Of a stretch of 64,000 bases of DNA, positions 1-64,000 are shown piece by piece. The position numbers and the translations under genes are program-made. How positions within the stretch are numbered: position 1 is the first letter of the stretch; each line of letters starts with the position of its first letter. The notes beneath the pieces are model-generated. The model made no database searches, was not told the DNA's origin, and saw only the letters and a list, made by a program, of their open reading frames with translations. The DNA comes from a virus (Duplodnaviria > Caudoviricetes), in the IMG/VR virus record IMGVR_UViG_3300032038_000021, positions 1 through 64,000 of that record, one strand, 5' to 3'.

Positions 1-396
1 CAGATTTAAATTTTTTACATCTTGACCGTTGTCATAGGCCTCTACTGGATATAAAATTTTTGACCGGAATCCTTCTGTAAATTCAAATGGAAGGAAATCT
101 GCTGCCATTAAATAATCAAATAAATATCCGCAAGCAGAGCGTCTAATTCCATTCTGGTATTCGGTTATATCCTGGTGGTGATCTAACCACACCTGATTGT
201 CTGAGATTTCACGTTTTCCACCGACATCAAGGATATAGTCTGCAGTTTTGAAATCCTTAGGGTTTCTACTCCTTACAACAGTTACGTTCTCTTTTCCGTA
301 ATATAAACGTAGGAGAGATATACAAATAACATCATCTGCATGAAACACACTATTGTGAACAACAGCAATTACATTCTTTTTATTGATTGTATTCAT
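1..396 (-). CDS. MYG1 (UPF0160) family nuclease/hydrolase, 3' part outside window
   Basis: Manual translation from ATG 396: ...VHNSVFHADD...LDVGG...LDHHQ...SACG, the MYG1 motifs; RBS AAGGGGG upstream; not in ORF track. Confidence 0.8.
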   Translation of the reverse strand, partial: MNTINKKNVIAVVHNSVFHADDVICISLLRLYYGKENVTVVRSRNPKDFKTADYILDVGGKREISDNQVWLDHHQDITEYQNGIRRSACGYLFDYLMAADFLPFEFTEGFRSKILYPVEAYDNGQDVKNLNL

Positions 397-519
397 TTTT
401 ATCCCCCTTAGATTAATCATTAATTGTTTGTTTCGTCTATATAATAATATTAAAAAATATAATCTTACAATCATATCAACTAACACTATGATACAAGTTG
501 ATAGGAGGATAAAAGTATT

Positions 520-846
520 ATGACTTATCGTCAAGTTATAGATTTAGAGGAGGAATTAGATAAAATAATAAAAATAATATATAAAGAATTAAATAAAAAT
601 GTAAAAGAAATTTATATAGTAAATTCAATAGTACCCTCTTTTAGTGATCCTATAATAAAAGAATATAATAATATAACTTTCTATTTTGTCCAATTTCTCC
701 CTTCTCAATACAGTTATAGAAGTATAGATAATGAAACCGATGGAAAAATTACTAGAAATATAAAACTACAAATATCGGATTCTAATTATAGATATAACTT
801 CACTTACGATTCCACCCAGAAATTCTATTATAAAATAAAAAAATAA
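520..846 (+). CDS. hypothetical protein
   Basis: ORF with AGGAGG RBS, AACA-N6-TA motif at 482 and hairpin after. Confidence 0.6.
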   Translation: MTYRQVIDLEEELDKIIKIIYKELNKNVKEIYIVNSIVPSFSDPIIKEYNNITFYFVQFLPSQYSYRSIDNETDGKITRNIKLQISDSNYRYNFTYDSTQKFYYKIKK

Positions 847-896
847 ATATTTCCCCGGTGGTTATTATACCACCGGGATTATTATTTTTAATACTT

Positions 897-1307
897 TTAA
901 GGTATATCTACATAAGGAATCACACTATCTTTATTGGGAATATCAATTCTTTTTATATCAAATCTACCACGTCTTTTTACTGTTTTAAAGCCTCCTAAAA
1001 AAGCTACTTTATGAACAGTTCCTATCTCTATACCATCGTTAATTTTGCTAATACCTTCTACAAAATTAGCACCTTTAAACAACTCACAAACTTCAAATCC
1101 TACTATCTGTCCAATATTTTCATTATATAAGAATCTGGTAGTAATTCCTATATAATTAGGTTCGTTCTTATGCATATAATCAAACAGATAATGAATCTCA
1201 GAATCACAAATATATTCTTTTCTTCTAGCTTTCTTATAATTATCTGCAGTATATTCAGCAAACTTTTTTCCTAATACTGTAAGAGCGTGCAAATCTTCTT
1301 TATTCAT
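897..1307 (-). CDS. hypothetical protein
   Basis: Overlaps stop of upstream gene; last in operon. Confidence 0.7.
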   Translation of the reverse strand: MNKEDLHALTVLGKKFAEYTADNYKKARRKEYICDSEIHYLFDYMHKNEPNYIGITTRFLYNENIGQIVGFEVCELFKGANFVEGISKINDGIEIGTVHKVAFLGGFKTVKRRGRFDIKRIDIPNKDSVIPYVDIP

Positions 1308-1987
1308 TTTTTATCCTTCTTTTTATATTTCTTTCTCATTTCTCTCAATACACTTTCATCGTGAAGCATATATTTTACCTTAGATATAACGTATTTAAAT
1401 ATCTCTTTTCCTTTTATTTTATCGTCTGGAGTTTTAGAATTATTCCAATCGACATCTCTTTTAGTAGATCTATAAACAGATTTAATTCCGGAAGTTCCTT
1501 TAATAATCAATGCAGAATTCTCAAACACTTCTATCGGTAATCTCTTCTCGTCTAAAGCCATAAATATAGATATTCCTTCTACAATACATCTAGCATTCTT
1601 AGAAAGTATATATTTAATAAAACTAGTACAAGCTTCTACTAGATCGAAATCTACATTATTAGGTTCTGTTCTAGTATTATTTCCATTTTCGTCTACTTCT
1701 GGTTCTATACGATATTTCTTACCAGGACCCATAAACCAATCGTAAAATTCTTGACCATATTCCTTAAGATTTTCGTCAGAAAATATATAATTATTTCCTA
1801 TATCGTCCAACTCGTAACAAGTAACTCCTAACTCTTTTTCGTATTTATGAGCTTCTGTAGATTTACCCGAACCAGAATGACCAGTAATGAAAAGAGTTTT
1901 TACTTTTCCTTGTTCGAATTCTTCTACTTGATATTTGATATCTTTACTATCAAATATATAACCTTCATTTATCACTCCATAAAACAT
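1304..1987 (-). CDS. P-loop kinase-like protein with MFYGVIxE leader
   Basis: Walker A LFITGHSGSGKST; Walker B-like CIVEG. Confidence 0.7.
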   Translation of the reverse strand: MFYGVINEGYIFDSKDIKYQVEEFEQGKVKTLFITGHSGSGKSTEAHKYEKELGVTCYELDDIGNNYIFSDENLKEYGQEFYDWFMGPGKKYRIEPEVDENGNNTRTEPNNVDFDLVEACTSFIKYILSKNARCIVEGISIFMALDEKRLPIEVFENSALIIKGTSGIKSVYRSTKRDVDWNNSKTPDDKIKGKEIFKYVISKVKYMLHDESVLREMRKKYKKKDKK

Positions 1988-1996
1988 GATATACTC

Positions 1997-2608
1997 CTAT
2001 TTGGTTAATTTTTTAAGTGTCTTTTTATTTTGCATTATATCCATATTCTTTGGATATAATAATGGGTCTATTATTCTACTAAAGAAGTTAGCTCCAAATC
2101 TCATTTTATCTTGTTTGAAATCATCTATAATCTTATTCCAATATGATTCAGGAACAAACTTTATATAGTTTTTCATTATATTAAATTCTACAATTTCTAC
2201 TCCTGTTGGTTTTACTGGAAAATCTATCGTATATTCCGGGAAATATCTTGATTGACCTCCAGTTACATATTTACCATCTATATTCAGATAATATACATAG
2301 CTGTTATTATGTTTGAGAATATCTATAGCTTCGTTCATATACTTATCGACAATAATAAATTTCATATCATTATCAATAAGAATATTTATATTTTCAGAAT
2401 TTTCATTTACTACTTCAGCAGTAGCAAATGCGATAGCATAATCCTTTACTAGAAACCAATAAGAACTCATTCTATTATTCTCATAACGTTTTCCCGTATT
2501 ATAAGAATTAGCCAACATAATATCTATATTAGGATTAGAACTACCGTGATATAACGTATATTCCTTTCCAGAACTTAAGCTTCTTTCTTGTATCACTCCA
2601 TAGAACAT
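1997..2608 (-). CDS. putative ADP-ribosyltransferase-fold protein with MFYGVIxE leader
   Basis: TLYHGS motif and later FPEY glutamate; fold call tentative. Confidence 0.45.
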   Translation of the reverse strand: MFYGVIQERSLSSGKEYTLYHGSSNPNIDIMLANSYNTGKRYENNRMSSYWFLVKDYAIAFATAEVVNENSENINILIDNDMKFIIVDKYMNEAIDILKHNNSYVYYLNIDGKYVTGGQSRYFPEYTIDFPVKPTGVEIVEFNIMKNYIKFVPESYWNKIIDDFKQDKMRFGANFFSRIIDPLLYPKNMDIMQNKKTLKKLTK

Positions 2609-2613
2609 TTTAT

Positions 2614-3534
2614 TTATCCTCTATAATACATATAATATACTGCAGATTCTTTATTAGATTTTGGAGATTTCTTAAATCCAAAATCTTCATATATCTTTAT
2701 AGCAACTTTATTCTCTTTATTTACCGTTAAAGCAGTTGCTCCTAAAGTATCAACAGCATATTTTAGTATTTGTTTGCTTAATCCATAACCTTGATAATCT
2801 GCTACTATTTCCAATGCAGCAATCCATATTTGTTTATCACCACGATCTTCAGGATCTACTGCTAATACTGCAACTATATTATCTTTATCTTTCCACACAC
2901 AAACAGTATCTTTATAGTCTATATGCTTAAACATAGGATATTGTTTCTTGTTATTATTGATAAAGTCTTTATTAGCTTTAATCATAGTAAAACTACCAAG
3001 ATTCTTTTTACCTTTAGCTTTATAATCTTTATCTATATTGGATTTAAGAGAAGATTCAGATAAAGATTTTAATTCAGCTATTCCTTCAGGGAATTTCAAA
3101 TACATTTGATAATATTTTACTTTACCATTTTTCTTTTCAGTATCAGATCCTACTTTAAATCCATATTTCTTATACATATTAAAAGCTACTTTATTAGAAG
3201 CTTCTACTATAATAAAATCACCTTTCATAGATTTTACAGCATAATCTAATATCTGAGTTCCTAATCCTTTACGTCTATATTTCTTATTTACTTCAAGATT
3301 ATTTATACAACGTCTTTCACCATAATCTGGATTCTTGGGATCATAATATACATCTACAAATCCTACTAATTTACCTTCTTCATATTCCCAACCTACAGAT
3401 TTATGTTTACTATCATTAGGTTGAATTCCTTTAATATTATATTTATCTATATAAGCTTTAGTAAGATTTACTAATTTAAAATCTGATAGTTGTAATCTAT
3501 CCGAAGTAGCTTCATAAATTATACCATAAAACAT
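2614..3534 (-). CDS. tandem double-GNAT acetyltransferase with MFYGIIxE leader
   Basis: Two acetyl-CoA motifs (YRRKGLG, YQGYGLS), each followed by N.VA...Y...GF. Confidence 0.85.
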   Translation of the reverse strand: MFYGIIYEATSDRLQLSDFKLVNLTKAYIDKYNIKGIQPNDSKHKSVGWEYEEGKLVGFVDVYYDPKNPDYGERRCINNLEVNKKYRRKGLGTQILDYAVKSMKGDFIIVEASNKVAFNMYKKYGFKVGSDTEKKNGKVKYYQMYLKFPEGIAELKSLSESSLKSNIDKDYKAKGKKNLGSFTMIKANKDFINNNKKQYPMFKHIDYKDTVCVWKDKDNIVAVLAVDPEDRGDKQIWIAALEIVADYQGYGLSKQILKYAVDTLGATALTVNKENKVAIKIYEDFGFKKSPKSNKESAVYYMYYRG

Positions 3535-3655
3535 TATTTAATATACCTCCTATATAGTTATAGTATATTATTATAATAAAGTGAAGATATAAGAAATATT
3601 CACATTGCAATAAATGACATCTGTAGAGTCTCATATTATGGAGGTTGATATAAAT

Positions 3656-4477
3656 ATGGTTGATTTTAAAGAAAAATATGGAAATAATTATGTAGGAATT
3701 TATGCTAGTCCTTACGATGAAAGGGATTATAAATTAAATAAATTGATTCCTAAGGGAGCTATAGATATTCCTAGAGAATATTCTTCAGAATTACCGCCGT
3801 TTATATACGATCAGGGAACTTCTAGTGAATGTGCTGCGTGTAGTTATTCTACTATAAGATATATGCAGGAATCTGATACAGAATCTGGCGGTAGTGGAAT
3901 TAAAGAGAGATTTTCTCCCAGTTTTACTTATAGTAATAGATTAGAAGGAGAAGATTTCGAAGGAATGTATCTGAGATCTGTATGTAAGAAGGGTAAAGAA
4001 GGTAGTATTCCTTGGAGTGTATTTCCCGGATTTTATACATATGCTCAATGTAAAATGAAGTTTTTATTAAATAAATCTAAATGGTTAGAAATGGCAAAAC
4101 CATTTAGAATTACTTCATATTATCAATGCACTTCTAGAGAGCAGATACAACAAGCTATAATAGAATGTAAAGCTGTATTAGCAGGTATAAATGTATTACC
4201 TTGTATATATGAAGTAAAAGAAGATGGTATCGTTCATTATGATAAGAATAAAGATCTTACTTCTTATGGTGGTCATGCTGTTACGGTAATAGGTTGGAGG
4301 TTCGATGATAATAATAACCTCTGGTATAAAGTAATTAATAGTTGGGGAACTATATATGGTGATAATGGAATTATGTGGATTCCTGAAAAATATCCTTGGT
4401 TAGAACAACCTTGGGCTATTGTAGATTATGTGATTGAAACTAAGTGGGAAGATTATAAGAATAAATATAATCTATAA
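3656..4477 (+). CDS. papain-like (C1A) cysteine peptidase
   Basis: DQG..SECAA catalytic Cys, GGHAV His, NSWG Asn; start moved to ATG 3656 after GGAGG. Confidence 0.85.
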   Translation: MVDFKEKYGNNYVGIYASPYDERDYKLNKLIPKGAIDIPREYSSELPPFIYDQGTSSECAACSYSTIRYMQESDTESGGSGIKERFSPSFTYSNRLEGEDFEGMYLRSVCKKGKEGSIPWSVFPGFYTYAQCKMKFLLNKSKWLEMAKPFRITSYYQCTSREQIQQAIIECKAVLAGINVLPCIYEVKEDGIVHYDKNKDLTSYGGHAVTVIGWRFDDNNNLWYKVINSWGTIYGDNGIMWIPEKYPWLEQPWAIVDYVIETKWEDYKNKYNL

Positions 4478-4548
4478 TATATTATTCGGATTGCAGTTAC
4501 TATAAATACAGTTATTATAATTAATATATTATATAGGGGGTATGTATT

Positions 4549-4695
4549 ATGCTAACGATATTTGCACAATGGGCTTTTCAGTTTATACTAATGATTATTT
4601 TTATTTCTGTATCTATAGTAGCTCTAACTGTATTAATAATATATTTAATATTAAAAATTTATGATTATATTCATAGAGAGGAGATTATTTTATGA
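4549..4695 (+). CDS. small membrane protein (48 aa)
   Basis: Manual translation MLTIFAQWAFQFILMIIF...; AGGGGG RBS; ATATATTATA motif at 4524. Confidence 0.55.
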   Translation: MLTIFAQWAFQFILMIIFISVSIVALTVLIIYLILKIYDYIHREEIIL

Positions 4696-4934
4696 TACTA
4701 GGGTTAATATTAACCGTCTTAGTAGGAGCTTTAGCAGGATGGTTGGCAGGAATTATAATGAAGACATCTAAAAGAAATTTCTTTGCCAATATGGTATTAG
4801 GACTATTTGGAGGATTAGCTGGATCTGTTATATTAGGAATATTTGGAGTTAATACTTCTAGTTATATAATAGGATTAATATCAAGTGTTTTAGGAGCTTG
4901 TCTATTAATTTGGATATTTAGATGTATGAAATGA
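4692..4934 (+). CDS. GlsB/YeaQ/YmgE (transglycosylase-associated) membrane protein
   Basis: VGALAGWLAG...NMVLGLFG...SVLGACLL pattern. Confidence 0.85.
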   Translation: MILGLILTVLVGALAGWLAGIIMKTSKRNFFANMVLGLFGGLAGSVILGIFGVNTSSYIIGLISSVLGACLLIWIFRCMK

Positions 4935-4939
4935 ATAAA

Positions 4940-4963
4940 CCCAGTAGGAGAAATCCTACTGGG
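4940..4963. terminator. GTAGG/CCTAC-type bidirectional hairpin (representative of >20)
   Basis: CCCAGTAGG-loop-CCTACTGGG also near 6043, 8091, 36122, 46241, 54660; variants near 21960, 25994, 31012, 35371, 40110, 40730, 44592, 48047, 49861, 59653, 61023. Confidence 0.8.
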
Positions 4964-4971
4964 ATATTATT

Positions 4972-5313
4972 TTAAATAGTATAATTAAATCCATTAATAA
5001 TATAATATTCACCAGCACTTATAGTTACACTTGGCGTTGCATCAACAATACATGATTTTGTACCTTCTTGTAATCTATGGCAAAATTGTTTATTTCCATT
5101 ATTTTTTATTACTGAAAAATATGTAGAAGTAGCAAATGGATTTGGTATATTGAAATCTAATAATTTTAAATTAACTGCTATATTATTTGCCTGTATTTCT
5201 ACATATCCAGAGAAAAATATTAATTTATTAATACCATATACATATATTACAAAAGTTTTTAATGCTGCAGTATTAACTACGAAGTCATAGGTTACTATAC
5301 TATTATCATCATC
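4972..5313 (-). other. silent tail-fibre-tip cassette c1 (DDDNSIV...)
   Basis: 114-codon open frame starting at TGATGAT core, no RBS/ATG; beta-rich. Confidence 0.75.
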
Positions 5314-5641
5314 AATCGCCTATTGGCTCATAACTATATAATCTATATTTACCCCATTGAGGTACAGATATAGTAACATAATTCGTTGTTTTATTTACAG
5401 TAATAGATAAAGTAGAAATATTACCGTCTAATATCAAACTACCATTTGCTGATTTATCCCCACCTGTAATATAGAACAGTCCAATACCAGCTATACTATT
5501 AAAATTACCAAATAAATAAAATGCTTGTTTAAATATCATAGGTGGTTTAAATGTTATAGATGTTGAACCATTGTTGGTATCGAACGCTTTACAATAAAGT
5601 GTAACTCCATTTATTCTATTGGATATCTCTTGAGCTTCATC
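5312..5641 (-). other. silent cassette c2 (DEAQEIS...)
   Basis: 110-codon frame from TGATGAA core; its stop is the TGA of the c1 core. Confidence 0.75.
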
Positions 5642-5644
5642 AGG

Positions 5645-6072
5645 TCTGTTTTTACCAAATATTCTACATATATTATAAAAAAGAAATCTGGATGATATAA
5701 GAGTATCATAGAAGATAATCCAGATTTCTTTATAAGATATCAGAGCATTATATTACGATAATACTCTAATGTCTTTATGATCAAGGTTGTCAGGTTTAAC
5801 GGGGAAATAATCGTTTAAGAACCTGACAACTTCTGTCGAAAACATATTGTTAGGATTCTGTGATATAGAATCTTTAGTAATGTTTCTGGAGACAATATTA
5901 TGCAGCAATGCTAATATTGTCTCTTTTGACAGATTGTAAGTGCCAAGATTCATATATTATACCTCCTTTCTGAGTATTTCTTCTATACTCTTATATCAGA
6001 GGTATAATATATGAATCAAAATAGTAACTTTTACAAATATAATCCCAGTAGGATTATTTCCTACTGGGATTA
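5645..6072 (-). repeat. ~420-bp small-gene module, copy 1
   Basis: Flanks similar to 7690-8117 and 54260-54688. Confidence 0.85.
5753..5953 (-). CDS. 66-aa MNLG-family small protein, copy 1
   Basis: AAGGAGG RBS; paralogs at 7798 and 54367. Confidence 0.8.
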   Translation of the reverse strand: MNLGTYNLSKETILALLHNIVSRNITKDSISQNPNNMFSTEVVRFLNDYFPVKPDNLDHKDIRVLS

Positions 6073-6130
6073 TATTTTTTATTTGAAATTTTTAACTCCA
6101 CGTTAATACTGTCCAATCGTGCAATCTATC

Positions 6131-6307
6131 TCATATATTGATTATATTTCTGGATATTAATACGATAAGAATTATTAATAGTAAATATGCTATAATAACA
6201 CTCTCTATATATTTAGATCTTTTATGATGTATAGATTTATAAATAAATGATGCTATAAATAATAAAATTACTAGTATCACTAATACCACCAATAATACAT
6301 TAAGCAT
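6131..6307 (-). CDS. small two-TM membrane protein (58 aa)
   Basis: Manual translation MLNVLLVVLVIL...; GGAGG RBS. Confidence 0.55.
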   Translation of the reverse strand: MLNVLLVVLVILVILLFIASFIYKSIHHKRSKYIESVIIAYLLLIILIVLISRNIINI

Positions 6308-6412
6308 ATATTAGTCCTCCTTTAATAATTAGTAATAGTAGTAGTAATATATTATATTTATAACTTTAAAATAATCTGTAAATATAGTTTTACCCTAAAG
6401 GAGGTACTAATC

Positions 6413-6988
6413 ATGGTTGGTCGTTGGAATGTAGATGTAAAGATGGGGATATATCCGCAGAAGGTTGCTACTGCTCTTGCTGGTCTTGGTGAAAAGCTTA
6501 CCGGAGCAGAATATACTCCGATTGCTTATATCGGTACTCAGGAAGTTAATGGTATTAACCACGCTATTTTAGCAGAGCAGCTTCTTACTACTGGTAAGGA
6601 TACTAAGAATATCGTTCTTCTTATCTTTAACGAAAAGGGAATGAATTGTGATTTGATTGCTATCGAAAGAGTAGTATCTGGTGGTGGAGCTCTTGGTGGA
6701 GTCAATATTGAAGTCCGTACTCAGATCCCGGAAGAAGCTCAGAAGGCTTATGATGCTTCCTTTGAAGGATATGTTGGTGGAGATTTCAAGCCGGTAATTT
6801 ATCTTGGTACTCAGATTACTAAGGGTGTAAATTATCTGTTTGGCGTAGAGTGTGATCCTGTTGTAAAGGATCCTCATAAGGAATTCTATATTATTTCTGT
6901 AAATAAGCTTACTGGTAAGGTTGCTTTTAAGCAGATTCTTTCGGATGATTTTGATACACATCCTTTTGGGTATGCATTTACTTGGTAA
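6413..6988 (+). CDS. uncharacterised two-repeat protein, paralog of 53132-53722
   Basis: Internal repeat P(I/V)xY(I/L)GTQxxxG(I/V)N; strong RBS. Confidence 0.8.
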   Translation: MVGRWNVDVKMGIYPQKVATALAGLGEKLTGAEYTPIAYIGTQEVNGINHAILAEQLLTTGKDTKNIVLLIFNEKGMNCDLIAIERVVSGGGALGGVNIEVRTQIPEEAQKAYDASFEGYVGGDFKPVIYLGTQITKGVNYLFGVECDPVVKDPHKEFYIISVNKLTGKVAFKQILSDDFDTHPFGYAFTW

Positions 6989-7083
6989 TATAAAACAATT
7001 ATAATTTACCCATAGGGATAAAACCCTATGGGTATTTTTATTGAATAACTATATTAGTAGAAAATCGACTAAAATTGGAGATT

Positions 7084-7383
7084 TTACACCAATTCAATAT
7101 CACTTGGATACAAACTAAGAAAAGAAAATGACCAATAGGGTAAATTTACTGTATATACAAATTTATTAACTTCTGATAAATTAAACGATCCAGTTGTCCC
7201 TGATTTCGTTATCTCGCGAATATTTTCTCTACAATAAAAACAAATATAAAAATTTGCACCTCCAGTATGTGATATTAATATTATACCTACCAAACCACTA
7301 TCATATCTACTGATTACAGTTATTTTTTTGGAATTAGCTTCATAAATAGAATAAAATCTTTTACCTATATTATTCAGATCATC
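7084..7383 (-). other. silent cassette c3 (DDLNNIGK...)
   Basis: 100-codon frame from TGATGAT core. Confidence 0.75.
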
Positions 7384-7403
7384 AAAAGGTTTTAAATTAT
7401 ACA

Positions 7404-7670
7404 TTAATTACTATCAGATGATTTCTTCCATGATTTATCTAATCTTCTAGCCCAAATATCTCCATATTGACCTATTAATAATTGCATTAGATACATTGGC
7501 TCAATACTTCTCCCTAAAACGAATAAAACTCCCCAAGGTGAAGTATTTGGAGAATTTGTTAAACCGGTAGTTGCATAATAAATACCGATTGCTGTTATAG
7601 TATTTAGATCAACATCAGTCAATACATCTTTATATGTAAAATTAATAAGTTTTGAATTATTCAAATCATC
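7404..7670 (-). other. silent cassette c4, pyocin-knob-like fibre tip (DDLNNSK...)
   Basis: DLN...GIY...NSP...WGVLFV...Q...IWAR...W pattern. Confidence 0.75.
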
Positions 7671-7797
7671 AATCGTTTATATTTTTATTATATATTCTAC
7701 ATATATTATAAAAAAGAAACTTAGATAATATAAGAGTATCATAGAAGATAATCTAAGTTTCTTTATATAATGATATTAAATCATTATCATATTAGCC

Positions 7798-7998
7798 CTA
7801 TGATAATACCATAATATCATTATGTGTAATATTATCTGGTTTGTGTTTTAAATATGTTTTAGCAAACCTGATGGCTTCACGGGAGAATTCATTATTTGAA
7901 TTCTCCTGTAAGCTATCGGTGGTAATATTACCATCGACAATACCGTGCATAATTGCAAGCATTGTTTCTTTAGGTAAATAAAAGGTACCTAAATTCAT
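7798..7998 (-). CDS. 66-aa MNLG-family small protein, copy 2
   Basis: Paralog of 5753-5953 with the same flanking module. Confidence 0.8.
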   Translation of the reverse strand: MNLGTFYLPKETMLAIMHGIVDGNITTDSLQENSNNEFSREAIRFAKTYLKHKPDNITHNDIMVLS

Positions 7999-8123
7999 AT
8001 ATTATACCTCCTTTCAAAAGTATTTCTCCTATACTCTTATATCAGAGGTATAATATATGAATCAAATTAGCAACTTTTACAAATATAATTCCCAGTAGGT
8101 TTATAACCTACTGGGGTAATTAT

Positions 8124-8552
8124 TTATGAATTATTACTATTATTAACTATATCATTAGCTTTCTTCACAGCATTATCTGCTTCAGTATTAACTTTATCTA
8201 ATGCAGCATCCACAGTTTTATTGTTATTATCAATACCCTTTTTAATTTCTTCTGTTGTCTTCTCTAAACTGTCAAGTCTTTCGCCTATTTCCTCTGCTTC
8301 AGATTTAAGTTTTTTAGCACCGTTTTGATCTTTAATATCTTTAATTTCTTTATCTATAGCTTTAGCTTTCTCAAATATTTCTTTAAACTTATCGGCTGCT
8401 GCAGATTTAGCTTTCTTAGCTTTTCCCCATAATTCTTGAGCCTTTTTCATAATAGTTTCTATAAAATTTTTAAGCCATTTCTTAACAGCCTCAATACCTT
8501 CACCTAAAGATATCTCAAACATATAATCTTCATGAATAACTCCGTAAAACAT
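8124..8552 (-). CDS. coiled-coil putative internal head protein with MFYGVIxE leader
   Basis: Shared leader; end of structural cluster. Confidence 0.6.
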   Translation of the reverse strand: MFYGVIHEDYMFEISLGEGIEAVKKWLKNFIETIMKKAQELWGKAKKAKSAAADKFKEIFEKAKAIDKEIKDIKDQNGAKKLKSEAEEIGERLDSLEKTTEEIKKGIDNNNKTVDAALDKVNTEADNAVKKANDIVNNSNNS

Positions 8553-8566
8553 AAATTACCTCCATA

Positions 8567-9694
8567 TCAACCATTAGTATTAACAGTAGGCATTGAATTA
8601 TCCGCAGATTGATTCTGTTCAGTATTTTCATTATTATTCTCTGTTGGTTTAGTCGATTTAGATCTACTAGCTAAACCATAATAAGAAAATACAATTTTAA
8701 TACACCTAGAATGAATTTGATTAGCAACTTTCATTTCAGCCGATAATACATTTATATTAGCAGCAAAGAAATTCGTTATAAACTTTCTGTCAACAGAATC
8801 ATTATTCTGTTTAGCCTTTTCTCCAGTAGGATCACTCTCATCTCTGAATTTATTGTTAACATCAACCTGAGGGGGTTCTGATGCATTTTGATTAGTATTC
8901 TGTGTATTTGTACTACTTTGATCATTTTCAGCCTCAGAGAGTAATGATAGTATTGTATCTGATCCTAAATACGTCTCATTAGCAGCAGTTATAGTAGATA
9001 AATACGCATCTATATTTTTTGTAGATAAATTTATTTTATCTATCTGATCAGATATAACGTCTATTTGACTTTTAAAATTAGTAATAAAATCAGAGAATTT
9101 CTGAACGTCATCGTAAGTACATCTATTACCCTTACCTTTTTTAGTAAAGACGTTATAATATATCATTGGATAGATACCTTGTTTCCATTCCCCAGTAGAC
9201 GGATCTGCTATACGACCATCTCCATATACGTCTTTATAATTATATTCATAAAATGCTTCTTTAGTTTCTAAAGCATTATTTGATTTCCAACTATTATAAT
9301 TCTCTATTGTAAATTCTTTAAAATTGCTTGTAATACTTTTATGAACATTATCCCATTTATCAAGATCGGGAATATCAAAATCATCTGGATAAAGCATTAC
9401 AAAATCTTTATTTATATTATCATTTTTAGCTATAATATCAGTAACCTTTTTAGATGTATCATTGGTTATAATAGATTTAAATTTATTAAATGCACCACTT
9501 AAAGAATTTATTACTTTAGTAAGATACTGTTTTATAGTATCTCTAAGAGCTTCATTTAATACTATATAATCACTACTTTCAGTAACATACTTAGCTTTAT
9601 TATCTATTAAAGCTAAACTTCTTACTAAATCGTTTTCTGCTAAATATAAATTATAAATAAGAGAGTTATCAATCATATCATACATAATCACCAC
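8567..9694 (-). CDS. putative virion internal/head protein
   Basis: Structural cluster; xxE-S/A putative maturation sites (VTES, LNEA, LSEA). Confidence 0.55.
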   Translation of the reverse strand: MVIMYDMIDNSLIYNLYLAENDLVRSLALIDNKAKYVTESSDYIVLNEALRDTIKQYLTKVINSLSGAFNKFKSIITNDTSKKVTDIIAKNDNINKDFVMLYPDDFDIPDLDKWDNVHKSITSNFKEFTIENYNSWKSNNALETKEAFYEYNYKDVYGDGRIADPSTGEWKQGIYPMIYYNVFTKKGKGNRCTYDDVQKFSDFITNFKSQIDVISDQIDKINLSTKNIDAYLSTITAANETYLGSDTILSLLSEAENDQSSTNTQNTNQNASEPPQVDVNNKFRDESDPTGEKAKQNNDSVDRKFITNFFAANINVLSAEMKVANQIHSRCIKIVFSYYGLASRSKSTKPTENNNENTEQNQSADNSMPTVNTNG

Positions 9695-10734
9695 TCTCCT
9701 TCCTCTTTATTAGCAAACGGAGCGTTCTTGGCAATCTCTTGCATACACTTCATAATTACTCTTCTTGATTGTACGTAAGAATCTTTATAAGCCTGCAATT
9801 TAGCTCCGTATAAAGTTACTACATCCCTACATTCATAATCAAATAATTTGCATATATTTCTCTGTACGTTATTATATACATTCAATATATCAGCATATTC
9901 TTGATCAGAATATTTCGATATACTAGGAGAAAATTTCTTTAATTTATTCTTAGCAGATTTACAATTATCTTGTATTCTCTTGGAATCTTTCTTAGTCTGA
10001 GCTTGAAGTTTATGATTCTCCATATAAGGAATATAGAAATTTTTATACGTACTAGGACCGTCAAATGTAGCTTTACTATACGGTTCAGTATTACCGTCTC
10101 TGAATATTTTGAAACATTCTTCAGCAAACATTTCGTCGCTTATAACATATTCTTTATCAGATTTATTTAATAGATATTTTCTAAACCTATCTACATCATG
10201 TTGAAGGTCAATATCTGTTAATTCTAATTTATTTATAGCAACCCCAGCTGATTTAGAATCCTCTATAATACTATTAAACGCATCTATAGATTTATTCATA
10301 GAGTCAGTAAAATAATTACCCAAATCCATCCCAGGAAATTTACCAGCTTCTAAGTTAGTAAACTTCCAAACATCCCGTAAAACAAATTCTCCTCTATAAT
10401 TCTTTATCTTATTAGAAAATGCTCTAGCTTCTATATCAAATGCTTTTCCTTGACCTGCTAGAGTTACCAATAAGGAAAGAAACCTTCCAATCAATTTCTC
10501 TATTATATTAATAAAAGCTCCAATAATAGCATCTAATATCCCATAAAAATTAAATATCTTTACAGGTTTAGATCCCCAAACTTCCGTTACAAATGCTTCT
10601 TCATCTAAACGTCTAATAATATCATTATTAGCCTCTAATAAAGCATTTAGAGAATATTCAAATAAATTGGAAGATTCACTATCAGAGGAAACATTATCTT
10701 TATTTATATATAAAAGACTCTTATCTATAATCAT
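9688..10734 (-). CDS. putative virion internal/head protein
   Basis: Similar size and helical architecture to neighbours. Confidence 0.55.
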   Translation of the reverse strand: MIIDKSLLYINKDNVSSDSESSNLFEYSLNALLEANNDIIRRLDEEAFVTEVWGSKPVKIFNFYGILDAIIGAFINIIEKLIGRFLSLLVTLAGQGKAFDIEARAFSNKIKNYRGEFVLRDVWKFTNLEAGKFPGMDLGNYFTDSMNKSIDAFNSIIEDSKSAGVAINKLELTDIDLQHDVDRFRKYLLNKSDKEYVISDEMFAEECFKIFRDGNTEPYSKATFDGPSTYKNFYIPYMENHKLQAQTKKDSKRIQDNCKSAKNKLKKFSPSISKYSDQEYADILNVYNNVQRNICKLFDYECRDVVTLYGAKLQAYKDSYVQSRRVIMKCMQEIAKNAPFANKEEGEW

Positions 10735-10804
10735 AATAATCTCCTTTAAAAACAGGGAGAGGGAAGCTAATCCCTCTCCCCTAAAAGGTTAATTGAATAA
10801 TAGT

Positions 10805-11968
10805 TTAGAAACTCCAATTAAACAGAGATTCAACTTCCTCTGTATAAGTCATTGTTCCCTCAGGAATATCAGAAACTGCAGATTCATCTAAAGAACCTCC
10901 ATTAGCCGCAAAATCTTTTGCAGCCTGCTTTTGCTCTTTCTTAGCATTAGCCTTTTCTTTAGCATTGTTAATGGCTTTGCCAGGAGCTTCCTTTACTGTC
11001 TTAGCGGCAGCCTTAGCCTTATCGGTACCAGCCTCAACAGCCTTACCAAGCTTAGAAGCCTTTCCTCTAAGCTTAATAGCAAGACCTACATCCTTACAAA
11101 TAAGCTTATAATAAGAAGACAGAGCGGTTCCATAAACTAAGGTCATAGCAGCAAGATTAGCATTAATAGCATTAAGCAAATTGCTATCTACTTCTTTAGC
11201 TTTCTTAACCTCTTTCTTTTTATTATTGAGGATCTTTTCGCAATCTTTGTAGATCTTCTTGATAGCAGTATTATTACTCTTGAAATCTTTAATCAGACTA
11301 CAAATATGCTTAACTCCAGTAGCATCAAGTTTCTGACTCTTTGATTCACCTTCAAAGAACTTAACAAGATTCGCTTTAGTAAGTTCTCCGCCAATGATAT
11401 CACCAATCTTACCCTTAATATCAGCTTCTGGTGCCGAACCAAATACAACAGGATATAAATCACCGCCAGAAGAAATGAACTGCTCAAGATTTTCGAAATC
11501 TCCAGAAGTAAAGCTAATTTCTGTCTTGTCTAAAGCAGCAACAAGCTTCTCCTCGTCAAGACGACCACCAAAAGCTTTAGCAGCTTTAGCAGTAAGCTCA
11601 TTAATCTTTAGCATTGCAGCTTCGAATAATCCCTTAATCTTACCAGCAACAGCATCAATAAGCTTAAGAACCTTATCAACAAGAGCAGCACCCTTATTTA
11701 CAACAGTACCTCCGGCAGCCTTAGCCTTATCCACAAGACCAGACTTCTTGGATCCTTCTTCACCTTCACCTGCTTCTACAACATAAGAAATCGTGCAACC
11801 CGATGTCTCGAATACTCCAAGTTCGTTCAGACCGATTTCTCTCTTAAGATTATTGAATAAGACAGTGTTAGCCTCCATTACATAGAGAGTAGCCTCATCC
11901 AAAGAAGCATAAGAAGGAATATCAGACATATCTAATTCTACATCTTTAAAACTAAAAGCATTATCCAT
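10805..11968 (-). CDS. putative abundant internal head protein
   Basis: High-expression codon bias, K/A-rich tail, resembles 12003-13133. Confidence 0.6.
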   Translation of the reverse strand: MDNAFSFKDVELDMSDIPSYASLDEATLYVMEANTVLFNNLKREIGLNELGVFETSGCTISYVVEAGEGEEGSKKSGLVDKAKAAGGTVVNKGAALVDKVLKLIDAVAGKIKGLFEAAMLKINELTAKAAKAFGGRLDEEKLVAALDKTEISFTSGDFENLEQFISSGGDLYPVVFGSAPEADIKGKIGDIIGGELTKANLVKFFEGESKSQKLDATGVKHICSLIKDFKSNNTAIKKIYKDCEKILNNKKKEVKKAKEVDSNLLNAINANLAAMTLVYGTALSSYYKLICKDVGLAIKLRGKASKLGKAVEAGTDKAKAAAKTVKEAPGKAINNAKEKANAKKEQKQAAKDFAANGGSLDESAVSDIPEGTMTYTEEVESLFNWSF

Positions 11969-12002
11969 GATATTTCATCCTTTCCATTCTTATTATCTTA
12001 TA

Positions 12003-13133
12003 TTAAGCAAAAAGCTCCTCGATATAAGTTTCATTCACAACATCGATAGCCATGAACTGGTATTCGAGTTCCTCGGCAGCTTCCTTAGTAAGCTTCGACT
12101 TAACAGCTTCCTTAGCTCCCTTAGCAGCATCAGCAACCTTACCAGCCGCATTCTTTCCTGCTTCCTTAGCTTTATCACCAACAGCTTTACCAGCATTAGC
12201 AGCAAGGTCAACCTTATTACCAACAGTAAGCTTGGTTCCAAGGAGAGTACCATACTTAGTATAAAGAGCACGCTCAGCTGCAGCCTTACGAGCAAAATAA
12301 GACTTAATAACACTAAAGATCTTAACAGCACCACTCATACAAGTATTAAGTCCTGAAATAATATTACTATACTTAGCACGATCTTCCTGAGAAACTTCTT
12401 CTCCATCTTTCTTCTTGTCAAATTCAGAGATATGCTTTTTGATATCTTCAATAAGCTTATCGATAGTATTCTTAAGATCCTTATCAATCTCAGGATTCTT
12501 TACTGAATTATAAAGATTATTAAGATTAACCTTGGAGACACTCTCCTTAATGGATACCTTTTTGAAGTTTTCTTCAATAGCACTATGCAAATTTTTAATA
12601 TCGGATTCGATATCAGACTTAATACTATCAGTATCGCCAGCAACAGCCTTATTCATTTCATTGCGAACCTTGTCGATCCTAGATAAGATATTTCTCTTAA
12701 AAGCGTCAGGCTGATCAATAATTGTAACTTGACTTTCATTATCTCCAACAGCAGCAAGAAGCTTCTTCTGATCAAGCGGTCCTATCTTCTCTATAAGCAT
12801 CTTATTCTTACCAGAAAGCTCAGCAAAAACATTACTGACCTTGGCAAAGAAAGTCTTTACAATACTGAGAAACTTACTAAGAGCTTCTACAATCTTACCC
12901 CAAAATCCTTTAGCTGCAGCTTTTAAAGCACCTACTTTATCTGCTTCCGTTAAGGTAATAATACCTTTGGATTCATACGCTTCGTGAAAATCCATTTCAA
13001 GCATAGCGTCGAACATAGCCTGATCAGATTTCTGTATATCAATAGCGAATTCAAGAAGATCTGAGAACTGGAAATTCTCAAGCATTTCCTGTTCGTTAAT
13101 CTTTTGAACGGCTAAATTTGAGTAAACACCCAT
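12003..13133 (-). CDS. putative abundant internal head protein
   Basis: AACA-N6-TA motif at 13214; LTEA site; K/A-rich tail. Confidence 0.6.
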   Translation of the reverse strand: MGVYSNLAVQKINEQEMLENFQFSDLLEFAIDIQKSDQAMFDAMLEMDFHEAYESKGIITLTEADKVGALKAAAKGFWGKIVEALSKFLSIVKTFFAKVSNVFAELSGKNKMLIEKIGPLDQKKLLAAVGDNESQVTIIDQPDAFKRNILSRIDKVRNEMNKAVAGDTDSIKSDIESDIKNLHSAIEENFKKVSIKESVSKVNLNNLYNSVKNPEIDKDLKNTIDKLIEDIKKHISEFDKKKDGEEVSQEDRAKYSNIISGLNTCMSGAVKIFSVIKSYFARKAAAERALYTKYGTLLGTKLTVGNKVDLAANAGKAVGDKAKEAGKNAAGKVADAAKGAKEAVKSKLTKEAAEELEYQFMAIDVVNETYIEELFA

Positions 13134-13235
13134 CTTTAATTCCTCCTATTAAAAATTTAATAAAGTATTTCAGCTTATCTTAAAAGCGTAAAATAATACT
13201 ATTATAATTATGTTTTGTCTTAAGAGATTATCATT

Positions 13236-14486
13236 TTATATAGTATTACGTTCATATAGATCGGCAGCTTCAAAAGGAGATTCAAATTTAAACGGCTCAT
13301 AACCTTCTGTTATGACGGATTCAAATATAGAACCCCAAACTTCACCATCGTCATTATCATTTTCAGTATCTATATCGTTCGGATCATATTTTCTATTTTC
13401 ATTACCACTATCTTTATCAGCTTTAGACTTAGCAGTATTATAATCTATAGAGAGTTCGTTAGCTCTCTTTCTATTCTTAGCAGCTTTCTCCATCTGCTTC
13501 TTATAAATTTCTTTTCTCTTCTTCTCGGGAATTTCCTGATTCTCCATAACCTTATAAGCATTCATTTCACAGAAATCGGCAATATCAGCAAAATGATCTG
13601 ACATCTTCTGTTTCTGATAATAATAGAAGTAAACCACACTTCTAATCATAGGAAGGAAAAACTTTGCCAACCAGACAAATACTTTCTCGAAAGCATAAAT
13701 AGAGATATTCTTAATCCCTCCAAAGAATCCTTCCTTTAAATTCTTATCATCGTCATGAATAGCAACAAAAGTATCATTCTCAATCTCTTCATCGGTAAGA
13801 TACGGATGATCCTTTTCTATCTCTACTTGTCTACGATCTAAAAGATCTGCAGATTCTCTTCTGGCAATACTTCTACTCATAGTAATATTTAAAGCATCGT
13901 CTAATTGTCTTGACTGGCAAGATTCATTAAAATCTGCTAAAGATCTAAATAAGAGATTTTGTCCGGTCTTTTGATATGCTGTTTTATCTACAGCAACTTC
14001 AAAAGTATCACTACCAGGATCTTTAATATATTCAATACAACAAGAGATCAAGAATGCTGTAGATTCTACAACAGCCATAGCCATTGTATTATAAGTCAGT
14101 ATAGATAAAGAACTACCGATAATAAAAGCTTTACTAAATAAAGTCCTTCTATCTTTAATATTCTTTATCGCATTGATTACAGTATCTACAGGAGCAGTAT
14201 TCTCATGATACTCTACCACAATCCTTCTGAGAATATCAAGGGATTCTACTATCTGAGGATAATTCTGAATCTTAGTAATATCTCCACGAGAATATTCTAC
14301 AGAAGAATAATCTACCTTAGTAGCTTTGGCCTGAATCTTATCATAGAGCTTACTTGTTAATGCTACTAAGAATTGATTCTGAGAAGATTCATTTAAATTA
14401 TTTACCAGTTTAAGATTCTCTAAAGTAGAGAGATCAAGATACTCTCTAAACACTTCACCAACTTCTTGCGTTATCATAAAGAGCAC
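13236..14486 (-). CDS. putative virion structural protein
   Basis: Late operon context. Confidence 0.55.
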   Translation of the reverse strand: MLFMITQEVGEVFREYLDLSTLENLKLVNNLNESSQNQFLVALTSKLYDKIQAKATKVDYSSVEYSRGDITKIQNYPQIVESLDILRRIVVEYHENTAPVDTVINAIKNIKDRRTLFSKAFIIGSSLSILTYNTMAMAVVESTAFLISCCIEYIKDPGSDTFEVAVDKTAYQKTGQNLLFRSLADFNESCQSRQLDDALNITMSRSIARRESADLLDRRQVEIEKDHPYLTDEEIENDTFVAIHDDDKNLKEGFFGGIKNISIYAFEKVFVWLAKFFLPMIRSVVYFYYYQKQKMSDHFADIADFCEMNAYKVMENQEIPEKKRKEIYKKQMEKAAKNRKRANELSIDYNTAKSKADKDSGNENRKYDPNDIDTENDNDDGEVWGSIFESVITEGYEPFKFESPFEAADLYERNTI

Positions 14487-14494
14487 CTCCTCTC

Positions 14495-16096
14495 TTAACG
14501 CGACTTATTCAGTAAATCAATTACCTGCTTATAAGATTTATCATTTTCTCTTTGTAATGCGGAGAATGACAGATCTTCAAAATAAGCATCACCATCGTAA
14601 ATAAAATGAGCTACTTCTAATTGCTCGTCTACAATACATAAAGCCATAAGATTATAATGATCCATAAACTCTACACAAGTAGCCGGGTTGTTCATATCTA
14701 TATTATACTCATCTTTTATCATATCTACTTCTTGCTGCGTAATAACAAGAGTTGCTATAGCAGCAGATCCGTTCTGCATTCTAGCTAATCTATTAAGTTT
14801 AGATCTATTAGACCTAGCCTGAAGAGATCTCCAAATCTGATTCGTCTTACTAAGCTTAGAATCTTTCTTAGCTTGAATTTTAGCCATCTGAACACTAGCT
14901 AAGAAATCTTTAGTAAACTTAGTCTCACCAGTAGTAGATTTAATAAGACCTTTCATATCAGGTTTATTGTTATGGAAATTAACAATACGGTCTATAATAT
15001 CATTAGAAGAACAAGGTACTAATCTAGACTTAACACCAGCTACAAATTCATCTGATATATAGAGATTAGCATCAGAAGGATTAGCTTTAGGATCAGTAAC
15101 CTGATAACGAAGAACAATCATTGTAGGGATTAATTCATTCGCTTTCTTCACATCCGTAGCAGAGAGATTCTGTTGGATATTATAATGCTTCTGTTGATAT
15201 CTATCATTTACATCTCTCTGAGCATCTCTACGTCTATTATAAGAGTCATTACTAGCATCTCTCGATCTTCTATAAGCTTCATCGTCACGATTAGCGTTAT
15301 AGTTTAAAGCCTGTACACTATTTCTGTATTGATCTTGGGCTCGTCTATATTCTCTATCAGCTTGACGTTCTTTTCTATCCTCTTCACGTTCTGCTTTTCT
15401 GGTGTTTTCTTTTTCTCTAGCAGCATCCCTATTTGCTTCAGCATTATTTACATCATGTACAAATTTATATCTATCAAGTTGCTCTTTTTCTAACTTTTTT
15501 ATATCTTCATATGTCATAGGAGCTTCAAGCATTACTTGAGGAGATCCGTAAGAATCTACAACATAGTAGTTATTAATAGATACTTCATTAATACTACTAT
15601 CAGGATAAGTGTGAGTAAGCGATTCTAAGAATTCTTCTCTCATTTGCTCAGCAAGAATACTATACATTCCACTTAACGGAATACCAGATTCAAACATAGC
15701 ATCTTTAAATGCTAATAATGAATCTATATAATCATCTACATTATACTTTATTCCCATATTATTATGAATCTGGGAAACTACATCTATACCATTATAACCA
15801 GTGAAATGAGCTGCAGCAGCAAGCATCTGTATCATGGTTACGTTCTTGAGCTCAATCGCTTTATTAATAATAGCTGCTGTATTGCCAGATACAGCATCAC
15901 TACAAATTGTTGGAAAAGACATTGTAAGATTCTTAGTAGCTCGTGCTATAGATGAGGAATGAGTTAATCTATCGGCTTTAATTTTTGCCAAATTAGATTT
16001 GTATTTACGCTTAAATTCAACTGCTTTACTAAACGCACTAAACAGATCGCCGATAACACTCTCATCTAATGTAATATATTGATAATTAGACGGCAT
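14495..16096 (-). CDS. putative virion structural protein
   Basis: Late motif at 16143; central charged coiled coil. Confidence 0.55.
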   Translation of the reverse strand: MPSNYQYITLDESVIGDLFSAFSKAVEFKRKYKSNLAKIKADRLTHSSSIARATKNLTMSFPTICSDAVSGNTAAIINKAIELKNVTMIQMLAAAAHFTGYNGIDVVSQIHNNMGIKYNVDDYIDSLLAFKDAMFESGIPLSGMYSILAEQMREEFLESLTHTYPDSSINEVSINNYYVVDSYGSPQVMLEAPMTYEDIKKLEKEQLDRYKFVHDVNNAEANRDAAREKENTRKAEREEDRKERQADREYRRAQDQYRNSVQALNYNANRDDEAYRRSRDASNDSYNRRRDAQRDVNDRYQQKHYNIQQNLSATDVKKANELIPTMIVLRYQVTDPKANPSDANLYISDEFVAGVKSRLVPCSSNDIIDRIVNFHNNKPDMKGLIKSTTGETKFTKDFLASVQMAKIQAKKDSKLSKTNQIWRSLQARSNRSKLNRLARMQNGSAAIATLVITQQEVDMIKDEYNIDMNNPATCVEFMDHYNLMALCIVDEQLEVAHFIYDGDAYFEDLSFSALQRENDKSYKQVIDLLNKSR

Positions 16097-16201
16097 ACCT
16101 TTTAGCCCTCCTTTTCTTTAAAAAGTTATATTACACGAATGTTAAGGTAGTAGCCCCTCAACATCCATATAATTGATGCTATAAAGGGGGATTTAGAGCC
16201 T

Positions 16202-17626
16202 ATGAGCGTTGAATCAAGTCTTGCAAATCCAAGAGCAAATAACTCTAATACTCAGTCTATACAAGATAAGATGAATCAATTATATAATAATAGATTCTCT
16301 TTTAATGGACTATCTCTACCACAAGGTATGGTAGAAGATTCTAATATTATTAATACTCCTTATGCCAATGTAGCAAATGGGGGAGTAAATAATAAGAATG
16401 GTAAAGCTGTAACTAGTGCTGATTTAGATAAAAGAACAGACCATGAAATATTATCACCATCAAATACAGTACAGTCTGTAGATCAAACAGCAGAAGAAAT
16501 TGCTACGAATAATAATATTCTTGAGAATAATACATATAGTACTATTGTAAAAGGAATGTATCACGATTCTAATACAGCTAGTCATAAAGATATGTACCAT
16601 TCCGCCAATATCTTTTCTGGTACAGAGACTACGAAAAGTATATTTAATGAAAGATATAGATATGGTGTATTAAATTTATATCAGAATATATCTACTGCCA
16701 GAGAAGTTTTGTTTTTTACTAAACCAGATTTAGCTATATTTGGGGATGGGGACGGCTACAACCCCAAGACTAAACTTAATACTGTATTAGAAAAAGATCC
16801 TTTTTTCGTTGATTTGAAAAATAGATATCCGGAAGTATTATATGCTCTCCAGTCTTCATGTGGTTCAATATATAAAGAGCATAAATGTCCTTTTAATAAT
16901 CTATTGGGAAATATGGTTCAATCTAATTTAGACGTACCTGCTACTACAGCAGAAATGATAGAAACTCCTGCTAATATGTATGGTGTAAGTTATAAATATA
17001 GAGGATCGTCTGAAGGTGGAGACGACAATCATACGTTTTCATTAGAATTTAAAGATACTAAATATCTTCCTGTATATAATTTCTTTAAAGCATACGACTT
17101 ATATGAGATATATAAGCATCATGGTCTTATAACTCCTAAAATAGAATATATTATAAATAAAGTACTCCACGATCAATATTCTATATATAAATTTATATTA
17201 GATGAAGATATGGAGACTATTATATTCTACGCAAAATATTATGGAGTAAAATCATTAAATCTTCCTAGAGATGTATTTAATTCTACTAGTTATGATAATG
17301 GAATATCTTATTCTGTTGATTTTGATGCAGCTTTTGTAGAGGATAGTAATCCTTTAATTCTAGCTGATTTCAATGCTCTTGCTTACGATTATTTCAAGGC
17401 ACAACCTAATGTGATTCCTGTATTTAATGTCTCTAAAGGTGAAGTGGATATGAGAACCGCTAAATGTGCTATAGTAGTAAGAGAGAAAAATGGTAGTAGT
17501 GTATCACAAATAGTTGGTAAAGATAGTAGTAAAGATTTTAGTTATAATGGAAAAGGAAAATTACTATCTCACGTACCTGGTGGTGTAGTATATAAGCTTA
17601 AATGGAAAGGAGATCAAACCGTATGA
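16202..17626 (+). CDS. putative baseplate/tail-tube-like structural protein
   Basis: Late motif at 16160; LFFTKPDL and FSLEFKDT tube-like beta motifs; precedes wedge gene. Confidence 0.5.
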   Translation: MSVESSLANPRANNSNTQSIQDKMNQLYNNRFSFNGLSLPQGMVEDSNIINTPYANVANGGVNNKNGKAVTSADLDKRTDHEILSPSNTVQSVDQTAEEIATNNNILENNTYSTIVKGMYHDSNTASHKDMYHSANIFSGTETTKSIFNERYRYGVLNLYQNISTAREVLFFTKPDLAIFGDGDGYNPKTKLNTVLEKDPFFVDLKNRYPEVLYALQSSCGSIYKEHKCPFNNLLGNMVQSNLDVPATTAEMIETPANMYGVSYKYRGSSEGGDDNHTFSLEFKDTKYLPVYNFFKAYDLYEIYKHHGLITPKIEYIINKVLHDQYSIYKFILDEDMETIIFYAKYYGVKSLNLPRDVFNSTSYDNGISYSVDFDAAFVEDSNPLILADFNALAYDYFKAQPNVIPVFNVSKGEVDMRTAKCAIVVREKNGSSVSQIVGKDSSKDFSYNGKGKLLSHVPGGVVYKLKWKGDQTV

Positions 17627-20340
17627 GTTCGTCTCTTACACATTCAGAATGGGATATATCTACAGATGTATATTCCATCGTTGAAATGGTAGATAATTTA
17701 AAAAAGAAATATGTAGAAGACGAAGACGAGACTACATTAGCTCTCGGTATTTTTGGTTTCCTCGGAGATATAGAAGCTAAAAAGATTCAGACTTCTACAA
17801 TTATGGCCGGAGAATTAGGAAATGAAATGTTTCCTGCTAGAGCTAGACTTACTAAGAATATATTAGCTCATGCAATATATGCTAATATCGATGGTATTAA
17901 TGCTACTCCTGCTAGAATGACTGTGAATATTGGTGTAAGAGAATCTGATTTAGATGAGTATATGAATAATAATGAGTTTATATTCTCTAAAGATGCCGGT
18001 ATATACATTGGTAATTATGAATATCATTTAGATTATGATATTATATTTAAGAGATATAAACCAAATGCTAAAGAGAATTATATCTATACTGCTATATATG
18101 ATATGGATGAAAAGAATAATATCTCTCAGATTAATAATGCTTATCTAATTCAACCACTAAATCAGATATTCAATAATAATCATTATATATTCTTCACTAC
18201 TCATATACACCAAGTTCATATAGAGTATATATCAGATACTCTAATTAGTGAATCAATTATAGATAATAAAACCTTTAGTTTTGATTTTGCAGATCAGTTA
18301 GCAGATTTTGAAGTATATATTACAGAAAATGGAGAAACAACCAGATTAACTCCATTATTCTACGGATCTCCAATAGAGAATACTGTAGATAAATATTGCT
18401 GGTATTTATATACCAATGATAATACTGTAAGAATATCTTTTGATTCTAATTCTTATATGCCTGGTATAAATGCTGAGATAAATATTACAGTAAGAACTAC
18501 TCTGGGAGCAGAAGCATTATTTGCTTATAAAGATAATAATGAGAATGATATATATTGTGATTTTGCTTCTGAATATACTAAGAATAAAAAGATTACATGT
18601 TTTGTAAGATGTGCTACCGGATCTGAAGATGGTAAAGATGCAAAGTCTGTAGAAGAATTAAAAGCAATTATTCCGAAGATGGCTTTGAGTAGAGGTTATA
18701 TTACTACAGAGACAGACTTGAATAATTATTTTAATATTATATCAGATGAGAATAATATGATTAGACTTCAGAAGAAAGTAGATAATCAGTTATATAGATT
18801 ATGGTACGCTTATTATATACTCAGAGACGACAATAATAATATTATTCCTACGAATACGGTTCATATACATTTTGATCCGTTTGCATCATATGTAACCGTA
18901 GCGAATGATAACAGATATGTAGTACCTGCTGGAAGTGTATTTAGATATGATGTACTGACAGATACTGCTGAATATATAAATGAATCAAATGTACCAACAC
19001 CGTATTCAGATGAATATTTCTATAATAAACCAGAATACGATGAAAATAATAAAGAAACTAAAACTTGGAGAAGTAGATACTTCTATTATAAGACAATTCA
19101 TAATATCGTGGTAAATGATAATCCTTTATATGCTGCTTATTATATGACTACAGTAAATAAGGATAGTTATTTTAATTACTATTGGATTAATGAAGATGCT
19201 TATATAGGATTTACTACTATAAGAAATCATTTTGAGAGAACTTTATTAGAAAATTCTAATGATTATAGATTCACCTTTACTATAGCTCAATCAGTAAATA
19301 CCGACTTAGGATTATTATCAGCTACAGAAGATGGTAAAGTAGAAAGTTGTAATATCAAATGCTTTTTGGTGATATACGACGAAGGAGAGCCGTATAGATA
19401 TCAAGAATGTGAATTAACCGCTTATAGTGTAGATAGTTATACCACTTCTTGGATCGCTACTCTCACCACAGATAATGAATTTGATAGGCATAATAAACTT
19501 CAGATATGTAATGTATTTGAATATGGATTAAACGGTTATAATAGTGGATTCTTTAGCAATAATTGTCAGGCTTATTTATATATAGCAGCTAAATTAGATA
19601 CTGTATATAAAGACGAGAATATGCTATTATCTAAACTTTGTCCTGGATTAGATGATTATTCCTTATTATCTATATATGAAGTAGAAGGAGGATTAACGTT
19701 CTACGAAAACTTTACAGATATTATCAATACCAAGATAATAAGAAATACTTCTCCGGATAAAAAACTGTTTGATTATGATATATTTAACGTACCGATGGTA
19801 GGATTACATTACTTCAAATCTGAAGATGATGTAGCATTTTTAGTAAATTCTCTTGCTGATAGAAAGAAACATATAGATTATTGTGCTTCTATCATAGAGA
19901 ATACAATGAAAGTGGATTTTAAATTCTTTAATAGTTATGGTCCTTCTAAGATCTATAATCTTGGAGATAAAGACAGAACGAAACTTGATCATTTGGATCT
20001 TGAATTTAAATTTAGACTTAAACTCTCTGGAGCTTCTGATCTTGCTACGAAGGACTCTATTAGAGATTGGATTAAGAATTATATAGAAAATCTTAATAAT
20101 GCAATGACTGATCTTCATATACCAAATCTTATTCATGATATTAAAGAAGTATATGGAGAATCAATTGTCTATATAGAATATATGAACTATAATGAAAATA
20201 GATTAGGTATTCAGCATATAGAATTATCTCCTATAACGGATGTAAATGCTGTACCAGAATTCATTAGTGTTCGTAATAAATTAGCTGACGATGGTACTAC
20301 TTTAGTACCGTGTATTGATATAGAATTAGTAACAGATTAA
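17623..20340 (+). CDS. putative baseplate wedge subunit (T4 gp6-like)
   Basis: ELGNEMFPARA N-terminus, TTLGA, GSEDGKD.KSVEELK...ITTETDL motifs. Confidence 0.65.
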   Translation: MSSSLTHSEWDISTDVYSIVEMVDNLKKKYVEDEDETTLALGIFGFLGDIEAKKIQTSTIMAGELGNEMFPARARLTKNILAHAIYANIDGINATPARMTVNIGVRESDLDEYMNNNEFIFSKDAGIYIGNYEYHLDYDIIFKRYKPNAKENYIYTAIYDMDEKNNISQINNAYLIQPLNQIFNNNHYIFFTTHIHQVHIEYISDTLISESIIDNKTFSFDFADQLADFEVYITENGETTRLTPLFYGSPIENTVDKYCWYLYTNDNTVRISFDSNSYMPGINAEINITVRTTLGAEALFAYKDNNENDIYCDFASEYTKNKKITCFVRCATGSEDGKDAKSVEELKAIIPKMALSRGYITTETDLNNYFNIISDENNMIRLQKKVDNQLYRLWYAYYILRDDNNNIIPTNTVHIHFDPFASYVTVANDNRYVVPAGSVFRYDVLTDTAEYINESNVPTPYSDEYFYNKPEYDENNKETKTWRSRYFYYKTIHNIVVNDNPLYAAYYMTTVNKDSYFNYYWINEDAYIGFTTIRNHFERTLLENSNDYRFTFTIAQSVNTDLGLLSATEDGKVESCNIKCFLVIYDEGEPYRYQECELTAYSVDSYTTSWIATLTTDNEFDRHNKLQICNVFEYGLNGYNSGFFSNNCQAYLYIAAKLDTVYKDENMLLSKLCPGLDDYSLLSIYEVEGGLTFYENFTDIINTKIIRNTSPDKKLFDYDIFNVPMVGLHYFKSEDDVAFLVNSLADRKKHIDYCASIIENTMKVDFKFFNSYGPSKIYNLGDKDRTKLDHLDLEFKFRLKLSGASDLATKDSIRDWIKNYIENLNNAMTDLHIPNLIHDIKEVYGESIVYIEYMNYNENRLGIQHIELSPITDVNAVPEFISVRNKLADDGTTLVPCIDIELVTD

Positions 20341-20362
20341 TCTATAAGGAGGATAACCTCAA

Positions 20363-21952
20363 ATGAAACAAAGGGATCATTTATATTATGAAAGATATTT
20401 AGCCGTTCAGGAAGCTTCTAATCTTAAAGCATCTGCAGATAAACAAAAGACAGAAGAAAAGAAAAAAGAAAGAGAAGATTTCTATAATTCTCTGAATAAG
20501 TATAGAGAACAGAGAGAACTGAAGAGAAGTGAATTAAGAAAGTTTGCAGAATCTGTATGTGATAATTATATGGAAACTGCTTTAAATGCTATCTATATTT
20601 CTGCTCTACAGCAGATAGCTCCTCTTAGTGAAGAATCTATTTTATTAGCAGAAAAGAATACTGCTAATTATATTAAAGAGCATGGTGGAGCTCGTAATAT
20701 AATTAGATCTAATAAAGGAAGAACCTCTTTATTAGATACTATATTTGAAGCTGTATCTACAGCTACCAATAATGACGTTACTGAATTCCTCAAACTTCAA
20801 GAAGCTGAAAAGGAAGAAGAAGAGGAAGAAAAGAAAGATAAAGAAGAAGATTCTAAGAAGGATGATAACCCTGCTGAGGGCGATGAAAATAAGTCTGGAG
20901 AAGATATCAAAGTCGGAGATGCTGACGGAGATGGTGAAGATGACGCCGAACAGCTTGACGACGGAGCAGAAGCTTCTAAAGAATCCGAAGATGATAATGA
21001 AGAAGATCCGGTAACAGATAAAGAAGATACTAAGGAAACCTTAGACGACGATAAGCCTAAGGATGATAGTGAAGATGATAAAGAATCTGAGGATAGTGAA
21101 GATAAAGAAGAAAAGAAAAATTATACCGATGAATTAGATGACGACGATGACGAAGAAGATGATTCCTCAGATGACGAGAATTCGAACGATGAAGATAGTA
21201 GTGATTCCGAGGAAGACGATTCTGACGATGATATCGATGTAGAAGACGGATTTAAAGCTGCAGATGATTCTAGCGATGATTCTGAAGATGATTCCTCAGA
21301 CGATGAAGATGATAATGATTCTAAGGAAGAAGAATCAGATGAGGATGCATTAGATAAAGAATCTCCAGATGGTGAAACTCCTGGAGGAGAATCTACAGAA
21401 GATGATGTATCTGATTCTATAGATGACGATACTTTAGACGATGACGGTAATCTTAAAGATAATAAGGAAGAAATGTTTAAGAAATTGGAGAACGATGCTG
21501 AAGTTACAGATGCTGTAGATATTATAGCAAAGAGAATCTCCGATGCTGAAACAGAATTTATCCAGAAGAATGCTGAGGATAAGAAGAAGATAGAACAGAT
21601 TGTAAATAAGGTCGATGATCGTATTAAAGCTGTTACTGATTCCGATAAAGATCCCGAAGCTAAGGAAGAAGATATAGAGTCAACACAACAAGAAGCTACT
21701 AGAATGATTACTGATATTAAAGAGAAGAGATTTCATAGTATATTTGAAGAGCTTGTAAAAGATAACTTTGATTATATTATGAAAGACGTATCTCTTAAAG
21801 AGAGCTATACTGATATAAATGGAAAGATTAACGTTGCTCAGATAGTAGAATCTTCTAGAGTAATGTACGGCTTCTTGGAGTTTGTAAATACTATTCAGCT
21901 TGAAAAAGTAAATAGTGAATATATTTTAAAGGTAATTAAGAATCAAATCTAA
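20363..21952 (+). CDS. acidic low-complexity virion/scaffold-like protein
   Basis: About 220-aa D/E/S-rich centre. Confidence 0.6.
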   Translation: MKQRDHLYYERYLAVQEASNLKASADKQKTEEKKKEREDFYNSLNKYREQRELKRSELRKFAESVCDNYMETALNAIYISALQQIAPLSEESILLAEKNTANYIKEHGGARNIIRSNKGRTSLLDTIFEAVSTATNNDVTEFLKLQEAEKEEEEEEKKDKEEDSKKDDNPAEGDENKSGEDIKVGDADGDGEDDAEQLDDGAEASKESEDDNEEDPVTDKEDTKETLDDDKPKDDSEDDKESEDSEDKEEKKNYTDELDDDDDEEDDSSDDENSNDEDSSDSEEDDSDDDIDVEDGFKAADDSSDDSEDDSSDDEDDNDSKEEESDEDALDKESPDGETPGGESTEDDVSDSIDDDTLDDDGNLKDNKEEMFKKLENDAEVTDAVDIIAKRISDAETEFIQKNAEDKKKIEQIVNKVDDRIKAVTDSDKDPEAKEEDIESTQQEATRMITDIKEKRFHSIFEELVKDNFDYIMKDVSLKESYTDINGKINVAQIVESSRVMYGFLEFVNTIQLEKVNSEYILKVIKNQI

Positions 21953-21989
21953 AAATAAAGGAGTAGGGATTAAATCCCTACTCCAATTT

Positions 21990-23159
21990 TTATTTCGTCT
22001 TATGATTCATAATACCGTCAAAGAATTCTTTACGCCTTTTATCACATGATTCGTCATAAACTTCATTTACCAAATTCTTGACATGAAGTCTTGTATTAAA
22101 ATATTCTTCTCCAAGCTTTTTAATTTCTTCGGGAGAAATAGGTGTATCGTATTTAGACTTGTTATCGTAATCTTTTAACGGGTGGTGTTTGAGATCATTA
22201 AGATACTTTACTAAATCCTTATAATTGTCTTTTTTCGGAAAACTCTCCTCGATTACACAAGATTCATGCATAGAAGTATCATCTATATCTCTTATATCTT
22301 CGACCACCTTAAGACTTGACAGCCTTACAGAAATAGACTCAACCATATCATTGAGAATACTCATTTCATGGTTGATCTCATTGATAGATTCAGCCATTAC
22401 ATCATAACAGTCTTTGATATCTGAAGCAAATTCCTGCACGGATTCAAAATCAAATCCACATTGACGAGCTGTATCTTTATCTATGATACGCTCGTCATAA
22501 AGAGCATTAGATTTTTCTATTGGTTCTTCTGTCAAATCCGGCAATCCACCTACCCAAGCTGCAAGCATCATTAGATCGGATCTGTTATATTTGTTAAACA
22601 TTTCCGGATCTATTTTATCATAGTCTATCTCCATGTCGTCCGTATAAATATAAGGCATCGATGAGTATATTGCTATCCTCTTATTGGATCCTTTGTCCCT
22701 ATGAACACCATACGTTCTTTCAAGTTCTTCACTTCTATTATCAGCAAGCTCCCCATTGTCAATTCTTACTTCAAACTGTCTGGGGATATCAAGCAGATTA
22801 TTTATATATCTGTCAAGATGAGGGCCCGCCTCAAAGATTACATATGTGGAAGTTACACCACTATATTTTTCACCATCTTCTCCATCATAAATATCCTTAT
22901 CAAAATGGCCTTGGCAAGAATAAATAGTCTTGTAACCCTTTCTGTTGAGTTCCAGGATAATTGGTGCCATAAGTGCGTCTACTACAATACAGTCTTCAGG
23001 AATATCCTCATCGGATATTATTAAATCTTTTTGATCATAGGCAAATCCATCGAGATGATCCTGAATTTGAAAAGTCTTCAGGTTCACCAAGAGACAATCT
23101 CTATAAAGTTTGCCTCCATTATTGCAACAAACATTATCTTCAAAAGTATTATACTTCAT
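21990..23159 (-). CDS. hypothetical protein with LNxKGYxTxxSCxGH motif
   Basis: Motif seen in translation; early-type motif at 23206-23215. Confidence 0.65.
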   Translation of the reverse strand: MKYNTFEDNVCCNNGGKLYRDCLLVNLKTFQIQDHLDGFAYDQKDLIISDEDIPEDCIVVDALMAPIILELNRKGYKTIYSCQGHFDKDIYDGEDGEKYSGVTSTYVIFEAGPHLDRYINNLLDIPRQFEVRIDNGELADNRSEELERTYGVHRDKGSNKRIAIYSSMPYIYTDDMEIDYDKIDPEMFNKYNRSDLMMLAAWVGGLPDLTEEPIEKSNALYDERIIDKDTARQCGFDFESVQEFASDIKDCYDVMAESINEINHEMSILNDMVESISVRLSSLKVVEDIRDIDDTSMHESCVIEESFPKKDNYKDLVKYLNDLKHHPLKDYDNKSKYDTPISPEEIKKLGEEYFNTRLHVKNLVNEVYDESCDKRRKEFFDGIMNHKTK

Positions 23160-23276
23160 TTTTGTTATCCTTTCTTTGAAATGAGATTATTGTTATTTGC
23201 ACTATTATAGTATATGATTAAAATCCATTTAATTTCACTTTATTATAATATTACTGTATTAAAGGAGATAATAGAT

Positions 23277-24077
23277 ATGTTCTACGGAGTTATTGAGGAG
23301 AATTATCTCTATGAATTTAATCTTAAAGAAGCTAAAAACGTACTTGTGCAACGTATTAAACGTGCTGTACTTAGCTTTATAGATAAAATAGATAATTGGT
23401 TAAATAAACATAAAGATTCTAAAGTTAAATCAATAATACAAGGAATTCTCAAAAAAGTTAGAAAACTCCTTGTAAAGTGTGATAATATCGAGACAGAATC
23501 TGATGCTAAGGGTGTAATAAAAGATTTTGAAGAGTATAAATCAGAATTCAAGGAAAATACCGAGATTAAATTTGAGCATGTAGATATGTTTATTCCAGAT
23601 GAAGATTTGAATAAAATCAAAAATTATTTTAACGATGAATTAGATAAACGGATAGAATCATTTAAAAGATACAATGATTCTACAGCGACTAAATATAATT
23701 TCAAAGATATAAAAGATTATTTTGAAGTATATTTAAGTGCAGAGTATAAAATGATATTATCTAGCATATATAATGTATTAAATAGAGAATTATTAAAAAC
23801 TGAATTATATACTACTAATCCAAACGCTGTAAGATTTAAAGCTGGATATTATAAAAAAGATGTCTTAAAATTCTTAATTAATCAAACAGATAAATTAGCA
23901 AATAATATTAAATTAAAAACCTATAATGGTGAAAATATAGACGAATACTTAGAAAACTTTAAGAATCATATAATCGATAAGGTTATTGCATTAGCTCATT
24001 ATTGTGAGGCCAATTTCAATAAGATGGTAAAAGATGCAGAGATTGAAACATATAAAGAATTACAACGATTCAAATGA
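23277..24077 (+). CDS. putative internal head protein with MFYGVIxE leader
   Basis: Start at 23277 after AAGGAG gives MFYGVIEE. Confidence 0.7.
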   Translation: MFYGVIEENYLYEFNLKEAKNVLVQRIKRAVLSFIDKIDNWLNKHKDSKVKSIIQGILKKVRKLLVKCDNIETESDAKGVIKDFEEYKSEFKENTEIKFEHVDMFIPDEDLNKIKNYFNDELDKRIESFKRYNDSTATKYNFKDIKDYFEVYLSAEYKMILSSIYNVLNRELLKTELYTTNPNAVRFKAGYYKKDVLKFLINQTDKLANNIKLKTYNGENIDEYLENFKNHIIDKVIALAHYCEANFNKMVKDAEIETYKELQRFK

Positions 24078-24117
24078 TTAAAATCCCGATAGGACCATAT
24101 CCTATCGGGAATATAGA

Positions 24118-24501
24118 TTAATCATCTAAAAGATCTGTATAGTTCTCAGTAACTTTTTCTTTAGTGTTCTTTACTATTTCCTTAGGTTCCTTAGCATCTT
24201 CCTTCTTTTCGCACTCAGGACCACAATCTTTACCTTCCTTTATTAGAGTAAAACCATTACTGTCATACTCAATACGTTCTATATTGTGCTCCTTGATAGA
24301 AGATTCACTATAAGATTTAAGCTTACTGAAATCAGCAATTAAAAGCTTCTCTAATCTCTCAGCTTCACTATCATCCTTAGCTACAACCACAATCTCAGCA
24401 CCACCATAGAATTTACCAGTACAATAACTATTCTTAACTCGCTGTGCGTTCTCTTGCTCTTTCAGAATTCTTACCTTTGCATTATCGGAATAGATTCCCA
24501 T
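24118..24501 (-). CDS. putative virion protein
   Basis: MGIYS N-terminus like 12003-13133 (MGVYS). Confidence 0.55.
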   Translation of the reverse strand: MGIYSDNAKVRILKEQENAQRVKNSYCTGKFYGGAEIVVVAKDDSEAERLEKLLIADFSKLKSYSESSIKEHNIERIEYDSNGFTLIKEGKDCGPECEKKEDAKEPKEIVKNTKEKVTENYTDLLDD

Positions 24502-24556
24502 TATCTTAATCTCCTTTCAGATAAATATAAGAGTAATAATTAATCTAATGTGATTA

Positions 24557-25753
24557 TTAACTGCTCTTACCTGCTACTTTAGAGATAATTCTAATAAAGT
24601 AGTATTTTATAGCTTTTCTATATGCTATAGCTGTAGCTTTTCTAGACTTTCTCCTTCTATAATTAGGAGAATTCTCATCCAACCAACTCATTATAATTTC
24701 TTGTAATTCTATAATATATTTATCTTTGCTATTCGGTTTTTCTTTTAGACTATATTCTATAAAAGCAATATTATCAACCCTAACACCATGATTATTTCTC
24801 ATAAAATCACAGATAAGAATATTACATACCCTATACATTTGATTGATATTATGCTTATCAGATACAATAGCTTCTATAATATCTCTTAATTCTGTAGGTC
24901 TAAGATTTGCGTCTTTAAATTCATTACAAATAGAAAGATCTACATTATTTACCAGCATAAAGTTTACAGCATTTTCTGTAATTCTAGCTGCTATAGTAGC
25001 ATCCGAATCGGTAATTCTAAATTCATCTGCATCGGTTACGTTATCAGATTCATAATTTAGATAATACTTATTTTCAAAAGCATTATAATATAATTTAGCA
25101 ATTTTATTCAAGAAAGCAGATTCTCTATCTCTTAACTGCTGTACAAAATACTTAATATCTTCATCTTCACAATCGGTAAGTATTTCATTTTTATAAGTTT
25201 CTAATGTAGTTATTGCTAGTTTTCTAATAGCACCAAATACACTACCAGTAGTCTTAAGATCAAATTTATCATTAAGCATATTATTTACTACATAATCCAT
25301 TGTTGATCTATATTTACTGGGAGGAATAGGGAACCATTTAGCAAATAACGATGCGTAGAATTTACCACTAAACGCTAAATATATAATACTAATCTCCGCT
25401 TCTTTTTGTTTCTTATGCTTTAAGAAGTATAGAATAATAACCATTATTACTTCTACATAAGGTTCTTTTACACACGGAGGATTTATATCCTTTCCGTACC
25501 AATAACATCCTTCAAGAATTTTAGCTACTTGATCTTCTGTAATACCTAAAGAGTTAAATAGATTATTAATATCGGTTTTAGTATAATATATAATATCATA
25601 AGGACCTATATCATACATAATATCATGATTTTTATTAAAGAAATTCGCTAAGTGTGCTTTATATTTATTTTCGTTTTTTGCTATTTTATCTTCTATAAAA
25701 TTGTATAGCTCAGTAGCTATAACATTTGTCATTTTTCCATAAACAATAGACAT
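24557..25753 (-). CDS. hypothetical helical protein, late-type motif upstream
   Basis: 398-aa ORF, GGAGG RBS, motif at 25797. Confidence 0.7.
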   Translation of the reverse strand: MSIVYGKMTNVIATELYNFIEDKIAKNENKYKAHLANFFNKNHDIMYDIGPYDIIYYTKTDINNLFNSLGITEDQVAKILEGCYWYGKDINPPCVKEPYVEVIMVIILYFLKHKKQKEAEISIIYLAFSGKFYASLFAKWFPIPPSKYRSTMDYVVNNMLNDKFDLKTTGSVFGAIRKLAITTLETYKNEILTDCEDEDIKYFVQQLRDRESAFLNKIAKLYYNAFENKYYLNYESDNVTDADEFRITDSDATIAARITENAVNFMLVNNVDLSICNEFKDANLRPTELRDIIEAIVSDKHNINQMYRVCNILICDFMRNNHGVRVDNIAFIEYSLKEKPNSKDKYIIELQEIIMSWLDENSPNYRRRKSRKATAIAYRKAIKYYFIRIISKVAGKSS

Positions 25754-25833
25754 TTATTATCTCCCTCCTTTAAAACTGGGATTATTATAAGATTGTTAAA
25801 GTGTAGCTATTTACACGATTTTAACATAAAGAT

Positions 25834-25972
25834 AAAGTGTGGTTTAAGAATAAGATAAAGGTTGCTGGGTTTAACAAGTGTGTTGTAATAAAGGTTTAAA
25901 ATCACTCCGCTTTTGATATGGTTTTGTGCTGATTTCATATGGGTTCTTTTCAAATCTTATTCTTAAACCATC
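25834..25972 (+). ncRNA. candidate structured ncRNA
   Basis: AACA-N6-TA at 25823, 17-bp perfect closing stem 25840-25856/25954-25970, hairpin 25994-26019. Confidence 0.5.
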
Positions 25973-26024
25973 TTATAAAAAATAAATATTACTCCCGGTA
26001 GGTATAATAGCCTACCGGGATATT

Positions 26025-26927
26025 TTATCTAAATACAACCCCATCTATAATAAGCTGATTCAATACAGGAATTATCCTATTATATTCGGAGGATATCTTC
26101 TTTATATCAAATCTAGTCTGCTTATCGAATACTGCTACATAGTTAGCGTAACTGTTTAATACTTTAAATATATCTTGACTAGTCATAGAGTTTACTATAA
26201 TCAATATAGCAGAATTTATATTATAGTAATTAGACAACTCCGTACTATTTAATGTATCAAGATCATATATTTGAGTAGCAGTTACATTAAATACGATACT
26301 AAAAGATTCATACAGATGAGAATATATATCTATGATCTGTTTTGGTGAAAAATCATAACCTAATCTCATTATAAATTCGTTTACTCTTCTAATACACTCC
26401 TCTATATTAAAAGAGCTATATCTACTCATAACGATGAATATAGCATCAATTTCTTCCATCATCGTTGTAAGTGGTAATATTGAATTTATATTAATAGTCT
26501 TTACAATATCGATTAATGTTTTAGTTACCGGATCATTTACTAGAGTTCTTCCTATTTCTACGTAATAATCATAAGAAATCTTACAAATAGAAATATTATA
26601 GAATCTCTTTACATAGTCTCTAATATTCTTATATTCTGAAACAATCTTAAAAAACATATCAACGAACGTTTCATTCGTCCACAACTGTTGATATATTTTT
26701 CTTGTCTCCGGGTTCTTGAATCCATCGTAATCACAATACTTAGATATATGATTTCCGATCTCGTATTCAATACCCGGAGCAGAAATACTACCTTCCTGAA
26801 TCTTCTTCAGGAAGGTAGAAAGATTATATTCATCTGTGCTGAACGCAAAGTTCAGCCCTCCATTAGGAGGTGATATATTCGTCTCTTTTTCATTAATATT
26901 TTCTAAGCTAGGGAAAAGACTTCCCAT
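26025..26927 (-). CDS. hypothetical protein
   Basis: 300-aa ORF with RBS. Confidence 0.7.
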   Translation of the reverse strand: MGSLFPSLENINEKETNISPPNGGLNFAFSTDEYNLSTFLKKIQEGSISAPGIEYEIGNHISKYCDYDGFKNPETRKIYQQLWTNETFVDMFFKIVSEYKNIRDYVKRFYNISICKISYDYYVEIGRTLVNDPVTKTLIDIVKTININSILPLTTMMEEIDAIFIVMSRYSSFNIEECIRRVNEFIMRLGYDFSPKQIIDIYSHLYESFSIVFNVTATQIYDLDTLNSTELSNYYNINSAILIIVNSMTSQDIFKVLNSYANYVAVFDKQTRFDIKKISSEYNRIIPVLNQLIIDGVVFR

Positions 26928-26930
26928 GTT

Positions 26931-27887
26931 TTAATCACCTCCTAAATTAAGAGTATATAGTGATTTTCCAGCTTTCTGAAGATTAGCGTCGAGTTGAGAG
27001 TCGTATACAGCATCTCTATAACCTCTATAACCGTCTACTATCTTCATAATATCTCCCCCGTACATATTGTTTAAATACTTAATATACTGAAGAGATAACT
27101 CTAGGTTAATATAGCCATTATAACACATATCATGACTATAACTTCCTTTCGGATTTCCCATAATATCTTCATATAGATATTTACCAGTGAAATCCAAAAT
27201 ACCACAATAGCCTGTTGCTGTAGAATTCGGATTCTTAGAATCCTCCTGACCTCTAGATTCGTTCATAGCTATAGCTAGAACTAAAGCAACAGCATCATCT
27301 GATAATCCATTTTGAGATGCTAATGATTCAAGAGTATCGATCTGATCGTAAGTTATATCCGTTCTACGATCTTCATCTGGAATATTCTCATCCATAGAAT
27401 TGATTATAGCATAATCGTATTTATCATATAACTCAGCTCTATGTCTAAGATCTTCCAACTCAGAATTATCAGTATTAGATTTACTAACAATTTCTGAATT
27501 CTGATTAAGCAACTCTGCGTTTGTCTGAGACATTCCTACAAAATCATTATATAATGAATTATAGGCATTGACAACAGTTACGATATCATCCTGGTAAGAT
27601 TTGATCTCATTATCCTGCCGTTCTACAGTATTCTCTAAACTTACAATACGGGTGCTATTAAAGAAAGTATTATTCTGCAATTCCTTCTCAACAGTAGTAA
27701 GCTTGTTCATTGCTATCACTGTAGTTACGAAGAAAACAACGGCAGCAATAGAAGCAGCGATAGTTAAATATCTAAACCGATGAATACTTTGTTGCATCGT
27801 ATAGATATTTCTATCTTTGGTGTCTTGAGAGTAATATCTTGAACTGGTTGATAAGTTACGTGTGGTGGTGAATTTTTTAGAGTTCAT
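26931..27887 (-). CDS. membrane-anchored coiled-coil protein with SLT-like lytic transglycosylase domain
   Basis: TM helix, coiled coil, AIAMNES catalytic Glu, ATGYCGI, NLELSLQYI. Confidence 0.7.
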   Translation of the reverse strand: MNSKKFTTTRNLSTSSRYYSQDTKDRNIYTMQQSIHRFRYLTIAASIAAVVFFVTTVIAMNKLTTVEKELQNNTFFNSTRIVSLENTVERQDNEIKSYQDDIVTVVNAYNSLYNDFVGMSQTNAELLNQNSEIVSKSNTDNSELEDLRHRAELYDKYDYAIINSMDENIPDEDRRTDITYDQIDTLESLASQNGLSDDAVALVLAIAMNESRGQEDSKNPNSTATGYCGILDFTGKYLYEDIMGNPKGSYSHDMCYNGYINLELSLQYIKYLNNMYGGDIMKIVDGYRGYRDAVYDSQLDANLQKAGKSLYTLNLGGD

Positions 27888-27976
27888 TTACATTCTCCTT
27901 TAGTAGTATCATGCATATCTATACCTTTATATAGATATAATTACTATTACATCTATATAGTATATTATTAAAATAA

Positions 27977-28159
27977 TTATTTATTCCGAGAATTATCCTT
28001 ACTCTCATTTAACACCTGTTGATCATAAGTCTTCTGATCACTCTCGTTCAACTTCTCAAAAAATCCACCTAAATCACCCTGTTCTCCAATAAAATAAGTA
28101 CCATTATCTTTCTTATCTTCTTTTTCTAACCCCATAGACTGCATAAGAATGTTAGCCAT
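27977..28159 (-). CDS. small hypothetical protein
   Basis: GGAGG RBS. Confidence 0.6.
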   Translation of the reverse strand: MANILMQSMGLEKEDKKDNGTYFIGEQGDLGGFFEKLNESDQKTYDQQVLNESKDNSRNK

Positions 28160-28229
28160 TATAATTACCTCCTACATTATTTATGTAAACTTTAGGTAAT
28201 CAGAATTATATCTGATTACCTAATTGTGA

Positions 28230-30359
28230 TTATAATTGAATTATATTCGTATAATTGACCGAATTCTTGTGTAATCTCTGAATTCCTACAGATTCAAACG
28301 TAAATCCAGATATATTATTATTAATAATCGTTTTATAATCAATAAATTCTAATAGCCAATCCGGAACTTTTAGATCTAACGGTATTGCTACAGCATCTAT
28401 TGATCCTTTAAATATCTTATGATCTTTATCTAATTTATCATCTTCTTCAAATACCTTTAATATATTCTCATATACCTCAGGATATTTATCTTTGATAGAT
28501 TTTACACTAGCTGGAGTGATATTGGTCTTAGCAATATCTATAGCATTTCTTTCATCTAGATTAATCGCTGGCATATTTGCTGGTTTAATCTTATTCCAAG
28601 CATAAGATGCTTTTATACCTTGGATTCTAAAAGGTGCATCATAATTAGATTGTGATTTGATTGTAGCAGGTTTATAGAATTCCCTGGAACCAGATAAAAT
28701 AGAATCAGCAATTTTCTTCTCCAGTATAGCAATATCTTTAATAATTTTAAATTGATCTATTGTAGGAGTATTCATTATATCCTCTAATAAGATCTTCTTT
28801 AAAGCTTCTTTTGTAGATTCTGCTGTACTGGATTTAGCCATAGATTGAATTCCCTTAATATCTAATTGTTTATTCTTGGGAATCATATTACCTTCTTGTA
28901 GTTCCTGAATAGAAGCATAATTCTTCTTAGACTCTGTTAATAATAATCTCTTAAATAAGAATTCGTTCTTAGCATACATTCTACAAGGATAATTTTTATC
29001 ATAAGAGAAATTTCTCTTTGTCTGTTGCTCCATATAATCGTTTACTAATTTATCCAAAACATAACAGATTATATTTATTATAGTAAATCTAAGATTATCT
29101 TCTGGATATATTTTAAATGGATTTATAACGTGCTTTAATTCGATTAATTCGTCATTTTCAAAATCATAATCATATTCAGGATCTACTTTAATAAACGGAG
29201 ATAATTGAGATTTATTTGTAAAATCTCCAAATTCATCTCTCTCTAATATTTCAAATACACTATCAGGAACATATCTCTTTATATTAAGATCCTCATATTT
29301 TACCATATCTAATACGAAATGATACCAAGCATCAAGAGATATTATTGTACTATCTGTATCAGAAATTACACAGATATTCTTAATCATATTCTCAGCTTTC
29401 TCTATACGATCAGCATACATCCAAGGATAATATACATACTCTTTCAATAAAGCTGTGAAATATTCCAAAGATTCTTTAATCTCTTTTGGACATTTAGCCG
29501 GTTCGTAATATGGAGTTTTAAGATCTTTAATCATAGATATGATAAGTTCTCTTACTTTACTATTCTCACAGAAGTTATAGAGATTATTCTTATAATATAC
29601 TCTATTAAGATCTTCTTGTCCGAGATTATTTACCACTCTCCATATAATTTCTAATTCATCGTTATTCGGAACCCATCTAAATCCAGAAGTTAATACTAAT
29701 TTAGCAAAACAATCTGCTGCGGTAACGTAAGTATCAAGTATCTGATAATCATTAAATTTTCTATCGTTTCTTTCATTAATTACATTATCTACAAATTGCA
29801 ATACTTCGTCTAAAGATCCAAATTTTACATTATTAGATAAGAACGATTCAAAGAATAACATCATTGTAGATACACTAGTTCTACCTTGAGATGTAATACT
29901 AGTAGCTACATTGATATTATATATAGCGGAGGTATACATCCCGATACATCCATATAATCCGTTCGTATCAATCTTGTCCAATTGTTGTAATAGGTTATAA
30001 TGCTCAAATTCCTCACTTCCTTTAGGATATTTAAACATTTCTTTTTTATGAATTCCTCTAGCGTTTAGAAATTGTTCTACTACAACATTTAACGGATTAG
30101 GAACAGTACCTTTCTTTTTAAACATTGTACCATAACTAGTTACAATCGGTTCTTTACTGGCTATATATTCTGCTACTGCTAATAGAGATAATCTACTAGT
30201 CGTATTCTTATAAGTATTTACAACCTCTACGTTCTTATTCTCTCTATATCTCTTATTTATAGAATAATCTATTATAGGAGATAATTCTTCCTTACTGATA
30301 AAAGGATTGTATAGTTGTATGATTCTAGTCATTATATCTTTATATTTTTCAATAATCAT
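28230..30359 (-). CDS. family B DNA polymerase, polymerase-domain subunit (no exonuclease domain)
   Basis: KIDTNGLYG (motif B), SDTDS (motif C), KKNY; no recognisable ExoI-III. Confidence 0.8.
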   Translation of the reverse strand: MIIEKYKDIMTRIIQLYNPFISKEELSPIIDYSINKRYRENKNVEVVNTYKNTTSRLSLLAVAEYIASKEPIVTSYGTMFKKKGTVPNPLNVVVEQFLNARGIHKKEMFKYPKGSEEFEHYNLLQQLDKIDTNGLYGCIGMYTSAIYNINVATSITSQGRTSVSTMMLFFESFLSNNVKFGSLDEVLQFVDNVINERNDRKFNDYQILDTYVTAADCFAKLVLTSGFRWVPNNDELEIIWRVVNNLGQEDLNRVYYKNNLYNFCENSKVRELIISMIKDLKTPYYEPAKCPKEIKESLEYFTALLKEYVYYPWMYADRIEKAENMIKNICVISDTDSTIISLDAWYHFVLDMVKYEDLNIKRYVPDSVFEILERDEFGDFTNKSQLSPFIKVDPEYDYDFENDELIELKHVINPFKIYPEDNLRFTIINIICYVLDKLVNDYMEQQTKRNFSYDKNYPCRMYAKNEFLFKRLLLTESKKNYASIQELQEGNMIPKNKQLDIKGIQSMAKSSTAESTKEALKKILLEDIMNTPTIDQFKIIKDIAILEKKIADSILSGSREFYKPATIKSQSNYDAPFRIQGIKASYAWNKIKPANMPAINLDERNAIDIAKTNITPASVKSIKDKYPEVYENILKVFEEDDKLDKDHKIFKGSIDAVAIPLDLKVPDWLLEFIDYKTIINNNISGFTFESVGIQRLHKNSVNYTNIIQL

Positions 30360-30571
30360 CGATTATTAATCCTCCAGTGTATTAATTATGAAAGTGTGTT
30401 TCCAATATTATAATTATATTATACGATCGAAAATAGGTTTAGTTTATCAAAATCTAACACAGATAACATTCAATTAAAGTCAAAGAATAAAACAAATAAT
30501 CTAATCCGGGGTATATTTATATTTATAAATCAATCTAATAGATAATTCTTAATATTAAGGAGGAAAATAAA

Positions 30572-30985
30572 ATGTCGTTATATGGTCATTCTAATTTGAA
30601 TGAAGATCTTAACGGACTTGACATGGATGCTGTAATGGAGTCGTTCTTTTATGACGATCTTTCTCGTATGAGTGATACTGCTCTTAATGAATTCTTAGAA
30701 TCAGAACAGTGCAAGGCTCTTCAGGAAAAGACAGCATTCGCAAAGCCGACACTTATGAGACTTGACAAGGCTGCAGACAAGCTCCGTAGAATTCGTCTTC
30801 TTTGCTACACCCTTGCTCAGAACGCCAAGGACCCGAACTGGGCTAAGTGCAAGAAGTATCGTGCTCTTTGGAAGAAGCATAGGGCTGCTATCTTTAAGAA
30901 GTATGGTAATCCTGCTACAAGATATGCAAGCATTGCTCAGAAGCAATATATCAAGAAAGTTCAGACCGGTGAAACCAATAAGTAA
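30572..30985 (+). CDS. highly expressed small virion protein
   Basis: Late motif at 30465; codon bias like the capsid gene. Confidence 0.6.
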   Translation: MSLYGHSNLNEDLNGLDMDAVMESFFYDDLSRMSDTALNEFLESEQCKALQEKTAFAKPTLMRLDKAADKLRRIRLLCYTLAQNAKDPNWAKCKKYRALWKKHRAAIFKKYGNPATRYASIAQKQYIKKVQTGETNK

Positions 30986-31111
30986 TATTTTATATTTGTA
31001 CAAATAAGATATCCCGTAGGAATATCCTACGGGATGTTTTTATCAAAATTATTTTTAATTATATACTATAATAGTGTAGCACCTATCTTTAATCTAAGAA
31101 AGGAAACTTAT

Positions 31112-31642
31112 ATGTTTGATAAATCTAAACTACTACTATTAAATTCAGTAGAAGCACATAATCAATGGTGGAATATGTATAATATCGATGGAGAAGCTCC
31201 AGATCACCATATGCTATTTAATGGTCATGAATTTTCTATTATATTGGAAATAGATCCTCGCGATAGATATGGTTTCAGTGTAAATCCTTATATAAAATTA
31301 TGTAGTTCTGATAATGTGGAAGCTGCAGTTTGGGATAAGTCTATAGGTGTTTCTAAAATAACTCTTTTAAATCCTAGAATTTTATATAACGATGATAGAT
31401 ATACACAGATAGCTTTTAATAAGAAAGTATTAAGAGATCTAAACGAAGCGTTTATGAATTATAAAATATTATATAATTCATCGTACTATACATTATTTGA
31501 AGCTGTAAAATACTTTATGAGGTATGATTGTTATAATATGGAAGTTACACATAAAGATTCTATAGATTTTACTGTAATTGATAATTATAAAGAATATTAT
31601 GGAAATATAGCAAAAATTTATAGCGAACCTTGGGAGGAGTAA
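31112..31642 (+). CDS. hypothetical early protein
   Basis: ATATACTATA at 31061; start after AAGGA. Confidence 0.6.
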   Translation: MFDKSKLLLLNSVEAHNQWWNMYNIDGEAPDHHMLFNGHEFSIILEIDPRDRYGFSVNPYIKLCSSDNVEAAVWDKSIGVSKITLLNPRILYNDDRYTQIAFNKKVLRDLNEAFMNYKILYNSSYYTLFEAVKYFMRYDCYNMEVTHKDSIDFTVIDNYKEYYGNIAKIYSEPWEE

Positions 31643-31646
31643 ATTT

Positions 31647-32426
31647 ATGAAATTTAATACGTACTATTCTGATCGTGATCCGGCTAATGCTCTTAGTGTA
31701 AGTTATATAGCTCCTTATAATATGAGAAAGCATACTGAAGTAACTGCGGATGATTGTTATATTGAAATTACAGTTGGAGGTACATCTCCTGCTTGCCCTA
31801 AATTCAAAACTTATCAATTATCTTTAACTAAACCTGAATATAGGGAAAAGGTTTGGGGTGAAAGGATAATGAATGAATTAAAAGAGCCTATTGTTAAATG
31901 TATTAGAGATAGTTATAGACCGGCTATTTGGAGAATTAACAGTGAGGCTGGAAGAACTATTGTAGATTCTAATTGTCTTATTCCCGAGTATGAATCTTTA
32001 GAAACAAGGAATGATCCCATACTTAAACAGTATTTAGATTTTTATCTTCATAAACTTGTAATTCCGGATTTCGATGAATATTTCTTCGATGAAGAAGGGG
32101 ATTATTTTTCGGCTAATGCTCGTATTGGAATAACTATAAGATTTGTTTCCAATGGATATTACTACTATCCTGAAGTAAACGATGACGAGCATTATATTCT
32201 GGTAAGTATTATAGATCAGGATACTTACAAGTCAAAATGTTATAGAATTTCCTTATATGAACCTAAATACGTTTACAATAGCGATGATCTTCCTGAAGAT
32301 GATAGAGATCTTGTTATTAAGACTATTATAAAGAATTATAAGGAGGGTTTACAATCTATAAATAATTGTCGGGGTAGACAGGTGCTCGATCCTAACAGAC
32401 CGATTCCAGATTATAATCTACTGTAG
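31647..32426 (+). CDS. two-domain repeat protein (ISLxEPKY...PIPDY family)
   Basis: Paralog of 32509-33291 and 46290-46667. Confidence 0.7.
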   Translation: MKFNTYYSDRDPANALSVSYIAPYNMRKHTEVTADDCYIEITVGGTSPACPKFKTYQLSLTKPEYREKVWGERIMNELKEPIVKCIRDSYRPAIWRINSEAGRTIVDSNCLIPEYESLETRNDPILKQYLDFYLHKLVIPDFDEYFFDEEGDYFSANARIGITIRFVSNGYYYYPEVNDDEHYILVSIIDQDTYKSKCYRISLYEPKYVYNSDDLPEDDRDLVIKTIIKNYKEGLQSINNCRGRQVLDPNRPIPDYNLL

Positions 32427-32508
32427 TTTTAAGAGGATGGAGAAAATCCTATTGGAAACATTGCCGATTATAAAGGTAAGACTATAAAAATTTGCTAATG
32501 AGGATTTT

Positions 32509-33291
32509 ATGGTAGATAATTTTTATTCGTATTTCAGTGCGTGTGATCCAAAACATTATATCTGGATTAGCTATGAAGGTCCAAGTAATGCTAAAAGACA
32601 TCCTGAGATTACATCTGAAAGATTTAGTATAAAGATTGATCTTGGATTTGGTGGTATTCCACATCCTTATCTTATTACTTATCGTTTATATTTAGATAAA
32701 CCAGAATATCATTCCAGCTGGTTAACTCGTATAACGCCGAGTATGAAAGATCATATTATAAACTGTATCAATAATACTTATAAGGAAGCGATAGCAAAGA
32801 TTAATAAATCTGTACGTAGAGAGATTATTAATCCTGATAATCCTATTCCTGATTATAATGTATTAGAGACTGAAGAAGATGAAATATTAGATCAGTTTCT
32901 TGATTTCTATTTCAACCATCTTACTATAACTGATTTCGATAGTTATTTCTTCGATGAAGAAAATGATTGTTTTATGTATTTTATTCGTCAGGGAGTAACA
33001 TTGTTATACGTTTATAATTGTTCGTATGATTTCCATGAAGTAAATAGTGAACAATTTTATATTAAAATTCGTACTTATGATCGAGAGACGGATAAACGTA
33101 TTAACTATCGTATATCTTTAAATGAACCTAAGTATATCTATAAAAGTGCTAAACTTCCTGTAGATATTAGAGATAGTGTAATAGAAGCTATATTTAATAC
33201 TTACAGTAAAGGGTTGCAGGGATTTAATGAAGATATACATAAACAGGTATTCGATCCTAATAGACCGATTCCTGATTATTGGAAATTGTGA
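32509..33291 (+). CDS. two-domain repeat protein (ISLxEPKY...PIPDY family)
   Basis: Tandem paralog. Confidence 0.7.
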   Translation: MVDNFYSYFSACDPKHYIWISYEGPSNAKRHPEITSERFSIKIDLGFGGIPHPYLITYRLYLDKPEYHSSWLTRITPSMKDHIINCINNTYKEAIAKINKSVRREIINPDNPIPDYNVLETEEDEILDQFLDFYFNHLTITDFDSYFFDEENDCFMYFIRQGVTLLYVYNCSYDFHEVNSEQFYIKIRTYDRETDKRINYRISLNEPKYIYKSAKLPVDIRDSVIEAIFNTYSKGLQGFNEDIHKQVFDPNRPIPDYWKL

Positions 33292-33330
33292 TTTTGTGAG
33301 GATGGAGATTATTTCCATCCTCTTTATTTT

Positions 33331-33531
33331 TTATAACCACTTTAATCTTCTACACATATCGTCGAATGATTTCTCTTCAGAAGTATTTAATATTCTACTA
33401 CCTGTTCTACTATTTACGATAGCAAATACTCTCTTTCCGTTACTCATATATTCTTCAGCTTTACATCCATGATTAATAATAGCTTGTTGTGCTTGTAAGC
33501 TGCATCCCATTGCTTTAGTTGTTATTTTCAT
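33331..33531 (-). CDS. small hypothetical protein
   Basis: AAGGAGG RBS. Confidence 0.65.
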   Translation of the reverse strand: MKITTKAMGCSLQAQQAIINHGCKAEEYMSNGKRVFAIVNSRTGSRILNTSEEKSFDDMCRRLKWL

Positions 33532-33644
33532 AATAATACACCTCCTTTATTATATGTCGTATCATTAATACCAGTAAAGGTGCTAACCGTAACATTCCTA
33601 TAATGATACGAATTTTTAATCCTATTGAAAGGAGTTTTATTATT

Positions 33645-34541
33645 ATGATACGTACTGATTATTTTAACGACATGAAAGTCGGATATATTGTGAATGAATC
33701 CTTTATCCCCGGATTTACAGAAACAAATATTATCCGTGAAGATAAAGAAGGTAGATTAATTGCTGAGGCTAATCTTCAAACAGCAGATGAATTAAATCGT
33801 AATGGTAGAATTTATCCAGCAGATGAATTATTTCCTCAGTTGGTTTGTCCTAGAACTAGAGAATTATTAGAAGCAGGTTATTTCCGAGGCGAAATGGGTC
33901 ATCCACTTTCGACAGAATTAGTAAGACAACAGACTATAGACGATACTAGAACCTGTGTACAGTTCTTAAAGTTATGGACTGAAGGTAAGGATGTTAAAGG
34001 ATTATATAGAGGAACGAATAATGCTTTTGGTAAAGCTATTAATGAAGATCTTAAAGATGGATGCAAGCCAGCATTTTCGTTAAGAGCTCTTGGAACAATC
34101 GTTAAAGATCCTAGGGGTAATATTGTAAGAAATCTCCGTATTATTACTTATGATTGTGTAATATATCCTTCTCATCCTGGTGCTTATACTCATGGAATTA
34201 TTAATGAATCTGCTAATATAGAAGAGAAAAAGTCTCATCTTCAGTCTGTAGCAGAATCTGCTAATATAGATTACTATAGTGATATTCTTAATAATAATGA
34301 TAAGATTGTAGGATTTAATCATTCTGATGTAGTTAGTTATATCAAGAGTGAATCTGCTAATTTTAAATATATTAAAGAGAATTTTGATTTCATCTACGAT
34401 ACGATTACTATAGATGAATCTTGTAATAGAGTTATATTGGATACTAAAGAAGGTGATAAGATTTATGTAAATCTTGAGAAGTATATTCAGAATGAGATAA
34501 TGAATTATTGTGATCTTCAGGATCAGATTATAAGAAATTAA
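33645..34541 (+). CDS. prohead maturation protease (T4 gp21-like)
   Basis: NRNGRIY, GEMGHP (His), FSLRALG (Ser), YDCVIYPS motifs. Confidence 0.9.
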   Translation: MIRTDYFNDMKVGYIVNESFIPGFTETNIIREDKEGRLIAEANLQTADELNRNGRIYPADELFPQLVCPRTRELLEAGYFRGEMGHPLSTELVRQQTIDDTRTCVQFLKLWTEGKDVKGLYRGTNNAFGKAINEDLKDGCKPAFSLRALGTIVKDPRGNIVRNLRIITYDCVIYPSHPGAYTHGIINESANIEEKKSHLQSVAESANIDYYSDILNNNDKIVGFNHSDVVSYIKSESANFKYIKENFDFIYDTITIDESCNRVILDTKEGDKIYVNLEKYIQNEIMNYCDLQDQIIRN

Positions 34542-34566
34542 TTATTATATTAGGAGGTGATCTATA

Positions 34567-35361
34567 ATGGCGCTTGCTAATAATTATACTGATCTATTGA
34601 ATAAGATAGAAAGACGTTTAGGATTAATACCACTAGCACCACACTTACCAGAAGAATTAGGAAAGAAAGCTTGGGCTAAAGTAATTAAAGACGATACTAT
34701 GGTTACGTTCTCCAGATACTTTCCTTTAAAGGTAAGATTTGTGGTAAACGACGAAACTTGTCATAAGGTTAAAAGTGTTAATGGTACTACTGAATATATT
34801 ATAAAAGATGAATATCTTGGTGGTGCTAAACTATTAGGAGTAAGAGATATAGATTGGCAAGACTGTTCTGCTGATAACTTATCTGTAGGACAAACTGCTG
34901 GTTATGGATATTATATCCCTAATTATGGTGGAATGGAATCTACCTTTGAAGCATTCTTAGCACAACAGATGTCTGCTGATATAGCTTCATTATATAATAA
35001 CCAAATCTATATAGATTTTGAATATCCTAATAAGTTAAAGATAATGAGAGCTGGTAATGTAGATGTAAATCTTGCCAGTTTTGTAGTAGACTTATTAGTA
35101 GAGCATTCTAATTTACAGACTATATCTCCTACAAAGATGGAAACATTTGAGAGTCTTGCTCAATCAGATGTAGCAAGATTCTTATATATGAATCTTAGAT
35201 ATTATGATAATTTAGATACAATCTATATTAATATAGATCTTAAATTATCAGAATTAGAACAAGAAGGAAATAAGAGGGAACAGATTATCGATGATATTAA
35301 GAATGCTTATACATTAGCAGCATCAGATACAACTCCTCTTATTTGGTCAGTACCTGGATAA
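34567..35361 (+). CDS. putative neck/head-completion protein
   Basis: KIERRLG N-terminus reminiscent of T4 gp13-type neck proteins; follows protease. Confidence 0.5.
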   Translation: MALANNYTDLLNKIERRLGLIPLAPHLPEELGKKAWAKVIKDDTMVTFSRYFPLKVRFVVNDETCHKVKSVNGTTEYIIKDEYLGGAKLLGVRDIDWQDCSADNLSVGQTAGYGYYIPNYGGMESTFEAFLAQQMSADIASLYNNQIYIDFEYPNKLKIMRAGNVDVNLASFVVDLLVEHSNLQTISPTKMETFESLAQSDVARFLYMNLRYYDNLDTIYINIDLKLSELEQEGNKREQIIDDIKNAYTLAASDTTPLIWSVPG

Positions 35362-35393
35362 AAATAAAAAGAGTAGGGAATATTCCCTACTCT

Positions 35394-35558
35394 TTATTCT
35401 TCTATGTTTAATATTTTCTTTATTTCTGCTTCTGATAAATCTGCTATTTTTATTAATTCTATAAAATCATCTGTCTTTACTAATTGACGTTTACCAGTTT
35501 GATTATTTACTAATATTAAATGATTTTTCCAGAATTTCTTTTTCTGTCTTCTATTCAT
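35394..35558 (-). CDS. small hypothetical protein (54 aa)
   Basis: Manual translation MNRRQKKKFWK...; AGGAG RBS. Confidence 0.55.
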   Translation of the reverse strand: MNRRQKKKFWKNHLILVNNQTGKRQLVKTDDFIELIKIADLSEAEIKKILNIEE

Positions 35559-35569
35559 ATAATATTCTC

Positions 35570-35896
35570 CTATTTTTGGTATATATAGTTTTTTCCTTTA
35601 ACTCTTTTAATTCCATTATCAGCAATCTCATTGCATTTTCTTACCATATATTCTGGAGTTATATAATCATATATAGACCAATTCTCTATAACCTGTTTGT
35701 ATATAGATAGTTCTTTTTCGTATTTCTTTTTACAATATTTTTTAGACTGTTCTTCTCTATCAGATAACATTTCTTTTTTATAAGTCTTTCTAGCTTTTAT
35801 ATAATCTTCAGAAGCTACTTTAATTACACCAGCTATTAAATTATCGTAACAGTCACTATAATTATTACTAGAATAACTTTTTTCAAAATAATTCAT
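35570..35896 (-). CDS. hypothetical protein
   Basis: ORF with RBS-like GGTG. Confidence 0.6.
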   Translation of the reverse strand: MNYFEKSYSSNNYSDCYDNLIAGVIKVASEDYIKARKTYKKEMLSDREEQSKKYCKKKYEKELSIYKQVIENWSIYDYITPEYMVRKCNEIADNGIKRVKGKNYIYQK

Positions 35897-36006
35897 TGGT
35901 ATACTCTCACCACCTTTAACAATGAATTATTCCAATGTGGTTTTGTAATAAATTATTACATATATAACTATAATTTAAAAATGATACTAGCTACGACTAG
36001 TTATAT

Positions 36007-36090
36007 GCTGCTGTGATGGAACTGGCATACATAAGGGACTTAAAATCCCTCGGTAGAAATACCATGTGGGTTCGAATCCCACCAGCAGCA
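36007..36090 (+). tRNA. tRNA-Leu(TAA), CCA not encoded
   Basis: GCTGCTG/CAGCAGC acceptor, AGGGA-CTTAAAA-TCCCT anticodon arm, long variable arm, GGTTCGAATCC. Confidence 0.95.
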
Positions 36091-36156
36091 CTTGACCTTG
36101 CGATCAATCCACTTCGACTTATCCCAGTAGGTAATATTACCTACTGGGATTTGTTT

Positions 36157-36585
36157 TTATTTATTATTAAATACAAATGTAATTATAACTATTATTTGTA
36201 CCATATGAAATATTTGATCGGCTATCAAATTTATATCATTTGTATTTGCTTTTAAACTATCAATTAGGAAATGAAAACATGTATGAATAATTATTGATAC
36301 TAATATCGTTATTGGATTTATTGTATAAAATATCATAATTGGTAAATGAACAATGAAACTCCACATAAAACAATGCTCTAACATTGGCATCAGCCAATCT
36401 TTTTTACTTATCTTAAAACCATCTTGTCGTTTTGATTCTTGCTCTTTTAAATCTTTCCAGAATCTTACAGTTTTCATTTGACCCAATATACCTTGTAGAT
36501 TATAATCTGCTACTATATGAAAAAATAGCATAGTTATATAGAGAGTAAAATAGTTATAGGTTACAAATTCTTGAATTCCTTTCAT
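36157..36585 (-). CDS. DUF3307-like membrane protein
   Basis: H.VADYNLQ, H.LID..K, DQ.FH motifs. Confidence 0.75.
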   Translation of the reverse strand: MKGIQEFVTYNYFTLYITMLFFHIVADYNLQGILGQMKTVRFWKDLKEQESKRQDGFKISKKDWLMPMLEHCFMWSFIVHLPIMIFYTINPITILVSIIIHTCFHFLIDSLKANTNDINLIADQIFHMVQIIVIITFVFNNK

Positions 36586-36673
36586 AATAAATTCTCCTTA
36601 AAATAAAAATTTGCACAATGGTACCAAGTTTAACACTTCTATAATGATTACCTTATTTAATGGAGGAACGGCT

Positions 36674-39355
36674 ATGTCTAATATCGTAGATGGATTTGAT
36701 ATCAGAAAAAGAAAATTAATGAAGATGAATGAATCTACGGATTATGATATTCGTAGTAGTAAATATTGTGCTACTTTAAGTAATAGTATGAGAGAGGATC
36801 CTACTTATAATAATATATCTAAGTTTGTGGAAGAATGCTCTAATAATAAAGAAAATAGTAATGTTTATATACGTGAATGTATAGAAGCTGTTAATGAATA
36901 CGGGGATAAATATCCCCAGATTATTAATATTGTTTGTGATAGAGTAATTCCCAATTTAGATGATTTTACGATAAATGATATTAGAGAAGATTCTGATATG
37001 ATGCAGAATGAGAGTATTAGAAATAGTATTAATAGAATATATGAAATGAATACTGTAACTGATAGAATTCTTTCTAATCATGATAAGATTAATGAAGTTT
37101 ATGATGTAGAATCTTTAGTAGAAGATAGAATAGAAGAGGAAATATTAGTTACTAAAGTAGCTTCTATTATAAATGAATTTGATATGCCTACAGTTGGAAA
37201 ATTCTCTGCTACATTAGAAGAATTATCTTATATCGATCCTACTATAGATAAAGAAATTCTTGTAGATGAAGCTTATGATTATTTCTGTTTAGCTTGTGAT
37301 ACTGATAAAGAAATTAGAGAAGGTATGAAGAATGTTGTAAAGAATTCTCCGGTAATTCCTGATAGTATTAGAATTAATGAGAATTCTAAATATGATATTT
37401 ATGCCAATTATATCTATAGAGATAATCACAATATTCAATCTCTTGTAGAATTAAAGGATAAATTATTATCTTCTTCTAGTGAGCATATTAAGAATAAATT
37501 TAATTCTTTCTTAGAATTACTTACTAAGATTGTAACTAGTTCTTCTGATAAAGAATTGGTAAAATATATCTACGAGACTTTAATACCTGGATTAAAAGAT
37601 GAGATTATTAATAGATTATCTGGAGATCCAGATGGTTTAACTATTATGACAGCAATCAGATATTCTATCCAAAATAATATAGAGTTGTGTAATGATAAAT
37701 ATAATGTGTTGTATGATAATAATGGTACTGATATTTATCAATATATCAATGCTTTAAAGGCATTGGAGGAGTATATAGATAATACTAGAGATGTATTCTA
37801 CCCGTCATATAATGTAGAATGTATGACATATTCTTTAAATGAAACCAATGCTACAATATCATTACAGGAATTTAAATTATTTAAGTTTGATAATCTGATT
37901 ACTAGATTATGGAAAGCTGATAAATTTCTTCAGAAGAAATTTGATCAATTTAAGAATAGGGTTAAATCTAAAGTATATAAAGTAAGATCTAAGATATTTG
38001 AAAATTCTGATATTTATGAATTTTTAGATATTAATGGAAATATAGATTATTGTATTTCTAGTTTTGCTTATTCTCCAGATGCTGATATAATGGATTTACA
38101 CGAATATTGTACTAATTGTATCAGAGATATTAATAATGATATTTTCAATAATAGTGAATATGTGTGCTATTATGAAATTACCGGAGATACAATAGAGTTT
38201 AGAGTAAGATCTAATATGGTTTCTATTAGTCTTACAGAATCCGAAAGAATGAAACTGGATGAAATGATATCATATGAAGATATGAATAGAATTAGTGACG
38301 TATTATACGTTACAGATCTATTAAAAGAAAATTTTAATTTCGTAGATGAATCGGTTGGATTTTTCTCTAAGAAATCTAATTATGATAAATTTGGTACTTA
38401 TCTTGAATTATGCTCTACTGCTGGTATAGATAGAGAGATTATAGATCAAGTATACGAGAATACTCTTATCCGTTGTAGCGATCCTACTACGTTTATTATT
38501 AAGAATTCTTATTTATATGATTCTTATCATACTTCAGATGATAATATGGTGGATGTATCTTTAGAAGCTATTATCGGAATTCAAACTCTCTTTGAAGATG
38601 GAAATAATCTTACTGCTGCTGAGAAGAGGAGAGAGACTATTAGAAAGAAGAGAGAAGAACAACTCAGAAAGTGGGAAGAGGAAGAAGAAGACGAGGATGA
38701 AGATGAGGAAGATTCTAAAGTAAATAAAGATAAAGAAAAGAATAAGGATTTAAATAATAAGCTTACTGGTAATAAGAAACCGGAAGAGAATAAAAAAGAA
38801 GATAAGAAGCCTGTTAAACCTGATACTAAAGGTATGAGTCTTTTTAACAAAGTTAAATTATATTCTAAAGGATTATTACAATATGCTAGAACTGCTGGTA
38901 ATAAGATACGTGGTAAAGTTATGGATATGACCTCTTCTAGTGATAGATTAGGAGATGCTATAAAACGTGCTCTTATATCTGATAATAAGGAAGCTATTAT
39001 TAAAGGATCGGTAATACCTTCTTTCCATAAATGTATTATGATCTTTATTGGATTAGCAGGTCTTTGGGCTTTTAATCCGCCTTTAGCTATTGTAACTGCT
39101 ATTGGTGGATTTGCTGTAAGTAAGAATCTTACTAAGAAAGAAAGAGCTCTTATGTACGATGATGTAATGATAGAACTTAAGATAGTAGATAAAGAATTAC
39201 AGATGGCTGAAGATAAGAATCAAATTAAGAAGATGAGAGAATTAATGAGATTAAAGAAAGAATTAGAAAGAACTGCTGCTAGAATTCTTGTGGGTAGTAG
39301 TTTTAAGAAAGATTTAATTCCTGGCGGTTATTCTATAAATAGAGATAATGATTAA
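36674..39355 (+). CDS. large putative virion protein
   Basis: Late motif at 36632; many xxE-S sites; hydrophobic hairpin near C-terminus. Confidence 0.6.
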   Translation: MSNIVDGFDIRKRKLMKMNESTDYDIRSSKYCATLSNSMREDPTYNNISKFVEECSNNKENSNVYIRECIEAVNEYGDKYPQIINIVCDRVIPNLDDFTINDIREDSDMMQNESIRNSINRIYEMNTVTDRILSNHDKINEVYDVESLVEDRIEEEILVTKVASIINEFDMPTVGKFSATLEELSYIDPTIDKEILVDEAYDYFCLACDTDKEIREGMKNVVKNSPVIPDSIRINENSKYDIYANYIYRDNHNIQSLVELKDKLLSSSSEHIKNKFNSFLELLTKIVTSSSDKELVKYIYETLIPGLKDEIINRLSGDPDGLTIMTAIRYSIQNNIELCNDKYNVLYDNNGTDIYQYINALKALEEYIDNTRDVFYPSYNVECMTYSLNETNATISLQEFKLFKFDNLITRLWKADKFLQKKFDQFKNRVKSKVYKVRSKIFENSDIYEFLDINGNIDYCISSFAYSPDADIMDLHEYCTNCIRDINNDIFNNSEYVCYYEITGDTIEFRVRSNMVSISLTESERMKLDEMISYEDMNRISDVLYVTDLLKENFNFVDESVGFFSKKSNYDKFGTYLELCSTAGIDREIIDQVYENTLIRCSDPTTFIIKNSYLYDSYHTSDDNMVDVSLEAIIGIQTLFEDGNNLTAAEKRRETIRKKREEQLRKWEEEEEDEDEDEEDSKVNKDKEKNKDLNNKLTGNKKPEENKKEDKKPVKPDTKGMSLFNKVKLYSKGLLQYARTAGNKIRGKVMDMTSSSDRLGDAIKRALISDNKEAIIKGSVIPSFHKCIMIFIGLAGLWAFNPPLAIVTAIGGFAVSKNLTKKERALMYDDVMIELKIVDKELQMAEDKNQIKKMRELMRLKKELERTAARILVGSSFKKDLIPGGYSINRDND

Positions 39356-39370
39356 GGAGGATTTGTATAA

Positions 39371-40102
39371 ATGTTTGAGTTTGGTTCTCCGTTTGAAAAG
39401 TATAATAAATCTATATTCTTAGAAGCAGAGGATGACAACAATCAGCAACAAGATAATGATAATGCTAATGATCAACCCGATGCTCCTGCAAATGATGCTG
39501 ATACTGGGGATGATAATACAGAACCTACTGATAGTGATTTTGATATAGATACAACTGACGATACCCCTACCGATGATGGTATGAATACTGGTGGTGGAGA
39601 TGATAATACAGATAATAACAGTAATAACGATAGCTCTAATAGCTCTGGTGATTCTGAAGCTGCTGTAGATACTGCGGCTAAGAAAAGAGATAGAGAAATA
39701 TTTGATTCTCTTTCAGCAGAAGAACAGAAATTAAAGACAGTTAAATTAAAAGAACTGTTTATGAAGTTATACTCTCGTTGTGGTCAAATTATAGAGAAAT
39801 ACGATTCTCTTGGTGTAAGATATGAAGATCTTACTGAACCGATAAAGAATTCTGTAAATGCTTTATATGGTTTAAAAGATACCATATCTTCATATTTATT
39901 ATATCTATTTGATTCTAAAACTTATTTAGAGAATGATATTATGTTTAATAGATTCTTAGTAGCTATGAATCAGATTAAGTTAATTACTAAAGATATGAGA
40001 GATAGTCATAAGGAAGAGATAGAAGCTGTTAAGAGTAATACACCTCTTAATGATAAAGATATCGAAAAAGAAAAGAGTACACCAAATACAAATAATAACT
40101 AA
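39371..40102 (+). CDS. acidic putative virion protein
   Basis: FLEAE then D/N-rich tract. Confidence 0.55.
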   Translation: MFEFGSPFEKYNKSIFLEAEDDNNQQQDNDNANDQPDAPANDADTGDDNTEPTDSDFDIDTTDDTPTDDGMNTGGGDDNTDNNSNNDSSNSSGDSEAAVDTAAKKRDREIFDSLSAEEQKLKTVKLKELFMKLYSRCGQIIEKYDSLGVRYEDLTEPIKNSVNALYGLKDTISSYLLYLFDSKTYLENDIMFNRFLVAMNQIKLITKDMRDSHKEEIEAVKSNTPLNDKDIEKEKSTPNTNNN

Positions 40103-40142
40103 AAAGAAAGCTCGGTAGGATAAAACCTACCGAGCAATATTT

Positions 40143-40361
40143 TCAATCATGCCAGACTTCTAACCCTGCTTTGTCAAGCAGAAACAGAACAAGCCAATAT
40201 CCTAACCCGAAGATAGCAAAGAACGAACCCTTCAGGATTCGATTCTTTCTCTTTGTTTCTACAGTATCTTCATCTGACTCCAGACTATCTGCGATAGTAG
40301 TACCAATGATTCCTCCAAGAACTACCAACAGCCAATCCCATGCATGTTTCTTCATTTTCAT
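40143..40361 (-). CDS. small two-TM membrane protein
   Basis: GGAGG RBS, two hydrophobic segments. Confidence 0.65.
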   Translation of the reverse strand: MKMKKHAWDWLLVVLGGIIGTTIADSLESDEDTVETKRKNRILKGSFFAIFGLGYWLVLFLLDKAGLEVWHD

Positions 40362-40465
40362 TTCCTCCTGTATGAATTTATTATATTGATTACATTTTTA
40401 TAATATAAGAGTATAGAGATTATCTAGTAAACAAATACATTAAATAGGAAACAAATATATCTCGA

Positions 40466-40636
40466 TTATTTAAAGTATTGCTTGGATTTTAAATAATCTA
40501 AAATAAACTTCTGCATTACAGAAGCTTCATGCCTACTGGGTAAATTAGTTATACTAATCAATCCAGCATCAATCATATTCTGTATCTTTATCCTGGCTTG
40601 GTCGGACAAACCAGGATATGAATACGAAGTTTGCAT
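40466..40636 (-). CDS. 56-aa protein in divergent copy of the MNLG module
   Basis: Manual translation MQTSYSYPGLSDQARIKIQNMIDAG...; same leader TGATATAAGAGTATAG and GGAGG. Confidence 0.65.
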   Translation of the reverse strand: MQTSYSYPGLSDQARIKIQNMIDAGLISITNLPSRHEASVMQKFILDYLKSKQYFK

Positions 40637-40761
40637 AATATTTACCTCCTATAAAAGTATTTCTCTATACTCTTATATCAGAGATATAATATATTATTAT
40701 ATTTAGCAACTTTTACGAAAAAAGAAATATCCCGGTAGGTATTATTACCTACCGGGTGATT

Positions 40762-41172
40762 TTATTCAAATCTGATCATATCTTCTTTCTTCCATCCTGT
40801 AACTGTATATTTGACTGTATGATCTATAGGGTCTATGATTTTCAGATTCATAGTAGCTTTACTGATCGGAGGAAAACCAATTCTATCAAACATCTTAAGA
40901 AGTTTCTCGTTTTTCTTCCCGTCATAAGTCTTAAACTCAGTATTATGATATACAAAGGTATTGACAATAGCTTCATCTATTGGTTTTCCTTGACTCAGCA
41001 ACACGTTTATGCTTTTAATATCCATAACGTGAAATCGAAAATAATTATCTTTCTCTTTATTTTCCCTAAACGATATAATGAAATGATCGTCTTTATACTT
41101 ATTCTGAAATTTATATAACTTAGATAATTGGACCTGTTTCACCATATCCATTAACGTTATCTTATTTTCCAT
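40762..41172 (-). CDS. hypothetical protein
   Basis: GGAGGAG RBS. Confidence 0.7.
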   Translation of the reverse strand: MENKITLMDMVKQVQLSKLYKFQNKYKDDHFIISFRENKEKDNYFRFHVMDIKSINVLLSQGKPIDEAIVNTFVYHNTEFKTYDGKKNEKLLKMFDRIGFPPISKATMNLKIIDPIDHTVKYTVTGWKKEDMIRFE

Positions 41173-41180
41173 TACTCCTC

Positions 41181-41480
41181 CTATATCTTTAATTCTAAAA
41201 ACCCTATCCTTGATAAAAATTCACCAAGAGATTCATCTGGATAGCTTACAACAAAAGCTTGTTGAATACCTTGTTTTATAGCTTTTTTGATCATGTAATT
41301 TAAATAGATAGTATTGATCGTAATATTGGTATCTTTCGGCAATTTAAATATTTTAGCATTAATTTTGCTAGTTAAAATCCAATTACAATTTTCCGTCCGA
41401 TAAAGAAGAAAATCAGTAGTATCAAATATAGGTCTTATATTAATATTGATTTTTGGTTTATTAAAGAAGCGGGTAGACAT
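41181..41480 (-). CDS. hypothetical protein
   Basis: AAGGAG RBS. Confidence 0.6.
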   Translation of the reverse strand: MSTRFFNKPKININIRPIFDTTDFLLYRTENCNWILTSKINAKIFKLPKDTNITINTIYLNYMIKKAIKQGIQQAFVVSYPDESLGEFLSRIGFLELKI

Positions 41481-41539
41481 CGTGCACTTCTCCTTCCATA
41501 TTATTAGCCCTTTTCATTATCTAATAATTTTATCTTAGT

Positions 41540-41863
41540 TTATTTTCCAATCACTATTCCTACTTTCATTGAAAAATTATTATTCATCTCTTCATAATTC
41601 TTTAAGTTATATTTTTTATCGTGCTTATCTTCTAAAATAGCAGATCCAAATACTACTTGAAATTTTGCTATCAAATCTTTCTGTTCTTCTGTAAGATTAG
41701 AATAGAAATCGGATAGATAATCACGACACGCAAATCTTTCTCCGTTAATACTCCTTATATTTAAATCCGAATACTCTTTTCTAGTAACCTCAGTATTAAA
41801 TATTGATCCCATTTCATTACATGTATCATAATATCTTTTAAATGACTTCATTAAATCTTTCAT
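41540..41863 (-). CDS. tandem paralog 3 (LSDFYSxLTEEQK family)
   Basis: Similar to the two adjacent ORFs. Confidence 0.75.
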   Translation of the reverse strand: MKDLMKSFKRYYDTCNEMGSIFNTEVTRKEYSDLNIRSINGERFACRDYLSDFYSNLTEEQKDLIAKFQVVFGSAILEDKHDKKYNLKNYEEMNNNFSMKVGIVIGK

Positions 41864-42171
41864 ATTTTATTTTTTATTACTCCTTTCATTGAAAAAGTCT
41901 TATTCAGCATAACATAATTCTTTAAGTTATACTCTTTGTCTTTTTTATCTTCTGCAAGAACAGATCCAAATAATACACGAAACTCTGCTATTAATTTTTT
42001 CTGTTCCTCTGTAAGTTGAGAATACCAATCAGATAGATAATTACGACATAAAAATCTTTCTCCTTTAATACTCTTTATATTTAAATCTTTATATTTCGCA
42101 TCATTCAATAAGCAATCAATTTCATTACGTGTATCACGAAATCTTTCAAATGACTTCATTAAATCTTCCAT
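41860..42171 (-). CDS. tandem paralog 2
   Basis: As above. Confidence 0.75.
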   Translation of the reverse strand: MEDLMKSFERFRDTRNEIDCLLNDAKYKDLNIKSIKGERFLCRNYLSDWYSQLTEEQKKLIAEFRVLFGSVLAEDKKDKEYNLKNYVMLNKTFSMKGVIKNKI

Positions 42172-42524
42172 TTTACTCCTCCTTTTATTGAAAATTTATT
42201 ATTCAACTCTTCATAGTTCTTTAAATTGTACTCTTTATCTTGATTATCTTCTGTAATAGCAGATCCTAATAACACATGAAACTTTGCTATAAATTTCTTC
42301 TGTTCTTCTGTAAGCTGAGAATAAAAATCTGATAAACATTTGCGGTATATAAATCCATCTCCATTAATACCCATTTCATTCAGATCGTCATACTCTTTTT
42401 TATTATATTCATTATTAAAAAAGTAAGTTATTTCATTATTTGTAGCATCATATCTTTTAAGCTCTTCCATTGCTATTTTATATTTTCTTACTCCTTCAAG
42501 TTCAGAAATACCAATAGTTACCAT
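42159..42524 (-). CDS. tandem paralog 1
   Basis: As above; early motif 42565-42574. Confidence 0.75.
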   Translation of the reverse strand: MVTIGISELEGVRKYKIAMEELKRYDATNNEITYFFNNEYNKKEYDDLNEMGINGDGFIYRKCLSDFYSQLTEEQKKFIAKFHVLLGSAITEDNQDKEYNLKNYEELNNKFSIKGGVKWKI

Positions 42525-42680
42525 ATTATACTCCTTTCTGTATATAAATCCATATTATCATATTTATAGTATATTATTCAAAAATTATTTATATAATAGA
42601 TATCGTATCATCCCCTAATATAAGCAATATTATCCTACTTTATTACTCTAAATATTGCCACTTTTGAAGAAATAAATTTC

Positions 42681-42692
42681 AACAATATAGTA
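42681..42692 (+). promoter_or_regulatory. late promoter motif AACA-N6-TA (representative of 13 sites)
   Basis: Also +482, +16160, +25823, +30465, +33591, +36632, +46734, +61171, -13214, -16143, -25797, -49946. Confidence 0.75.
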
Positions 42693-42805
42693 AAAATTAG
42701 TGTATACCGCTTTCAGGTATCATATAATTTAAAATCTCAGTATTTATATTTTAAAATAAATTCAATAGCAATGTCTATTAAATATTATAAAAGGAGGAAT
42801 ACATT

Positions 42806-44557
42806 ATGCCTATCGCTGGTGTAAGAGAAACAAAGACTGTTGGCAACTCTTATCGTAAGAGTCCGCTTGCTGCTTATGCAAAGGCATTTTCAGAATGCGC
42901 TCAATCTATCCTGAAAGAGGATGGTTATGATATTTTTGAAGAACCGCAGAAGGTTTATCATCGCAAGGAATCCAATGCTGCAATGAAGAGATTCTTCATG
43001 GAGAATTGGTACGATGAGAAGAATAATACTCTCGATGCTGAAGATCGTGAAGATCTCCTTGAGCAGGCTAGTGCTCAGTTCGAGAATGACGTTGAGGCTA
43101 TGATGGAGCATTCTGCTCCGGCAGATTATAACCCGATCGTTGGTATGGCTCTGCCGATTCATAAGCTTATTCTTATGAACAACGTCTATGATAAAGGTGT
43201 ATTACAAAAAGTGACCGCAGTACAGCCGAAGTTCACGATCTCTCTTGAGAGAAGGCTTCTGGTTAAGCCGGATGGTACTGAAATTGATATGTTCCTTCAG
43301 CAGAATGAAATGACTGATGCTATCGATTCCACTAACCCGGTTAAGGTTATTGATCTTACTCTCCCGGTAACGGAAGATAAGGATATTATTACAGATGAGT
43401 TTGGTGGAACTTCTCTTGATAATCTGGATGTTTCTACTTATATCTCTGCTGTTAAGGTTAAGGACGTTCTGTTTGAGGTTGGTGATATCCTTCCGGATGC
43501 AGACGGTTATATCAATAAGGATGGCGAGGTTGCTACGGAAGATACGACTGCTGATGTTTGGTTCCGTACGGATATTCGCTTTGCTCCGAACTACGGCGGA
43601 CCGGCTCATTTCGAGAGAACTGTTACGACTCCGCTTCAGATTACTTATAAGGATGCTGCTAATTCGGGTGCTGTTACCACGAAGAAGGCTGTTATCACTG
43701 GTTCTATGAATAAGAACCGTTTCAATATTGCTGATCTGTCTGGTAATATTGAGGAGATTCGTCTGTCTGCGAAGCTCGATTCCAGTAACGCAATGCTCTC
43801 CACTGTATCTACTAAGTGGAAGGTTGATACTGATCTGGTTGAGATCGGAACCGCTACTCCGGTTAATGTAACGATCTCTCCGGAAGAAGTTAAGGACCTT
43901 GCTGCTATGTACAACGTCAACCAGCTTACTAAGCATCTTGAGCTTATCAAGACTGTTCTTGGTAACTATAAGGATGACAAGATCAAGAGCTTCATCGATG
44001 ATACTTATAATAGGCTCGATGAGAGAACCTCTTTCGCAGAGTCATTCGATTTCGCACCGAGGGATGAGTACGCACTGTCTCATGTCGAGTGGAGACAGGC
44101 TACGTTCATGGATTTCCTGGACGACTTTGCTACTCGTATGCTTCAGGTTCTCAATGATCCGAACATGACGATTTCTGTCGTTGGTGATCCTCGTATTGTC
44201 CGTAAGCTTACTCCGAAGGATTATAGTTATCAGGCTCCTAGCAATATCGGTCCTGTTACACTTGATTACACTCAGACGATTGTCAATATGAGTGATAAGA
44301 GAGTATACAACTTCGTTGGCTCCGATAAGATGCGTAATACCAATGAGCTTATGGTTATTCTGAATCCGCGCAATAGTGAGCGTATCTGCCTGAGGATCTA
44401 TGATTATCAGCTGTATGTCTCTAACGAGATTCGTAATATCAACAACCCGGCTCTTCCGGCTATTCATGCATTCGAGCGGTTTAAGACTGTTGCTTATCAG
44501 CCTGTGCTTGGTAAGGTTGCTATTCTTAATCCGAGCGGTCTTCGTGCTGGAGAGTAA
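42806..44557 (+). CDS. major capsid protein precursor
   Basis: Strongest codon bias in window, own late motif (42681), terminator, helical prodomain; ISPEEVKDLAAMYN resembles T4 gp23-type capsids. Confidence 0.75.
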   Translation: MPIAGVRETKTVGNSYRKSPLAAYAKAFSECAQSILKEDGYDIFEEPQKVYHRKESNAAMKRFFMENWYDEKNNTLDAEDREDLLEQASAQFENDVEAMMEHSAPADYNPIVGMALPIHKLILMNNVYDKGVLQKVTAVQPKFTISLERRLLVKPDGTEIDMFLQQNEMTDAIDSTNPVKVIDLTLPVTEDKDIITDEFGGTSLDNLDVSTYISAVKVKDVLFEVGDILPDADGYINKDGEVATEDTTADVWFRTDIRFAPNYGGPAHFERTVTTPLQITYKDAANSGAVTTKKAVITGSMNKNRFNIADLSGNIEEIRLSAKLDSSNAMLSTVSTKWKVDTDLVEIGTATPVNVTISPEEVKDLAAMYNVNQLTKHLELIKTVLGNYKDDKIKSFIDDTYNRLDERTSFAESFDFAPRDEYALSHVEWRQATFMDFLDDFATRMLQVLNDPNMTISVVGDPRIVRKLTPKDYSYQAPSNIGPVTLDYTQTIVNMSDKRVYNFVGSDKMRNTNELMVILNPRNSERICLRIYDYQLYVSNEIRNINNPALPAIHAFERFKTVAYQPVLGKVAILNPSGLRAGE

Positions 44558-44687
44558 TTTAGAGTATAGATTATAATAACACATAATGAGGAGGTGTAGG
44601 GAGAAATCCCTACACCTCTTTTTATCATATTCAGATTATTATCATTAACTTATTTGTATAATTTACAAAGTAAGTTATATTTTAATA

Positions 44688-44697
44688 ATATACTATA
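44688..44697 (+). promoter_or_regulatory. early promoter motif ATATAYTATA (representative)
   Basis: Also +4524, +31061, +51334, +58920, -6012, -23215, -27965, -42574, -49833; all upstream of non-structural genes. Confidence 0.65.
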
Positions 44698-44745
44698 ATA
44701 ATGTAAAAAGAAACAAATAATTTATTTATAAGGAGGAAATTTATT

Positions 44746-45207
44746 ATGTTAGATGATTTTGATATTATAGATCTGTTTTTGGAAGACGATGAAGAAGAGT
44801 GTCTTGACGAATCAGCTACGAAAGAAGGTTTGCCAAGATATATAGAATTATTATTTGAGCATTTATTAAAGTTCGAATATCAGCCTGAGAGGAGATCTAG
44901 AGGTTGGTTAAAAACTATTAATACCAATAATACAAATATAATGACATTATTAGGTCCACGGAGAGGAAAAATATATACACAAGTTAATTCTAAATATTTG
45001 GATGATAGATTTGTTGTAGCTGCACATGATGCTGGAAGAGCAATAGGTCAAAATTTAAGTTATCTTAGTAGGCCTATTGATTGGGATAGAGAATTTATTA
45101 TGAATAAAGAAGCTATAAAAGCTTGGTTGTATGATCATAATAATTATGCTGATAATTGTAAAGCTGTAGAGGAATATATTAATGATACAATCAAATATAA
45201 AGAATAA
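44746..45207 (+). CDS. DUF29-like protein
   Basis: LFEHLLKFEYQPERRSRGWLKTI is the DUF29 signature. Confidence 0.7.
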   Translation: MLDDFDIIDLFLEDDEEECLDESATKEGLPRYIELLFEHLLKFEYQPERRSRGWLKTINTNNTNIMTLLGPRRGKIYTQVNSKYLDDRFVVAAHDAGRAIGQNLSYLSRPIDWDREFIMNKEAIKAWLYDHNNYADNCKAVEEYINDTIKYKE

Positions 45208-45703
45208 TATATTAGGTTTTGAAGATTTTCAAAACAAATATCGTGACGAATGGAGAAAGGGTAATATATCTGAAAATAGTGTAAATGAATTATTATATGT
45301 ATTAAGTAATATTGATATAAATAATTCAATTTGTAAGAAAATATTTTGGACTGTTCAGGATATTATACCTCTTTTAATTAAGTATAGATTCAAAAAGAAT
45401 CAATCTTATAAATTAATAGAACCTATACGTATGGATAATTGGTCCTTACATACTTGGATCAGTATAGATCCAAATATAGTTGAATATGGTTGTAGTAAAA
45501 CTACTATATATGGAGGTGTTTGTGAAGGTTTTCGGTTAACTTACGGAGACGACAACTATGCTGATATAGCAGGAGATGAATTAATGAATCAATTAACTGA
45601 AGAATTTATTCTTAAAAATCTATCTGATATAGATTATATTGAGAATTATCTAAAAACTTATGCTAAGACAGATAAGATTAGAAGATATCTTCAGTTAATT
45701 TAA
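45182..45703 (+). CDS. hypothetical protein
   Basis: ORF in early operon; start uncertain. Confidence 0.6.
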   Translation: MIQSNIKNNILGFEDFQNKYRDEWRKGNISENSVNELLYVLSNIDINNSICKKIFWTVQDIIPLLIKYRFKKNQSYKLIEPIRMDNWSLHTWISIDPNIVEYGCSKTTIYGGVCEGFRLTYGDDNYADIAGDELMNQLTEEFILKNLSDIDYIENYLKTYAKTDKIRRYLQLI

Positions 45704-45716
45704 AAGGTAATTTATT

Positions 45717-46235
45717 ATGGATTATATAGATAAATTATTTGATAAAATCTCCAATTTCGATGACAATAAAATTATTAAATATAAATCTAAATGGTGTCTT
45801 ATCAGATTAATCTATATGTGTTTGAAATATAGGTATTGTTATCAGATAGGAGTAACACAACAAGTTGATTGGGTTAGTGAAATTGGTTGGTTATTATTAA
45901 ATTATGGTCCTGGTGAATTAGACGACTACGGTGTAAATGAAAGTATCGATTTCTTTCATGAAGGTGAAGTATTAGAAAATATATATTTAGAAGTAGTAGA
46001 TTTTATGGAGAATTATCAAGGATATAAAGACTTACCAAGAGATAAAGATACTATATATAAATTTGCTAGAGATAATATATGTAAAGGTGCTGACGAAAGT
46101 ATAAGATTTTTTGATACTATAACTCGTGATCCGTATAAATATCAACAATGGAAAGAAAGTTGTTTCATATATAAATGGGTTTGTAAATATGCTAGAGGTA
46201 ATAGAATTAAAGAAGAGATAAAATTGTATTTTTAA
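45717..46235 (+). CDS. hypothetical protein
   Basis: ORF in early operon; LKYRY...W motif faintly DUF29-like. Confidence 0.6.
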   Translation: MDYIDKLFDKISNFDDNKIIKYKSKWCLIRLIYMCLKYRYCYQIGVTQQVDWVSEIGWLLLNYGPGELDDYGVNESIDFFHEGEVLENIYLEVVDFMENYQGYKDLPRDKDTIYKFARDNICKGADESIRFFDTITRDPYKYQQWKESCFIYKWVCKYARGNRIKEEIKLYF

Positions 46236-46289
46236 ATCATTCCCAGTAGGTAATACCTACTGGGAATGATTATTTATGAGGAAATAAGT

Positions 46290-46667
46290 ATGGAAGACTT
46301 AATGGGAAACTTTGAGGGTTCTGTAACACAGTTCTTTGTACCTGATTCTGAAGTAGTTGTATTCTTTGGATTTATTAATAAGCTTCAGTATCCAGAAGCA
46401 AAAGAAGATGATTTCTATATTATGGTTTGTACGAATTTTATATATAATAACGGCAAGCCTGTAGAAGTATTTCGTATATCTTTAGAAGAACCTAAATATA
46501 TTTATGGGAGTGATAGACTTCCAGAAGATATTAGGGGAGCAGTTATTAAGGTTATAATGGATAATTATAAGCGTGGACTTGAAGCTATTAACGAATATAT
46601 GGAGAGTGGTTGTGAGACTCCTCTTTATGACGTTAATAGACCTGTTCCGGATTATACTAAGTTGTAA
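46290..46667 (+). CDS. single-domain member of ISLxEPKY...PxPDY family
   Basis: FRISLEEPKYIY..DRLPEDIR..NRPVPDY. Confidence 0.7.
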   Translation: MEDLMGNFEGSVTQFFVPDSEVVVFFGFINKLQYPEAKEDDFYIMVCTNFIYNNGKPVEVFRISLEEPKYIYGSDRLPEDIRGAVIKVIMDNYKRGLEAINEYMESGCETPLYDVNRPVPDYTKL

Positions 46668-46790
46668 TATATACTTGGGGATTGGTTAAACTAATCCCTT
46701 TATTTTTTATTTTATCAAAATTCGTATGATTTTAACACTTTAATAATGACTTATATGATATCTGTATCTGATTAGATATTAAAAATAAAT

Positions 46791-48038
46791 ATGAAAGGAT
46801 TAGAGATAATGGATAATCTTACTTTAGAAACAAAGATGCCTATTATTCATGAGCTGACAAAAGCTTGTGAATTTTTAAAGAGTGTTGTAGATTCTGTAAA
46901 TATTAGCGATGAGAATTTTAAAGATAATTGGAATGAAATTAATGAGATTCTTAATAGATTATTTCCCGATAAACAATGCTTACATGTAAGCGTAACGTTA
47001 AATACTGATAAGGTTTGCTTTAGTGTTATAGTAAACCCAGTAATTAGTAATATAGATCTTATGGATATTTTACTGAATGATAGTGAAATGTCTATAGATA
47101 AGTATATGGTAGAAATAGATTCTAAAATTGTATCAGCTTTATCTGCAGATGATTTAGCAATGTATATTATCCATGATATAGATGCTATTACAAGTCCTTA
47201 TGCTGTTACTAGAGTAAGAGCATTTATGGATATATTAATGGCAAATCAGGAAGATAATATAGATCTTAAGAATAGTATTAATTATAGTAATATTCTCATA
47301 TATGGTATTAAATATACTATGAGAAAATTAACCAATTTATTACATTATAACGACGAGGAGGAAAAATCTTGGCCTCGCTTAGCAGATATACGGGCTAATA
47401 TCAGAAACGCTGTTCCTCAGATTATGAGTGATCAGACTCAACCAGATCTGAGCCTTCTACAGTGGTGTTTATTAGTTTATAAGAACTTAGATATAGAATA
47501 TAAGGATGCTATAGAGGTTCTTACGAATGCGAAAGCTGTTACTGGATCTGAATTAGATATATCTGAAATTAATAAATTGATTAAATCTCTTAAAAGAGCT
47601 TCTAGTGAATTAATTACAGAAAGTTCTGTATATGAGAATATTAAGAATAATACCAACTCTACAGCTATTATAAAAGAACAATATCTTGCAGAGAAATTTA
47701 GTCTGTTTAAGAATCTTAAGAAGAATGGATTAAGATCAATAGAAGATGATTTATATGAATATAGATTAAGAACTAAGAATTGTACAGAACAATCTGACGC
47801 AATTTATATTCTGAGATGCATTAATACTAGATTATCTATATTAGATGATTATCTTGCTAATGAAGATATTACTGATTATGAAAGACAACACTGGCAGGAT
47901 GTAGCAGATCAATATAGAAATCTTAGAATAGAATTAGGAAGTAAGAAGTTTAATACAAATTCTGTCAGTAAGAACTTCAATAATTTCTTAAATATAGATT
48001 ATGATGCTCTTGATAGATTAGATAAGAATACATATTAA
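46791..48038 (+). CDS. putative virion protein
   Basis: Late motif at 46734; ITES and LAE sites. Confidence 0.55.
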   Translation: MKGLEIMDNLTLETKMPIIHELTKACEFLKSVVDSVNISDENFKDNWNEINEILNRLFPDKQCLHVSVTLNTDKVCFSVIVNPVISNIDLMDILLNDSEMSIDKYMVEIDSKIVSALSADDLAMYIIHDIDAITSPYAVTRVRAFMDILMANQEDNIDLKNSINYSNILIYGIKYTMRKLTNLLHYNDEEEKSWPRLADIRANIRNAVPQIMSDQTQPDLSLLQWCLLVYKNLDIEYKDAIEVLTNAKAVTGSELDISEINKLIKSLKRASSELITESSVYENIKNNTNSTAIIKEQYLAEKFSLFKNLKKNGLRSIEDDLYEYRLRTKNCTEQSDAIYILRCINTRLSILDDYLANEDITDYERQHWQDVADQYRNLRIELGSKKFNTNSVSKNFNNFLNIDYDALDRLDKNTY

Positions 48039-48083
48039 AAAAGAAAGGAGTAGGGATAACCCTACTCCAATCTTTTTATTTAT

Positions 48084-49781
48084 TTATTTGGTTTCATAAT
48101 AGCTCTCAAGGCTATTCTTGATCACGTTTCCTTCCGAGTCGAAGTTAAACTTTCTAACCTCAACTGAGAAGTATTCTGGCTTCACGTTGATTATCGTCGA
48201 TACGATGTTTATAAATAACTCTTTATAATCTGCAATAGATTTACATACAATAGCAGCAGAAGTCTTCCTTGCAGGGTTATGAGCATTCTCGTTACAAACG
48301 ATAATATACAGGCAGTTAGTGCTCTGCTCTATATCTTTCATTGTACTGCATTTATATCTATAGATATAATCACCAAACGTTCTATATATTGCAGACACTC
48401 CCACACCCACTTCTCTATAAGTAGGATATTTATTGACACTATAGGGCTGCACATTATATTTTCTAGTATCATTATTATAGTGCAAGCAACAAAGATTCAC
48501 TTTAAGTTCCTCACAGGCTTTAATAAACGATACAAGAGGGCTCTGAAGACCCGTACAATAAAGATTAACTGATTTGTTTGCTCTACCTTCAGAATCGAAC
48601 CTCAGATATTTCTTGAGGAAATCCTTACATATCTGAAGCTGCTTATCATAATCAAACATAGTCTCTTTGTCGAGACCATCTTCAAATACTCCTTTAACAG
48701 CAGGAGTAGAATGTCTTCCATCTACTAATACACATTCAAACACCGGAGATGCAGAAGTAATTCTGTTAATATTCTTATTATGCAGAATACTCCGCGTATA
48801 CATACCAGGTATACCAGGTTTTATATATGACTCTTCGATGATTTCAGTTTTAGCTTTCTCAACAATGGTATCAACAACAGGTTCTTCTGTTGTAACTTCT
48901 ACTGTATTTACTGTAGGTGCCGGTATTTCTTTTTCCGGCTCACGAATAGGGTCCTGAACCTTTTCTTCTACAGCAACAACTTCTTCTTTCTTTACAGCTG
49001 TTGTGCTGCTTTTATTATTAGAGGAAGCTTTATTTTTATTATTCTGTAGCTTGAGCCTCCTTGCCTTAGTTTTCTTTTTCACTTCCTCATCCTCCTCGTT
49101 CGGCCTGTTAATATCATTCTTCTTTTTCACGTTACTTACTGTATTCTGACTCACATTGGCAAGTTCAGCAATCTCGTACTGTGTTAATGATGTGGTTTTA
49201 AGATCGTTGATAATCCGATCAACAATCTCCTTCGGTATCTTATTTGAAGGAGAATAGCAGGCGTAGAAATTATGATCCATCTTTACATTTGTATATTCCT
49301 TCATATAAGAAATAAGCGACACTATAGATACAAAATATTTTTCTGCAAGTTTACTCAATTCAAATCTGGTAATATATCTAGTACCGTCAATTTCAGCAGT
49401 AGCAGCCTTCTCAATCTTATCCGCTATAAACAGCTTCTCGTCATCGGTGAAACGCTTCTTCTTATCCTGATCTTCTTTGGTACGAGTCCAGACAAATTTT
49501 GGTTCTACGTCGTTGTTTTTTACAACAGAATGAGGTTCTTCTTTTATTATCATATATTCATTTCCCATTGAATTTGCAGTTTCCACCGGCTGCTGTGTTT
49601 TGATAGAATTCTTCAACGCAATAATCCTACCTTTGTTTCTTTTGCTTATGGTTAATACCTGGGATATATCCACCCCATATTTCTTCGCCATATTTTTTAA
49701 CGAAGATAAACTGTTGTTATCAGACTCTGCGAGTGCCGATATGATACAATCTTGCAAACTCTTTGTCATTTCCTTGTACAT
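48084..49781 (-). CDS. multidomain HTH protein with Rossmann/CARF-like module
   Basis: HTH LTQYEIAELANVSQNTVSNV; GRH...LYCTGL...LHYN module. Confidence 0.55.
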   Translation of the reverse strand: MYKEMTKSLQDCIISALAESDNNSLSSLKNMAKKYGVDISQVLTISKRNKGRIIALKNSIKTQQPVETANSMGNEYMIIKEEPHSVVKNNDVEPKFVWTRTKEDQDKKKRFTDDEKLFIADKIEKAATAEIDGTRYITRFELSKLAEKYFVSIVSLISYMKEYTNVKMDHNFYACYSPSNKIPKEIVDRIINDLKTTSLTQYEIAELANVSQNTVSNVKKKNDINRPNEEDEEVKKKTKARRLKLQNNKNKASSNNKSSTTAVKKEEVVAVEEKVQDPIREPEKEIPAPTVNTVEVTTEEPVVDTIVEKAKTEIIEESYIKPGIPGMYTRSILHNKNINRITSASPVFECVLVDGRHSTPAVKGVFEDGLDKETMFDYDKQLQICKDFLKKYLRFDSEGRANKSVNLYCTGLQSPLVSFIKACEELKVNLCCLHYNNDTRKYNVQPYSVNKYPTYREVGVGVSAIYRTFGDYIYRYKCSTMKDIEQSTNCLYIIVCNENAHNPARKTSAAIVCKSIADYKELFINIVSTIINVKPEYFSVEVRKFNFDSEGNVIKNSLESYYETK

Positions 49782-49860
49782 GATATCTCCTTTCTACAAT
49801 GACAGTAATTAATATTACATACTTATAGTATATGATTGAAATTATTTAAAAGACATATAT

Positions 49861-49935
49861 TCCCCGTAGGTTTTACCCTACGGGGAAATACAGGAGAATT
49901 TTTATGAAACCGTTAACGCACCACCTTTTTGTATT
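49861..49935 (-). ncRNA. candidate ~75-nt late small RNA
   Basis: AACA-N6-TA at 49946-49935, hairpin 49861-49887, no ORF on this strand. Confidence 0.4.
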
Positions 49936-50016
49936 ACTATTATGTTTTTATATGATAATATAGATATATTAATTTAAAGTAATAGATCCCCAATATAGTC
50001 AAGTAGATAAATGAAT

Positions 50017-50331
50017 TTATCTTCCATATACGATAACACGAAGTAGTGTATTTCCACTTTCCATATAATACCTTACAAGCGAATTATTAAAAAATATATA
50101 TAGAACCGCAATAATTGTACTGGTGTCATCTATTACACCTAAATAACATGGTTTACCAATTATATATCTGCTAGTATATATAATTCCTCCACCAAATGGT
50201 TGACCGCTATTATCTCTACCATACAAAACCATAATATCTGATATATTGTCAGGAATAGTAACATCAACAGGTGTTCGAGAACTTGTAGTATTATCGTTAA
50301 TAACGATAAATTGTTTGTTTATTTTTTCATC
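50017..50331 (-). other. silent cassette c5 (DEKINK...)
   Basis: 105-codon frame from TGATGAA core. Confidence 0.75.
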
Positions 50332-50371
50332 ATCTTCTAAATTTATATTATAAATAAGTTTTAGTTGTTAA

Positions 50372-50659
50372 TTATTGAAGAATTTTCCACGAATCCCATG
50401 TTTGAGGATTTCCAACTCTTCGCCTGAACCCTTGTGAATTTCCACCTATAATTAATTGTATTCTGAAAGTATCGAATTGTATAAGTACTCCGTACCATGG
50501 AGAAAATTTAGATGGAAAACTTGTATGAACAAATTCTGTGCTAGATCCTATAGCATAATAACCAACACCTATATCTGTATTATCTATATTACCGGAAAAA
50601 TAACCTCTATTTCTTAACGGATAGCTTGACAATTTACAATAATTATTATTCAAATCATC
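50372..50659 (-). other. silent cassette c6, pyocin-knob-like (DDLNNNY...)
   Basis: 96 codons from core; WYGVLI..IQL...RR....WDSWK. Confidence 0.75.
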
Positions 50660-50678
50660 AATCGGTTGTAAAATTATA

Positions 50679-50963
50679 TTATGTTTTAGCAAGTACGTAC
50701 CAACTAGTAAAACTATTATTAAGTCTATATCTAAGCACAGTTTGATTAGTATATATTTGTATTTGTATTCCATAGTCTAATGTTCTACGATATGATATGA
50801 TAAAATGAATATTACCTTTTAAATGAGCATCAGTTTCATATTGACCGTGACTAAAGGAAATTGATCCAGTAGGTTGATTATTAAATAGATCGGCGCATGA
50901 ATATGATTCATTTAATAATATAGGTGAAAATGTACATTTACTACGAAACTGTGTAGCTTCATC
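50679..50963 (-). other. silent cassette c7 (DEATQF...)
   Basis: 95-codon frame from core, absent from ORF track; ends FTSWYVLAKT. Confidence 0.75.
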
Positions 50964-50976
50964 AATCGATTAAAAA

Positions 50977-51276
50977 TTATAATTCTTTTACAGGCTGCCA
51001 AGTGCCACTAATTTTTGTTTGATAAAGTAATTTACTAGTATTATATCCAAAAACTAAACCAGCAGCATAATCACTAGTTGCAAATTTTTGCACTATACAA
51101 GTAAAATTTCCATATACAAATATTATACCTATATGTATTTTATTATCGTTATCTATACTATCTATAGCTGTAGATATAACATCTTTGATTTGATTAGTAT
51201 TTTTATAACTTAAATAAAACGAATTACCAATATAACTAGTTATTTTATTTAATTTCTCAATAGGACCATTTTCATC
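50977..51276 (-). other. silent cassette c8 (DENGPI...)
   Basis: 100-codon frame from core; ends SGTWQPVKEL. Confidence 0.75.
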
Positions 51277-51433
51277 AAAACAATCGGCTCTAGGGTTAAT
51301 TCCCTAGAGCCGTTAAAATTGCTAAAAATAATCATATATTATATTTTAAATAAATAATAGGAAACTGGATTAAATTATAGAAAGGTGGTGATTATATAAG
51401 GATAAAAGAAATAGGAAATAGACAAGGAGGTGA

Positions 51434-51607
51434 ATGAGATTGATTTATCTTAATAAAGATCAAATAGATCAAGTTGTCCAGATTGCAAAGTCGATACGAC
51501 CTGATCTATTTCCTGATGGCAACCATATCATTGGGAGATCTTATAAAGATTTATTTGAAGTTTCTAATCTTTACAGAACTATCTGTAAAGATTTAGGATA
51601 CAGATAA
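51434..51607 (+). CDS. 57-aa protein with complementary 5'/3' flanks
   Basis: AAGGAGG RBS, MRLIYLNKDQIDQVV...; early motif at 51334. Confidence 0.6.
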   Translation: MRLIYLNKDQIDQVVQIAKSIRPDLFPDGNHIIGRSYKDLFEVSNLYRTICKDLGYR

Positions 51608-51778
51608 TAAATCACAAAAACCCGTAGTAACAATCCAATCTTTTATCCTAATCTATTTCCTATTATTTATTTGTAAAAAGAAAAGTAAATATTAAATATT
51701 TACTTTTCTTTTTTATCTGTATAATAATTTATAATTACCTCTTTATATTTTATAGTTTTCTGATGCTTAGAATCTTAA

Positions 51779-52138
51779 TCATATTGATGCTGATATTGAT
51801 TGTATTGTATTTGGTACTTGCCCATATATAATACCTAACCAATGTGTATATTGAATGTTTGCTGTGATCTTTATAGTTTTATTTGTAATTGTAGCTGTAG
51901 GGGTGGGTGGATTGTTACCACTATCACCACCACCAATAAATATAATAGTCGGATTATTAGATCCAGAAAAGAAACATAAATACATATTAGCATTTAATAC
52001 TAATAATATTCCACCATAACAAGCATTAAAATCCCCTACAGTAATATTTACATATTTTTTATTTATATATGAAAATATTATAGATTTTCAGAAAAAAGTA
52101 GTATATGATAATTGATTTTTAATCTGTGTATTTTCATC
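51779..52138 (-). pseudogene. cassette c9 (DENTQIK...) with in-frame TGA at codon 17
   Basis: Frame from core continuous except TGA at 52090-52088. Confidence 0.65.
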
Positions 52139-52190
52139 ATAAGTCAGTGAAATATAAGTAGATTTGGTAACTCACTGTATATAAGGAGTC

Positions 52191-52649
52191 TTAGAAGCTA
52201 ATTTTAGCGAGTGGAACCACACCACGACTGAGATCCGTCTTGATGTTGTACAAGATATCCCCACTCTCAAGGACAACATATGCGTTAGAATCGTTATATT
52301 TAGTGCTTGTCCAATATGGAAATCCATTATTTCGCACATATTTATTTATCATATTGGCTTCACTTTGAGTTGGGATTTTACAATTCTCTACCCTAATATC
52401 ACTAGATTTAAGATATAAGACTACTGTCCAAGAACAGTTACAAGCATCAGACCAATTTAAACTATCCTCATTAAGTCCTTTATAATTATATTGTGTATCA
52501 TATTTTCTACTTCCAATTGTAAAGTCAGTTCCCAAAAACCATGCAGCGGATCCGGATCTATAAGCACAAATAAATTGCATAGATCCTTTTTGATTTCCAT
52601 TATATGAACCTCTTACAAATGTACCTACTTTTATATTATTCAAATCATC
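52191..52649 (-). other. silent cassette c10, C-type-lectin-like with DGR-VR-like C-terminus
   Basis: DDLNNIK...YWTST..N..NAYVV...G...GVVP. Confidence 0.7.
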
Positions 52650-52727
52650 AAAAAGTTGTACTTACACCTATATTTCGTATTTGAGTAGCTTCTCATAAAC
52701 TATATTGGAGTTTAATAATATAAAACT

Positions 52728-53048
52728 TTATTGTATTGGATATATTATAGTAAATGCTCCATTTGCCGATGTTGCTGCCGATGCAGCAGAAATCTTGATG
52801 CACCCATATACATCCATAATAACAGTCATATGATTTACACCATAATCACCAAAGTGTCCTTGTGTGCTAAGACCATAGCTTGGGTAATATGCTATTGGCA
52901 TAACATCAACATTCAGTACAGTAGTCCACATAGTAGTTGGTTTCATACTATCACCATCAATCCATACTATATTACTCAGTACGCAATATATAATTGTGCC
53001 TTGATTTGCTGACAATGTTGACCATGGTACTTTGTAATTAAATTCATC
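52728..53048 (-). other. silent cassette c11 (DEFNYK...)
   Basis: 107 codons from core. Confidence 0.75.
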
Positions 53049-53131
53049 ATAAGGTCATTATTTGTATACTATTAATAATATAACTATAAAATAATTACTT
53101 CATAATCTATTTTATAAGGAGGTTTAAACCT

Positions 53132-53722
53132 ATGGGTGTTGGAGCTTGGAACGTAAATGTAGTTACTGGTGGAATGCCTGAGAAGATTGCTACGGCAGTA
53201 TCTAAGGTAAATGAGCAGTTTGTTGGTGCCGAATATACTCCTATTGCTTATGTAGGATCTCAGGTGGTGAATGGAACTAATCATGCAGTTCTTGCTGAAC
53301 AGCTTCTTGTTACTGGTAAGGATCAGAAGAATGTAGTTCTTCTTATCTTTAACGAAAAGGGAATGGATGTAGATCTCGTTGCGATTGAGAGAATCGTTGA
53401 ATCTGGAGAAGCACTCGGCGGTACTGTTGTAGACGTTAAGACCGATATCCCGGAAGATGCTCGGAAGACATTTGATAGAGTGCTTGGTGGATTTGTTGGT
53501 GCTGCGGTTGAGCCGGTAGCTCTTCTTGCAACTCAGGTTGTTAAGGGAGTTAATTACGTTTTTGCTGCGGAGGTAACTCCTGTAGCTGTTACGGCTGGAG
53601 AACCTGTAAAGAAGTTCTGTGTTGTTGTTGTGAATAGTCTTGATAAGAAGGCTAGTTTTGCAGATGTTCTAAAAAGCGGATTGGAAGTTGCTCTTGGTAA
53701 ACCACTTGGTGAATGGCCGTAA
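53132..53722 (+). CDS. uncharacterised two-repeat protein, paralog of 6413-6988
   Basis: Shared GAEYTPIAY, NHA.LAEQLL.TGKD. Confidence 0.8.
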   Translation: MGVGAWNVNVVTGGMPEKIATAVSKVNEQFVGAEYTPIAYVGSQVVNGTNHAVLAEQLLVTGKDQKNVVLLIFNEKGMDVDLVAIERIVESGEALGGTVVDVKTDIPEDARKTFDRVLGGFVGAAVEPVALLATQVVKGVNYVFAAEVTPVAVTAGEPVKKFCVVVVNSLDKKASFADVLKSGLEVALGKPLGEWP

Positions 53723-53793
53723 TTAATAATAATTAGAGGTGTTGCAGATCCCCTAGGGAATAATTCCCTAGGGGATCTTTTTTGTTTTAATTT

Positions 53794-54054
53794 TTATAAT
53801 GATATATAATATATATGATATGTAAAATTTTTATTAATATACGGTGTATTATCTAATCTATTATTAACTATCAATATATATTCTCCACTGGTTTTAATTG
53901 ATAATGAAGAATGTAATAATGCACTATTAGCTTCACATCGTGCAGATAAAACAATATAATTATATATACTATATCCTGTAATACATTCACCTTGTCCGTT
54001 TGTAGTATCTGTTAATACTTTTTTACTAATTGTTTTAAACTTAGAATTTTCATC
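53794..54054 (-). other. silent cassette c12 (DENSKF...)
   Basis: 87 codons from core; resembles c23. Confidence 0.7.
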
Positions 54055-54366
54055 AAAACCTTTAATTATATTTTTCTACAGTCTTCAACTTTTATACTTT
54101 AGTTTTTATATTTAGTATATTCTTAATCTTTTCGAATAGGACAAATCCTTCTTCTATTTTTCTCATAGATGGGTTGGGAGAATTCTTAATCAATTTTTCT
54201 ATTGATTCAGCCCAATCAGATTTCATGATTTCATCTTCTATAAACTCTTATTTCAACTAGGTCTGATTTTACAAAATAGTCTACATATATTATAAAAAAG
54301 AAATCTGGTGTATGAGAGTTGTAATAGAAGATAAACCAGATTTCTTTTTAGATTTAGAATATTATG

Positions 54367-54567
54367 TTATGATAATACTCTAATATCTTTATGTTCAAGG
54401 TTACTGGGTTTCACCTTGAAATAATTACTGAGAAATCTAATAATTTCTTTAGAAAATCTATTATTAGGATTTTCCGAAATCGAGTTTTCAGTAATATCAC
54501 CATCTACAATACTATGCAATAAATACAACATAGTACTTTTGGGCAAATAGTACGAACCTAAATTCAT
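54367..54567 (-). CDS. 66-aa MNLG-family small protein, copy 3
   Basis: Paralog with the same flanking module. Confidence 0.8.
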   Translation of the reverse strand: MNLGSYYLPKSTMLYLLHSIVDGDITENSISENPNNRFSKEIIRFLSNYFKVKPSNLEHKDIRVLS

Positions 54568-54809
54568 ATATTATACCTCCTTTCAATAGTATTTCTTCTA
54601 TAACTCTCATACTAGAGGTATAATATATGAATCAAATTAGTAACTTTTACAAATATAATTCCCAGTAGGTATAATACCTACTGGGATAATTATTCCATAT
54701 ATGTATATATTATTAGTCACTAAGATTAATCCTAGTGACTTACTATTATCTTAATGTTTTTCAATACGATCACATTAAGATAATTTAAAAGAAAGGAAGG
54801 TCTTTTTCT

Positions 54810-55541
54810 GTGGGAAAAAAGCGATATAAATTTAATATTGATTATGAGAAAACAGAAGAGGCTCCAAGAAATTTGGACGGTCAACCATTCTATGATATTA
54901 CTCCCGATGAAGAGCAAAAGATATTCATAGATAGTATATACGATCCAGATACTATAGTGACTTTATGTGATTCTAGAGCTGGTTGCGGTAAAACTTTAAT
55001 TAGTTTAGCTACAGCTAATATTATGGTTAAACGTTATGGATTATATGAAGGAATAGTATACTTAATGTCTCCTTGTGCCGATAAATTAGGTTATCTTCCG
55101 GGTAATTTAGAAGAGAAAACAGCACCTTATATGAGACCTCTTATAGATGCTATGCTTACTATAGGATTGAACCCGGATACTTGTTTAAAATTAGATTCTA
55201 ATATACAAGCATTAAAGAACGGTACTACTTATATAGAATTTTATACAGATACATATATGAGAGGATGTAATCTAGAAAATAAAGTAGTAATTATAGATGA
55301 AGCTCAGAACTTTCCGTTTAACGAATTAAAAAAGGTGTTAACAAGAGTGAAAGATAGCTGTAAAGTTATCATAATTGGGCATCAGGGACAATGTGATTTA
55401 CGAAATAAGAAAGATTCAGGATTTTCCGTATATTTAGACGCGTTTAAAGAAATAATAGACGATAAGCGTGTTAAAATATGCTATCTTAAAACTAACCATA
55501 GAGGATGGTTCAGTAACTTCTGTGATAATGTAAATAGATAA
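54810..55541 (+). CDS. phoH: PhoH family ATPase
   Basis: AGCGKT, LGYLPG, YMRG, IIDEAQN, LTR, Q.DL motifs. Confidence 0.9.
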   Translation: MGKKRYKFNIDYEKTEEAPRNLDGQPFYDITPDEEQKIFIDSIYDPDTIVTLCDSRAGCGKTLISLATANIMVKRYGLYEGIVYLMSPCADKLGYLPGNLEEKTAPYMRPLIDAMLTIGLNPDTCLKLDSNIQALKNGTTYIEFYTDTYMRGCNLENKVVIIDEAQNFPFNELKKVLTRVKDSCKVIIIGHQGQCDLRNKKDSGFSVYLDAFKEIIDDKRVKICYLKTNHRGWFSNFCDNVNR

Positions 55542-55582
55542 ATAACGGAGATAGGGATATATTCCCTATCTCCATATTTTTA

Positions 55583-55948
55583 TCAATATAAAGGTGCAAT
55601 AAATATAGAATACAAATGTTCTGGGCCTGTGTGAACATTACCACAATATGTATGTATTTCTAAACTACTATTTATATATAATGTAAGATCTTGTTGATTA
55701 TCGTTTCTGTTTATCATACAAATTGGATAATCAAAGGTTGTACGATATTGAGGTCTTATTACACTACTTGAATTTATACCACAAACAGTATTGTTTTGAT
55801 ATGTAGCTCCAGATTTCATTTTTATAATAGAAAAGAAAATACCAAGCTTCACTAATGGGTTATAAGTGCAAAACATTTCTGTTGTATTGTCTACCAAATT
55901 GGTATTTACGGAAATAGTAATTGCTGTATGCTTCCACGACTTATCATC
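55583..55948 (-). other. silent cassette c13 (DDKSWK...)
   Basis: 122 codons from core. Confidence 0.75.
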
Positions 55949-55963
55949 AATCGGTTAAAAATT

Positions 55964-56236
55964 TTATTTAATCTGAATCCATTTACTAGTCCAATTACCA
56001 TTACCATATTTAAATCTAAAAAACAAACTAGCAGATTCATATTCTCTAATAGCTATTTGTATTGAATACGTTGATTTCAAAACAATTAATACTCCACCAG
56101 TAAAAACTGTTGGAAAATTATTTCCGGCAGTACCTACACAATACACACCAGAATCATTAATAGAATTAGCATCTATGTTATTTTTTATATCTTGTATAAA
56201 AGGTATTCTAGTTTGTCCAAACTCATCCACATCATC
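55964..56236 (-). other. silent cassette c14, pyocin-knob-like (DDVDEF...)
   Basis: DAN...SGVY...NFP...GVLIV...QIA...FR....W..W. Confidence 0.75.
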
Positions 56237-56263
56237 ATGCGTTATATTAATAATTATATATCA

Positions 56264-56584
56264 TTAGCTTGCCGGTGGTACAAGAGTAAAAATACAAAAA
56301 TTATACTGTTTTCCTACTGTTATTGTAGAATCATGTTTAAAAGTGCTTAACCTATAATCACTAGCCCAAGCTTTTATTAGATTACCATTTGTACTATCCC
56401 TTATTAATATTCCTTGTACCGGAAATTTAAAGTTGTTGGGTAAGTTAAATGTAATTTCGTCTGTATCTGTAGAACTTGCAATAAAAACTCCATATACAAA
56501 TCCAATATATTTAGTATAAACAATTTTAACAACGGTATTAGATCTATTTGTACTAACTGAAGCTGAATGAAAGCTATTATCATC
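56264..56584 (-). other. silent cassette c15 (DDNSFH...)
   Basis: 107-codon frame from core, missed by ORF track. Confidence 0.75.
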
Positions 56585-56610
56585 AATCGTTATAAAAATA
56601 TAAATTTATT

Positions 56611-56916
56611 TTACGATGCTTTATACCAAAGACTAAGTACATTAATACTAGGAATAACTAATTGATTTGAAAAATTATAAAGAAATACACTACCAATGTA
56701 AATATCATTGGTTCTTATTGACACACCTGCACAATGAAATATTATGCCGTTATCTATATAATCACTTGGAATAACTGAAGCATGTATTGGTTTATAATTG
56801 GTTTCGGTTATTGCAGTACAAAATACATTAGCTTTAGAATTTGCCGGTACACCACTAAAGGTATTAGGTATTATTTGAGTTTTCTTTGTTTTATAAATTC
56901 TTATAAAATTTTCATC
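56611..56916 (-). other. silent cassette c16 (DENFIR...)
   Basis: 102 codons from core. Confidence 0.75.
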
Positions 56917-56936
56917 ATCGTTCATTTTGCAAGAAA

Positions 56937-57233
56937 TTACAATTTTTTCCAACTGGACCAAGACGCAAGATCTGAAGTTCCTCTAATAGCAATTCCACCT
57001 CCTTTATACTCTAATGCTAGTTGCGTACAATGTGATCTAATAACTCTAATTACAATTAAATATATGGTTGGATAAGGTATGTTTAAAATAGTACCACCAC
57101 CAGCTGTATTAAGCCAATATATACCAGTTTCAGTTGCTTGATTTATATTTGTTATAGTAGTATAATCTCTTTTATATATTATATTATGATAATTTGCTGC
57201 TTCTTTAACTCTATTTCTAAACGAGCTATCATC
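56937..57233 (-). other. silent cassette c17, pyocin-knob-like (DDSSFR...)
   Basis: 99-codon frame; NIN..TETGIYW...QLA...IR...WSSWKKL. Confidence 0.75.
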
Positions 57234-57325
57234 ATCTTATATTATATTATTTTTAATTTATTATAGCATACACAGTATAATAAATTTTGTAGTTGTATTA
57301 TCTTTTATCATACTGGAGGTTTATT

Positions 57326-57814
57326 ATGCTTGACGTTAAATTAACAGTTTCTGCACCGTGGTTTATTCATTATCGTAAGCTTCAGGCTATGTTCCTTGAA
57401 GATCCTCAGGTAACAGTAAAGTTTGATCAGGATAATTATGAAGTTAAGTTGTATGTAGATGATGCTGATAAGGCAGAAGCTCTTGGAAAGATTCTTAGGA
57501 ATAGTATTGATTATGGTACTATTACCCTTAAGGTTACTGTAATTCCTCCGAATTATACCGATACTAATATTAGAGATCTTTATGAAAAGGCTTTGGAAGG
57601 AAATGGAGCGGTTTCTGATTACCTTACCAATCAGGTTATTGGTAAGAATTATGTAATCTTTAAGAATGAAGTAGTTCAGTACTTTAGCGATGATCTCAGT
57701 AAGGCTAATAGTGTAACTTCTACTTTGTATGAAAATATTGCTGAAGATATATTTATTGATAGAGCTGAAATGGGTTATTCTACTGAGCTTGGAGAGAATG
57801 TGATTAGAGATTAA
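57326..57814 (+). CDS. hypothetical protein (SAPW...F.EDP motif)
   Basis: GGAGG RBS, CACA-N6-TA motif at 57271. Confidence 0.7.
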   Translation: MLDVKLTVSAPWFIHYRKLQAMFLEDPQVTVKFDQDNYEVKLYVDDADKAEALGKILRNSIDYGTITLKVTVIPPNYTDTNIRDLYEKALEGNGAVSDYLTNQVIGKNYVIFKNEVVQYFSDDLSKANSVTSTLYENIAEDIFIDRAEMGYSTELGENVIRD

Positions 57815-57871
57815 TAATATAAAATCCCAGTGAATTATTCACTGGGATTTATTTTTATAATTTATAATATA

Positions 57872-58156
57872 TTATGTAAAATTTATAACAGTCCAGTTGG
57901 TCCAACCACTAGATGAATGTCTCCTTCTATACATTTTTGCATTACGCATAGAGAATGCTATTTGTAGTACATCTTCACCCATTCTTATACTTAATACAGC
58001 AATAAATGATTCGGGAGCATTATTAATATTAGCACCAAAATAGTATAATCCAGAGTTAGCTGTGAGATTATTTAAATCTGTAAATCCTGCATTGCCTACA
58101 TTAGGCAATATTCCAACTGCATTTGTAAGTATTTCTGTCTTAGAATCCAGATCATC
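57872..58156 (-). other. silent cassette c18, pyocin-knob-like (DDLDSK...)
   Basis: DLN...SGLY...NAP...QIA...MYRR....WTNW. Confidence 0.75.
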
Positions 58157-58168
58157 AATCGAGTTTTA

Positions 58169-58369
58169 TTATTTAGTCCAAATTGTATCCCACTCTGTTC
58201 CATTAAACCATCTGTACATTATATTTTTATTATTAAATACAAGCGAATATACATGACTAGTCGAATTCGAATTCAAATGCAAATTTATCCAATGTGTATC
58301 TCCTGTATTATTAGTACCAAATGCTATTTTATTAGTACGATTAAACTCGAATTTCGAGTTTAATTCATC
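58169..58369 (-). other. silent cassette c19 (DELNSK...)
   Basis: 67-codon frame from core, ends WDTIWTK. Confidence 0.7.
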
Positions 58370-58880
58370 ATAAGGCTACAAGTATAATATTCAAAATACG
58401 CGTACATTATTTAAAGTGGTTGTTAATGCTTTTTCGGCTGAAACAAAAAGATGGATTGATACTCACCATATTTTGTCACTGTCATTTCAGTGTCGACTTT
58501 TATATCTATATAACCTGTTTTTCTTGAGTTTTAATTTATAAGATAACAAAAAGACCCATAATACATTTTATTTGGCTGATATTGTTCTCTTGCAAAAAAA
58601 CCCGAATCGTCATAAAAACCCATTACAGAATAACTATCAGCAGATGGAGTAAGATAAACTCTACCTGCTAGTCCTGGAATATATCCTGTTGGAAATTGAA
58701 AAATGCTAATATTGGGACTGGTGCTATAACTAGCTATGTTAGAACCAGTATGTAATGCAAAATGACAAATTCCAATTCTTTTGTATTTTAGACAAACTAA
58801 ATTTAAAGAAGCATTGGTATTAGTATAATTTCCATTTAAAGCTGTTGTTCCTGGTTTGTTTATACTATCATAATCATCAT
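58365..58880. repeat. direct repeat copy A (copy B 60456-60982), bounded by TCATCA cores
   Basis: Visual alignment. Confidence 0.9.
58531..58878 (-). other. silent cassette c20 (DDYDSI...), variant of c24
   Basis: 116 codons; near-duplicate of 60630-60980. Confidence 0.8.
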
Positions 58881-58949
58881 AATCTTCTGAAAATTAATTT
58901 ATTAAATATAAATATAATAATATACTATATTTATAAGGAGGTAAAATAT

Positions 58950-59276
58950 ATGAATTTATCTATTGTACGTACTGTAGATGAGATGTATAACTATATAGAC
59001 ATTATCTTTAATACTGCTTTATCTAATAAAGCTGATAGAATCGTGTTTCTTAATACTTATAATAATCAGTCCAGTTTAAAAGCTAATAGATTTGTTGCAA
59101 ATTATTTGAAACAAGATACTTACGGTAATGAAACTGTAATATCTATGTATGATAATATGTTGGAGATTGATAATATTAATATACTATATAAAGCTATAAA
59201 TAAATTTAAAGAAAAATATAATAATATTCCAATAGAAGTTTGGACTGATTATAGTACCGGTAAAGTGTATTGGTAA
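58950..59276 (+). CDS. hypothetical early protein
   Basis: ATATACTATA at 58920; AAGGAGG RBS. Confidence 0.65.
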   Translation: MNLSIVRTVDEMYNYIDIIFNTALSNKADRIVFLNTYNNQSSLKANRFVANYLKQDTYGNETVISMYDNMLEIDNINILYKAINKFKEKYNNIPIEVWTDYSTGKVYW

Positions 59277-59300
59277 GTTTTATAAATAGGAGAATATAAT

Positions 59301-59618
59301 ATGAGTAATAAATTAGGGGATAAAATATTAAAATTATGTAAACAAAAAGGACTAAAGCAAAGAGATTTAGCAGATAAAATAGGAGTTACTGAAGTCAGTG
59401 TGAGTAGATATATTCGTGGTACTAGAATTCCTAATGCTAATATACTAAAGAAGATGGCTGAAGTATTAGAAGTTAGTGTTGGAGAAATCTTAGGAGAGAA
59501 AGATAAAACAGAAGAAGAGAGTGAGAAATTTGATAGTGCTTATAATACTATAAAAGAAATAAAAGATAAACTTACTGTAGAAGAGAAAATGAAAATAGTA
59601 AGATTATTATTTATATAA
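59301..59618 (+). CDS. XRE-family HTH transcriptional regulator
   Basis: LKQRDLADKIGVTEVSVSRYIRG.R.P. Confidence 0.9.
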   Translation: MSNKLGDKILKLCKQKGLKQRDLADKIGVTEVSVSRYIRGTRIPNANILKKMAEVLEVSVGEILGEKDKTEEESEKFDSAYNTIKEIKDKLTVEEKMKIVRLLFI

Positions 59619-59749
59619 TGATCTTAAGTTGATTTATTGTGAATAATATAAACCCGTAGAGTATTATTACTCTACGGGTAAATAAATCATAATTATCTAT
59701 AATATTATTTATTTTTTAGTTCGGTTCATGATTTTTATCTGTAGAAGGA

Positions 59750-59893
59750 TTAGAGGATGATTTTAGCAAGAAGTACCACACCATGAATGGGACTCGAAAA
59801 GTCAAAAGTGCTGATATATCCTAATTCGGTGACACAATAGGCTTGGGATTCGTTATATCTAGCACTTGTCCAATACGAAAATCCATTATTTCT
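59750..59893 (-). pseudogene. orphan DGR-VR-like fragment (c21), paralog of the c10 C-terminus
   Basis: Gap-free alignment with 52191-52334; no core or RBS of its own. Confidence 0.65.
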
Positions 59894-59904
59894 TAGATAA
59901 ATAT

Positions 59905-60195
59905 TTATTGTGTTTGTCCAAATGCAATAATTTGACAATATACTGTTATTACTGTGCTATAAGAATTATGTACCTTTATCTTACAATAAGTTGATATACT
60001 CTGTAAAATAATAGTATCTATAAATTGTGGATTAATATTTGCTATAGTTGATAATGCTATATAAGGTGTCGATTTAAATTTAGCAGTAGAATAGTTTATA
60101 ATTATTTCATTATAACCATTTGCATTAACTGATTCACTTGCACCACCACTATATATTTTTGGGTTTGAATATTGTTCATTGATAACAGCATCATC
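59905..60195 (-). other. silent cassette c22, H-type-lectin-like (DDAVIN...)
   Basis: SGG..V......I.Y...F...P.IALS...IAFG pattern. Confidence 0.7.
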
Positions 60196-60208
60196 ATCGT
60201 TTTTAATT

Positions 60209-60460
60209 TTATTTATTATAGTATATAAAAGATACTTTAACACGCGTATCTGTCATTTTTTGATTATTATCTAACCTATATACATATATTTCATAATAAC
60301 CAGTATTATTATTTGTTGAGATAATACAATTTAAACCACCCCAATTATACGAATAAGCAGTTAATATATAAGAATTATACATATTAAGATTACTAATACT
60401 TATAACTCCAGTATTTGTATTCGTAACAGTAGAAGCTTTTAAAAAACCAACCAGATCATC
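60209..60460 (-). other. silent cassette c23 (DDLVGF...)
   Basis: 84-codon frame from core. Confidence 0.75.
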
Positions 60461-60629
60461 ATAAGGCTATGAGTATAATATTCAAATACCCGTACAGCAT
60501 TAAAGTAGTTGTTAATGCTTTTCCGACTGAAACAAAAAGATGGATTGATATCAACTCATATTTTGTCACTGTCATTTCAGTGTCGACTTTTATATCTATA
60601 TAACCTGTTTTTCTTGAGTTTTAATTTCT

Positions 60630-60980
60630 TTATACCTCAACAAGATAACAAAAAGACCCATAATAATCATTATTTGGTTTATATTGTTCTCTTGCATAAA
60701 AATTCGCATTATCAAACCAACCCATTACAGAATAACTATCAGTAGATGGAGCAAGATAAACTCTACCTGCTAATGTTGGAATATATCCTGTTGGAAAACT
60801 AAAAATGCTAATATTGGGACTGGTGCTATAACTAGCTATGTTAGAACCAGTATGTAACTTAAAATGACAGATTCCAATTCTTTTGTATTTCACACAAACT
60901 AAATTTAAAGAAGCATTGGTATTAGTATATTTTCCATTTAAAGCTGTTGTTCCTGGTTTGTCTATACTATTATAATCATC
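60630..60980 (-). other. silent cassette c24 (DDYNSI...)
   Basis: 117 codons from core. Confidence 0.8.
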
Positions 60981-61242
60981 ATCTGTCTTTTTAGGCTAAT
61001 ACATATCCTTATACATATAGATAATCCTCTGTATAAAAATATTCCAGTAGGATTCTTCCTACTGGGATTTAATAAATTTAAGACTATTATATTACTTTAT
61101 TTTGTATAGATTTTATCTTCATGATACTATATGATCGATTTGGTCGATTATAATAATGTTTGATTTCCAAAACACTTGTATAATCTTCCTATATTAGTTA
61201 TATTTATATGGGATTTTATTAATTATTTTCTAGGAGGTATCC

Positions 61243-61461
61243 ATGAATAACGTTATTCTCTATTCAAGCAATTGTCCCCGTTGTGTTATACTAGAAACTA
61301 AATTGAAACAGAAGAATATTAATTTTTCTATTAAGAATTCTGAAGATGATTTAAATAAATTATTTGAAGAAGGCTTTAGAGAAATGCCTGTATTAGAAGT
61401 AGATAATACTAAATATACTTTTGGTGAAGCTGTAAAATTGGTAAATAATTATTCGGAGTAA
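61243..61461 (+). CDS. glutaredoxin/NrdH-like redoxin
   Basis: CPRC motif, MPVL. Confidence 0.85.
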   Translation: MNNVILYSSNCPRCVILETKLKQKNINFSIKNSEDDLNKLFEEGFREMPVLEVDNTKYTFGEAVKLVNNYSE

Positions 61462-61492
61462 AATTTATACAGAATAGGAGTTTGTAATAGTA

Positions 61493-63523
61493 ATGGGAAT
61501 TTTAAATATTCAAGTACATCAGGAAGATGATTTTATATATCAATTTAATAATCTTAAACAGAAGTATGGATCAGATTTCCAGTATCTTAACGGATTCCAC
61601 CAATCACAATTAGACTTCTCTCAATTTATTGCTGGCTTCGTGGACAAATCTACCGTAGCCGATACTACTATAGACGGAAATGCAAATGCTAAACATAAAG
61701 ATATTTGTTCTCTTAGAGGAGAGAAAGGAAAATCTGAAGATAAGCTATTTGCTTTTAATAAAATCTATTATGAATTAAAAAAGAAGTACGGAAAACGCAC
61801 AGCGGATCAATGGTTGGAAGACGAATGGACCGGACAATTCTATATGCACGACGCACCTAGTTCTAGTTATGCAAGTTATTGCTTTGCATACGATTTATCA
61901 CGTCTTGCAAGAGAAGGTTTATTCTTCTTAGACGACTATCATAATGAACCTCCAAGGCATCTCACTACATTTATAGATGATACGATAGAATTTATATCGT
62001 TTTTCTCTAACAGAACATCTGGTGCTTGCGGACTTCCTAATATATTAGTTTGGGCAATGTACTTCTGGAAGAAAGATATAGAGGATGACTATTGTTTGAG
62101 GAATCCTGATTACTATCTTAGACAAGCTTATCAGAAGTTTATATTTAGAATTAATCAGCCGTTCTTGAGAGTAGACCAATCTGCATTTGTAAATGTATCT
62201 ATATTCGATAGATATTATTATGAATCTCTGTTTGGTGGATTAGAGTTCCCTGATGGTAGTTTTGCAATAGATTATGTGGACGAATTCATTAGACAACAGA
62301 AGATATTTATGGAAGTTGTTTCTGAGATTCGTAGTGTAAATATGTTTACATTCCCTGTATTAACTTATTCTTTACTTAAGAGAGACGATTTAACTAAATT
62401 GGAAATGTTAGATATGGTAAAAACAAAGGATTATCATATCTTTAAAGATAATGAATTTGCTAGATGGTGCTCTGATCATAATTGTCAGTGGTATGATAGT
62501 AATTTCTTTATGTCTACAGATGTAACCACACTGAGCAATTGTTGTAGATTATTATCTGATACTACTAAGCTTAGTGGATTTATTAATTCTATTGGAGGTA
62601 CAGCTCTTTCTATCGGATCTGTAAAAGTATCTACAATCAATCTTATGAGAATTGCTTTAGAGTCTGATAAGGATGAAGAGAAGTATTTGAAGATTCTTAG
62701 AGATAAGACTATATTGGATTGTAAAGTTCTTGACAGACAACGTTGGATTATAAAGAGAAATATACAGAAAGGATTACTCCCCAATTTCTGTGAAGGTGGT
62801 GTAGAGTTAGATAAATGTTATAGTTCGATAGGTATATTAGGAATTTTTGAAGCTGTAGAATACTTTGGTTATACTACAATGGATGAATTTGGCAATATAT
62901 CATATACAGAAGAAGGTATAAGTTTTGCTAAGAGAATATTCGATGTATTAAATGAAGTTAAAGATACTTTCTATGATATATATGGAGATGAAACGTGGTA
63001 TAAAGGTAGAGATAATATCTTAGAGAGATACAGTTTCAATATAGAATCTGTGCCTGCTGAGAGAGCTGCTGTAATTCTTTGCCAGAAAGATAATCTTCTT
63101 TTTGAAAGAGATACGGATAAATTCATTTACTCGAATCAGTGGGTTCCGCTCACGGCACGGGCTACTATAGATGAAAAGCTTAAGCTTAGTTCTATACTAG
63201 ACAAGGAATGTTCAGGTGGGTCCATTCTGCACTGTAACCTTGAATCTCCGTTCCCTAACACAGATGTGGGTTGGGATATGCTTAACAAGATTGCTATATC
63301 GGATGTAATATATTTTGCTTTTAATGCTATTATAAATGAATGCAAAGATCACCATGCATTTATAGGAACCGATTATTGTCCTATATGTGGAAAACCAGTA
63401 ATGGATACATGGTCTCGCGTTGTGGGGTTCTATGAGCCTCGTAGAGCATATAGTGCTGATAGAAAGAGAGAACGTGATGCCAGAAAATGGTATCATTATG
63501 CTAATGAGAGATTAGAATTATGA
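61493..63523 (+). CDS. nrdD: anaerobic (class III) ribonucleotide reductase
   Basis: YCF, NCCRL finger loop, PAE, CPICG zinc site, RVVGF glycyl radical motif. Confidence 0.95.
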   Translation: MGILNIQVHQEDDFIYQFNNLKQKYGSDFQYLNGFHQSQLDFSQFIAGFVDKSTVADTTIDGNANAKHKDICSLRGEKGKSEDKLFAFNKIYYELKKKYGKRTADQWLEDEWTGQFYMHDAPSSSYASYCFAYDLSRLAREGLFFLDDYHNEPPRHLTTFIDDTIEFISFFSNRTSGACGLPNILVWAMYFWKKDIEDDYCLRNPDYYLRQAYQKFIFRINQPFLRVDQSAFVNVSIFDRYYYESLFGGLEFPDGSFAIDYVDEFIRQQKIFMEVVSEIRSVNMFTFPVLTYSLLKRDDLTKLEMLDMVKTKDYHIFKDNEFARWCSDHNCQWYDSNFFMSTDVTTLSNCCRLLSDTTKLSGFINSIGGTALSIGSVKVSTINLMRIALESDKDEEKYLKILRDKTILDCKVLDRQRWIIKRNIQKGLLPNFCEGGVELDKCYSSIGILGIFEAVEYFGYTTMDEFGNISYTEEGISFAKRIFDVLNEVKDTFYDIYGDETWYKGRDNILERYSFNIESVPAERAAVILCQKDNLLFERDTDKFIYSNQWVPLTARATIDEKLKLSSILDKECSGGSILHCNLESPFPNTDVGWDMLNKIAISDVIYFAFNAIINECKDHHAFIGTDYCPICGKPVMDTWSRVVGFYEPRRAYSADRKRERDARKWYHYANERLEL

Positions 63524-63996
63524 TTATTAAAGGTATTATAGATGAAGATTTTGTAAACTATAAGAAGTGTAGTACTACTATTATGATGCCTAATTGTTCT
63601 TTTAAGTGTGAAAAAGAATGTGGTAAATTGGTATGTCAGAATTCTAAGTTAGCAAAGTCTTCTAATATAGATATTTCTAATGATAGATTAATAAATAGAT
63701 ATAAGAATAATATTTATAGTGATAGTATAGTATTTCAAGGATTAGAACCTTTTGATAGTTGGGAAGATTTAATCTTATTAATTTCCGATTTTAGAAAAGC
63801 TGGTATAGAAGATGATATAGTAATCTATACTGGTTATAAAGAAGATGAGATAGAAGATAAAGTAGAACTGTTAAAAGTGTTTAATAATATTATAATTAAA
63901 TACGGTAGATATATTCCTGATAGTGAGAAAGTATATGACGAATTATTAGGAGTAGAATTAGCCAGTAAGAATCAATATGCTAAGAGAATAAGTTAA
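63520..63996 (+). CDS. nrdG: class III RNR activase (radical SAM)
   Basis: C.FKC motif, GLEPF, YTGY, KYGRY, ASKNQ; follows nrdD. Confidence 0.9.
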   Translation: MIIKGIIDEDFVNYKKCSTTIMMPNCSFKCEKECGKLVCQNSKLAKSSNIDISNDRLINRYKNNIYSDSIVFQGLEPFDSWEDLILLISDFRKAGIEDDIVIYTGYKEDEIEDKVELLKVFNNIIIKYGRYIPDSEKVYDELLGVELASKNQYAKRIS

Positions 63997-64000
63997 AATA

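Follow-up and report, generated by a model that had tools for sequence, protein, structure and literature searches.

Genome setting and layout of the modules

The window, that is, the whole 64,000-nt stretch of DNA analyzed here, is the first part of a 118.9-kb IMG/VR virus record with an estimated completeness of ~48%. Its GC content is ~29% and the standard genetic code fits it; an alternative code was ruled out, code 11 coverage already reaching 85% of the window. Genes in the record include a divergent family-B DNA polymerase (PF20286), an anaerobic ribonucleotide reductase, PhoH, the major head protein and several virion proteins. The record had no blastn match among GenBank phages, and thus no close relative there; the related contigs that we found were all of metagenomic origin, and the phage is uncultivated. 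Rfam at its gathering score, applied to the whole window, matched nothing at the modules described below and returned one tRNA alone, a single gene at 36007-36090 (+ strand).

Three paralogous modules on the minus strand each hold a 66-aa ORF, an inverted repeat over its SD and ATG, a terminator hairpin and three occurrences of the motif ATATATTATA, which is found 23 times in the window vs. 5.2 expected. Read in gene orientation, each module runs from a hairpin (CCCAGTAGG..CCTACTGGG) through a conserved TTTGTAAAAGTTRCTAATTTGATTCATATATTATACCTCT and a leader (GATATAAGAGTATAGAAGAAATACT..GAAAGGAGGTATAATATATG) to the 66-aa ORF, then a 14-bp stem with a 24-nt loop, T6 and ATAATATATGTAGA. In copy 1 the upstream, putatively insulating hairpin (CCCAGTAGG / CCTACTGGG, 6044-6068) is terminator-like on both strands. 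The predicted promoter, GTAAAAGTTACT-N10-CATATATTATA (6003-6034), has a core matching the AR9 early consensus and an upstream element also present in two further cassettes, B and C (below); its N6 spacer (5998-6003) leads to a predicted +1 at G5997. The 5'-terminal leader box GAUAUAAGAGUAUAGAAGA (5979-5997) is complementary to the terminator loop, the complement beginning at -1 to +1 of the predicted start. The 66-aa ORF (MNLG..., 5753-5953) has its SD, GGAGG, at 5962-5966, and the intrinsic terminator (5674-5731) is a 14-bp stem (5680-5693 / 5718-5731) closing a 24-nt loop, hereafter the anti-box (5694-5717), and followed by U6. The inverted repeat (5947-6017) has one arm in the promoter (5999-6017) and another (5947-5965) that, on the minus strand, spans four of the five SD bases, the spacer, the ATG and the next codon of the ORF. 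On the opposite strand stands a putative promoter core, ATATATTAT-AAAAAA-G (5668-5683, + strand), with +1 at G5683, the first base of the hairpin, making a candidate for an antisense hairpin RNA.

Copy 2 (7701-8115, - strand) has its hairpin at 8091-8115, core at 8049-8058, predicted +1 at 8043, repeat at 7993-8010 / 8045-8062, ORF at 7798-7998, terminator at 7713-7764 and opposite-strand motif at 7701-7710. The corresponding elements of copy 3 (54285-54685, - strand) are the hairpin at 54661-54685, core at 54619-54628, predicted +1 at 54613, repeat at 54562-54579 / 54615-54632, ORF at 54367-54567, terminator at 54295-54349 and opposite-strand motif at 54285-54294. The inverted repeat of these two copies is 18 bp.

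An initial annotation had already pointed to most of these elements, and we concur with its description. The 19-bp repeat over part of the RBS and the ATG is present and perfect, the downstream hairpin does present a 24-nt loop matching the leader (5978-5998; 86% complementary over 21 nt, RNAduplex energy -23.6 kcal/mol) on its 14-bp stem, and ATATATTATA stands at 5668 (+), 5952 (+) and 6003-6012 (-). Copy 3 was said to alter both partners together and copy 2 to carry compensatory stem changes; in the former we see the leader go from GATATAAGAGTAT to AGTATGAGAGTTAT with matching changes in the loop, and in the latter three double, pair-preserving changes.

Between copies the flanks are ~90-95% identical, and the coding sequences have 60-70% DNA identity and 58-67% protein identity; flanks so much more alike than the ORFs point to selection on the non-coding parts. 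We rejected a 13-aa plus-strand ORF, MNQISNFYKYNSQ, that starts in the second repeat arm, as not conserved (frameshifted in copy 1, stopped after two codons in the metagenome locus L009). The module as an intron within a larger gene was also ruled out, the divergent PhoH gene upstream of copy 3 leaving no upstream exon.

The 66-aa protein belongs to a narrow family (30 clusters, 53-100% identity) that carries no annotation. Its AF2 model (pLDDT 85.7) has three helices; acidic and basic residues are about equal in number and there is no membrane segment. Foldseek against the PDB gave no match for the model and the ESM Atlas nothing, and a VIA-align structural search gave only weak homeodomain-like, generic three-helix matches (best Z 3.7) that were uninformative. 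Nothing in these sequence or structure searches indicates a DNA-binding autoregulator. Because the model is of a soluble three-helix protein, with no membrane segment, the product is unlikely to be a classical type I toxin.

Variation among homologs

A protein search of IMG/VR found no relatives of the 66-aa protein, and DNA pattern scans there for the repeat and leader gave nothing, or chance matches alone. The homolog set consisted of 17 metagenome loci with flanks (one metagenome scan yielded four loci), and the alignment, A5, of 20 modules. The 5'/3' complementarity that the initial annotation had taken to covary across the three copies fared unevenly in this larger set: both hairpin stems change in compensatory fashion, and leader/loop covariation is not strict. 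Compensatory changes affect four of the 14 pairs of the terminator stem (97% of alignment cells paired) and four of the nine pairs of the upstream hairpin (99% paired); by these changes both are real hairpins. The 19-bp anti-SD/SD repeat, 93.5% paired, is mostly retained, with a both-sided change in just one of its 18 pairs.

There are seven leader alleles and seven partner alleles, cassette B included. Matched pairs are type 1 with type 1 (copy 1), type 3 with type 3 (copy 3) and private pairs in loci L011 and L031. Two recombinants, L004 and L006, join a type-3 leader to a type-1 loop, and still pair well (-20.8 and -22.6 kcal/mol) because the A to G changes in the leader give G.U pairs. The hybrids L033, L034 and L037 (from three samples) join a type-1 leader to a type-3 loop with two A.C mismatches, at -13.3 kcal/mol; this loss implies that full pairing is not indispensable. 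Nine of the 10 leader/loop combinations observed lie at -20.6 to -24.6 kcal/mol. The one-sided changes in copy 2, L004, L006, L010, L012, L014 and L031 make G.U pairs in the sense RNA and C.A mismatches on the other strand. When loops were permuted among loci, cognate pairing was favored with p = 0.014 by locus, and p = 0.26 with each allele combination counted once. With so few alleles, with recombinant hybrids among them, and with significance by locus vs. none by allele, covariation of leader and loop inside the 66-aa family is weak, suggestive rather than decisive.

The same plan in two further cassettes

Through a genome-wide search for long-range inverted repeats, combined with direct reading of the sequence, we found two more cassettes, B and C, both outside the intervals of the initial annotation. 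Cassette B (40380-40760; elements at 40403-40756, - strand) has a hairpin at 40731-40756, a core at 40685-40694, predicted +1 at 40679, a box at 40662-40678, a 56-aa ORF at 40466-40636, and an anti-box at 40403-40419 that is a perfect 17-nt complement outside any hairpin. Promoter and leader are shared with the 66-aa family, the complement lies 260 nt downstream, and the 56-aa protein is at best a distant relative of the 66-aa protein (23% identity). This cassette has a matched change of its own, the leader going from AGAAGA to AGAGA and the partner from TCTTCT to TCTCT, with no bulge. Tandem paralogous genes for 99-121 aa (41181-42524, - strand; 71-77% DNA identity among the three longest copies) end at the hairpin before cassette B.

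Cassette C (51289-51716, + strand) encodes an unrelated 57-aa protein (ORF 51434-51607). Behind its hairpin (51289-51312) and core (51334-51343) it has a wholly different box, AAATAAATAATAGGAAA (51348-51364), whose perfect 17-nt complement (51656-51672), unrelated to the 66-aa family sequence, lies 307 nt downstream, directly before a classical terminator (51675-51713). Homologs of cassette C do not vary, and thus allow no test of covariation. In one of them (L040:1040-1476) a 40-nt deletion takes away the promoter core and the 5' box, leaving the anti-box and the SD-proximal complement intact. A second 3' pairing in cassette C (51410-51428 / 51646-51664; 19 nt, 89%) spans the region before and into the SD; it uses the same 3' segment as the 5'-end pairing, so that the two are mutually exclusive and could form a switch. 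Pfam and PHROGs searches with the 66-, 56- and 57-aa proteins and their neighbors gave nothing informative.

Over the five cassettes, perfect complements of 17, 17, 14, 12 and 11 nt lie 260-307 nt downstream of the ATATATTAT sites, and each begins within -1 to +1 of the predicted start. In a control of 1500 random positions, four reached a complement of at least 14 nt and 42 reached at least 11 nt, and sites with the variant core ATATACTAT had no such complement at their predicted start. A hairpin and promoter precede all five cassettes. The anti-box may lie within a loop, directly ahead of a terminator or away from hairpins altogether; conserved, then, is its position at the mRNA's 3' end rather than any particular arrangement of the DNA. 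The sequence elements, the covariation of the hairpins and the recurrence of the plan in unrelated cassettes are established, and it is cassettes B and C that lend end pairing stronger support than does covariation inside the 66-aa family.

Predicted promoters and start sites

The early (virion RNA polymerase) promoter consensus of AR9 is AAATATATATTAT-N6-G(+1), and in phages related to phiKZ the vRNAP promoters are described as conserved, extended sequences rich in A and T (PMC5312081). All five cassettes have the ATATATTAT core followed by N6 and a purine, and this N6 rule puts +1 at G5997, G8043, A54613, G40679 and A51348/9, exactly where the boxes begin. It is mainly for this coincidence that we favor a reading at the RNA level, the start sites themselves being predicted by analogy with AR9. 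A related core, ATAATATACTATA, has 15 matches in the window vs. 2.7 expected, and at seven sites (3559, 23206, 27956, 42565, 44685, 49824 and 58917) it is co-oriented with a gene start 30-90 nt downstream, which fixes the functional orientation of the ATATAYTATA core; in the five exact ATAATATACTATA sites the seventh base after the core is a purine. ATATAYTATA with N6 and a purine is probably the general promoter core of the phage.

The likeness to early promoters of the AR9/phiKZ type lies in the extended AT-rich core, ATATATTAT, with a start 6 nt downstream at a purine, in a phage with a divergent family-B DNA polymerase (PF20286). The cassettes differ in carrying an extra conserved upstream element, GTAAAAGTTRCT, in that their starts are predicted ones, and in that the half-genome available yielded no genes for RNA polymerase subunits. 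In the 118.9-kb record, ~48% complete, PF00562 and PF00623 (RNA polymerase subunits, which are very divergent) had no match, and no phage RNA polymerase appeared among the large ORFs scanned with PHROGs. A reading in terms of sigma-70 promoters was dropped, the scan finding 20 vs. 19.9 expected, which is chance level.

The initial annotation had placed an antisense promoter over the start codon (5952). That motif copy lacks both the upstream GTAAAAGTTRCT and a +1 purine, and is simply the other arm of the 19-bp repeat. Elsewhere in the window, at 4473-4650, a convergent pair of ATATATTAT motifs (+ strand at 4478, - strand at 4643), each followed by an inverted box of ~20 nt (about 4493-4511 and 4607-4628), surrounds the start of a 48-aa ORF, an arrangement kept in locus L014.

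Predicted fold-back of read-through transcripts

Of the two arms of the 19-bp repeat, the upstream one coincides with the promoter core and has its last base at -1. It would thus be absent from mRNA made from the cassette's own promoter and present in transcripts that enter from upstream. The normal mRNA therefore probably forms no such hairpin, and the repeat would act on read-through transcripts only. In the 66-aa and 56-aa cassettes the sequence immediately before the predicted +1 is the reverse complement of the stretch from SD to AUG, so that RNA arriving from upstream would fold back over the ribosome site and mask it; RNA begun at the cassette's own promoter would not. Read-through RNAs had predicted folds of -17.5 to -32.7 kcal/mol in cassette B and in all nine of the 66-aa-family members tested, the spacer-changed L004, L008, L011, L033 and L036 among them; of the 16-21 bases from SD to AUG, 13-16 paired with bases before the start. 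In copy 1 the fold was at -32.7 kcal/mol, with 16 of the 17 SD-to-AUG bases paired upstream of the start site. Own-promoter RNAs were weakly folded (-1.9 to -11.2 kcal/mol), and cassette C is without the anti-SD feature in its promoter arm.

Davis, Simons and Kleckner are said to have described, in 1985, fold-back inhibition of read-through transposase mRNA in IS10/IS50. There, reportedly, as in our prediction, the upstream arm of an inverted repeat precedes the element's own start and the other arm lies over the ribosome site, so that foreign read-through transcripts alone are silenced. The cassettes differ in that the promoter core itself serves as the upstream arm, 18-19 bp pair without a mismatch and no transposon is involved, the effect here being predicted from sequence.

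Proposed end pairing of the cassette mRNAs

The three modules would be paralogous, autonomous small early-gene cassettes of an uncultivated rumen jumbo phage, with at least five such cassettes in the window. The terminator hairpin upstream would insulate the cassette, and a phage-type promoter, GTAAAAGTTRCT-N10-(C/A)ATATATTAT-N6-purine(+1), resembling the AR9 virion-RNA-polymerase early promoters, would drive an mRNA of roughly 320 nt for a protein of 56-66 aa. The first 17-22 nt of this predicted mRNA are complementary to its own 3'-end segment (in the 66-aa family, the 24-nt terminator loop), and the finished mRNA would close on itself by 5'-3' end pairing. Such a clamp may bury the 5' end, limiting decay and/or timing translation in the way of hok and aapA mRNAs, and as, in nested folds, the pairing competes with the terminator stem, it could modulate read-through as well. 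We lean toward this model of cassettes whose RNA pairs 5' with 3' end as the best explanation; that the pairing occurs in vivo, and to what effect, we infer from sequence patterns.

In minimum-energy folds of the whole mRNA, nt 1-22 pair with the terminator 'loop' (19-24 bp) in copies 1, 2 and 3, L006 and L031, and this pairing displaces the terminator stem, which alone is worth just -12 to -18 kcal/mol. The clamp could be read in two ways, the 5' end being buried after termination, or a free leader competing with terminator formation during transcription. A buried 5' end slows 5'-end-dependent decay in many bacteria, and we consider 5'-end sequestration, for stability and/or timing, the more likely function. 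It is very doubtful, by our estimate, that early mRNAs bear a cassette-specific 5' 'private address' which, by pairing their own 3' end, decides between a stop and a run-on into the start-less cassettes (described below) that begin at a (T)GATGA core 33-36 nt further on. Points against the end-pairing model include the sterics, a 19-bp duplex within a closed 24-nt loop being awkward, and L040, which retains its anti-box though the box has been lost.

A similar closure is known in type I toxin mRNAs, hok/Sok and Helicobacter aapA/IsoA having a 5'-3' long-distance interaction (PMC6733600, PMC9841398). Like these, the cassettes would make a short mRNA for a small protein, with a 5' end that pairs its own 3' end, a compact stable full-length transcript, family-specific pairing sequences and multi-copy loci. 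In the toxin mRNAs the 3' partner is an anti-SD, and trimming of the 3' end activates translation; in the 66-aa family, by contrast, the first ~20 nt would pair with the terminator loop, not the SD; the setting differs too, an early cassette of a phage, and the product is no hydrophobic peptide. We found no description, for phage genes, of mRNA starts matching their own tail over ~20 bases.

Alternative explanations

Since an inverted repeat is symmetric in DNA, each 'RNA pairing' above can just as well be read as one site occurring twice, once per strand. Box and anti-box might be a single element, a binding site for a protein or a sequence close to a promoter, present once on each strand. 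Candidates are operators to which a regulator binds (the small protein could be that regulator), two convergent promoters that share their initial sequence, and inverted repeats at the termini of a mobile cassette; templated repair or co-evolution with a binding factor would preserve the likeness of the two copies. This would suit the 66-aa family, where both arms lie downstream of a copy of the promoter core at spacings (5 and 16 nt) that differ by about one helical turn, and the convergent motifs with inverted boxes at 4478-4650; flanks far better conserved than the ORF, with mosaics present, are expected of recombining cassettes, and the L033-type hybrids match slightly better when read on the other strand. 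Cassettes B and C, however, have no opposite-strand promoter core beside the anti-box, and the box sequence differs wholly between cassettes, which excludes a single shared factor. Nor do box alleles track protein groups, the type-3 leader occurring with three of them, and on this independence we ruled out co-evolution of the protein with an operator; the 66-aa protein is in any case near neutral by residue count and has no clear DNA-binding fold (best structural Z 3.7). One-sided changes compatible with G.U in the sense reading outnumber those giving A.C. We regard a DNA-level explanation as unlikely.

Another account, to which we give rather less credence, makes an antisense hairpin RNA the main regulator of the 66-aa family. 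The core that abuts the T-tract of the terminator would fire a plus-strand hairpin RNA of ~55 nt from G5683, fully complementary to the terminator hairpin of the mRNA and with a loop equal to the leader, and this would either provoke cleavage of the mRNA at its 3' end or, as a 'decoy', vie with the leader for binding to the loop. The antisense motif fits ATATATTAT-N6-G exactly, with +1 at the stem base in each copy (5683, 7716, 54300); the ATAATATATGTAGA that follows the T-run is identical in 15 of the 16 A5 loci reaching it, though the sequence beyond diverges; a TTAC element lies 11 nt upstream of the antisense core, compared with 10 nt in sense promoters; and the plus strand has a short U-rich run after the stem. 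Yet the upstream GTAAAAGTTRCT is missing or degenerate and the spacing is off by one, the plus-strand U-tract is poor in copies 1 and 2, L011 has the core altered to TATAATAT, and cassettes B and C have no antisense motif but keep the 5'-3' complement, for which reason we treat the motif as an add-on of the 66-aa family, a rival or a complement to end pairing. The initial annotation had proposed type I toxin-antitoxin-like 5'-3' pairing, and the pairing part of that proposal fits what we see: it lies within the sense mRNA, is found again in cassettes B and C, and has its complement starting from the predicted +1, and one-sided changes are mostly G.U. The full reading as a type I system would have a toxic 66-aa protein, its mRNA held inactive by 5'-3' pairing and antisense RNA, serving as an addiction element for the neighboring cassette depot. 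In favor are mRNA complementarity like that of hok and aapA (PMC6733600), a possible promoter motif on the opposite strand, the several copies of the module and the second 3' pairing of cassette C, which reaches the SD. The identity of the module as a toxin-antitoxin is not supported, since the product, a soluble three-helix protein by its model, has no hydrophobic or membrane segment, and the long-range helix in copies 1-3 covers nt 1-22 and stops at least 11 nt before the SD. Pfam and PHROGs gave no match for such a system, and it is hard to see what post-segregational killing would do for a jumbo phage that looks lytic; we consider a type I system highly improbable. The modules would resemble par (fst/RNA II) of pAD1 and the 3'-overlapping type I systems of Bacillus in having a small ORF between convergent promoters, a bidirectional terminator common to both RNAs and contacts made by loops at the terminator. 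The repeats of those systems are complementary between the two RNAs; here both RNAs would instead bear the same box, and the complementarity is within the sense mRNA.

Neighborhood of the modules

The 3' flank of the modules is conserved, by reading of the alignment, up to a (T)GATGA core 33-36 nt past the U-tract in 14 of the 17 A5 loci reaching this region. Similarity between copies stops at that core, where ORFs with neither start codon nor SD begin (5312-5752, 7084-7664 and 53794-54075, - strand). CUGAUGA is also the core of hammerhead ribozymes; Rfam found no ribozyme in the window. The initial annotation placed each module upstream of cassettes and supposed that it might stabilize this depot; the adjacency to ORFs with a (T)GATGA core is confirmed, and it lends no support to stabilization. 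In copy 1 the 66-aa ORF and the next start-less ORF share a frame, with a single TAA between them (5753-5755). Read-through of this stop codon was ruled out, the frame being shared in copy 1 only, and loci with type-3 loops differing by 1 nt (loop 1 nt shorter). A tblastx comparison of the regions downstream of the copies gave one weak match only.

Paralogous genes for 191 and 196 aa (6413-6988 and 53132-53722, both + strand), with no family match, adjoin copies 1/2 and copy 3, so the repeated unit is larger than the module. In sister phages (L033:1208-1378 and L013:505-675) a gene for a 56-aa protein (MFYGV...), unrelated to that of cassette B, lies directly upstream of the 66-aa module.

PeSL cassettes of T4-type phages combine a composite early promoter with a stem-loop terminator (PMC2839356, PMC4122927). 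As there, conserved terminator-plus-early-promoter units flank small, fast-evolving ORFs, the flanks being far more conserved, and mosaics occur here in L004, L006 and L033. Because the promoter type differs from the T4 sigma-70 early type, we say that, judged by sequence, the cassettes appear to work like PeSL mobile regulatory cassettes, not that they are members of that class.

Implications

The architecture is real, non-random and conserved, and would combine 5'-3' mRNA closure, read-through fold-back and promoter-terminator cassettes in small early genes. The modules mark the upstream edge of depots of start-less ORFs; if the 5' end did decide between stop and run-on, they would be an RNA switch linked to the phage's cassette library. 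The coincidence of boxes with predicted starts would let the starts used by virion RNA polymerases, a poorly known group of jumbo-phage enzymes, be predicted from sequence alone, and the design would offer simple, testable RNA devices for silencing read-through, protecting a 5' end and possibly controlling termination by the leader. If the pairing is real, early genes of this phage would be packageable as self-contained units in which the promoter also serves as an anti-ribosome-site element and the mRNA's opening bases are matched to its own terminator, and 5'-3' closure would extend from bacterial toxin genes to ordinary genes for host takeover by a phage.

Follow-up and report, generated by a model that had tools for sequence, protein, structure and literature searches.

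The 64,000-nucleotide stretch of DNA analyzed here (the window; positions 1 to 64,000 of the 118.9-kb record IMGVR_UViG_3300032038_000021) is part of a jumbo phage of approximately 250 kb from the rumen or the gut of cattle or sheep. It carries a library of silent tail fibre tips, which are probably joined to one fibre gene by recombination at a shared TGATGA core, likely by excision and insertion or by a swap involving two crossovers. An open-frame scan of all TGATGAW sites (W is dA or dT) identified 23 startless frames on the minus strand of the window, 19 at 50017-60981 and 4 at 4972-7671, which are the numbers given in the initial annotation. All of them begin T-GAT-GAW. The features of the window are the following:

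60630..60981, minus strand: silent tip cassette, 116 codons; paralogue of cassette 58879
60209..60461, minus strand: silent tip cassette, 83 codons
59905..60196, minus strand: silent tip cassette, 96 codons
59301..59618, plus strand: HTH_3 regulator gene within the array
58531..58879, minus strand: silent tip cassette (58879), 115 codons; shares 96.5% identity with the expressed tip of P0004, which comes from a sibling sample
58169..58370, minus strand: silent tip cassette, 66 codons
57872..58157, minus strand: silent tip cassette, 94 codons; its model (pLDDT 79) has a fold resembling that of pyocin R1/R2 and phage fibre knobs
56937..57234, minus strand: silent tip cassette, 98 codons
56611..56917, minus strand: silent tip cassette, 101 codons
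56264..56585, minus strand: silent tip cassette, 106 codons
55964..56237, minus strand: silent tip cassette, 90 codons
55583..55949, minus strand: silent tip cassette, 121 codons
54810..55541, plus strand: PhoH-like gene within the array; cargo, not a cassette
53794..54055, minus strand: silent tip cassette, 86 codons
52728..53049, minus strand: silent tip cassette, 106 codons
52191..52650, minus strand: silent tip cassette, 152 codons; distantly related to the expressed tips carried by P0020 and P0023
51780..52139, minus strand: broken cassette (c9); stop at codon 17, then open for ~100 codons; end approximate
50977..51277, minus strand: silent tip cassette, 99 codons; paralogous, from core to core, to the cassette at 64688 of the record
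50679..50964, minus strand: silent tip cassette, 94 codons
50372..50660, minus strand: silent tip cassette, 95 codons
50017..50332, minus strand: silent tip cassette, 104 codons; final cassette of the main array
7404..7671, minus strand: silent tip cassette, 88 codons; second cluster
7084..7384, minus strand: silent tip cassette, 99 codons; second cluster
5312..5642, minus strand: silent tip cassette, 109 codons; ends in a TGA stop that also forms the first triplet of the following core
4972..5314, minus strand: silent tip cassette, 113 codons; doubled core TGATGATGA

The TGATGAW word was found 24 times in the window, on the minus strand only and confined to 5305-7671 and 50326-60981, compared to a mean of 37.7 occurrences on both strands when the window was shuffled. 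At 22 of the 23 sites frame +1 (T-GAT-GAW) ran open for 66-152 codons, and the two other frames were closed after a few codons; in shuffled sequence a frame stays open for at least 66 codons with a probability of 0.003. Both the common frame and its single exception, c9, had been noted from the sequence, and the site at 52139 indeed has one in-frame stop, at codon 17. For the phage as a whole 30 of the 31 cassette frames are open. A Shine-Dalgarno 5-mer was present upstream of none of 27 cassettes compared to 37 of 67 long ORFs in the record, and among the same 27 cassettes an in-frame TTG or GTG within the first 15 codons was found in only six and an in-frame ATG start in none, in agreement with the initial annotation. 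Promoter-like matches were no more frequent at the cassettes than in shuffles. The bases 5' of the cores fall into the classes described previously (CGAT seven times, TTT four times, TTA five times, AGA/CGA five times, and two others). All 58 cassettes compared had T at position 1 of the core, where the base does not code, and GAC never replaced GAT. Outside the TGATGA hexamer no conservation was found across the cassettes compared.

The cassettes had been described as packed head-to-tail. This holds for 14 intercassette gaps in the record, ranging from a 3-nt overlap to 26 nt, with the trailers of some cassettes being merely 0-2 nt, but not for others of 637-1527 nt, which contain plus-strand genes, among them PhoH and those for an HTH and a cystatin-like protein. 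The total is approximately 31 cassettes, i.e., the 23 in the window, four just downstream of the acceptor gene described below and four beyond the window start. They form at least four clusters across more than 70 kb, all co-oriented, and essential genes are situated between the clusters.

The short fibre gene proposed to accept the tips was found outside the window, 2 kb from its end, at 65985-66626 on the minus strand of the 118.9-kb record. It encodes 213 amino acids, and its constant part closes L-N/D-D at an in-frame TGATGAT, the same word that heads the 31 startless frames; four silent cassettes follow directly downstream. The acceptor word ACTAAATGATGA did not vary among four diverged lineages, the Leu codon CTA being kept as well, and a helix spanning residues 95-123 terminates at the junction. 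No Pfam match was found for the acceptor, Mtd_N (PF18454) included, and PHROG gave a weak tail match only (7.8e-4), while Mtd_N was matched by the neighbouring 289-aa gene (3.5e-17) and the homologues P0079 and P0093. The N-terminal constant part of 117 aa would consist of a small Mtd_N-type beta domain and a long helix, ending at ACTAAA/TGATGA, read L-N-D-D/E, with the receptor-binding tip of ~100 aa next.

None of the cassettes matched Pfam. The cassette at 57875-58156, which stands for a family of eight, was modelled with a pLDDT of 79. Foldseek matched the model in PDB to R1 and R2 pyocin fibres (6cl5, 6cl6, 6ct8; TM 0.57-0.65, E 4e-3 to 1.6e-2), to fibres of phi812, NF5 and Mu and to phage receptor-binding proteins; BFVD gave 19 matches at E <= 1e-3, the named ones being mostly tail fibres. 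The fold matches are moderate in score and concern the one cassette family modelled, for which they support the predicted pyocin/phage fibre-knob fold, a small all-beta C-terminal domain. The label pyocin-knob-like, previously given from the sequence, is thus retained for this family, and the H-type lectin and C-type lectin labels remain putative.

Tips were found to be exchanged at the core, at the DNA level, among close relatives. The N-terminus is common to 95 homologues and 784 representatives, which diverge completely after LND(D/E). Metagenome contig L026 is 99.89% identical across 1830 bp upstream and carries another tip, the identity ending at the last core base, and L027 and L060 are 99.4% identical as far as the core. 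The expressed tip of P0004 corresponds to a silent cassette of the window (58879, see above), the expressed tip of this phage is found as a stand-alone ORF elsewhere (P0227), and L060 expresses a tip that aligns, over its length from core to core, with a silent cassette of L061, the second one there. Duplicate pairs are likewise bounded core to core (58880-58365 and 60982-60456; 51277-50959 and 64688-64373). The same system was found in G001 (249.6 kb, complete), L025 and scaffold_3451. Altogether, the acceptor, the divergence after LND(D/E), the breakpoints at the core and the P0004 tip support the earlier suggestion of interchangeable tips joined to a constant gene at TGATGA.

The stored tips lack a promoter, a ribosome-binding site and a start codon and would be expressed only once placed behind the constant part. 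DNA recombination at the 6-bp TGATGA core would set a tip in frame behind it. The unit that is excised and then inserted at the acceptor core would extend from the core of a cassette to the following core; alternatively, cassettes could be swapped via two crossovers at the flanking cores. A stop codon comes with each cassette, and the tip that was replaced would become the first silent cassette. Because the cores are unidirectional and essential genes lie between the clusters, the joining can be neither an inversion nor a simple deletion.

Exchange of tips could also take place on an evolutionary time scale only, by homologous or illegitimate recombination between co-infecting phages and without dedicated machinery. 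The arrays would then be a passive archive or graveyard, with TGATGA mirroring the N-D-D/E residues at a structural domain boundary. An identity break at the core is also expected from homologous exchange between co-infecting relatives, since homology ends there. The ENA and IMG/VR assemblies of the phage are collinear and no within-population heterogeneity was seen, which agrees with such a slow process, as does the lack of a recombinase in 147 kb of the phage. The same is true for dN/dS, which was 1.0 and 2.8 for two paralogous cassette pairs, and purifying selection on the stored copies is therefore unsupported. We nevertheless consider it unlikely that this accounts for the arrays. The invariant non-coding T and the absence of GAC go beyond protein constraint, duplicated units run from core to core, and the proportion of open frames (30 of 31) is far from the chance level of 0.003. 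Furthermore, the cassettes have no N-terminal homology in common by which homologous recombination could be guided, and the hexamer was purged on both strands with a context-dependent choice between GAC and GAT, as described in the following.

TGATGA occurs 29 times in the 118.9-kb record, always on the minus strand: 27 copies head the frames, one is in the acceptor and one is the overlapping copy in TGATGATGA. It was found nowhere else in the record on either strand. A further 28 kb from a 99.95%-identical ENA contig contained four more cassettes and no other TGATGA site, and all 33 sites known for the phage share one strand. The relatives G003, G005, and G006 have 1.8-2.0 TGATGA per kb on both strands. 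For Asp-[Asp/Glu] preceded by an NNT codon, the GAT:GAC ratio was 1:39 in this phage and 3:104 in G001, compared to 232:66 and 430:131, respectively, when preceded by NNV (Fisher 1e-21 and 5e-51). No such context-dependent effect was found in G005 and G006. Selection has cleared the hexamer from the remaining genome on both strands. The hexamer is apparently enough as a recombination target, which would account for its selective removal elsewhere.

The purge could also reflect escape from host restriction, unrelated to tip exchange, by a Type III-like enzyme reading TGATGA and needing two head-to-head sites. All 29 sites of the record being on one strand fits such an enzyme, and EcoP15I sites in phage T7 show this single-strand orientation pattern. 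The relatives also show ordinary avoidance of the restriction type, with TACGTA absent from G005 and G006. This explanation is improbable, because co-oriented sites would be harmless to such an enzyme, yet were purged in minus-strand genes (1:39), and because two inverted sites were kept in G001. It also leaves unexplained why each retained site heads a startless fibre tip in frame.

Joining at the level of RNA or translation (trans-splicing, a ribozyme, ribosome hopping or +1 frameshifting at UGA), or independent unusual starts, is very improbable. UGAUGA is similar to hammerhead and C-box cores as well as to a stop/start overlap, and TATAAT-like words are common in the trailers. However, the assemblies show contiguous DNA with different tips, no Rfam match was found even at E 0.1, and the base preceding the core is not the C required by the hammerhead. 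The antisense hexamer was purged too, which points to a signal in double-stranded DNA, and the lack of Shine-Dalgarno sequences and in-frame ATG, with promoter-like matches at shuffle level, argues against independent starts. It is hardly credible that the system is a classical inversion shufflon like Rin, Min or Gin, with its inverted partners in the unsequenced half of the genome. An inversion-type layout does occur in the related phage G006, where sites are placed back to back on the two strands. However, the cassettes here are dispersed and all 33 known sites of this phage co-oriented, 26 of 28 sites in the complete G001 are co-oriented with the acceptor, and only one of its two inverted sites heads a cassette. 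Inversion had rightly been set aside from the outset.

The 147 kb of sequence available for this phage yielded neither a tyrosine nor a serine recombinase, extending the initial observation that the window has none. The complete G001 has one intact Xer-like tyrosine recombinase gene, at a distance of 137 kb from its acceptor; serine recombinases, Y1 and IS110 transposases and reverse transcriptases were all absent from it. The encoded protein matches Pfam PF00589 (Phage_integrase catalytic domain; 2.5e-35) and PF13495 (SAM-like core-binding) and has no arm-binding domain; the catalytic R..K..HxxR..H..Y is invariant in 22 homologues. On NCBIfam XerA it scored 209 against a cut-off of 220, i.e., below the equivalog threshold. 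An integron integrase (IntI) was rejected, as TIGR02249 gave 74.2 bits against a cut-off of 265 and the best matches were Xer-type models. Homologues share contigs with three other acceptors, and all four form one well-supported clade. The gene is absent from the cassette-free G003, and homologues that are 51-57% identical are also present in G005 and G006, neither of which is depleted of TGATGA. The Xer-like recombinase of the relatives is the sole candidate enzyme, weakly linked by its co-occurrence with acceptors. We infer that exchange is programmed and frequent, that it proceeds via excision and insertion, and that this candidate may be the enzyme involved.

Tyrosine recombinases normally require binding arms of 9-13 bp. 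Such arms are not matched here, where the hexamer alone is conserved and trailers are as short as 0-2 nt.

Several known systems resemble the one described here. Like the present phage, the R64 shufflon (Rci/sfx, PilV tips) and vsa of Mycoplasma pulmonis have one expression site, a constant 5' part and silent 3' ends. A tyrosine recombinase joins the ends at a site inside the coding frame, by inversion in one compact locus with 19-34-bp sites. Orphan CdiA-CT/Rhs toxin-tip arrays similarly have startless C-terminal modules downstream of a full gene and a short conserved peptide head. They recombine homologously via tens to hundreds of bp and encode toxins with immunity genes; unlike the cassettes here they are not fibres, and the junction word is not purged.

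Min (p15B), Gin (Mu), and Cin (P1) are phage-encoded serine invertases acting on 26-bp sites, with inverted repeats and an enhancer, and provide 2-6 alternatives, whereas the complete G001 has no serine recombinase. The likeness lies in the switch of the fibre C-terminus, and with it of host range, through site-specific recombination within the fibre gene (see also PMC6109161). In the Rin shufflon of Bifidobacterium prophages a 168-aa constant part of the receptor-binding protein is followed in frame by C-terminal segments of ~95-100 aa, which have no 5' end of their own and are headed by a short, asymmetric repeat of 11 bp (Mavrich et al., 2018; PMC6109161). Its five segments are located in one locus adjoining the recombinase, proposed to be armless, XerD-like and of the tyrosine type, and change by inversion between inverted sites (PMC6109161). 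The present system is like Rin in combining a constant part with alternative startless ends and in the tyrosine type of the candidate enzyme in the relatives. It differs by its ~31 co-oriented cassettes, grouped in four or more clusters that span over 70 kb, its 6-bp core, the lack of a recombinase nearby and the genome-wide purge of the core word, which has not been reported for rix. Of the hallmarks of an inversion shufflon, the in-frame junction of a constant 5' part with alternative 3' segments at a short repeated site was present; inverted sites (33 of 33 were on one strand), an adjoining recombinase and a compact locus were all lacking.

The system resembles integrons in its co-oriented promoterless cassettes packed by one expression site, a core of the 7-bp class at cassette boundaries, core-to-core duplicates and the newest cassette being expected by the acceptor. 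In integrons the cassettes are complete genes, each having its own start, and recombination needs a structured attC (57-141 nt) and the IntI integrase, whereas the cassettes here are in-frame gene ends with unstructured trailers that can be 0-26 nt. An attC does not fit here because 14 trailers are at most 26 nt, one pair overlaps by 3 nt and nothing is conserved outside the hexamer; a 160-nt trailer folded no better than shuffles (z = 0.28). No paper describing a TGATGA tip-cassette system was found in the literature. We tentatively suggest that it may be an 'in-frame integron', a new class of viral diversity generator in which gene-end units are captured from core to core at a 12-bp acceptor word in a fibre gene and need only TGATGA. 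The machinery would be a retargeted Xer-like enzyme or something yet unrecognised, and its specificity would be so loose that the phage had to erase TGATGA genome-wide. This suggests a non-inverting, undescribed route by which a virus may alter its binding target.

The motif TGATGAW was found 24 times in the window, on the minus strand only and confined to the two regions named in the initial annotation. The cassette counts reported there, and the classes of bases 5' of the core (the hexamer TGATGA, read T|GAT|GAW), were exact on recount. The frames were open as described (frame +1, 66-152 codons) at 22 of 23 sites, and the other frames closed within a few codons. The lone exception, cassette 52139 (cassettes are named by core position), has a single in-frame stop at codon 17, followed by about 100 more open codons. 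In shuffled array sequence an open run of at least 66 codons has a probability of 0.003. The absence of an evident ribosome binding site or start was also borne out: no cassette carries a 5-mer Shine-Dalgarno motif compared to 37 of 67 long ORFs, and in-frame start codons close to the cassette heads are rare, ATG never occurring. The hexamer is the sole conserved part of the cassette boundaries, with a weak bias for dA at -7 and dC at -4. Fourteen of the trailers, i.e., the stretches from a cassette stop to the next core, range from a 3-nt overlap up to 26 nt. This phage carries 31 silent cassettes, four of which lie past the window start, in addition to the expressed tip.

For two paralogous cassette pairs dN/dS was 1.0 and 2.8, which does not support purifying selection on the stored cassettes. 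What is selected in them is openness of the frame plus change, as expected of receptor-binding surfaces. Sequence comparison also revealed a duplicated non-coding trailer:
Window 58371-58530 and 60462-60629, minus strand: non-coding trailer (160 nt) of a duplicated cassette
The trailer copies are 91.3% conserved compared to 88.8% for the whole duplicated unit, core to core with the coding part included. The trailer has no special predicted fold and no Rfam match.

Scanning the whole record for TGATGA gave 29 matches, all on the minus strand. Among them was the core of the constant fibre gene (the acceptor) which the initial annotation had proposed to end in an in-frame TGATGA before its tip and had placed outside the window, where it was indeed located:
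Record 65985-66626, minus strand: acceptor gene, 213 aa, with a start codon; core at 66276, 130 codons in
Record 65965, 65381, 65087, and 64688, minus strand: silent cassettes directly after the acceptor, from the core scan
At the array boundary the core has decayed: the unit after cassette 64688 ends at TAATGA (record 64373-64378, outside the window) and not at TGATGA.

The N-terminus of the acceptor product has the KPRRG...GE...GDG...LPY motif of Mtd_N-type fibre N-termini, and a neighbouring gene of 289 aa matches Pfam Mtd_N (3.5e-17) and many tail-fibre PHROGs. The AlphaFold model of the acceptor is confident over residues 1-123, with a long helix (residues 95-123) that stops at the junction ...A-T-L-N|D-D-L. 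A profile search of the helix region against the PDB gave weak coiled-coil-like similarity only. The tip region of the model was of low confidence (pLDDT below 50) and was left out of the analysis. The acceptor word ACTAAATGATGA, Leu codon CTA included, is invariant across four lineages that differ at adjacent synonymous sites.

Eight of the window cassettes make up a loose family with 19-29% identity. The cassettes had no match in Pfam and weak tail matches only in PHROGs. The label pyocin-knob-like is supported for one modelled cassette (57875-58156; pLDDT 79), which matches the C-terminal knobs of R1/R2 pyocin fibres, the phi812 and NF5 receptor-binding proteins and the Mu fibre. Against solved fibre knobs the TM score was 0.46-0.65, with E from 4e-3, and 19 viral models were matched at E <= 1e-3, the named ones being mostly tail fibres.

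Acceptor homologues numbered 95 by search. A full HMMER scan gave 784 representative proteins, to which the constant fibre part is common, and this part is hence widespread. Nearly all homologues align over residues 1 to ~120 only, and the tips beyond (median 114 aa) are unrelated. The junction reads L[NS]D[DE] in 68 of the 127 collected proteins that carry the N-terminal motif. Over 1830 bp metagenome locus L026 shares 99.89% identity with this phage, and the identity stops at the last TGATGA base; for L027, which is 90% identical, it stops at the same core base. Between L027 and L060, which come from sibling samples, identity is 99.4% up to the core, beyond which the two are unrelated. The expressed tip of L060 corresponds to the second, silent cassette of another locus, L061, matched core to core, and the expressed tip of this phage was found elsewhere as a stand-alone 92-aa ORF (P0227). 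In a sibling ENA sample the same N-terminus is joined to a tip 96.5% identical to silent cassette 58879 (protein P0004). Four residues differ between this tip and the cassette, three of which match the paralogous cassette 60981 (58534-58878 and 60633-60980 compared); this pattern suggests that paralogous cassettes have either exchanged sequence or kept ancestral states in common. Two duplications within this genome are bounded exactly from core to next core. No fused long homologues of silent cassette 58157 were found by a word-based search, which is weak evidence.

The source record, 118.9 kb long, is 48% complete (CheckV) with a GC content of 31.5%, and encodes a jumbo-phage-type major head protein, DNA polymerase, NrdD, PhoH, and virion proteins. 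The nearest cultured relatives, e.g., phiR1-37, are still distant; among cultured phages the capsid protein has only distant matches, in jumbo phages, and the acceptor has none. This phage is carried by sequencing runs from the gut of cattle and sheep. Its strong Shine-Dalgarno usage suggests that the host may be a Firmicute. The record is collinear with a 156.7-kb ENA contig, which is 99.95-99.995% identical to it and reaches 28 kb past the window start. IMG/VR gave no matches when scanned with a single protein. An alignment scan returned G001, a related jumbo phage, and three loci that are unrelated or without the system, and a DNA pattern scan returned G001 and two unrelated phages only.

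G001 (IMGVR_UViG_3300021256_001754) is complete at 249.6 kb, and its fibre N-terminus is 60% identical to that of the acceptor. It has only 28 TGATGA sites, one in an acceptor and about 20 heading start-less frames. Its cassettes lie in several clusters, some of them at places syntenic with those of this phage, beside PhoH, an HTH gene and a gene of endolysin type, and one cassette is inverted. No cassette is common to the two phages at 50% identity or more. Cassette content turns over while locations stay conserved. At G001 143170-143235 two non-cassette TGATGA sites form a 10-bp inverted repeat (GATGATGAAT ... ATTCATCATC), about 31 nt apart and locally GC-rich. Locus L025, from a 296-kb contig, holds an acceptor and 13 cassettes within 20 kb, all co-oriented, and in a 23-kb scaffold the lone TGATGA is that of its acceptor. 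The complete genome of the relative G003 lacks both cassettes and an Xer-like recombinase. In G006, a 201-kb relative, a fibre-tip system has its own longer site, a palindromic AT-rich 16-mer TTATTAATATTAATAA followed by TGATTTAG and read N-D-L:
G006 1-20000 (L049): sites at 508+, 9335-, 9995-/10008+, 15886+, 17360-, 18280-, 18911-/18924+
G006, further sites: 198820-, 200304-
Start-less frames of 180-380 codons begin at these sites on either strand, and some of the sites lie back to back, an arrangement that looks like an inversion shufflon.

Inversion, rightly set aside in the initial annotation, is ruled out as the joining route for the TGATGA system because the cores are co-oriented. Simple deletion from the acceptor to a distant cassette was rejected, as it would lose nrdD, polymerase and head genes; a route through a diversity-generating retroelement was likewise rejected, no RVT_1 being present in the record of this phage or in G001. 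Two routes are left: a core-to-core unit could be excised and then inserted at the acceptor core, or a cassette could be exchanged by a pair of crossovers at the cores that flank it. Either is compatible with the core-to-core duplicates and with the relationship between L060 and L061.

The recombinase suspected from the start was not found in this phage: tyrosine recombinases, serine recombinases and reverse transcriptases are all absent from the 147 kb available, including the 28 kb past the window start. About 100 kb of this phage is missing, and the only recombinase of G001 is encoded in the part syntenic with this missing half:
G001 222219-223253: candidate armless Xer-like tyrosine recombinase, catalytic residues intact
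Serine recombinases, Y1 and IS110 transposases and reverse transcriptases are absent from G001. Xer-like homologues are also present on the contigs of three further acceptors, once at a distance of 11 kb. Homologues 51-57% identical to that of G001 (51% for G006) also occur in G006 and a further relative, G005, both rich in TGATGA, which argues against a specific link between enzyme and site; G006, however, has the fibre-tip system with its own longer site described above. In the recombinase tree the four tied to TGATGA acceptors make up one clade (support 100/98), with G005 and G006 in another. The tree pattern fits the candidate enzyme being a shared engine with lineage-specific sites, and vertical descent would explain it equally well.

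Away from cassette and acceptor junctions TGATGA is absent from both strands of the 147 kb, where its density in G003, G005, and G006 (1.8-2.0 per kb) would predict more than 200. For Asp before Asp/Glu, GAC:GAT is 39:1 when the preceding codon ends in dT, and GAT:GAC is 232:66 otherwise (Fisher 1e-21). The same test in G001 gave GAC:GAT ratios of 104:3 and 131:430, respectively (Fisher 5e-51); the effect is absent from G005 and G006. In this phage the arrangement 'xTG ATG Axx' does not occur either, the codon after internal Met-Met pairs not starting with dA in 8 of 8 cases. The loss of TGATGA extends over sense, antisense and intergenic positions, which means that double-stranded DNA is what carries the signal. 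If cassettes can be inserted at any TGATGA, the purge would be explained. Avoidance of a Type III-like restriction enzyme might contribute to the strand bias, yet leaves the same-strand purge unexplained. Joining at the RNA level is unlikely, since contiguous recombinant DNA exists, the array has no Rfam matches even at E 0.1, and the 160-nt trailer lacks a special fold. TACGTA is missing from the whole records of G005 and G006 (0 compared to 39 and 68 expected); this is ordinary restriction-type palindrome avoidance, unlike the TGATGA pattern of this phage. The genome-wide loss of a 6-bp word, visible as a clean signature in codon context, is a rare trace left by a recombination system on an entire genome, and offers a simple computational handle for finding more such systems.

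Other elements were found around the arrays:
Window 5753-5953, 7798-7998, and 54367-54567, minus strand: three copies of a 66-aa ORF, 58-67% identical
Window 6413-6988, 53132-53722, and 3614-4477, plus strand: entry for the cystatin-like genes
Window 46791-48038, plus strand: array-bordering protein of 415 aa
Window 48084-49781, minus strand: array-bordering protein of 565 aa, HTH at about 180-225
The 66-aa ORF copies lie in a 440-nt repeat directly upstream of cassette cores. Two paralogous proteins (52% identical) with tandem cystatin-like repeats and QxVxG-type motifs are encoded close to cassette clusters, and one cystatin-like gene adjoins a papain-family peptidase C1 gene. Both kinds of element are absent from G001 and were therefore rejected as core machinery. 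The 415-aa and 565-aa proteins have G001 homologues (90079-91254 and 115413-116363) beside or inside cassette clusters. The former has no homologue in G005 or G006, and for the latter G006 gave a weak match (24% over 177 aa); searches of Pfam, NCBIfam, PADLOC, PDB sequences and the Atlas gave nothing usable for either. Locus L024 (record 49001-68500) has 23 terminator-like GC-rich hairpins compared to 5.5 expected, many with CCCTAGGG- or CCTACGGG-like stems and several bidirectional, which lie on either side of the plus-strand genes within the array.

Known routes to a new receptor specificity in phages are point mutation, diversity-generating retroelements, and small inversion switches with 2-6 alternatives. 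A store of about 30 unrelated tips, accessible without inversion, would give one virus a far larger host-range repertoire, and such a library could explain the persistence of jumbo phages in the highly diverse rumen community. Should it be confirmed, recombination directed by 6 bp would have both mechanistic and biotechnological interest. No description of a TGATGA tip-cassette system was found in the literature searched, the closest described system being the Rin shufflon (PMC6109161). Inversion shufflons are defined by inverted sites and by a compact locus with the recombinase next to it, and integrons by IntI, attC sites and whole-gene cassettes; the TGATGA system has none of these features and works like a mixture of the two.

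Follow-up and report, generated by a model that had tools for sequence, protein, structure and literature searches.

The window, a stretch of 64,000 nt, is part of a metagenomic phage record of 118.9 kb that is about 48% complete by CheckV and represents approximately half of a jumbo phage. Two segments near its right end, 58365-58880 (copy A) and 60456-60982 (copy B), are duplicates sharing 88.8% identity over 529 columns (self-blastn, E=0), and each is a minus-strand cassette with a frame of 115-116 codons followed by a tail that reaches the next core, the hexamer TGATGA (Table 1). The tails are identical at 147 of 170 aligned columns. Both self-blastn and a MAFFT alignment of the two stretches with 35-40 nt of flank place each end 0-1 nt from a TGATGA (TCATCA on the plus strand). 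The similarity begins at TCATCATAAGGCTA, at 58365 and 60456, with left flanks of TAAT and CAGA, and finishes at AATCATCAT, whose last base is at 58880 in one copy and 60982 in the other; the right flanks are AATCTT and CTGTCT. The flanks of the two copies are unrelated, the downstream cassettes differ, and the upstream DNA differs too. An earlier note, made from sequence alone, had claimed an alignment of about 520 bp covering the frame and about 170 bp of non-coding tail, with different neighbours and flanks around the copies, and both claims held. It would have been refuted by similarity that extended beyond the cores or broke off before them, and the alignment shows neither. Its further claim that the unit runs core to core with TGATGA as the crossover site is supported, as an inference from the breakpoints and not as a demonstrated reaction. 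The term mobile unit is not borne out to the same extent, as present-day mobility in the form of circles or junction reads has not been shown, nor has an enzyme or the point of exchange within the hexamer.

Table 1. Features of the duplicated cassette, the cassette arrays and the fibre gene (window coordinates unless marked as genome).
Feature	Position	Strand	Remarks
Copy A frame, Y-D-D-Y-D-S-I-N-K-P-G...C-Y-L-I-N	58531..58881	minus	stop 58531-58533; no start codon, no ribosome-binding site
Core TGATGA opening copy A	58874..58879	minus	A/B similarity starts 1 nt upstream of core
Copy A non-coding tail, 160 nt	58371..58530	minus	71-nt stretch shared unchanged with copy B; fold not significant, z = -0.8
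Core 3' of copy A	58365..58370	minus	opens cassette 58169-58375 (P-Y-D-E-L-N-S-K...); similarity stops on last base of core
Copy B frame, D-D-D-Y-N-S-I-D-K-P-G...C-Y-L-V-E-V	60630..60983	minus	
Core TGATGA opening copy B	60976..60981	minus	
Copy B non-coding tail, 168 nt	60462..60629	minus	z = -2.1
Core 3' of copy B	60456..60461	minus	opens cassette 60209-60466 (P-Y-D-D-L-V-G-F...); neighbour unlike that of copy A
Second core-to-core duplicate	50959-51277 (window) and genome 64373-64688 (outside window)	minus	81.5% over 319 nt; self-blastn
Array 3, eleven TGATGA-led start-less cassettes including copies A and B	55583..60995	minus	
Genes interrupting array 3	57293-57814; 58950-59276; 59301-59618	plus	59301-59618 is an HTH gene
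Array 2, eight TGATGA-led cassettes	50017..54570	minus	behind 66-aa gene (54367-54570)
Arrays 1a and 1b, two cassettes each	4972..8001	minus	behind two 66-aa genes (7798-8001; 5753-5956)
Cores of arrays 1a and 1b	7666, 7379, 5637, 5306/5309		
Only complete fibre gene	genome 65985-66626 (just outside window)	minus	core at 66276

The two copies differ at 19 amino acids over 113 codons, with the differences clustered as whole codons and the substitutions involving all bases, without adenine specificity. The resulting dN/dS of 1.06 is no proof of selection by itself. A conserved attC-like fold in the tail was considered and rejected, as the long tails fold no better than shuffles (Table 1).

A second pair of duplicated cassettes, with its copies 13 kb apart, also has all four ends on cores, so that 8/8 ends in the two pairs together fall on the 6-bp word. 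Cores are spaced by approximately 350 nt, and a random end would therefore lie within 1 nt of a core about 1% of the time; chance is excluded for the four breakpoints here and the four in the second pair. The flanks of both duplicates are unrelated and flanking homology therefore cannot have guided the transfers, which makes the A/B duplicate the cleanest evidence within the genome that the hexamer itself delimits the exchanged unit. A possible objection is an assembly artefact, in which copies A and B would be strain variants of one locus misplaced side by side in a metagenomic contig. The record is indeed a metagenomic assembly and related contigs tend to break just past the fibre tip, but this explanation is very unlikely because the copies diverge by 11% and between them lie 2.1 kb of unique DNA with three other cassettes and two plus-strand genes. 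The distance between the members of the second pair also argues against it, as does a homologous cassette that has still other neighbours in two independent assemblies (L010, L015).

The duplicated cassettes belong to a larger set with a uniform anatomy. TGATGA occurs 29 times in the 118.9 kb, always on the minus strand and always in the frame xxT GAT GAW, encoding x-D-D/E. One of these copies lies within the fibre gene and the remainder open stop-bounded frames with a median of 98 codons; the TGATGA-led frame is open for at least 66 codons at 27 of 28 sites, compared with medians of 7 and 0 for the other two frames. There are 27 further heads and two with degenerate cores, all on the same strand as the fibre gene, in four arrays that span 61 kb of the 119-kb record. 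The cassettes have no ribosome site and usually no start codon, with an ATG and Shine-Dalgarno sequence present at the fibre gene only; where the core is preceded by A, as it frequently is (A-TGATGA), the ATG so formed is not in the frame of the cassette. The set includes one truncated and one frameshifted cassette, and the gap from a stop codon to the next core is often only 3-25 nt. Across 53 cassette cores, the information content is limited to TGATGA plus W at +6, which defines the core as TGATGAW, and the T before GAT is conserved at the nucleotide level although the preceding amino acid varies across cassettes. The 66-aa genes ahead of arrays 1a, 1b and 2 bear promoters.

Database searches did not identify these elements. 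Neither the cassette nor the 66-aa genes nor the plus-strand genes embedded in the arrays could be assigned to a Pfam or PHROGs family, only unnamed clusters were returned by the ESM Atlas, and Rfam gave no credible match within 49.5-67.5 kb. A blastn comparison of the array with GenBank phages returned no match, an exact search of viral and metagenome contigs for a 31-nt conserved tail word found none, and no account of such a system was found in the literature searched.

The fibre gene consists of a constant N-terminal anchor and a stem ending in ...A-T-L-N-D-D, followed by a head of about 95 aa. The D-D is written T GAT GA(T/A), and ...CTAAATGATGA of the fibre gene is the sequence that would be joined to other cassettes. 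A neighbouring fibre gene matches PF18454 (Mtd_N-like N-terminus), and IMG/VR gave no match in a pattern search for the fibre protein. In close relatives, the constant parts are 87-98% identical and the tips are unrelated from D-D/E onward, with nine different tips in nine relatives. The comparison with L012 shows 99.9% identity over 930 nt to the last base of TGATGA and no relationship beyond it. Such a sharp breakpoint between relatives could also come from ordinary homologous recombination in the conserved constant part, which remains possible. A relative from another metagenome, P0007, provides the fused form itself: a constant part that is 98% identical is followed by the copy A cassette, joined at N-D-D, with 96.5% identity to that cassette over 115 aa from the core onward. 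The fusion is called as one 232-aa gene on the 3.69-kb contig ERZ27256908. TGATGA-led cassette arrays on the strand of the fibre gene are also found in L004, L005-7, L010, L011 and L013, with the one-strand pattern of TGATGA likewise present in L004, L005 and L010, and the homologue of 50959-51277 is second in the fibre-gene array of L013. The record behind L004 is 296 kb, and relatives attain sizes of 250-300 kb.

A predicted structure gives a possible identity for the head. The AlphaFold2 model of the cassette is an all-beta sandwich of eight strands, and its top PDB matches are all receptor-binding heads of p2 and TP901-1 (TM 0.59-0.66, E about 2e-3). The model has low confidence (pLDDT 61.7) and no sequence-family match for a lactococcal-type head was found in the cassette with Pfam or PHROGs, so that the resemblance to a lactococcal phage receptor-binding head is a tentative prediction.

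Outside the arrays, the hexamer has been purged. In 76 genes, sense TGATGA is observed 0 times against 127.7±7.7 expected from synonymous-codon shuffles, and sense TCATCA, the antisense core, 0 times against 9.6±2.8. Where x-D-D/E is preceded by a codon ending in T outside the arrays, GAC is used in 41/41 cases. The hexamer is thus confined to cassette starts and the fibre junction, having been removed from both strands elsewhere. The same restriction holds in relatives, including L002, which has only the junction copy in 19.6 kb against 14.2 expected; an exception is L005, which tolerates an in-gene TGATGA at position 1236. Core-to-core exchange with TGATGA as the junction is thus supported in three independent ways, by the second duplicate pair, by the P0007 fusion and by the limitation of the hexamer to cassette starts and the fibre junction.

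Avoidance of restriction could also produce a purge, with TGATGA as the site of a host enzyme, perhaps a Type III enzyme tolerating one orientation. Consistent with this, all copies have a single orientation and other short site-like words are depleted (GCTAGC 0 versus 15, GCAGTG 0 versus 12, GGATCC 10 versus 43). However, the tolerated orientation is equally purged from all non-cassette genes of that strand, and the 29 kept sites are all at the same in-frame cassette-start position, even though D-D can be written without the site, as in all cases elsewhere. This explanation is very unlikely and is rejected.

A broader alternative is ordinary modular evolution, in which illegitimate and homologous recombination between co-infecting relatives slowly shuffles paralogous domain-sized genes or gene remnants. 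TGATGA would then be kept only as the codons of a D-D hinge needed for the structure, and the ends of units would coincide with cores as these are domain borders. Crossovers in the conserved constant part can give sharp junctions between relatives, and the dN/dS of about 1 for copies A and B, the truncated and the frameshifted cassette and the failure to find a recombinase are all in its favour. It leaves unexplained, however, the nucleotide-level conservation of T before GAT, the genome-wide synonymous purge (0 versus 128), the location of every duplicate end on a 6-bp word despite unrelated flanks, and the existence of 27 long open frames without a ribosome site and usually without a start codon. 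We consider it unlikely.

The word could instead act as UGAUGA, an RNA or translation signal for internal initiation, ribosome landing, or RNA cutting and joining, with cassettes expressed in place or joined as RNA and DNA shuffling being secondary. In support, the purge is strongest in the sense orientation (0 versus 128), the fibre-gene promoter and a single terminator enclose the cassettes 3' of that gene, which are therefore probably co-transcribed, and arrays 1a, 1b and 2 lie behind the promoter-bearing 66-aa genes. Against this, the antisense orientation is absent from genes too, the ATG of A-TGATGA is out of frame, and arrays located 56-61 kb from the fibre gene (cores 5306-7666 versus 66276) cannot share its transcript. 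A free head of 100 aa without an anchor, by inference, could not attach to the virion. With respect to RNA joining, the call of the P0007 fusion as a single gene places the join of stem and cassette at the DNA level. UGAUGA is also the box C consensus of C/D RNAs; in our judgement, made without a test, this identity is a coincidence. A signal of this type is unlikely.

The preferred explanation is a silent library of fibre tips exchanged at the DNA level via the TGATGA core, which we hold to be probable, with the enzyme not identified. In this model, the 520-bp duplicated unit would be one member of a silent library of receptor-binding heads for a single short tail fibre, and a head would come to be expressed when it is joined to the constant part through strand exchange at the hexamer. 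A core-to-core unit could be moved or copied into the fibre junction; for cassettes immediately downstream of the fibre gene, deletion of the intervening DNA could have the same effect. The A/B duplicate would then be the footprint of one core-to-core transfer to a new place in the library. As all sites are direct, essential genes would be lost if distant arrays took part in simple reciprocal recombination, and a unit-transfer or copying step must therefore be assumed. We propose that the phage has erased the hexamer elsewhere because these six bases alone seem sufficient as a substrate. Catalysis, site specificity and continuing activity of the exchange are inferred, without read-level data on ongoing rearrangement.

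The search for an enzyme is limited by the incomplete genome. Within the 118.9 kb, there is no match to PF00589 (Phage_integrase), RVT_1 reverse transcriptase or Y1_Tnp (PF01797), and PF00239 (Resolvase) gives only a 12-bit match with an internal stop. The genes flanking the arrays have no serine or tyrosine recombinase domain, and Pfam and PHROGs searches of about 60 proteins gave virion, polymerase, protease, RNase H and similar matches but no recombinase. A 565-aa triple-HTH protein beside array 2 has weak structural matches (Z at most 5.7; CARF-, SAVED- and RuvC-like alpha/beta folds) from a model with a pLDDT of 54.5, and no conclusion can be drawn.

A bolder reading, less likely than not, is that an unknown DNA-rearrangement machinery of jumbo phages recognises the bare 6-7-bp TGATGAW on one strand and acts in trans, copying or moving core-to-core units from dispersed arrays into one fibre-gene junction to give a programmed repertoire of about 30 heads, with the word erased from the other quarter-megabase. 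If exchange is programmed, one fibre gene with about 30 alternative heads would be a host-range switch of unusual capacity, and the recognition word would be so short that the whole genome is rewritten around a hexamer, unlike in shufflons, integrons and retroelements. It would also point to an uncharacterised strand-exchange or nick-and-copy enzyme with 6-bp specificity, of interest for recombination enzymology and as a potential tool. For metagenomics, such phages would give poor assemblies around the fibre locus, and a single 'species' may be able to bind many hosts.

Several known systems share parts of this arrangement. Receptor-binding head exchange in lactococcal phages (p2, TP901-1, bIL170; chimeras PDB 3d8m, 3da0) involves a module whose fold resembles the one tentatively predicted here and has an exchange point between neck and head, but takes place between genomes over evolutionary time, and these phages are not known to have an in-genome library or a dedicated junction word. 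Diversity-generating retroelements (DGRs; Bordetella phage BPP-1, Mtd-type fibres) likewise diversify a receptor-binding C-terminus and share the Mtd_N-like N-terminus. A DGR is rejected here as there is no RT in the available half genome and no template/variable repeat pair, the differences are not adenine-specific and whole domains are exchanged. The single-strand orientation of all sites would fit single-strand transposition as in IS200/IS605, a family with a Y1 HUH transposase and subterminal hairpins beside a 4-5-nt target, with no conserved hairpin found beside the cores and no Y1 match in the incomplete genome.

Among known systems, the phage shufflon comes closest (Rin/Min; also Min of p15B, Gin of Mu and Cin of P1). 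In the Rin shufflon of Bifidobacterium prophages (Mavrich et al. 2018, PMC6109161), a constant N-terminal part of the RBP is joined to alternative C-terminal segments, each variable segment is preceded by rix, an 11-bp asymmetric repeat said to be rare elsewhere in the host genome, and the variable parts resemble the TP901-1 receptor-binding head. The constant part, the alternative C-terminal segments and the short repeat before each are all present here. Shufflons, however, invert DNA between oppositely oriented sites within a single compact locus beside an invertase, whereas 29/29 sites here are direct, the arrays are four and dispersed, the site is 6-7 bp, no recombinase is found nearby or in the available half genome, and units have been copied core to core. 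Integrons (IntI, attI x attC) share the promoterless co-oriented cassettes, a short core at both ends, one expression site, the occurrence of the same cassette with different neighbours and a unit of movement that runs core to core. They differ in that no attC hairpins are present here, the core does not fit GTTRRRY and the available half genome shows no IntI, and in that integron cassettes are read as whole genes whereas those described here are start-less and fused in frame into a protein. Neisseria pilE/pilS, Borrelia vlsE and trypanosome VSG are silent-cassette systems of antigenic variation by gene conversion. They have in common with this phage one expression locus, a library of start-less partial genes and non-destructive copying from donors, but they depend on host RecA pathways and on flanking homology that is tens to hundreds of bp long, whereas the system proposed here is viral and would rely on a hexamer only.

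Copies A (58365-58880) and B (60456-60982) of the duplicated cassette each open at A-TGATGA on the minus strand and close with ...CCTTA-TGATGA, the closing hexamer serving as the opening hexamer of the following, unrelated cassette. Self-blastn aligns the two copies at 88.8% across 529 columns, all of their ends lie 0-1 nt from a TGATGA core, and the 35-40 nt flanking them on the outside show no more similarity than AT-rich noise would. The plus-strand reading of the earlier note held when checked in the sequence, as did its claim that the duplicated unit runs from core to core at both ends, on which MAFFT alignment with flanks and self-blastn agree. Each open frame is followed by a non-coding tail of 160 nt (copy A) or 168 nt (copy B). 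A second duplicate pair (50959-51277 and genome 64373-64688, in coordinates of the complete record) also has four of four ends on cores by self-blastn. What a duplicate with homology-free flanks specifically contributes is to define the exchanged unit as running from one core to the next. Whole-codon replacement accounts for most of the 19 differences that separate the copies over 113 residues, with a dN/dS of 1.06, a divergence that may reflect surface diversification plus constraint, although dN/dS alone cannot exclude neutrality.

The record is a single IMG/VR contig of 118.9 kb with a completeness of 48% (CheckV), and the occurrence of relatives on 250-300-kb contigs indicates that it covers roughly half of a jumbo phage. 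All 29 copies of TGATGA in the record are on the minus strand, and each is read as xxT GAT GA(T/A), encoding x-D-D/E. The median open length of this frame is 98 codons, with at least 66 at 27 of 28 distinct sites, whereas the medians for the remaining two frames are 7 and 0 codons. The nearest in-frame stop 5′ of the core is 1-12 codons away in 22 of 27 cassettes, ATG, GTG and TTG are absent between that stop and the core in 23, and none of the 27 has a Shine-Dalgarno sequence. The exceptional TGATGA (genome 66276) lies within the complete gene, with ribosome site and ATG, for the fibre protein P0004 (213 aa), which carries the K-P-R-R-G...L-P-Y N-terminus typical of Mtd_N-type fibres and whose constant part terminates in ...A-T-L-N-D-D precisely at the core; the gene upstream matches PF18454 (3e-17).

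Coordinates of features in the cassette arrays and around the fibre gene (L001 is a DNA stretch)
Feature	Position	Strand	Remarks
TGATGA clusters (n=4)	5306-7666; 50327-54050; 55944-60976; 64683-66271	minus	
Copy A and copy B open frames	58531-58881; 60630-60983	minus	115-116 codons
Damaged cassette	59750-60252	minus	core at 60191; frameshift giving two overlapping frames
Damaged cassette	52088-52139	minus	closes after 16 codons
Degenerate cores CGATGA, TAATGA	genome 65711-65716, 64373-64378 (outside window)		fibre-gene array; open two cassettes
Three paralogous 66-aa genes (M-N-L-G-T/S-Y...)	5753-5956; 7798-8001; 54367-54570	minus	head cassette arrays
Two paralogous genes, 191 and 196 aa	6413-6988; 53132-53722	plus	embedded in cassette arrays 1 and 2
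Triple-HTH protein, 565 aa	48084-49781	minus	directly downstream of array 2
Fibre-gene leader, ~260 nt	L001:3128-3390 = genome 66627-66889 (outside window)	minus	upstream of fibre gene

The studied cassette has no match in Pfam or PHROG. An AlphaFold2 model built from seven sequences is a beta sandwich of eight strands (pLDDT 61.7). All of its best PDB matches are receptor-binding-protein head domains of lactococcal phages p2 and TP901-1, with adenovirus fibre knobs next (TM 0.59-0.66, E about 2e-3). Weak PHROG matches exist for another cassette, at 57875-58159: the top-ranked family has no known function, and a minor tail protein is also among them (E 0.001).

Outside the arrays the hexamer has been purged. 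In 76 genes comprising 31,222 codons and 344 x-D-D/E tripeptides, sense TGATGA was observed 0 times against 127.7±7.7 expected when synonymous codons were shuffled within each gene, and sense TCATCA 0 times against 9.6±2.8. Where the codon preceding D-D/E in these genes ends in T, Asp is encoded by GAC in 41 of 41 cases. At cassette starts the residue before D-D varies freely and its codon invariably ends in T, and 53 cassette cores from the present and related phages carry information only in TGATGA plus W at +6. The hexamer is thus a nucleotide-level signal, and its depletion in both orientations argues for DNA-level recognition. Restriction avoidance was rejected as an explanation, as it accounts neither for the retention of 29 sites nor for the purge of the "tolerated" orientation from all ordinary genes. 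Further short words are strongly depleted genome-wide (GCTAGC, 0 with 15 expected; GCAGTG/CACTGC, 0 with 12 expected; GGATCC, 10 with 43 expected), as expected of restriction sites. In L002, a 19.6-kb stretch from a relative, TGATGA is found only at the fibre junction against 14.2 expected, and the purge is therefore common to the group, with one in-gene exception at position 1236 of L005, the most distant relative.

A fibre-protein search found 94 relatives, and in the nine closest the constant parts are 87-98% identical and the tips mutually unrelated from N-D-D/E on. The relative's fibre protein P0007 (232 aa, ENA ERZ27256908) consists of the constant part followed, from the core, by the studied cassette, its tip sharing 96.5% identity with copy A and 84% with copy B, and the order of the upstream genes is conserved on its contig. 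In nucleotide sequence, L012 matches this genome at 99.9% over 930 nt, as far as the core's final base, and is unrelated beyond, and similarity to L011 and L013 (90.8%) ends at the same base. At this one site, an identical picture would result from a crossover at any point within the conserved constant part; the in-library duplicates weigh more than these breakpoints because their flanks share nothing. The related metagenome contigs L011 and L012 stop 61-89 nt past the fibre-gene stop codon, possibly through assembly-graph branching from mixed tips in the sample. A homologue of the second-pair cassette occupies the second position in the L013 fibre array, with similarity beginning at the core, and in L010 and L015 the last cassette of an array, with different neighbours, is a homologue 66% identical to the studied one. 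In L004 and L005-7, 8-13 cassettes led by TGATGA lie on the fibre strand inside a 10-kb span.

Several other features accompany the arrays. The 66-aa genes, without family match, share a promoter region and each have a strong ribosome site and a 3′ hairpin with a 13-bp stem, compensatory changes and a T-run; similarity between their units stops at the next core or within 12 nt of it. The 191- and 196-aa genes, on the strand opposite to the cassettes, are 71% identical in nucleotides and have no Pfam or PHROG family. The second half of the frameshifted cassette is similar to the C-terminal portion of another cassette, of 152 aa, at 52191-52650 (78%, 78 nt), and the L005 homologue of the TAATGA-led cassette keeps an intact TGATGA. 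Genes of 1381 and 2544 aa at genome 75.6-88.2 kb, outside the window, contain many internal repeats (280-560 nt, 65-80% identity). The fibre-gene leader, which matches no Rfam family, is kept in six related phages as a multi-helix fold with covariation: both sides changed at eleven pairs against 4.6±1.7 in shuffles, and paired cells reach 96% against 41-52% with partners slid. The Shine-Dalgarno sequence is covered by one of the hairpins, and the invariant outer stem (AAATGATGG / CCATCATTT) nearly repeats the fibre junction AAATGATGA.

DNA-level exchange through the core is the favoured reading, held with moderate confidence. As all sites are direct repeats, shufflon-style inversion is impossible. 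Deletion alone would suffice to join the fibre junction with cassettes lying further along its own array. Other arrays lie 5-61 kb from the fibre gene, with genes such as nrdD/nrdG and head genes in between, and their use would require transfer or copying of a core-to-core unit, of which the two duplicates are exactly the record. Candidate routes would be integron-like excised circles, single-strand rolling-circle-type intermediates and nick-initiated template switching, among which the choice is undecided; the one-strand orientation could fit either of the latter two. An attC-like fold is absent. In the half of the genome that is available, family scans found neither a recombinase nor a reverse transcriptase nor an HUH transposase. 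The 565-aa protein carries three helix-turn-helix motifs at its N-terminus, followed by a charged linker and a C-terminal alpha/beta domain of 230 aa and unknown kind; it has only close relatives, a low-confidence model and weak structural matches.

No description of such a system was found in the literature searched, and a TGATGA-keyed tip library is apparently undescribed in print. Among described systems, the Rin shufflon found in prophages of bifidobacteria comes closest; there, a constant Rc gene is combined with variable Rv genes with TP901-1-like heads through 11-bp rix sites and an adjoining tyrosine invertase (PMC6109161). Min, Gin and Cin resemble Rin. The cassette anatomy is like that of integrons, but attC, an integron core site and, so far, IntI are lacking. 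The logic is common to Rin, Min, Gin and Cin, but the TGATGA system fails their defining feature of inverted sites, and its own features relative to shufflons are dispersal, a 6-7-bp site, a genome-wide purge and core-to-core copying.
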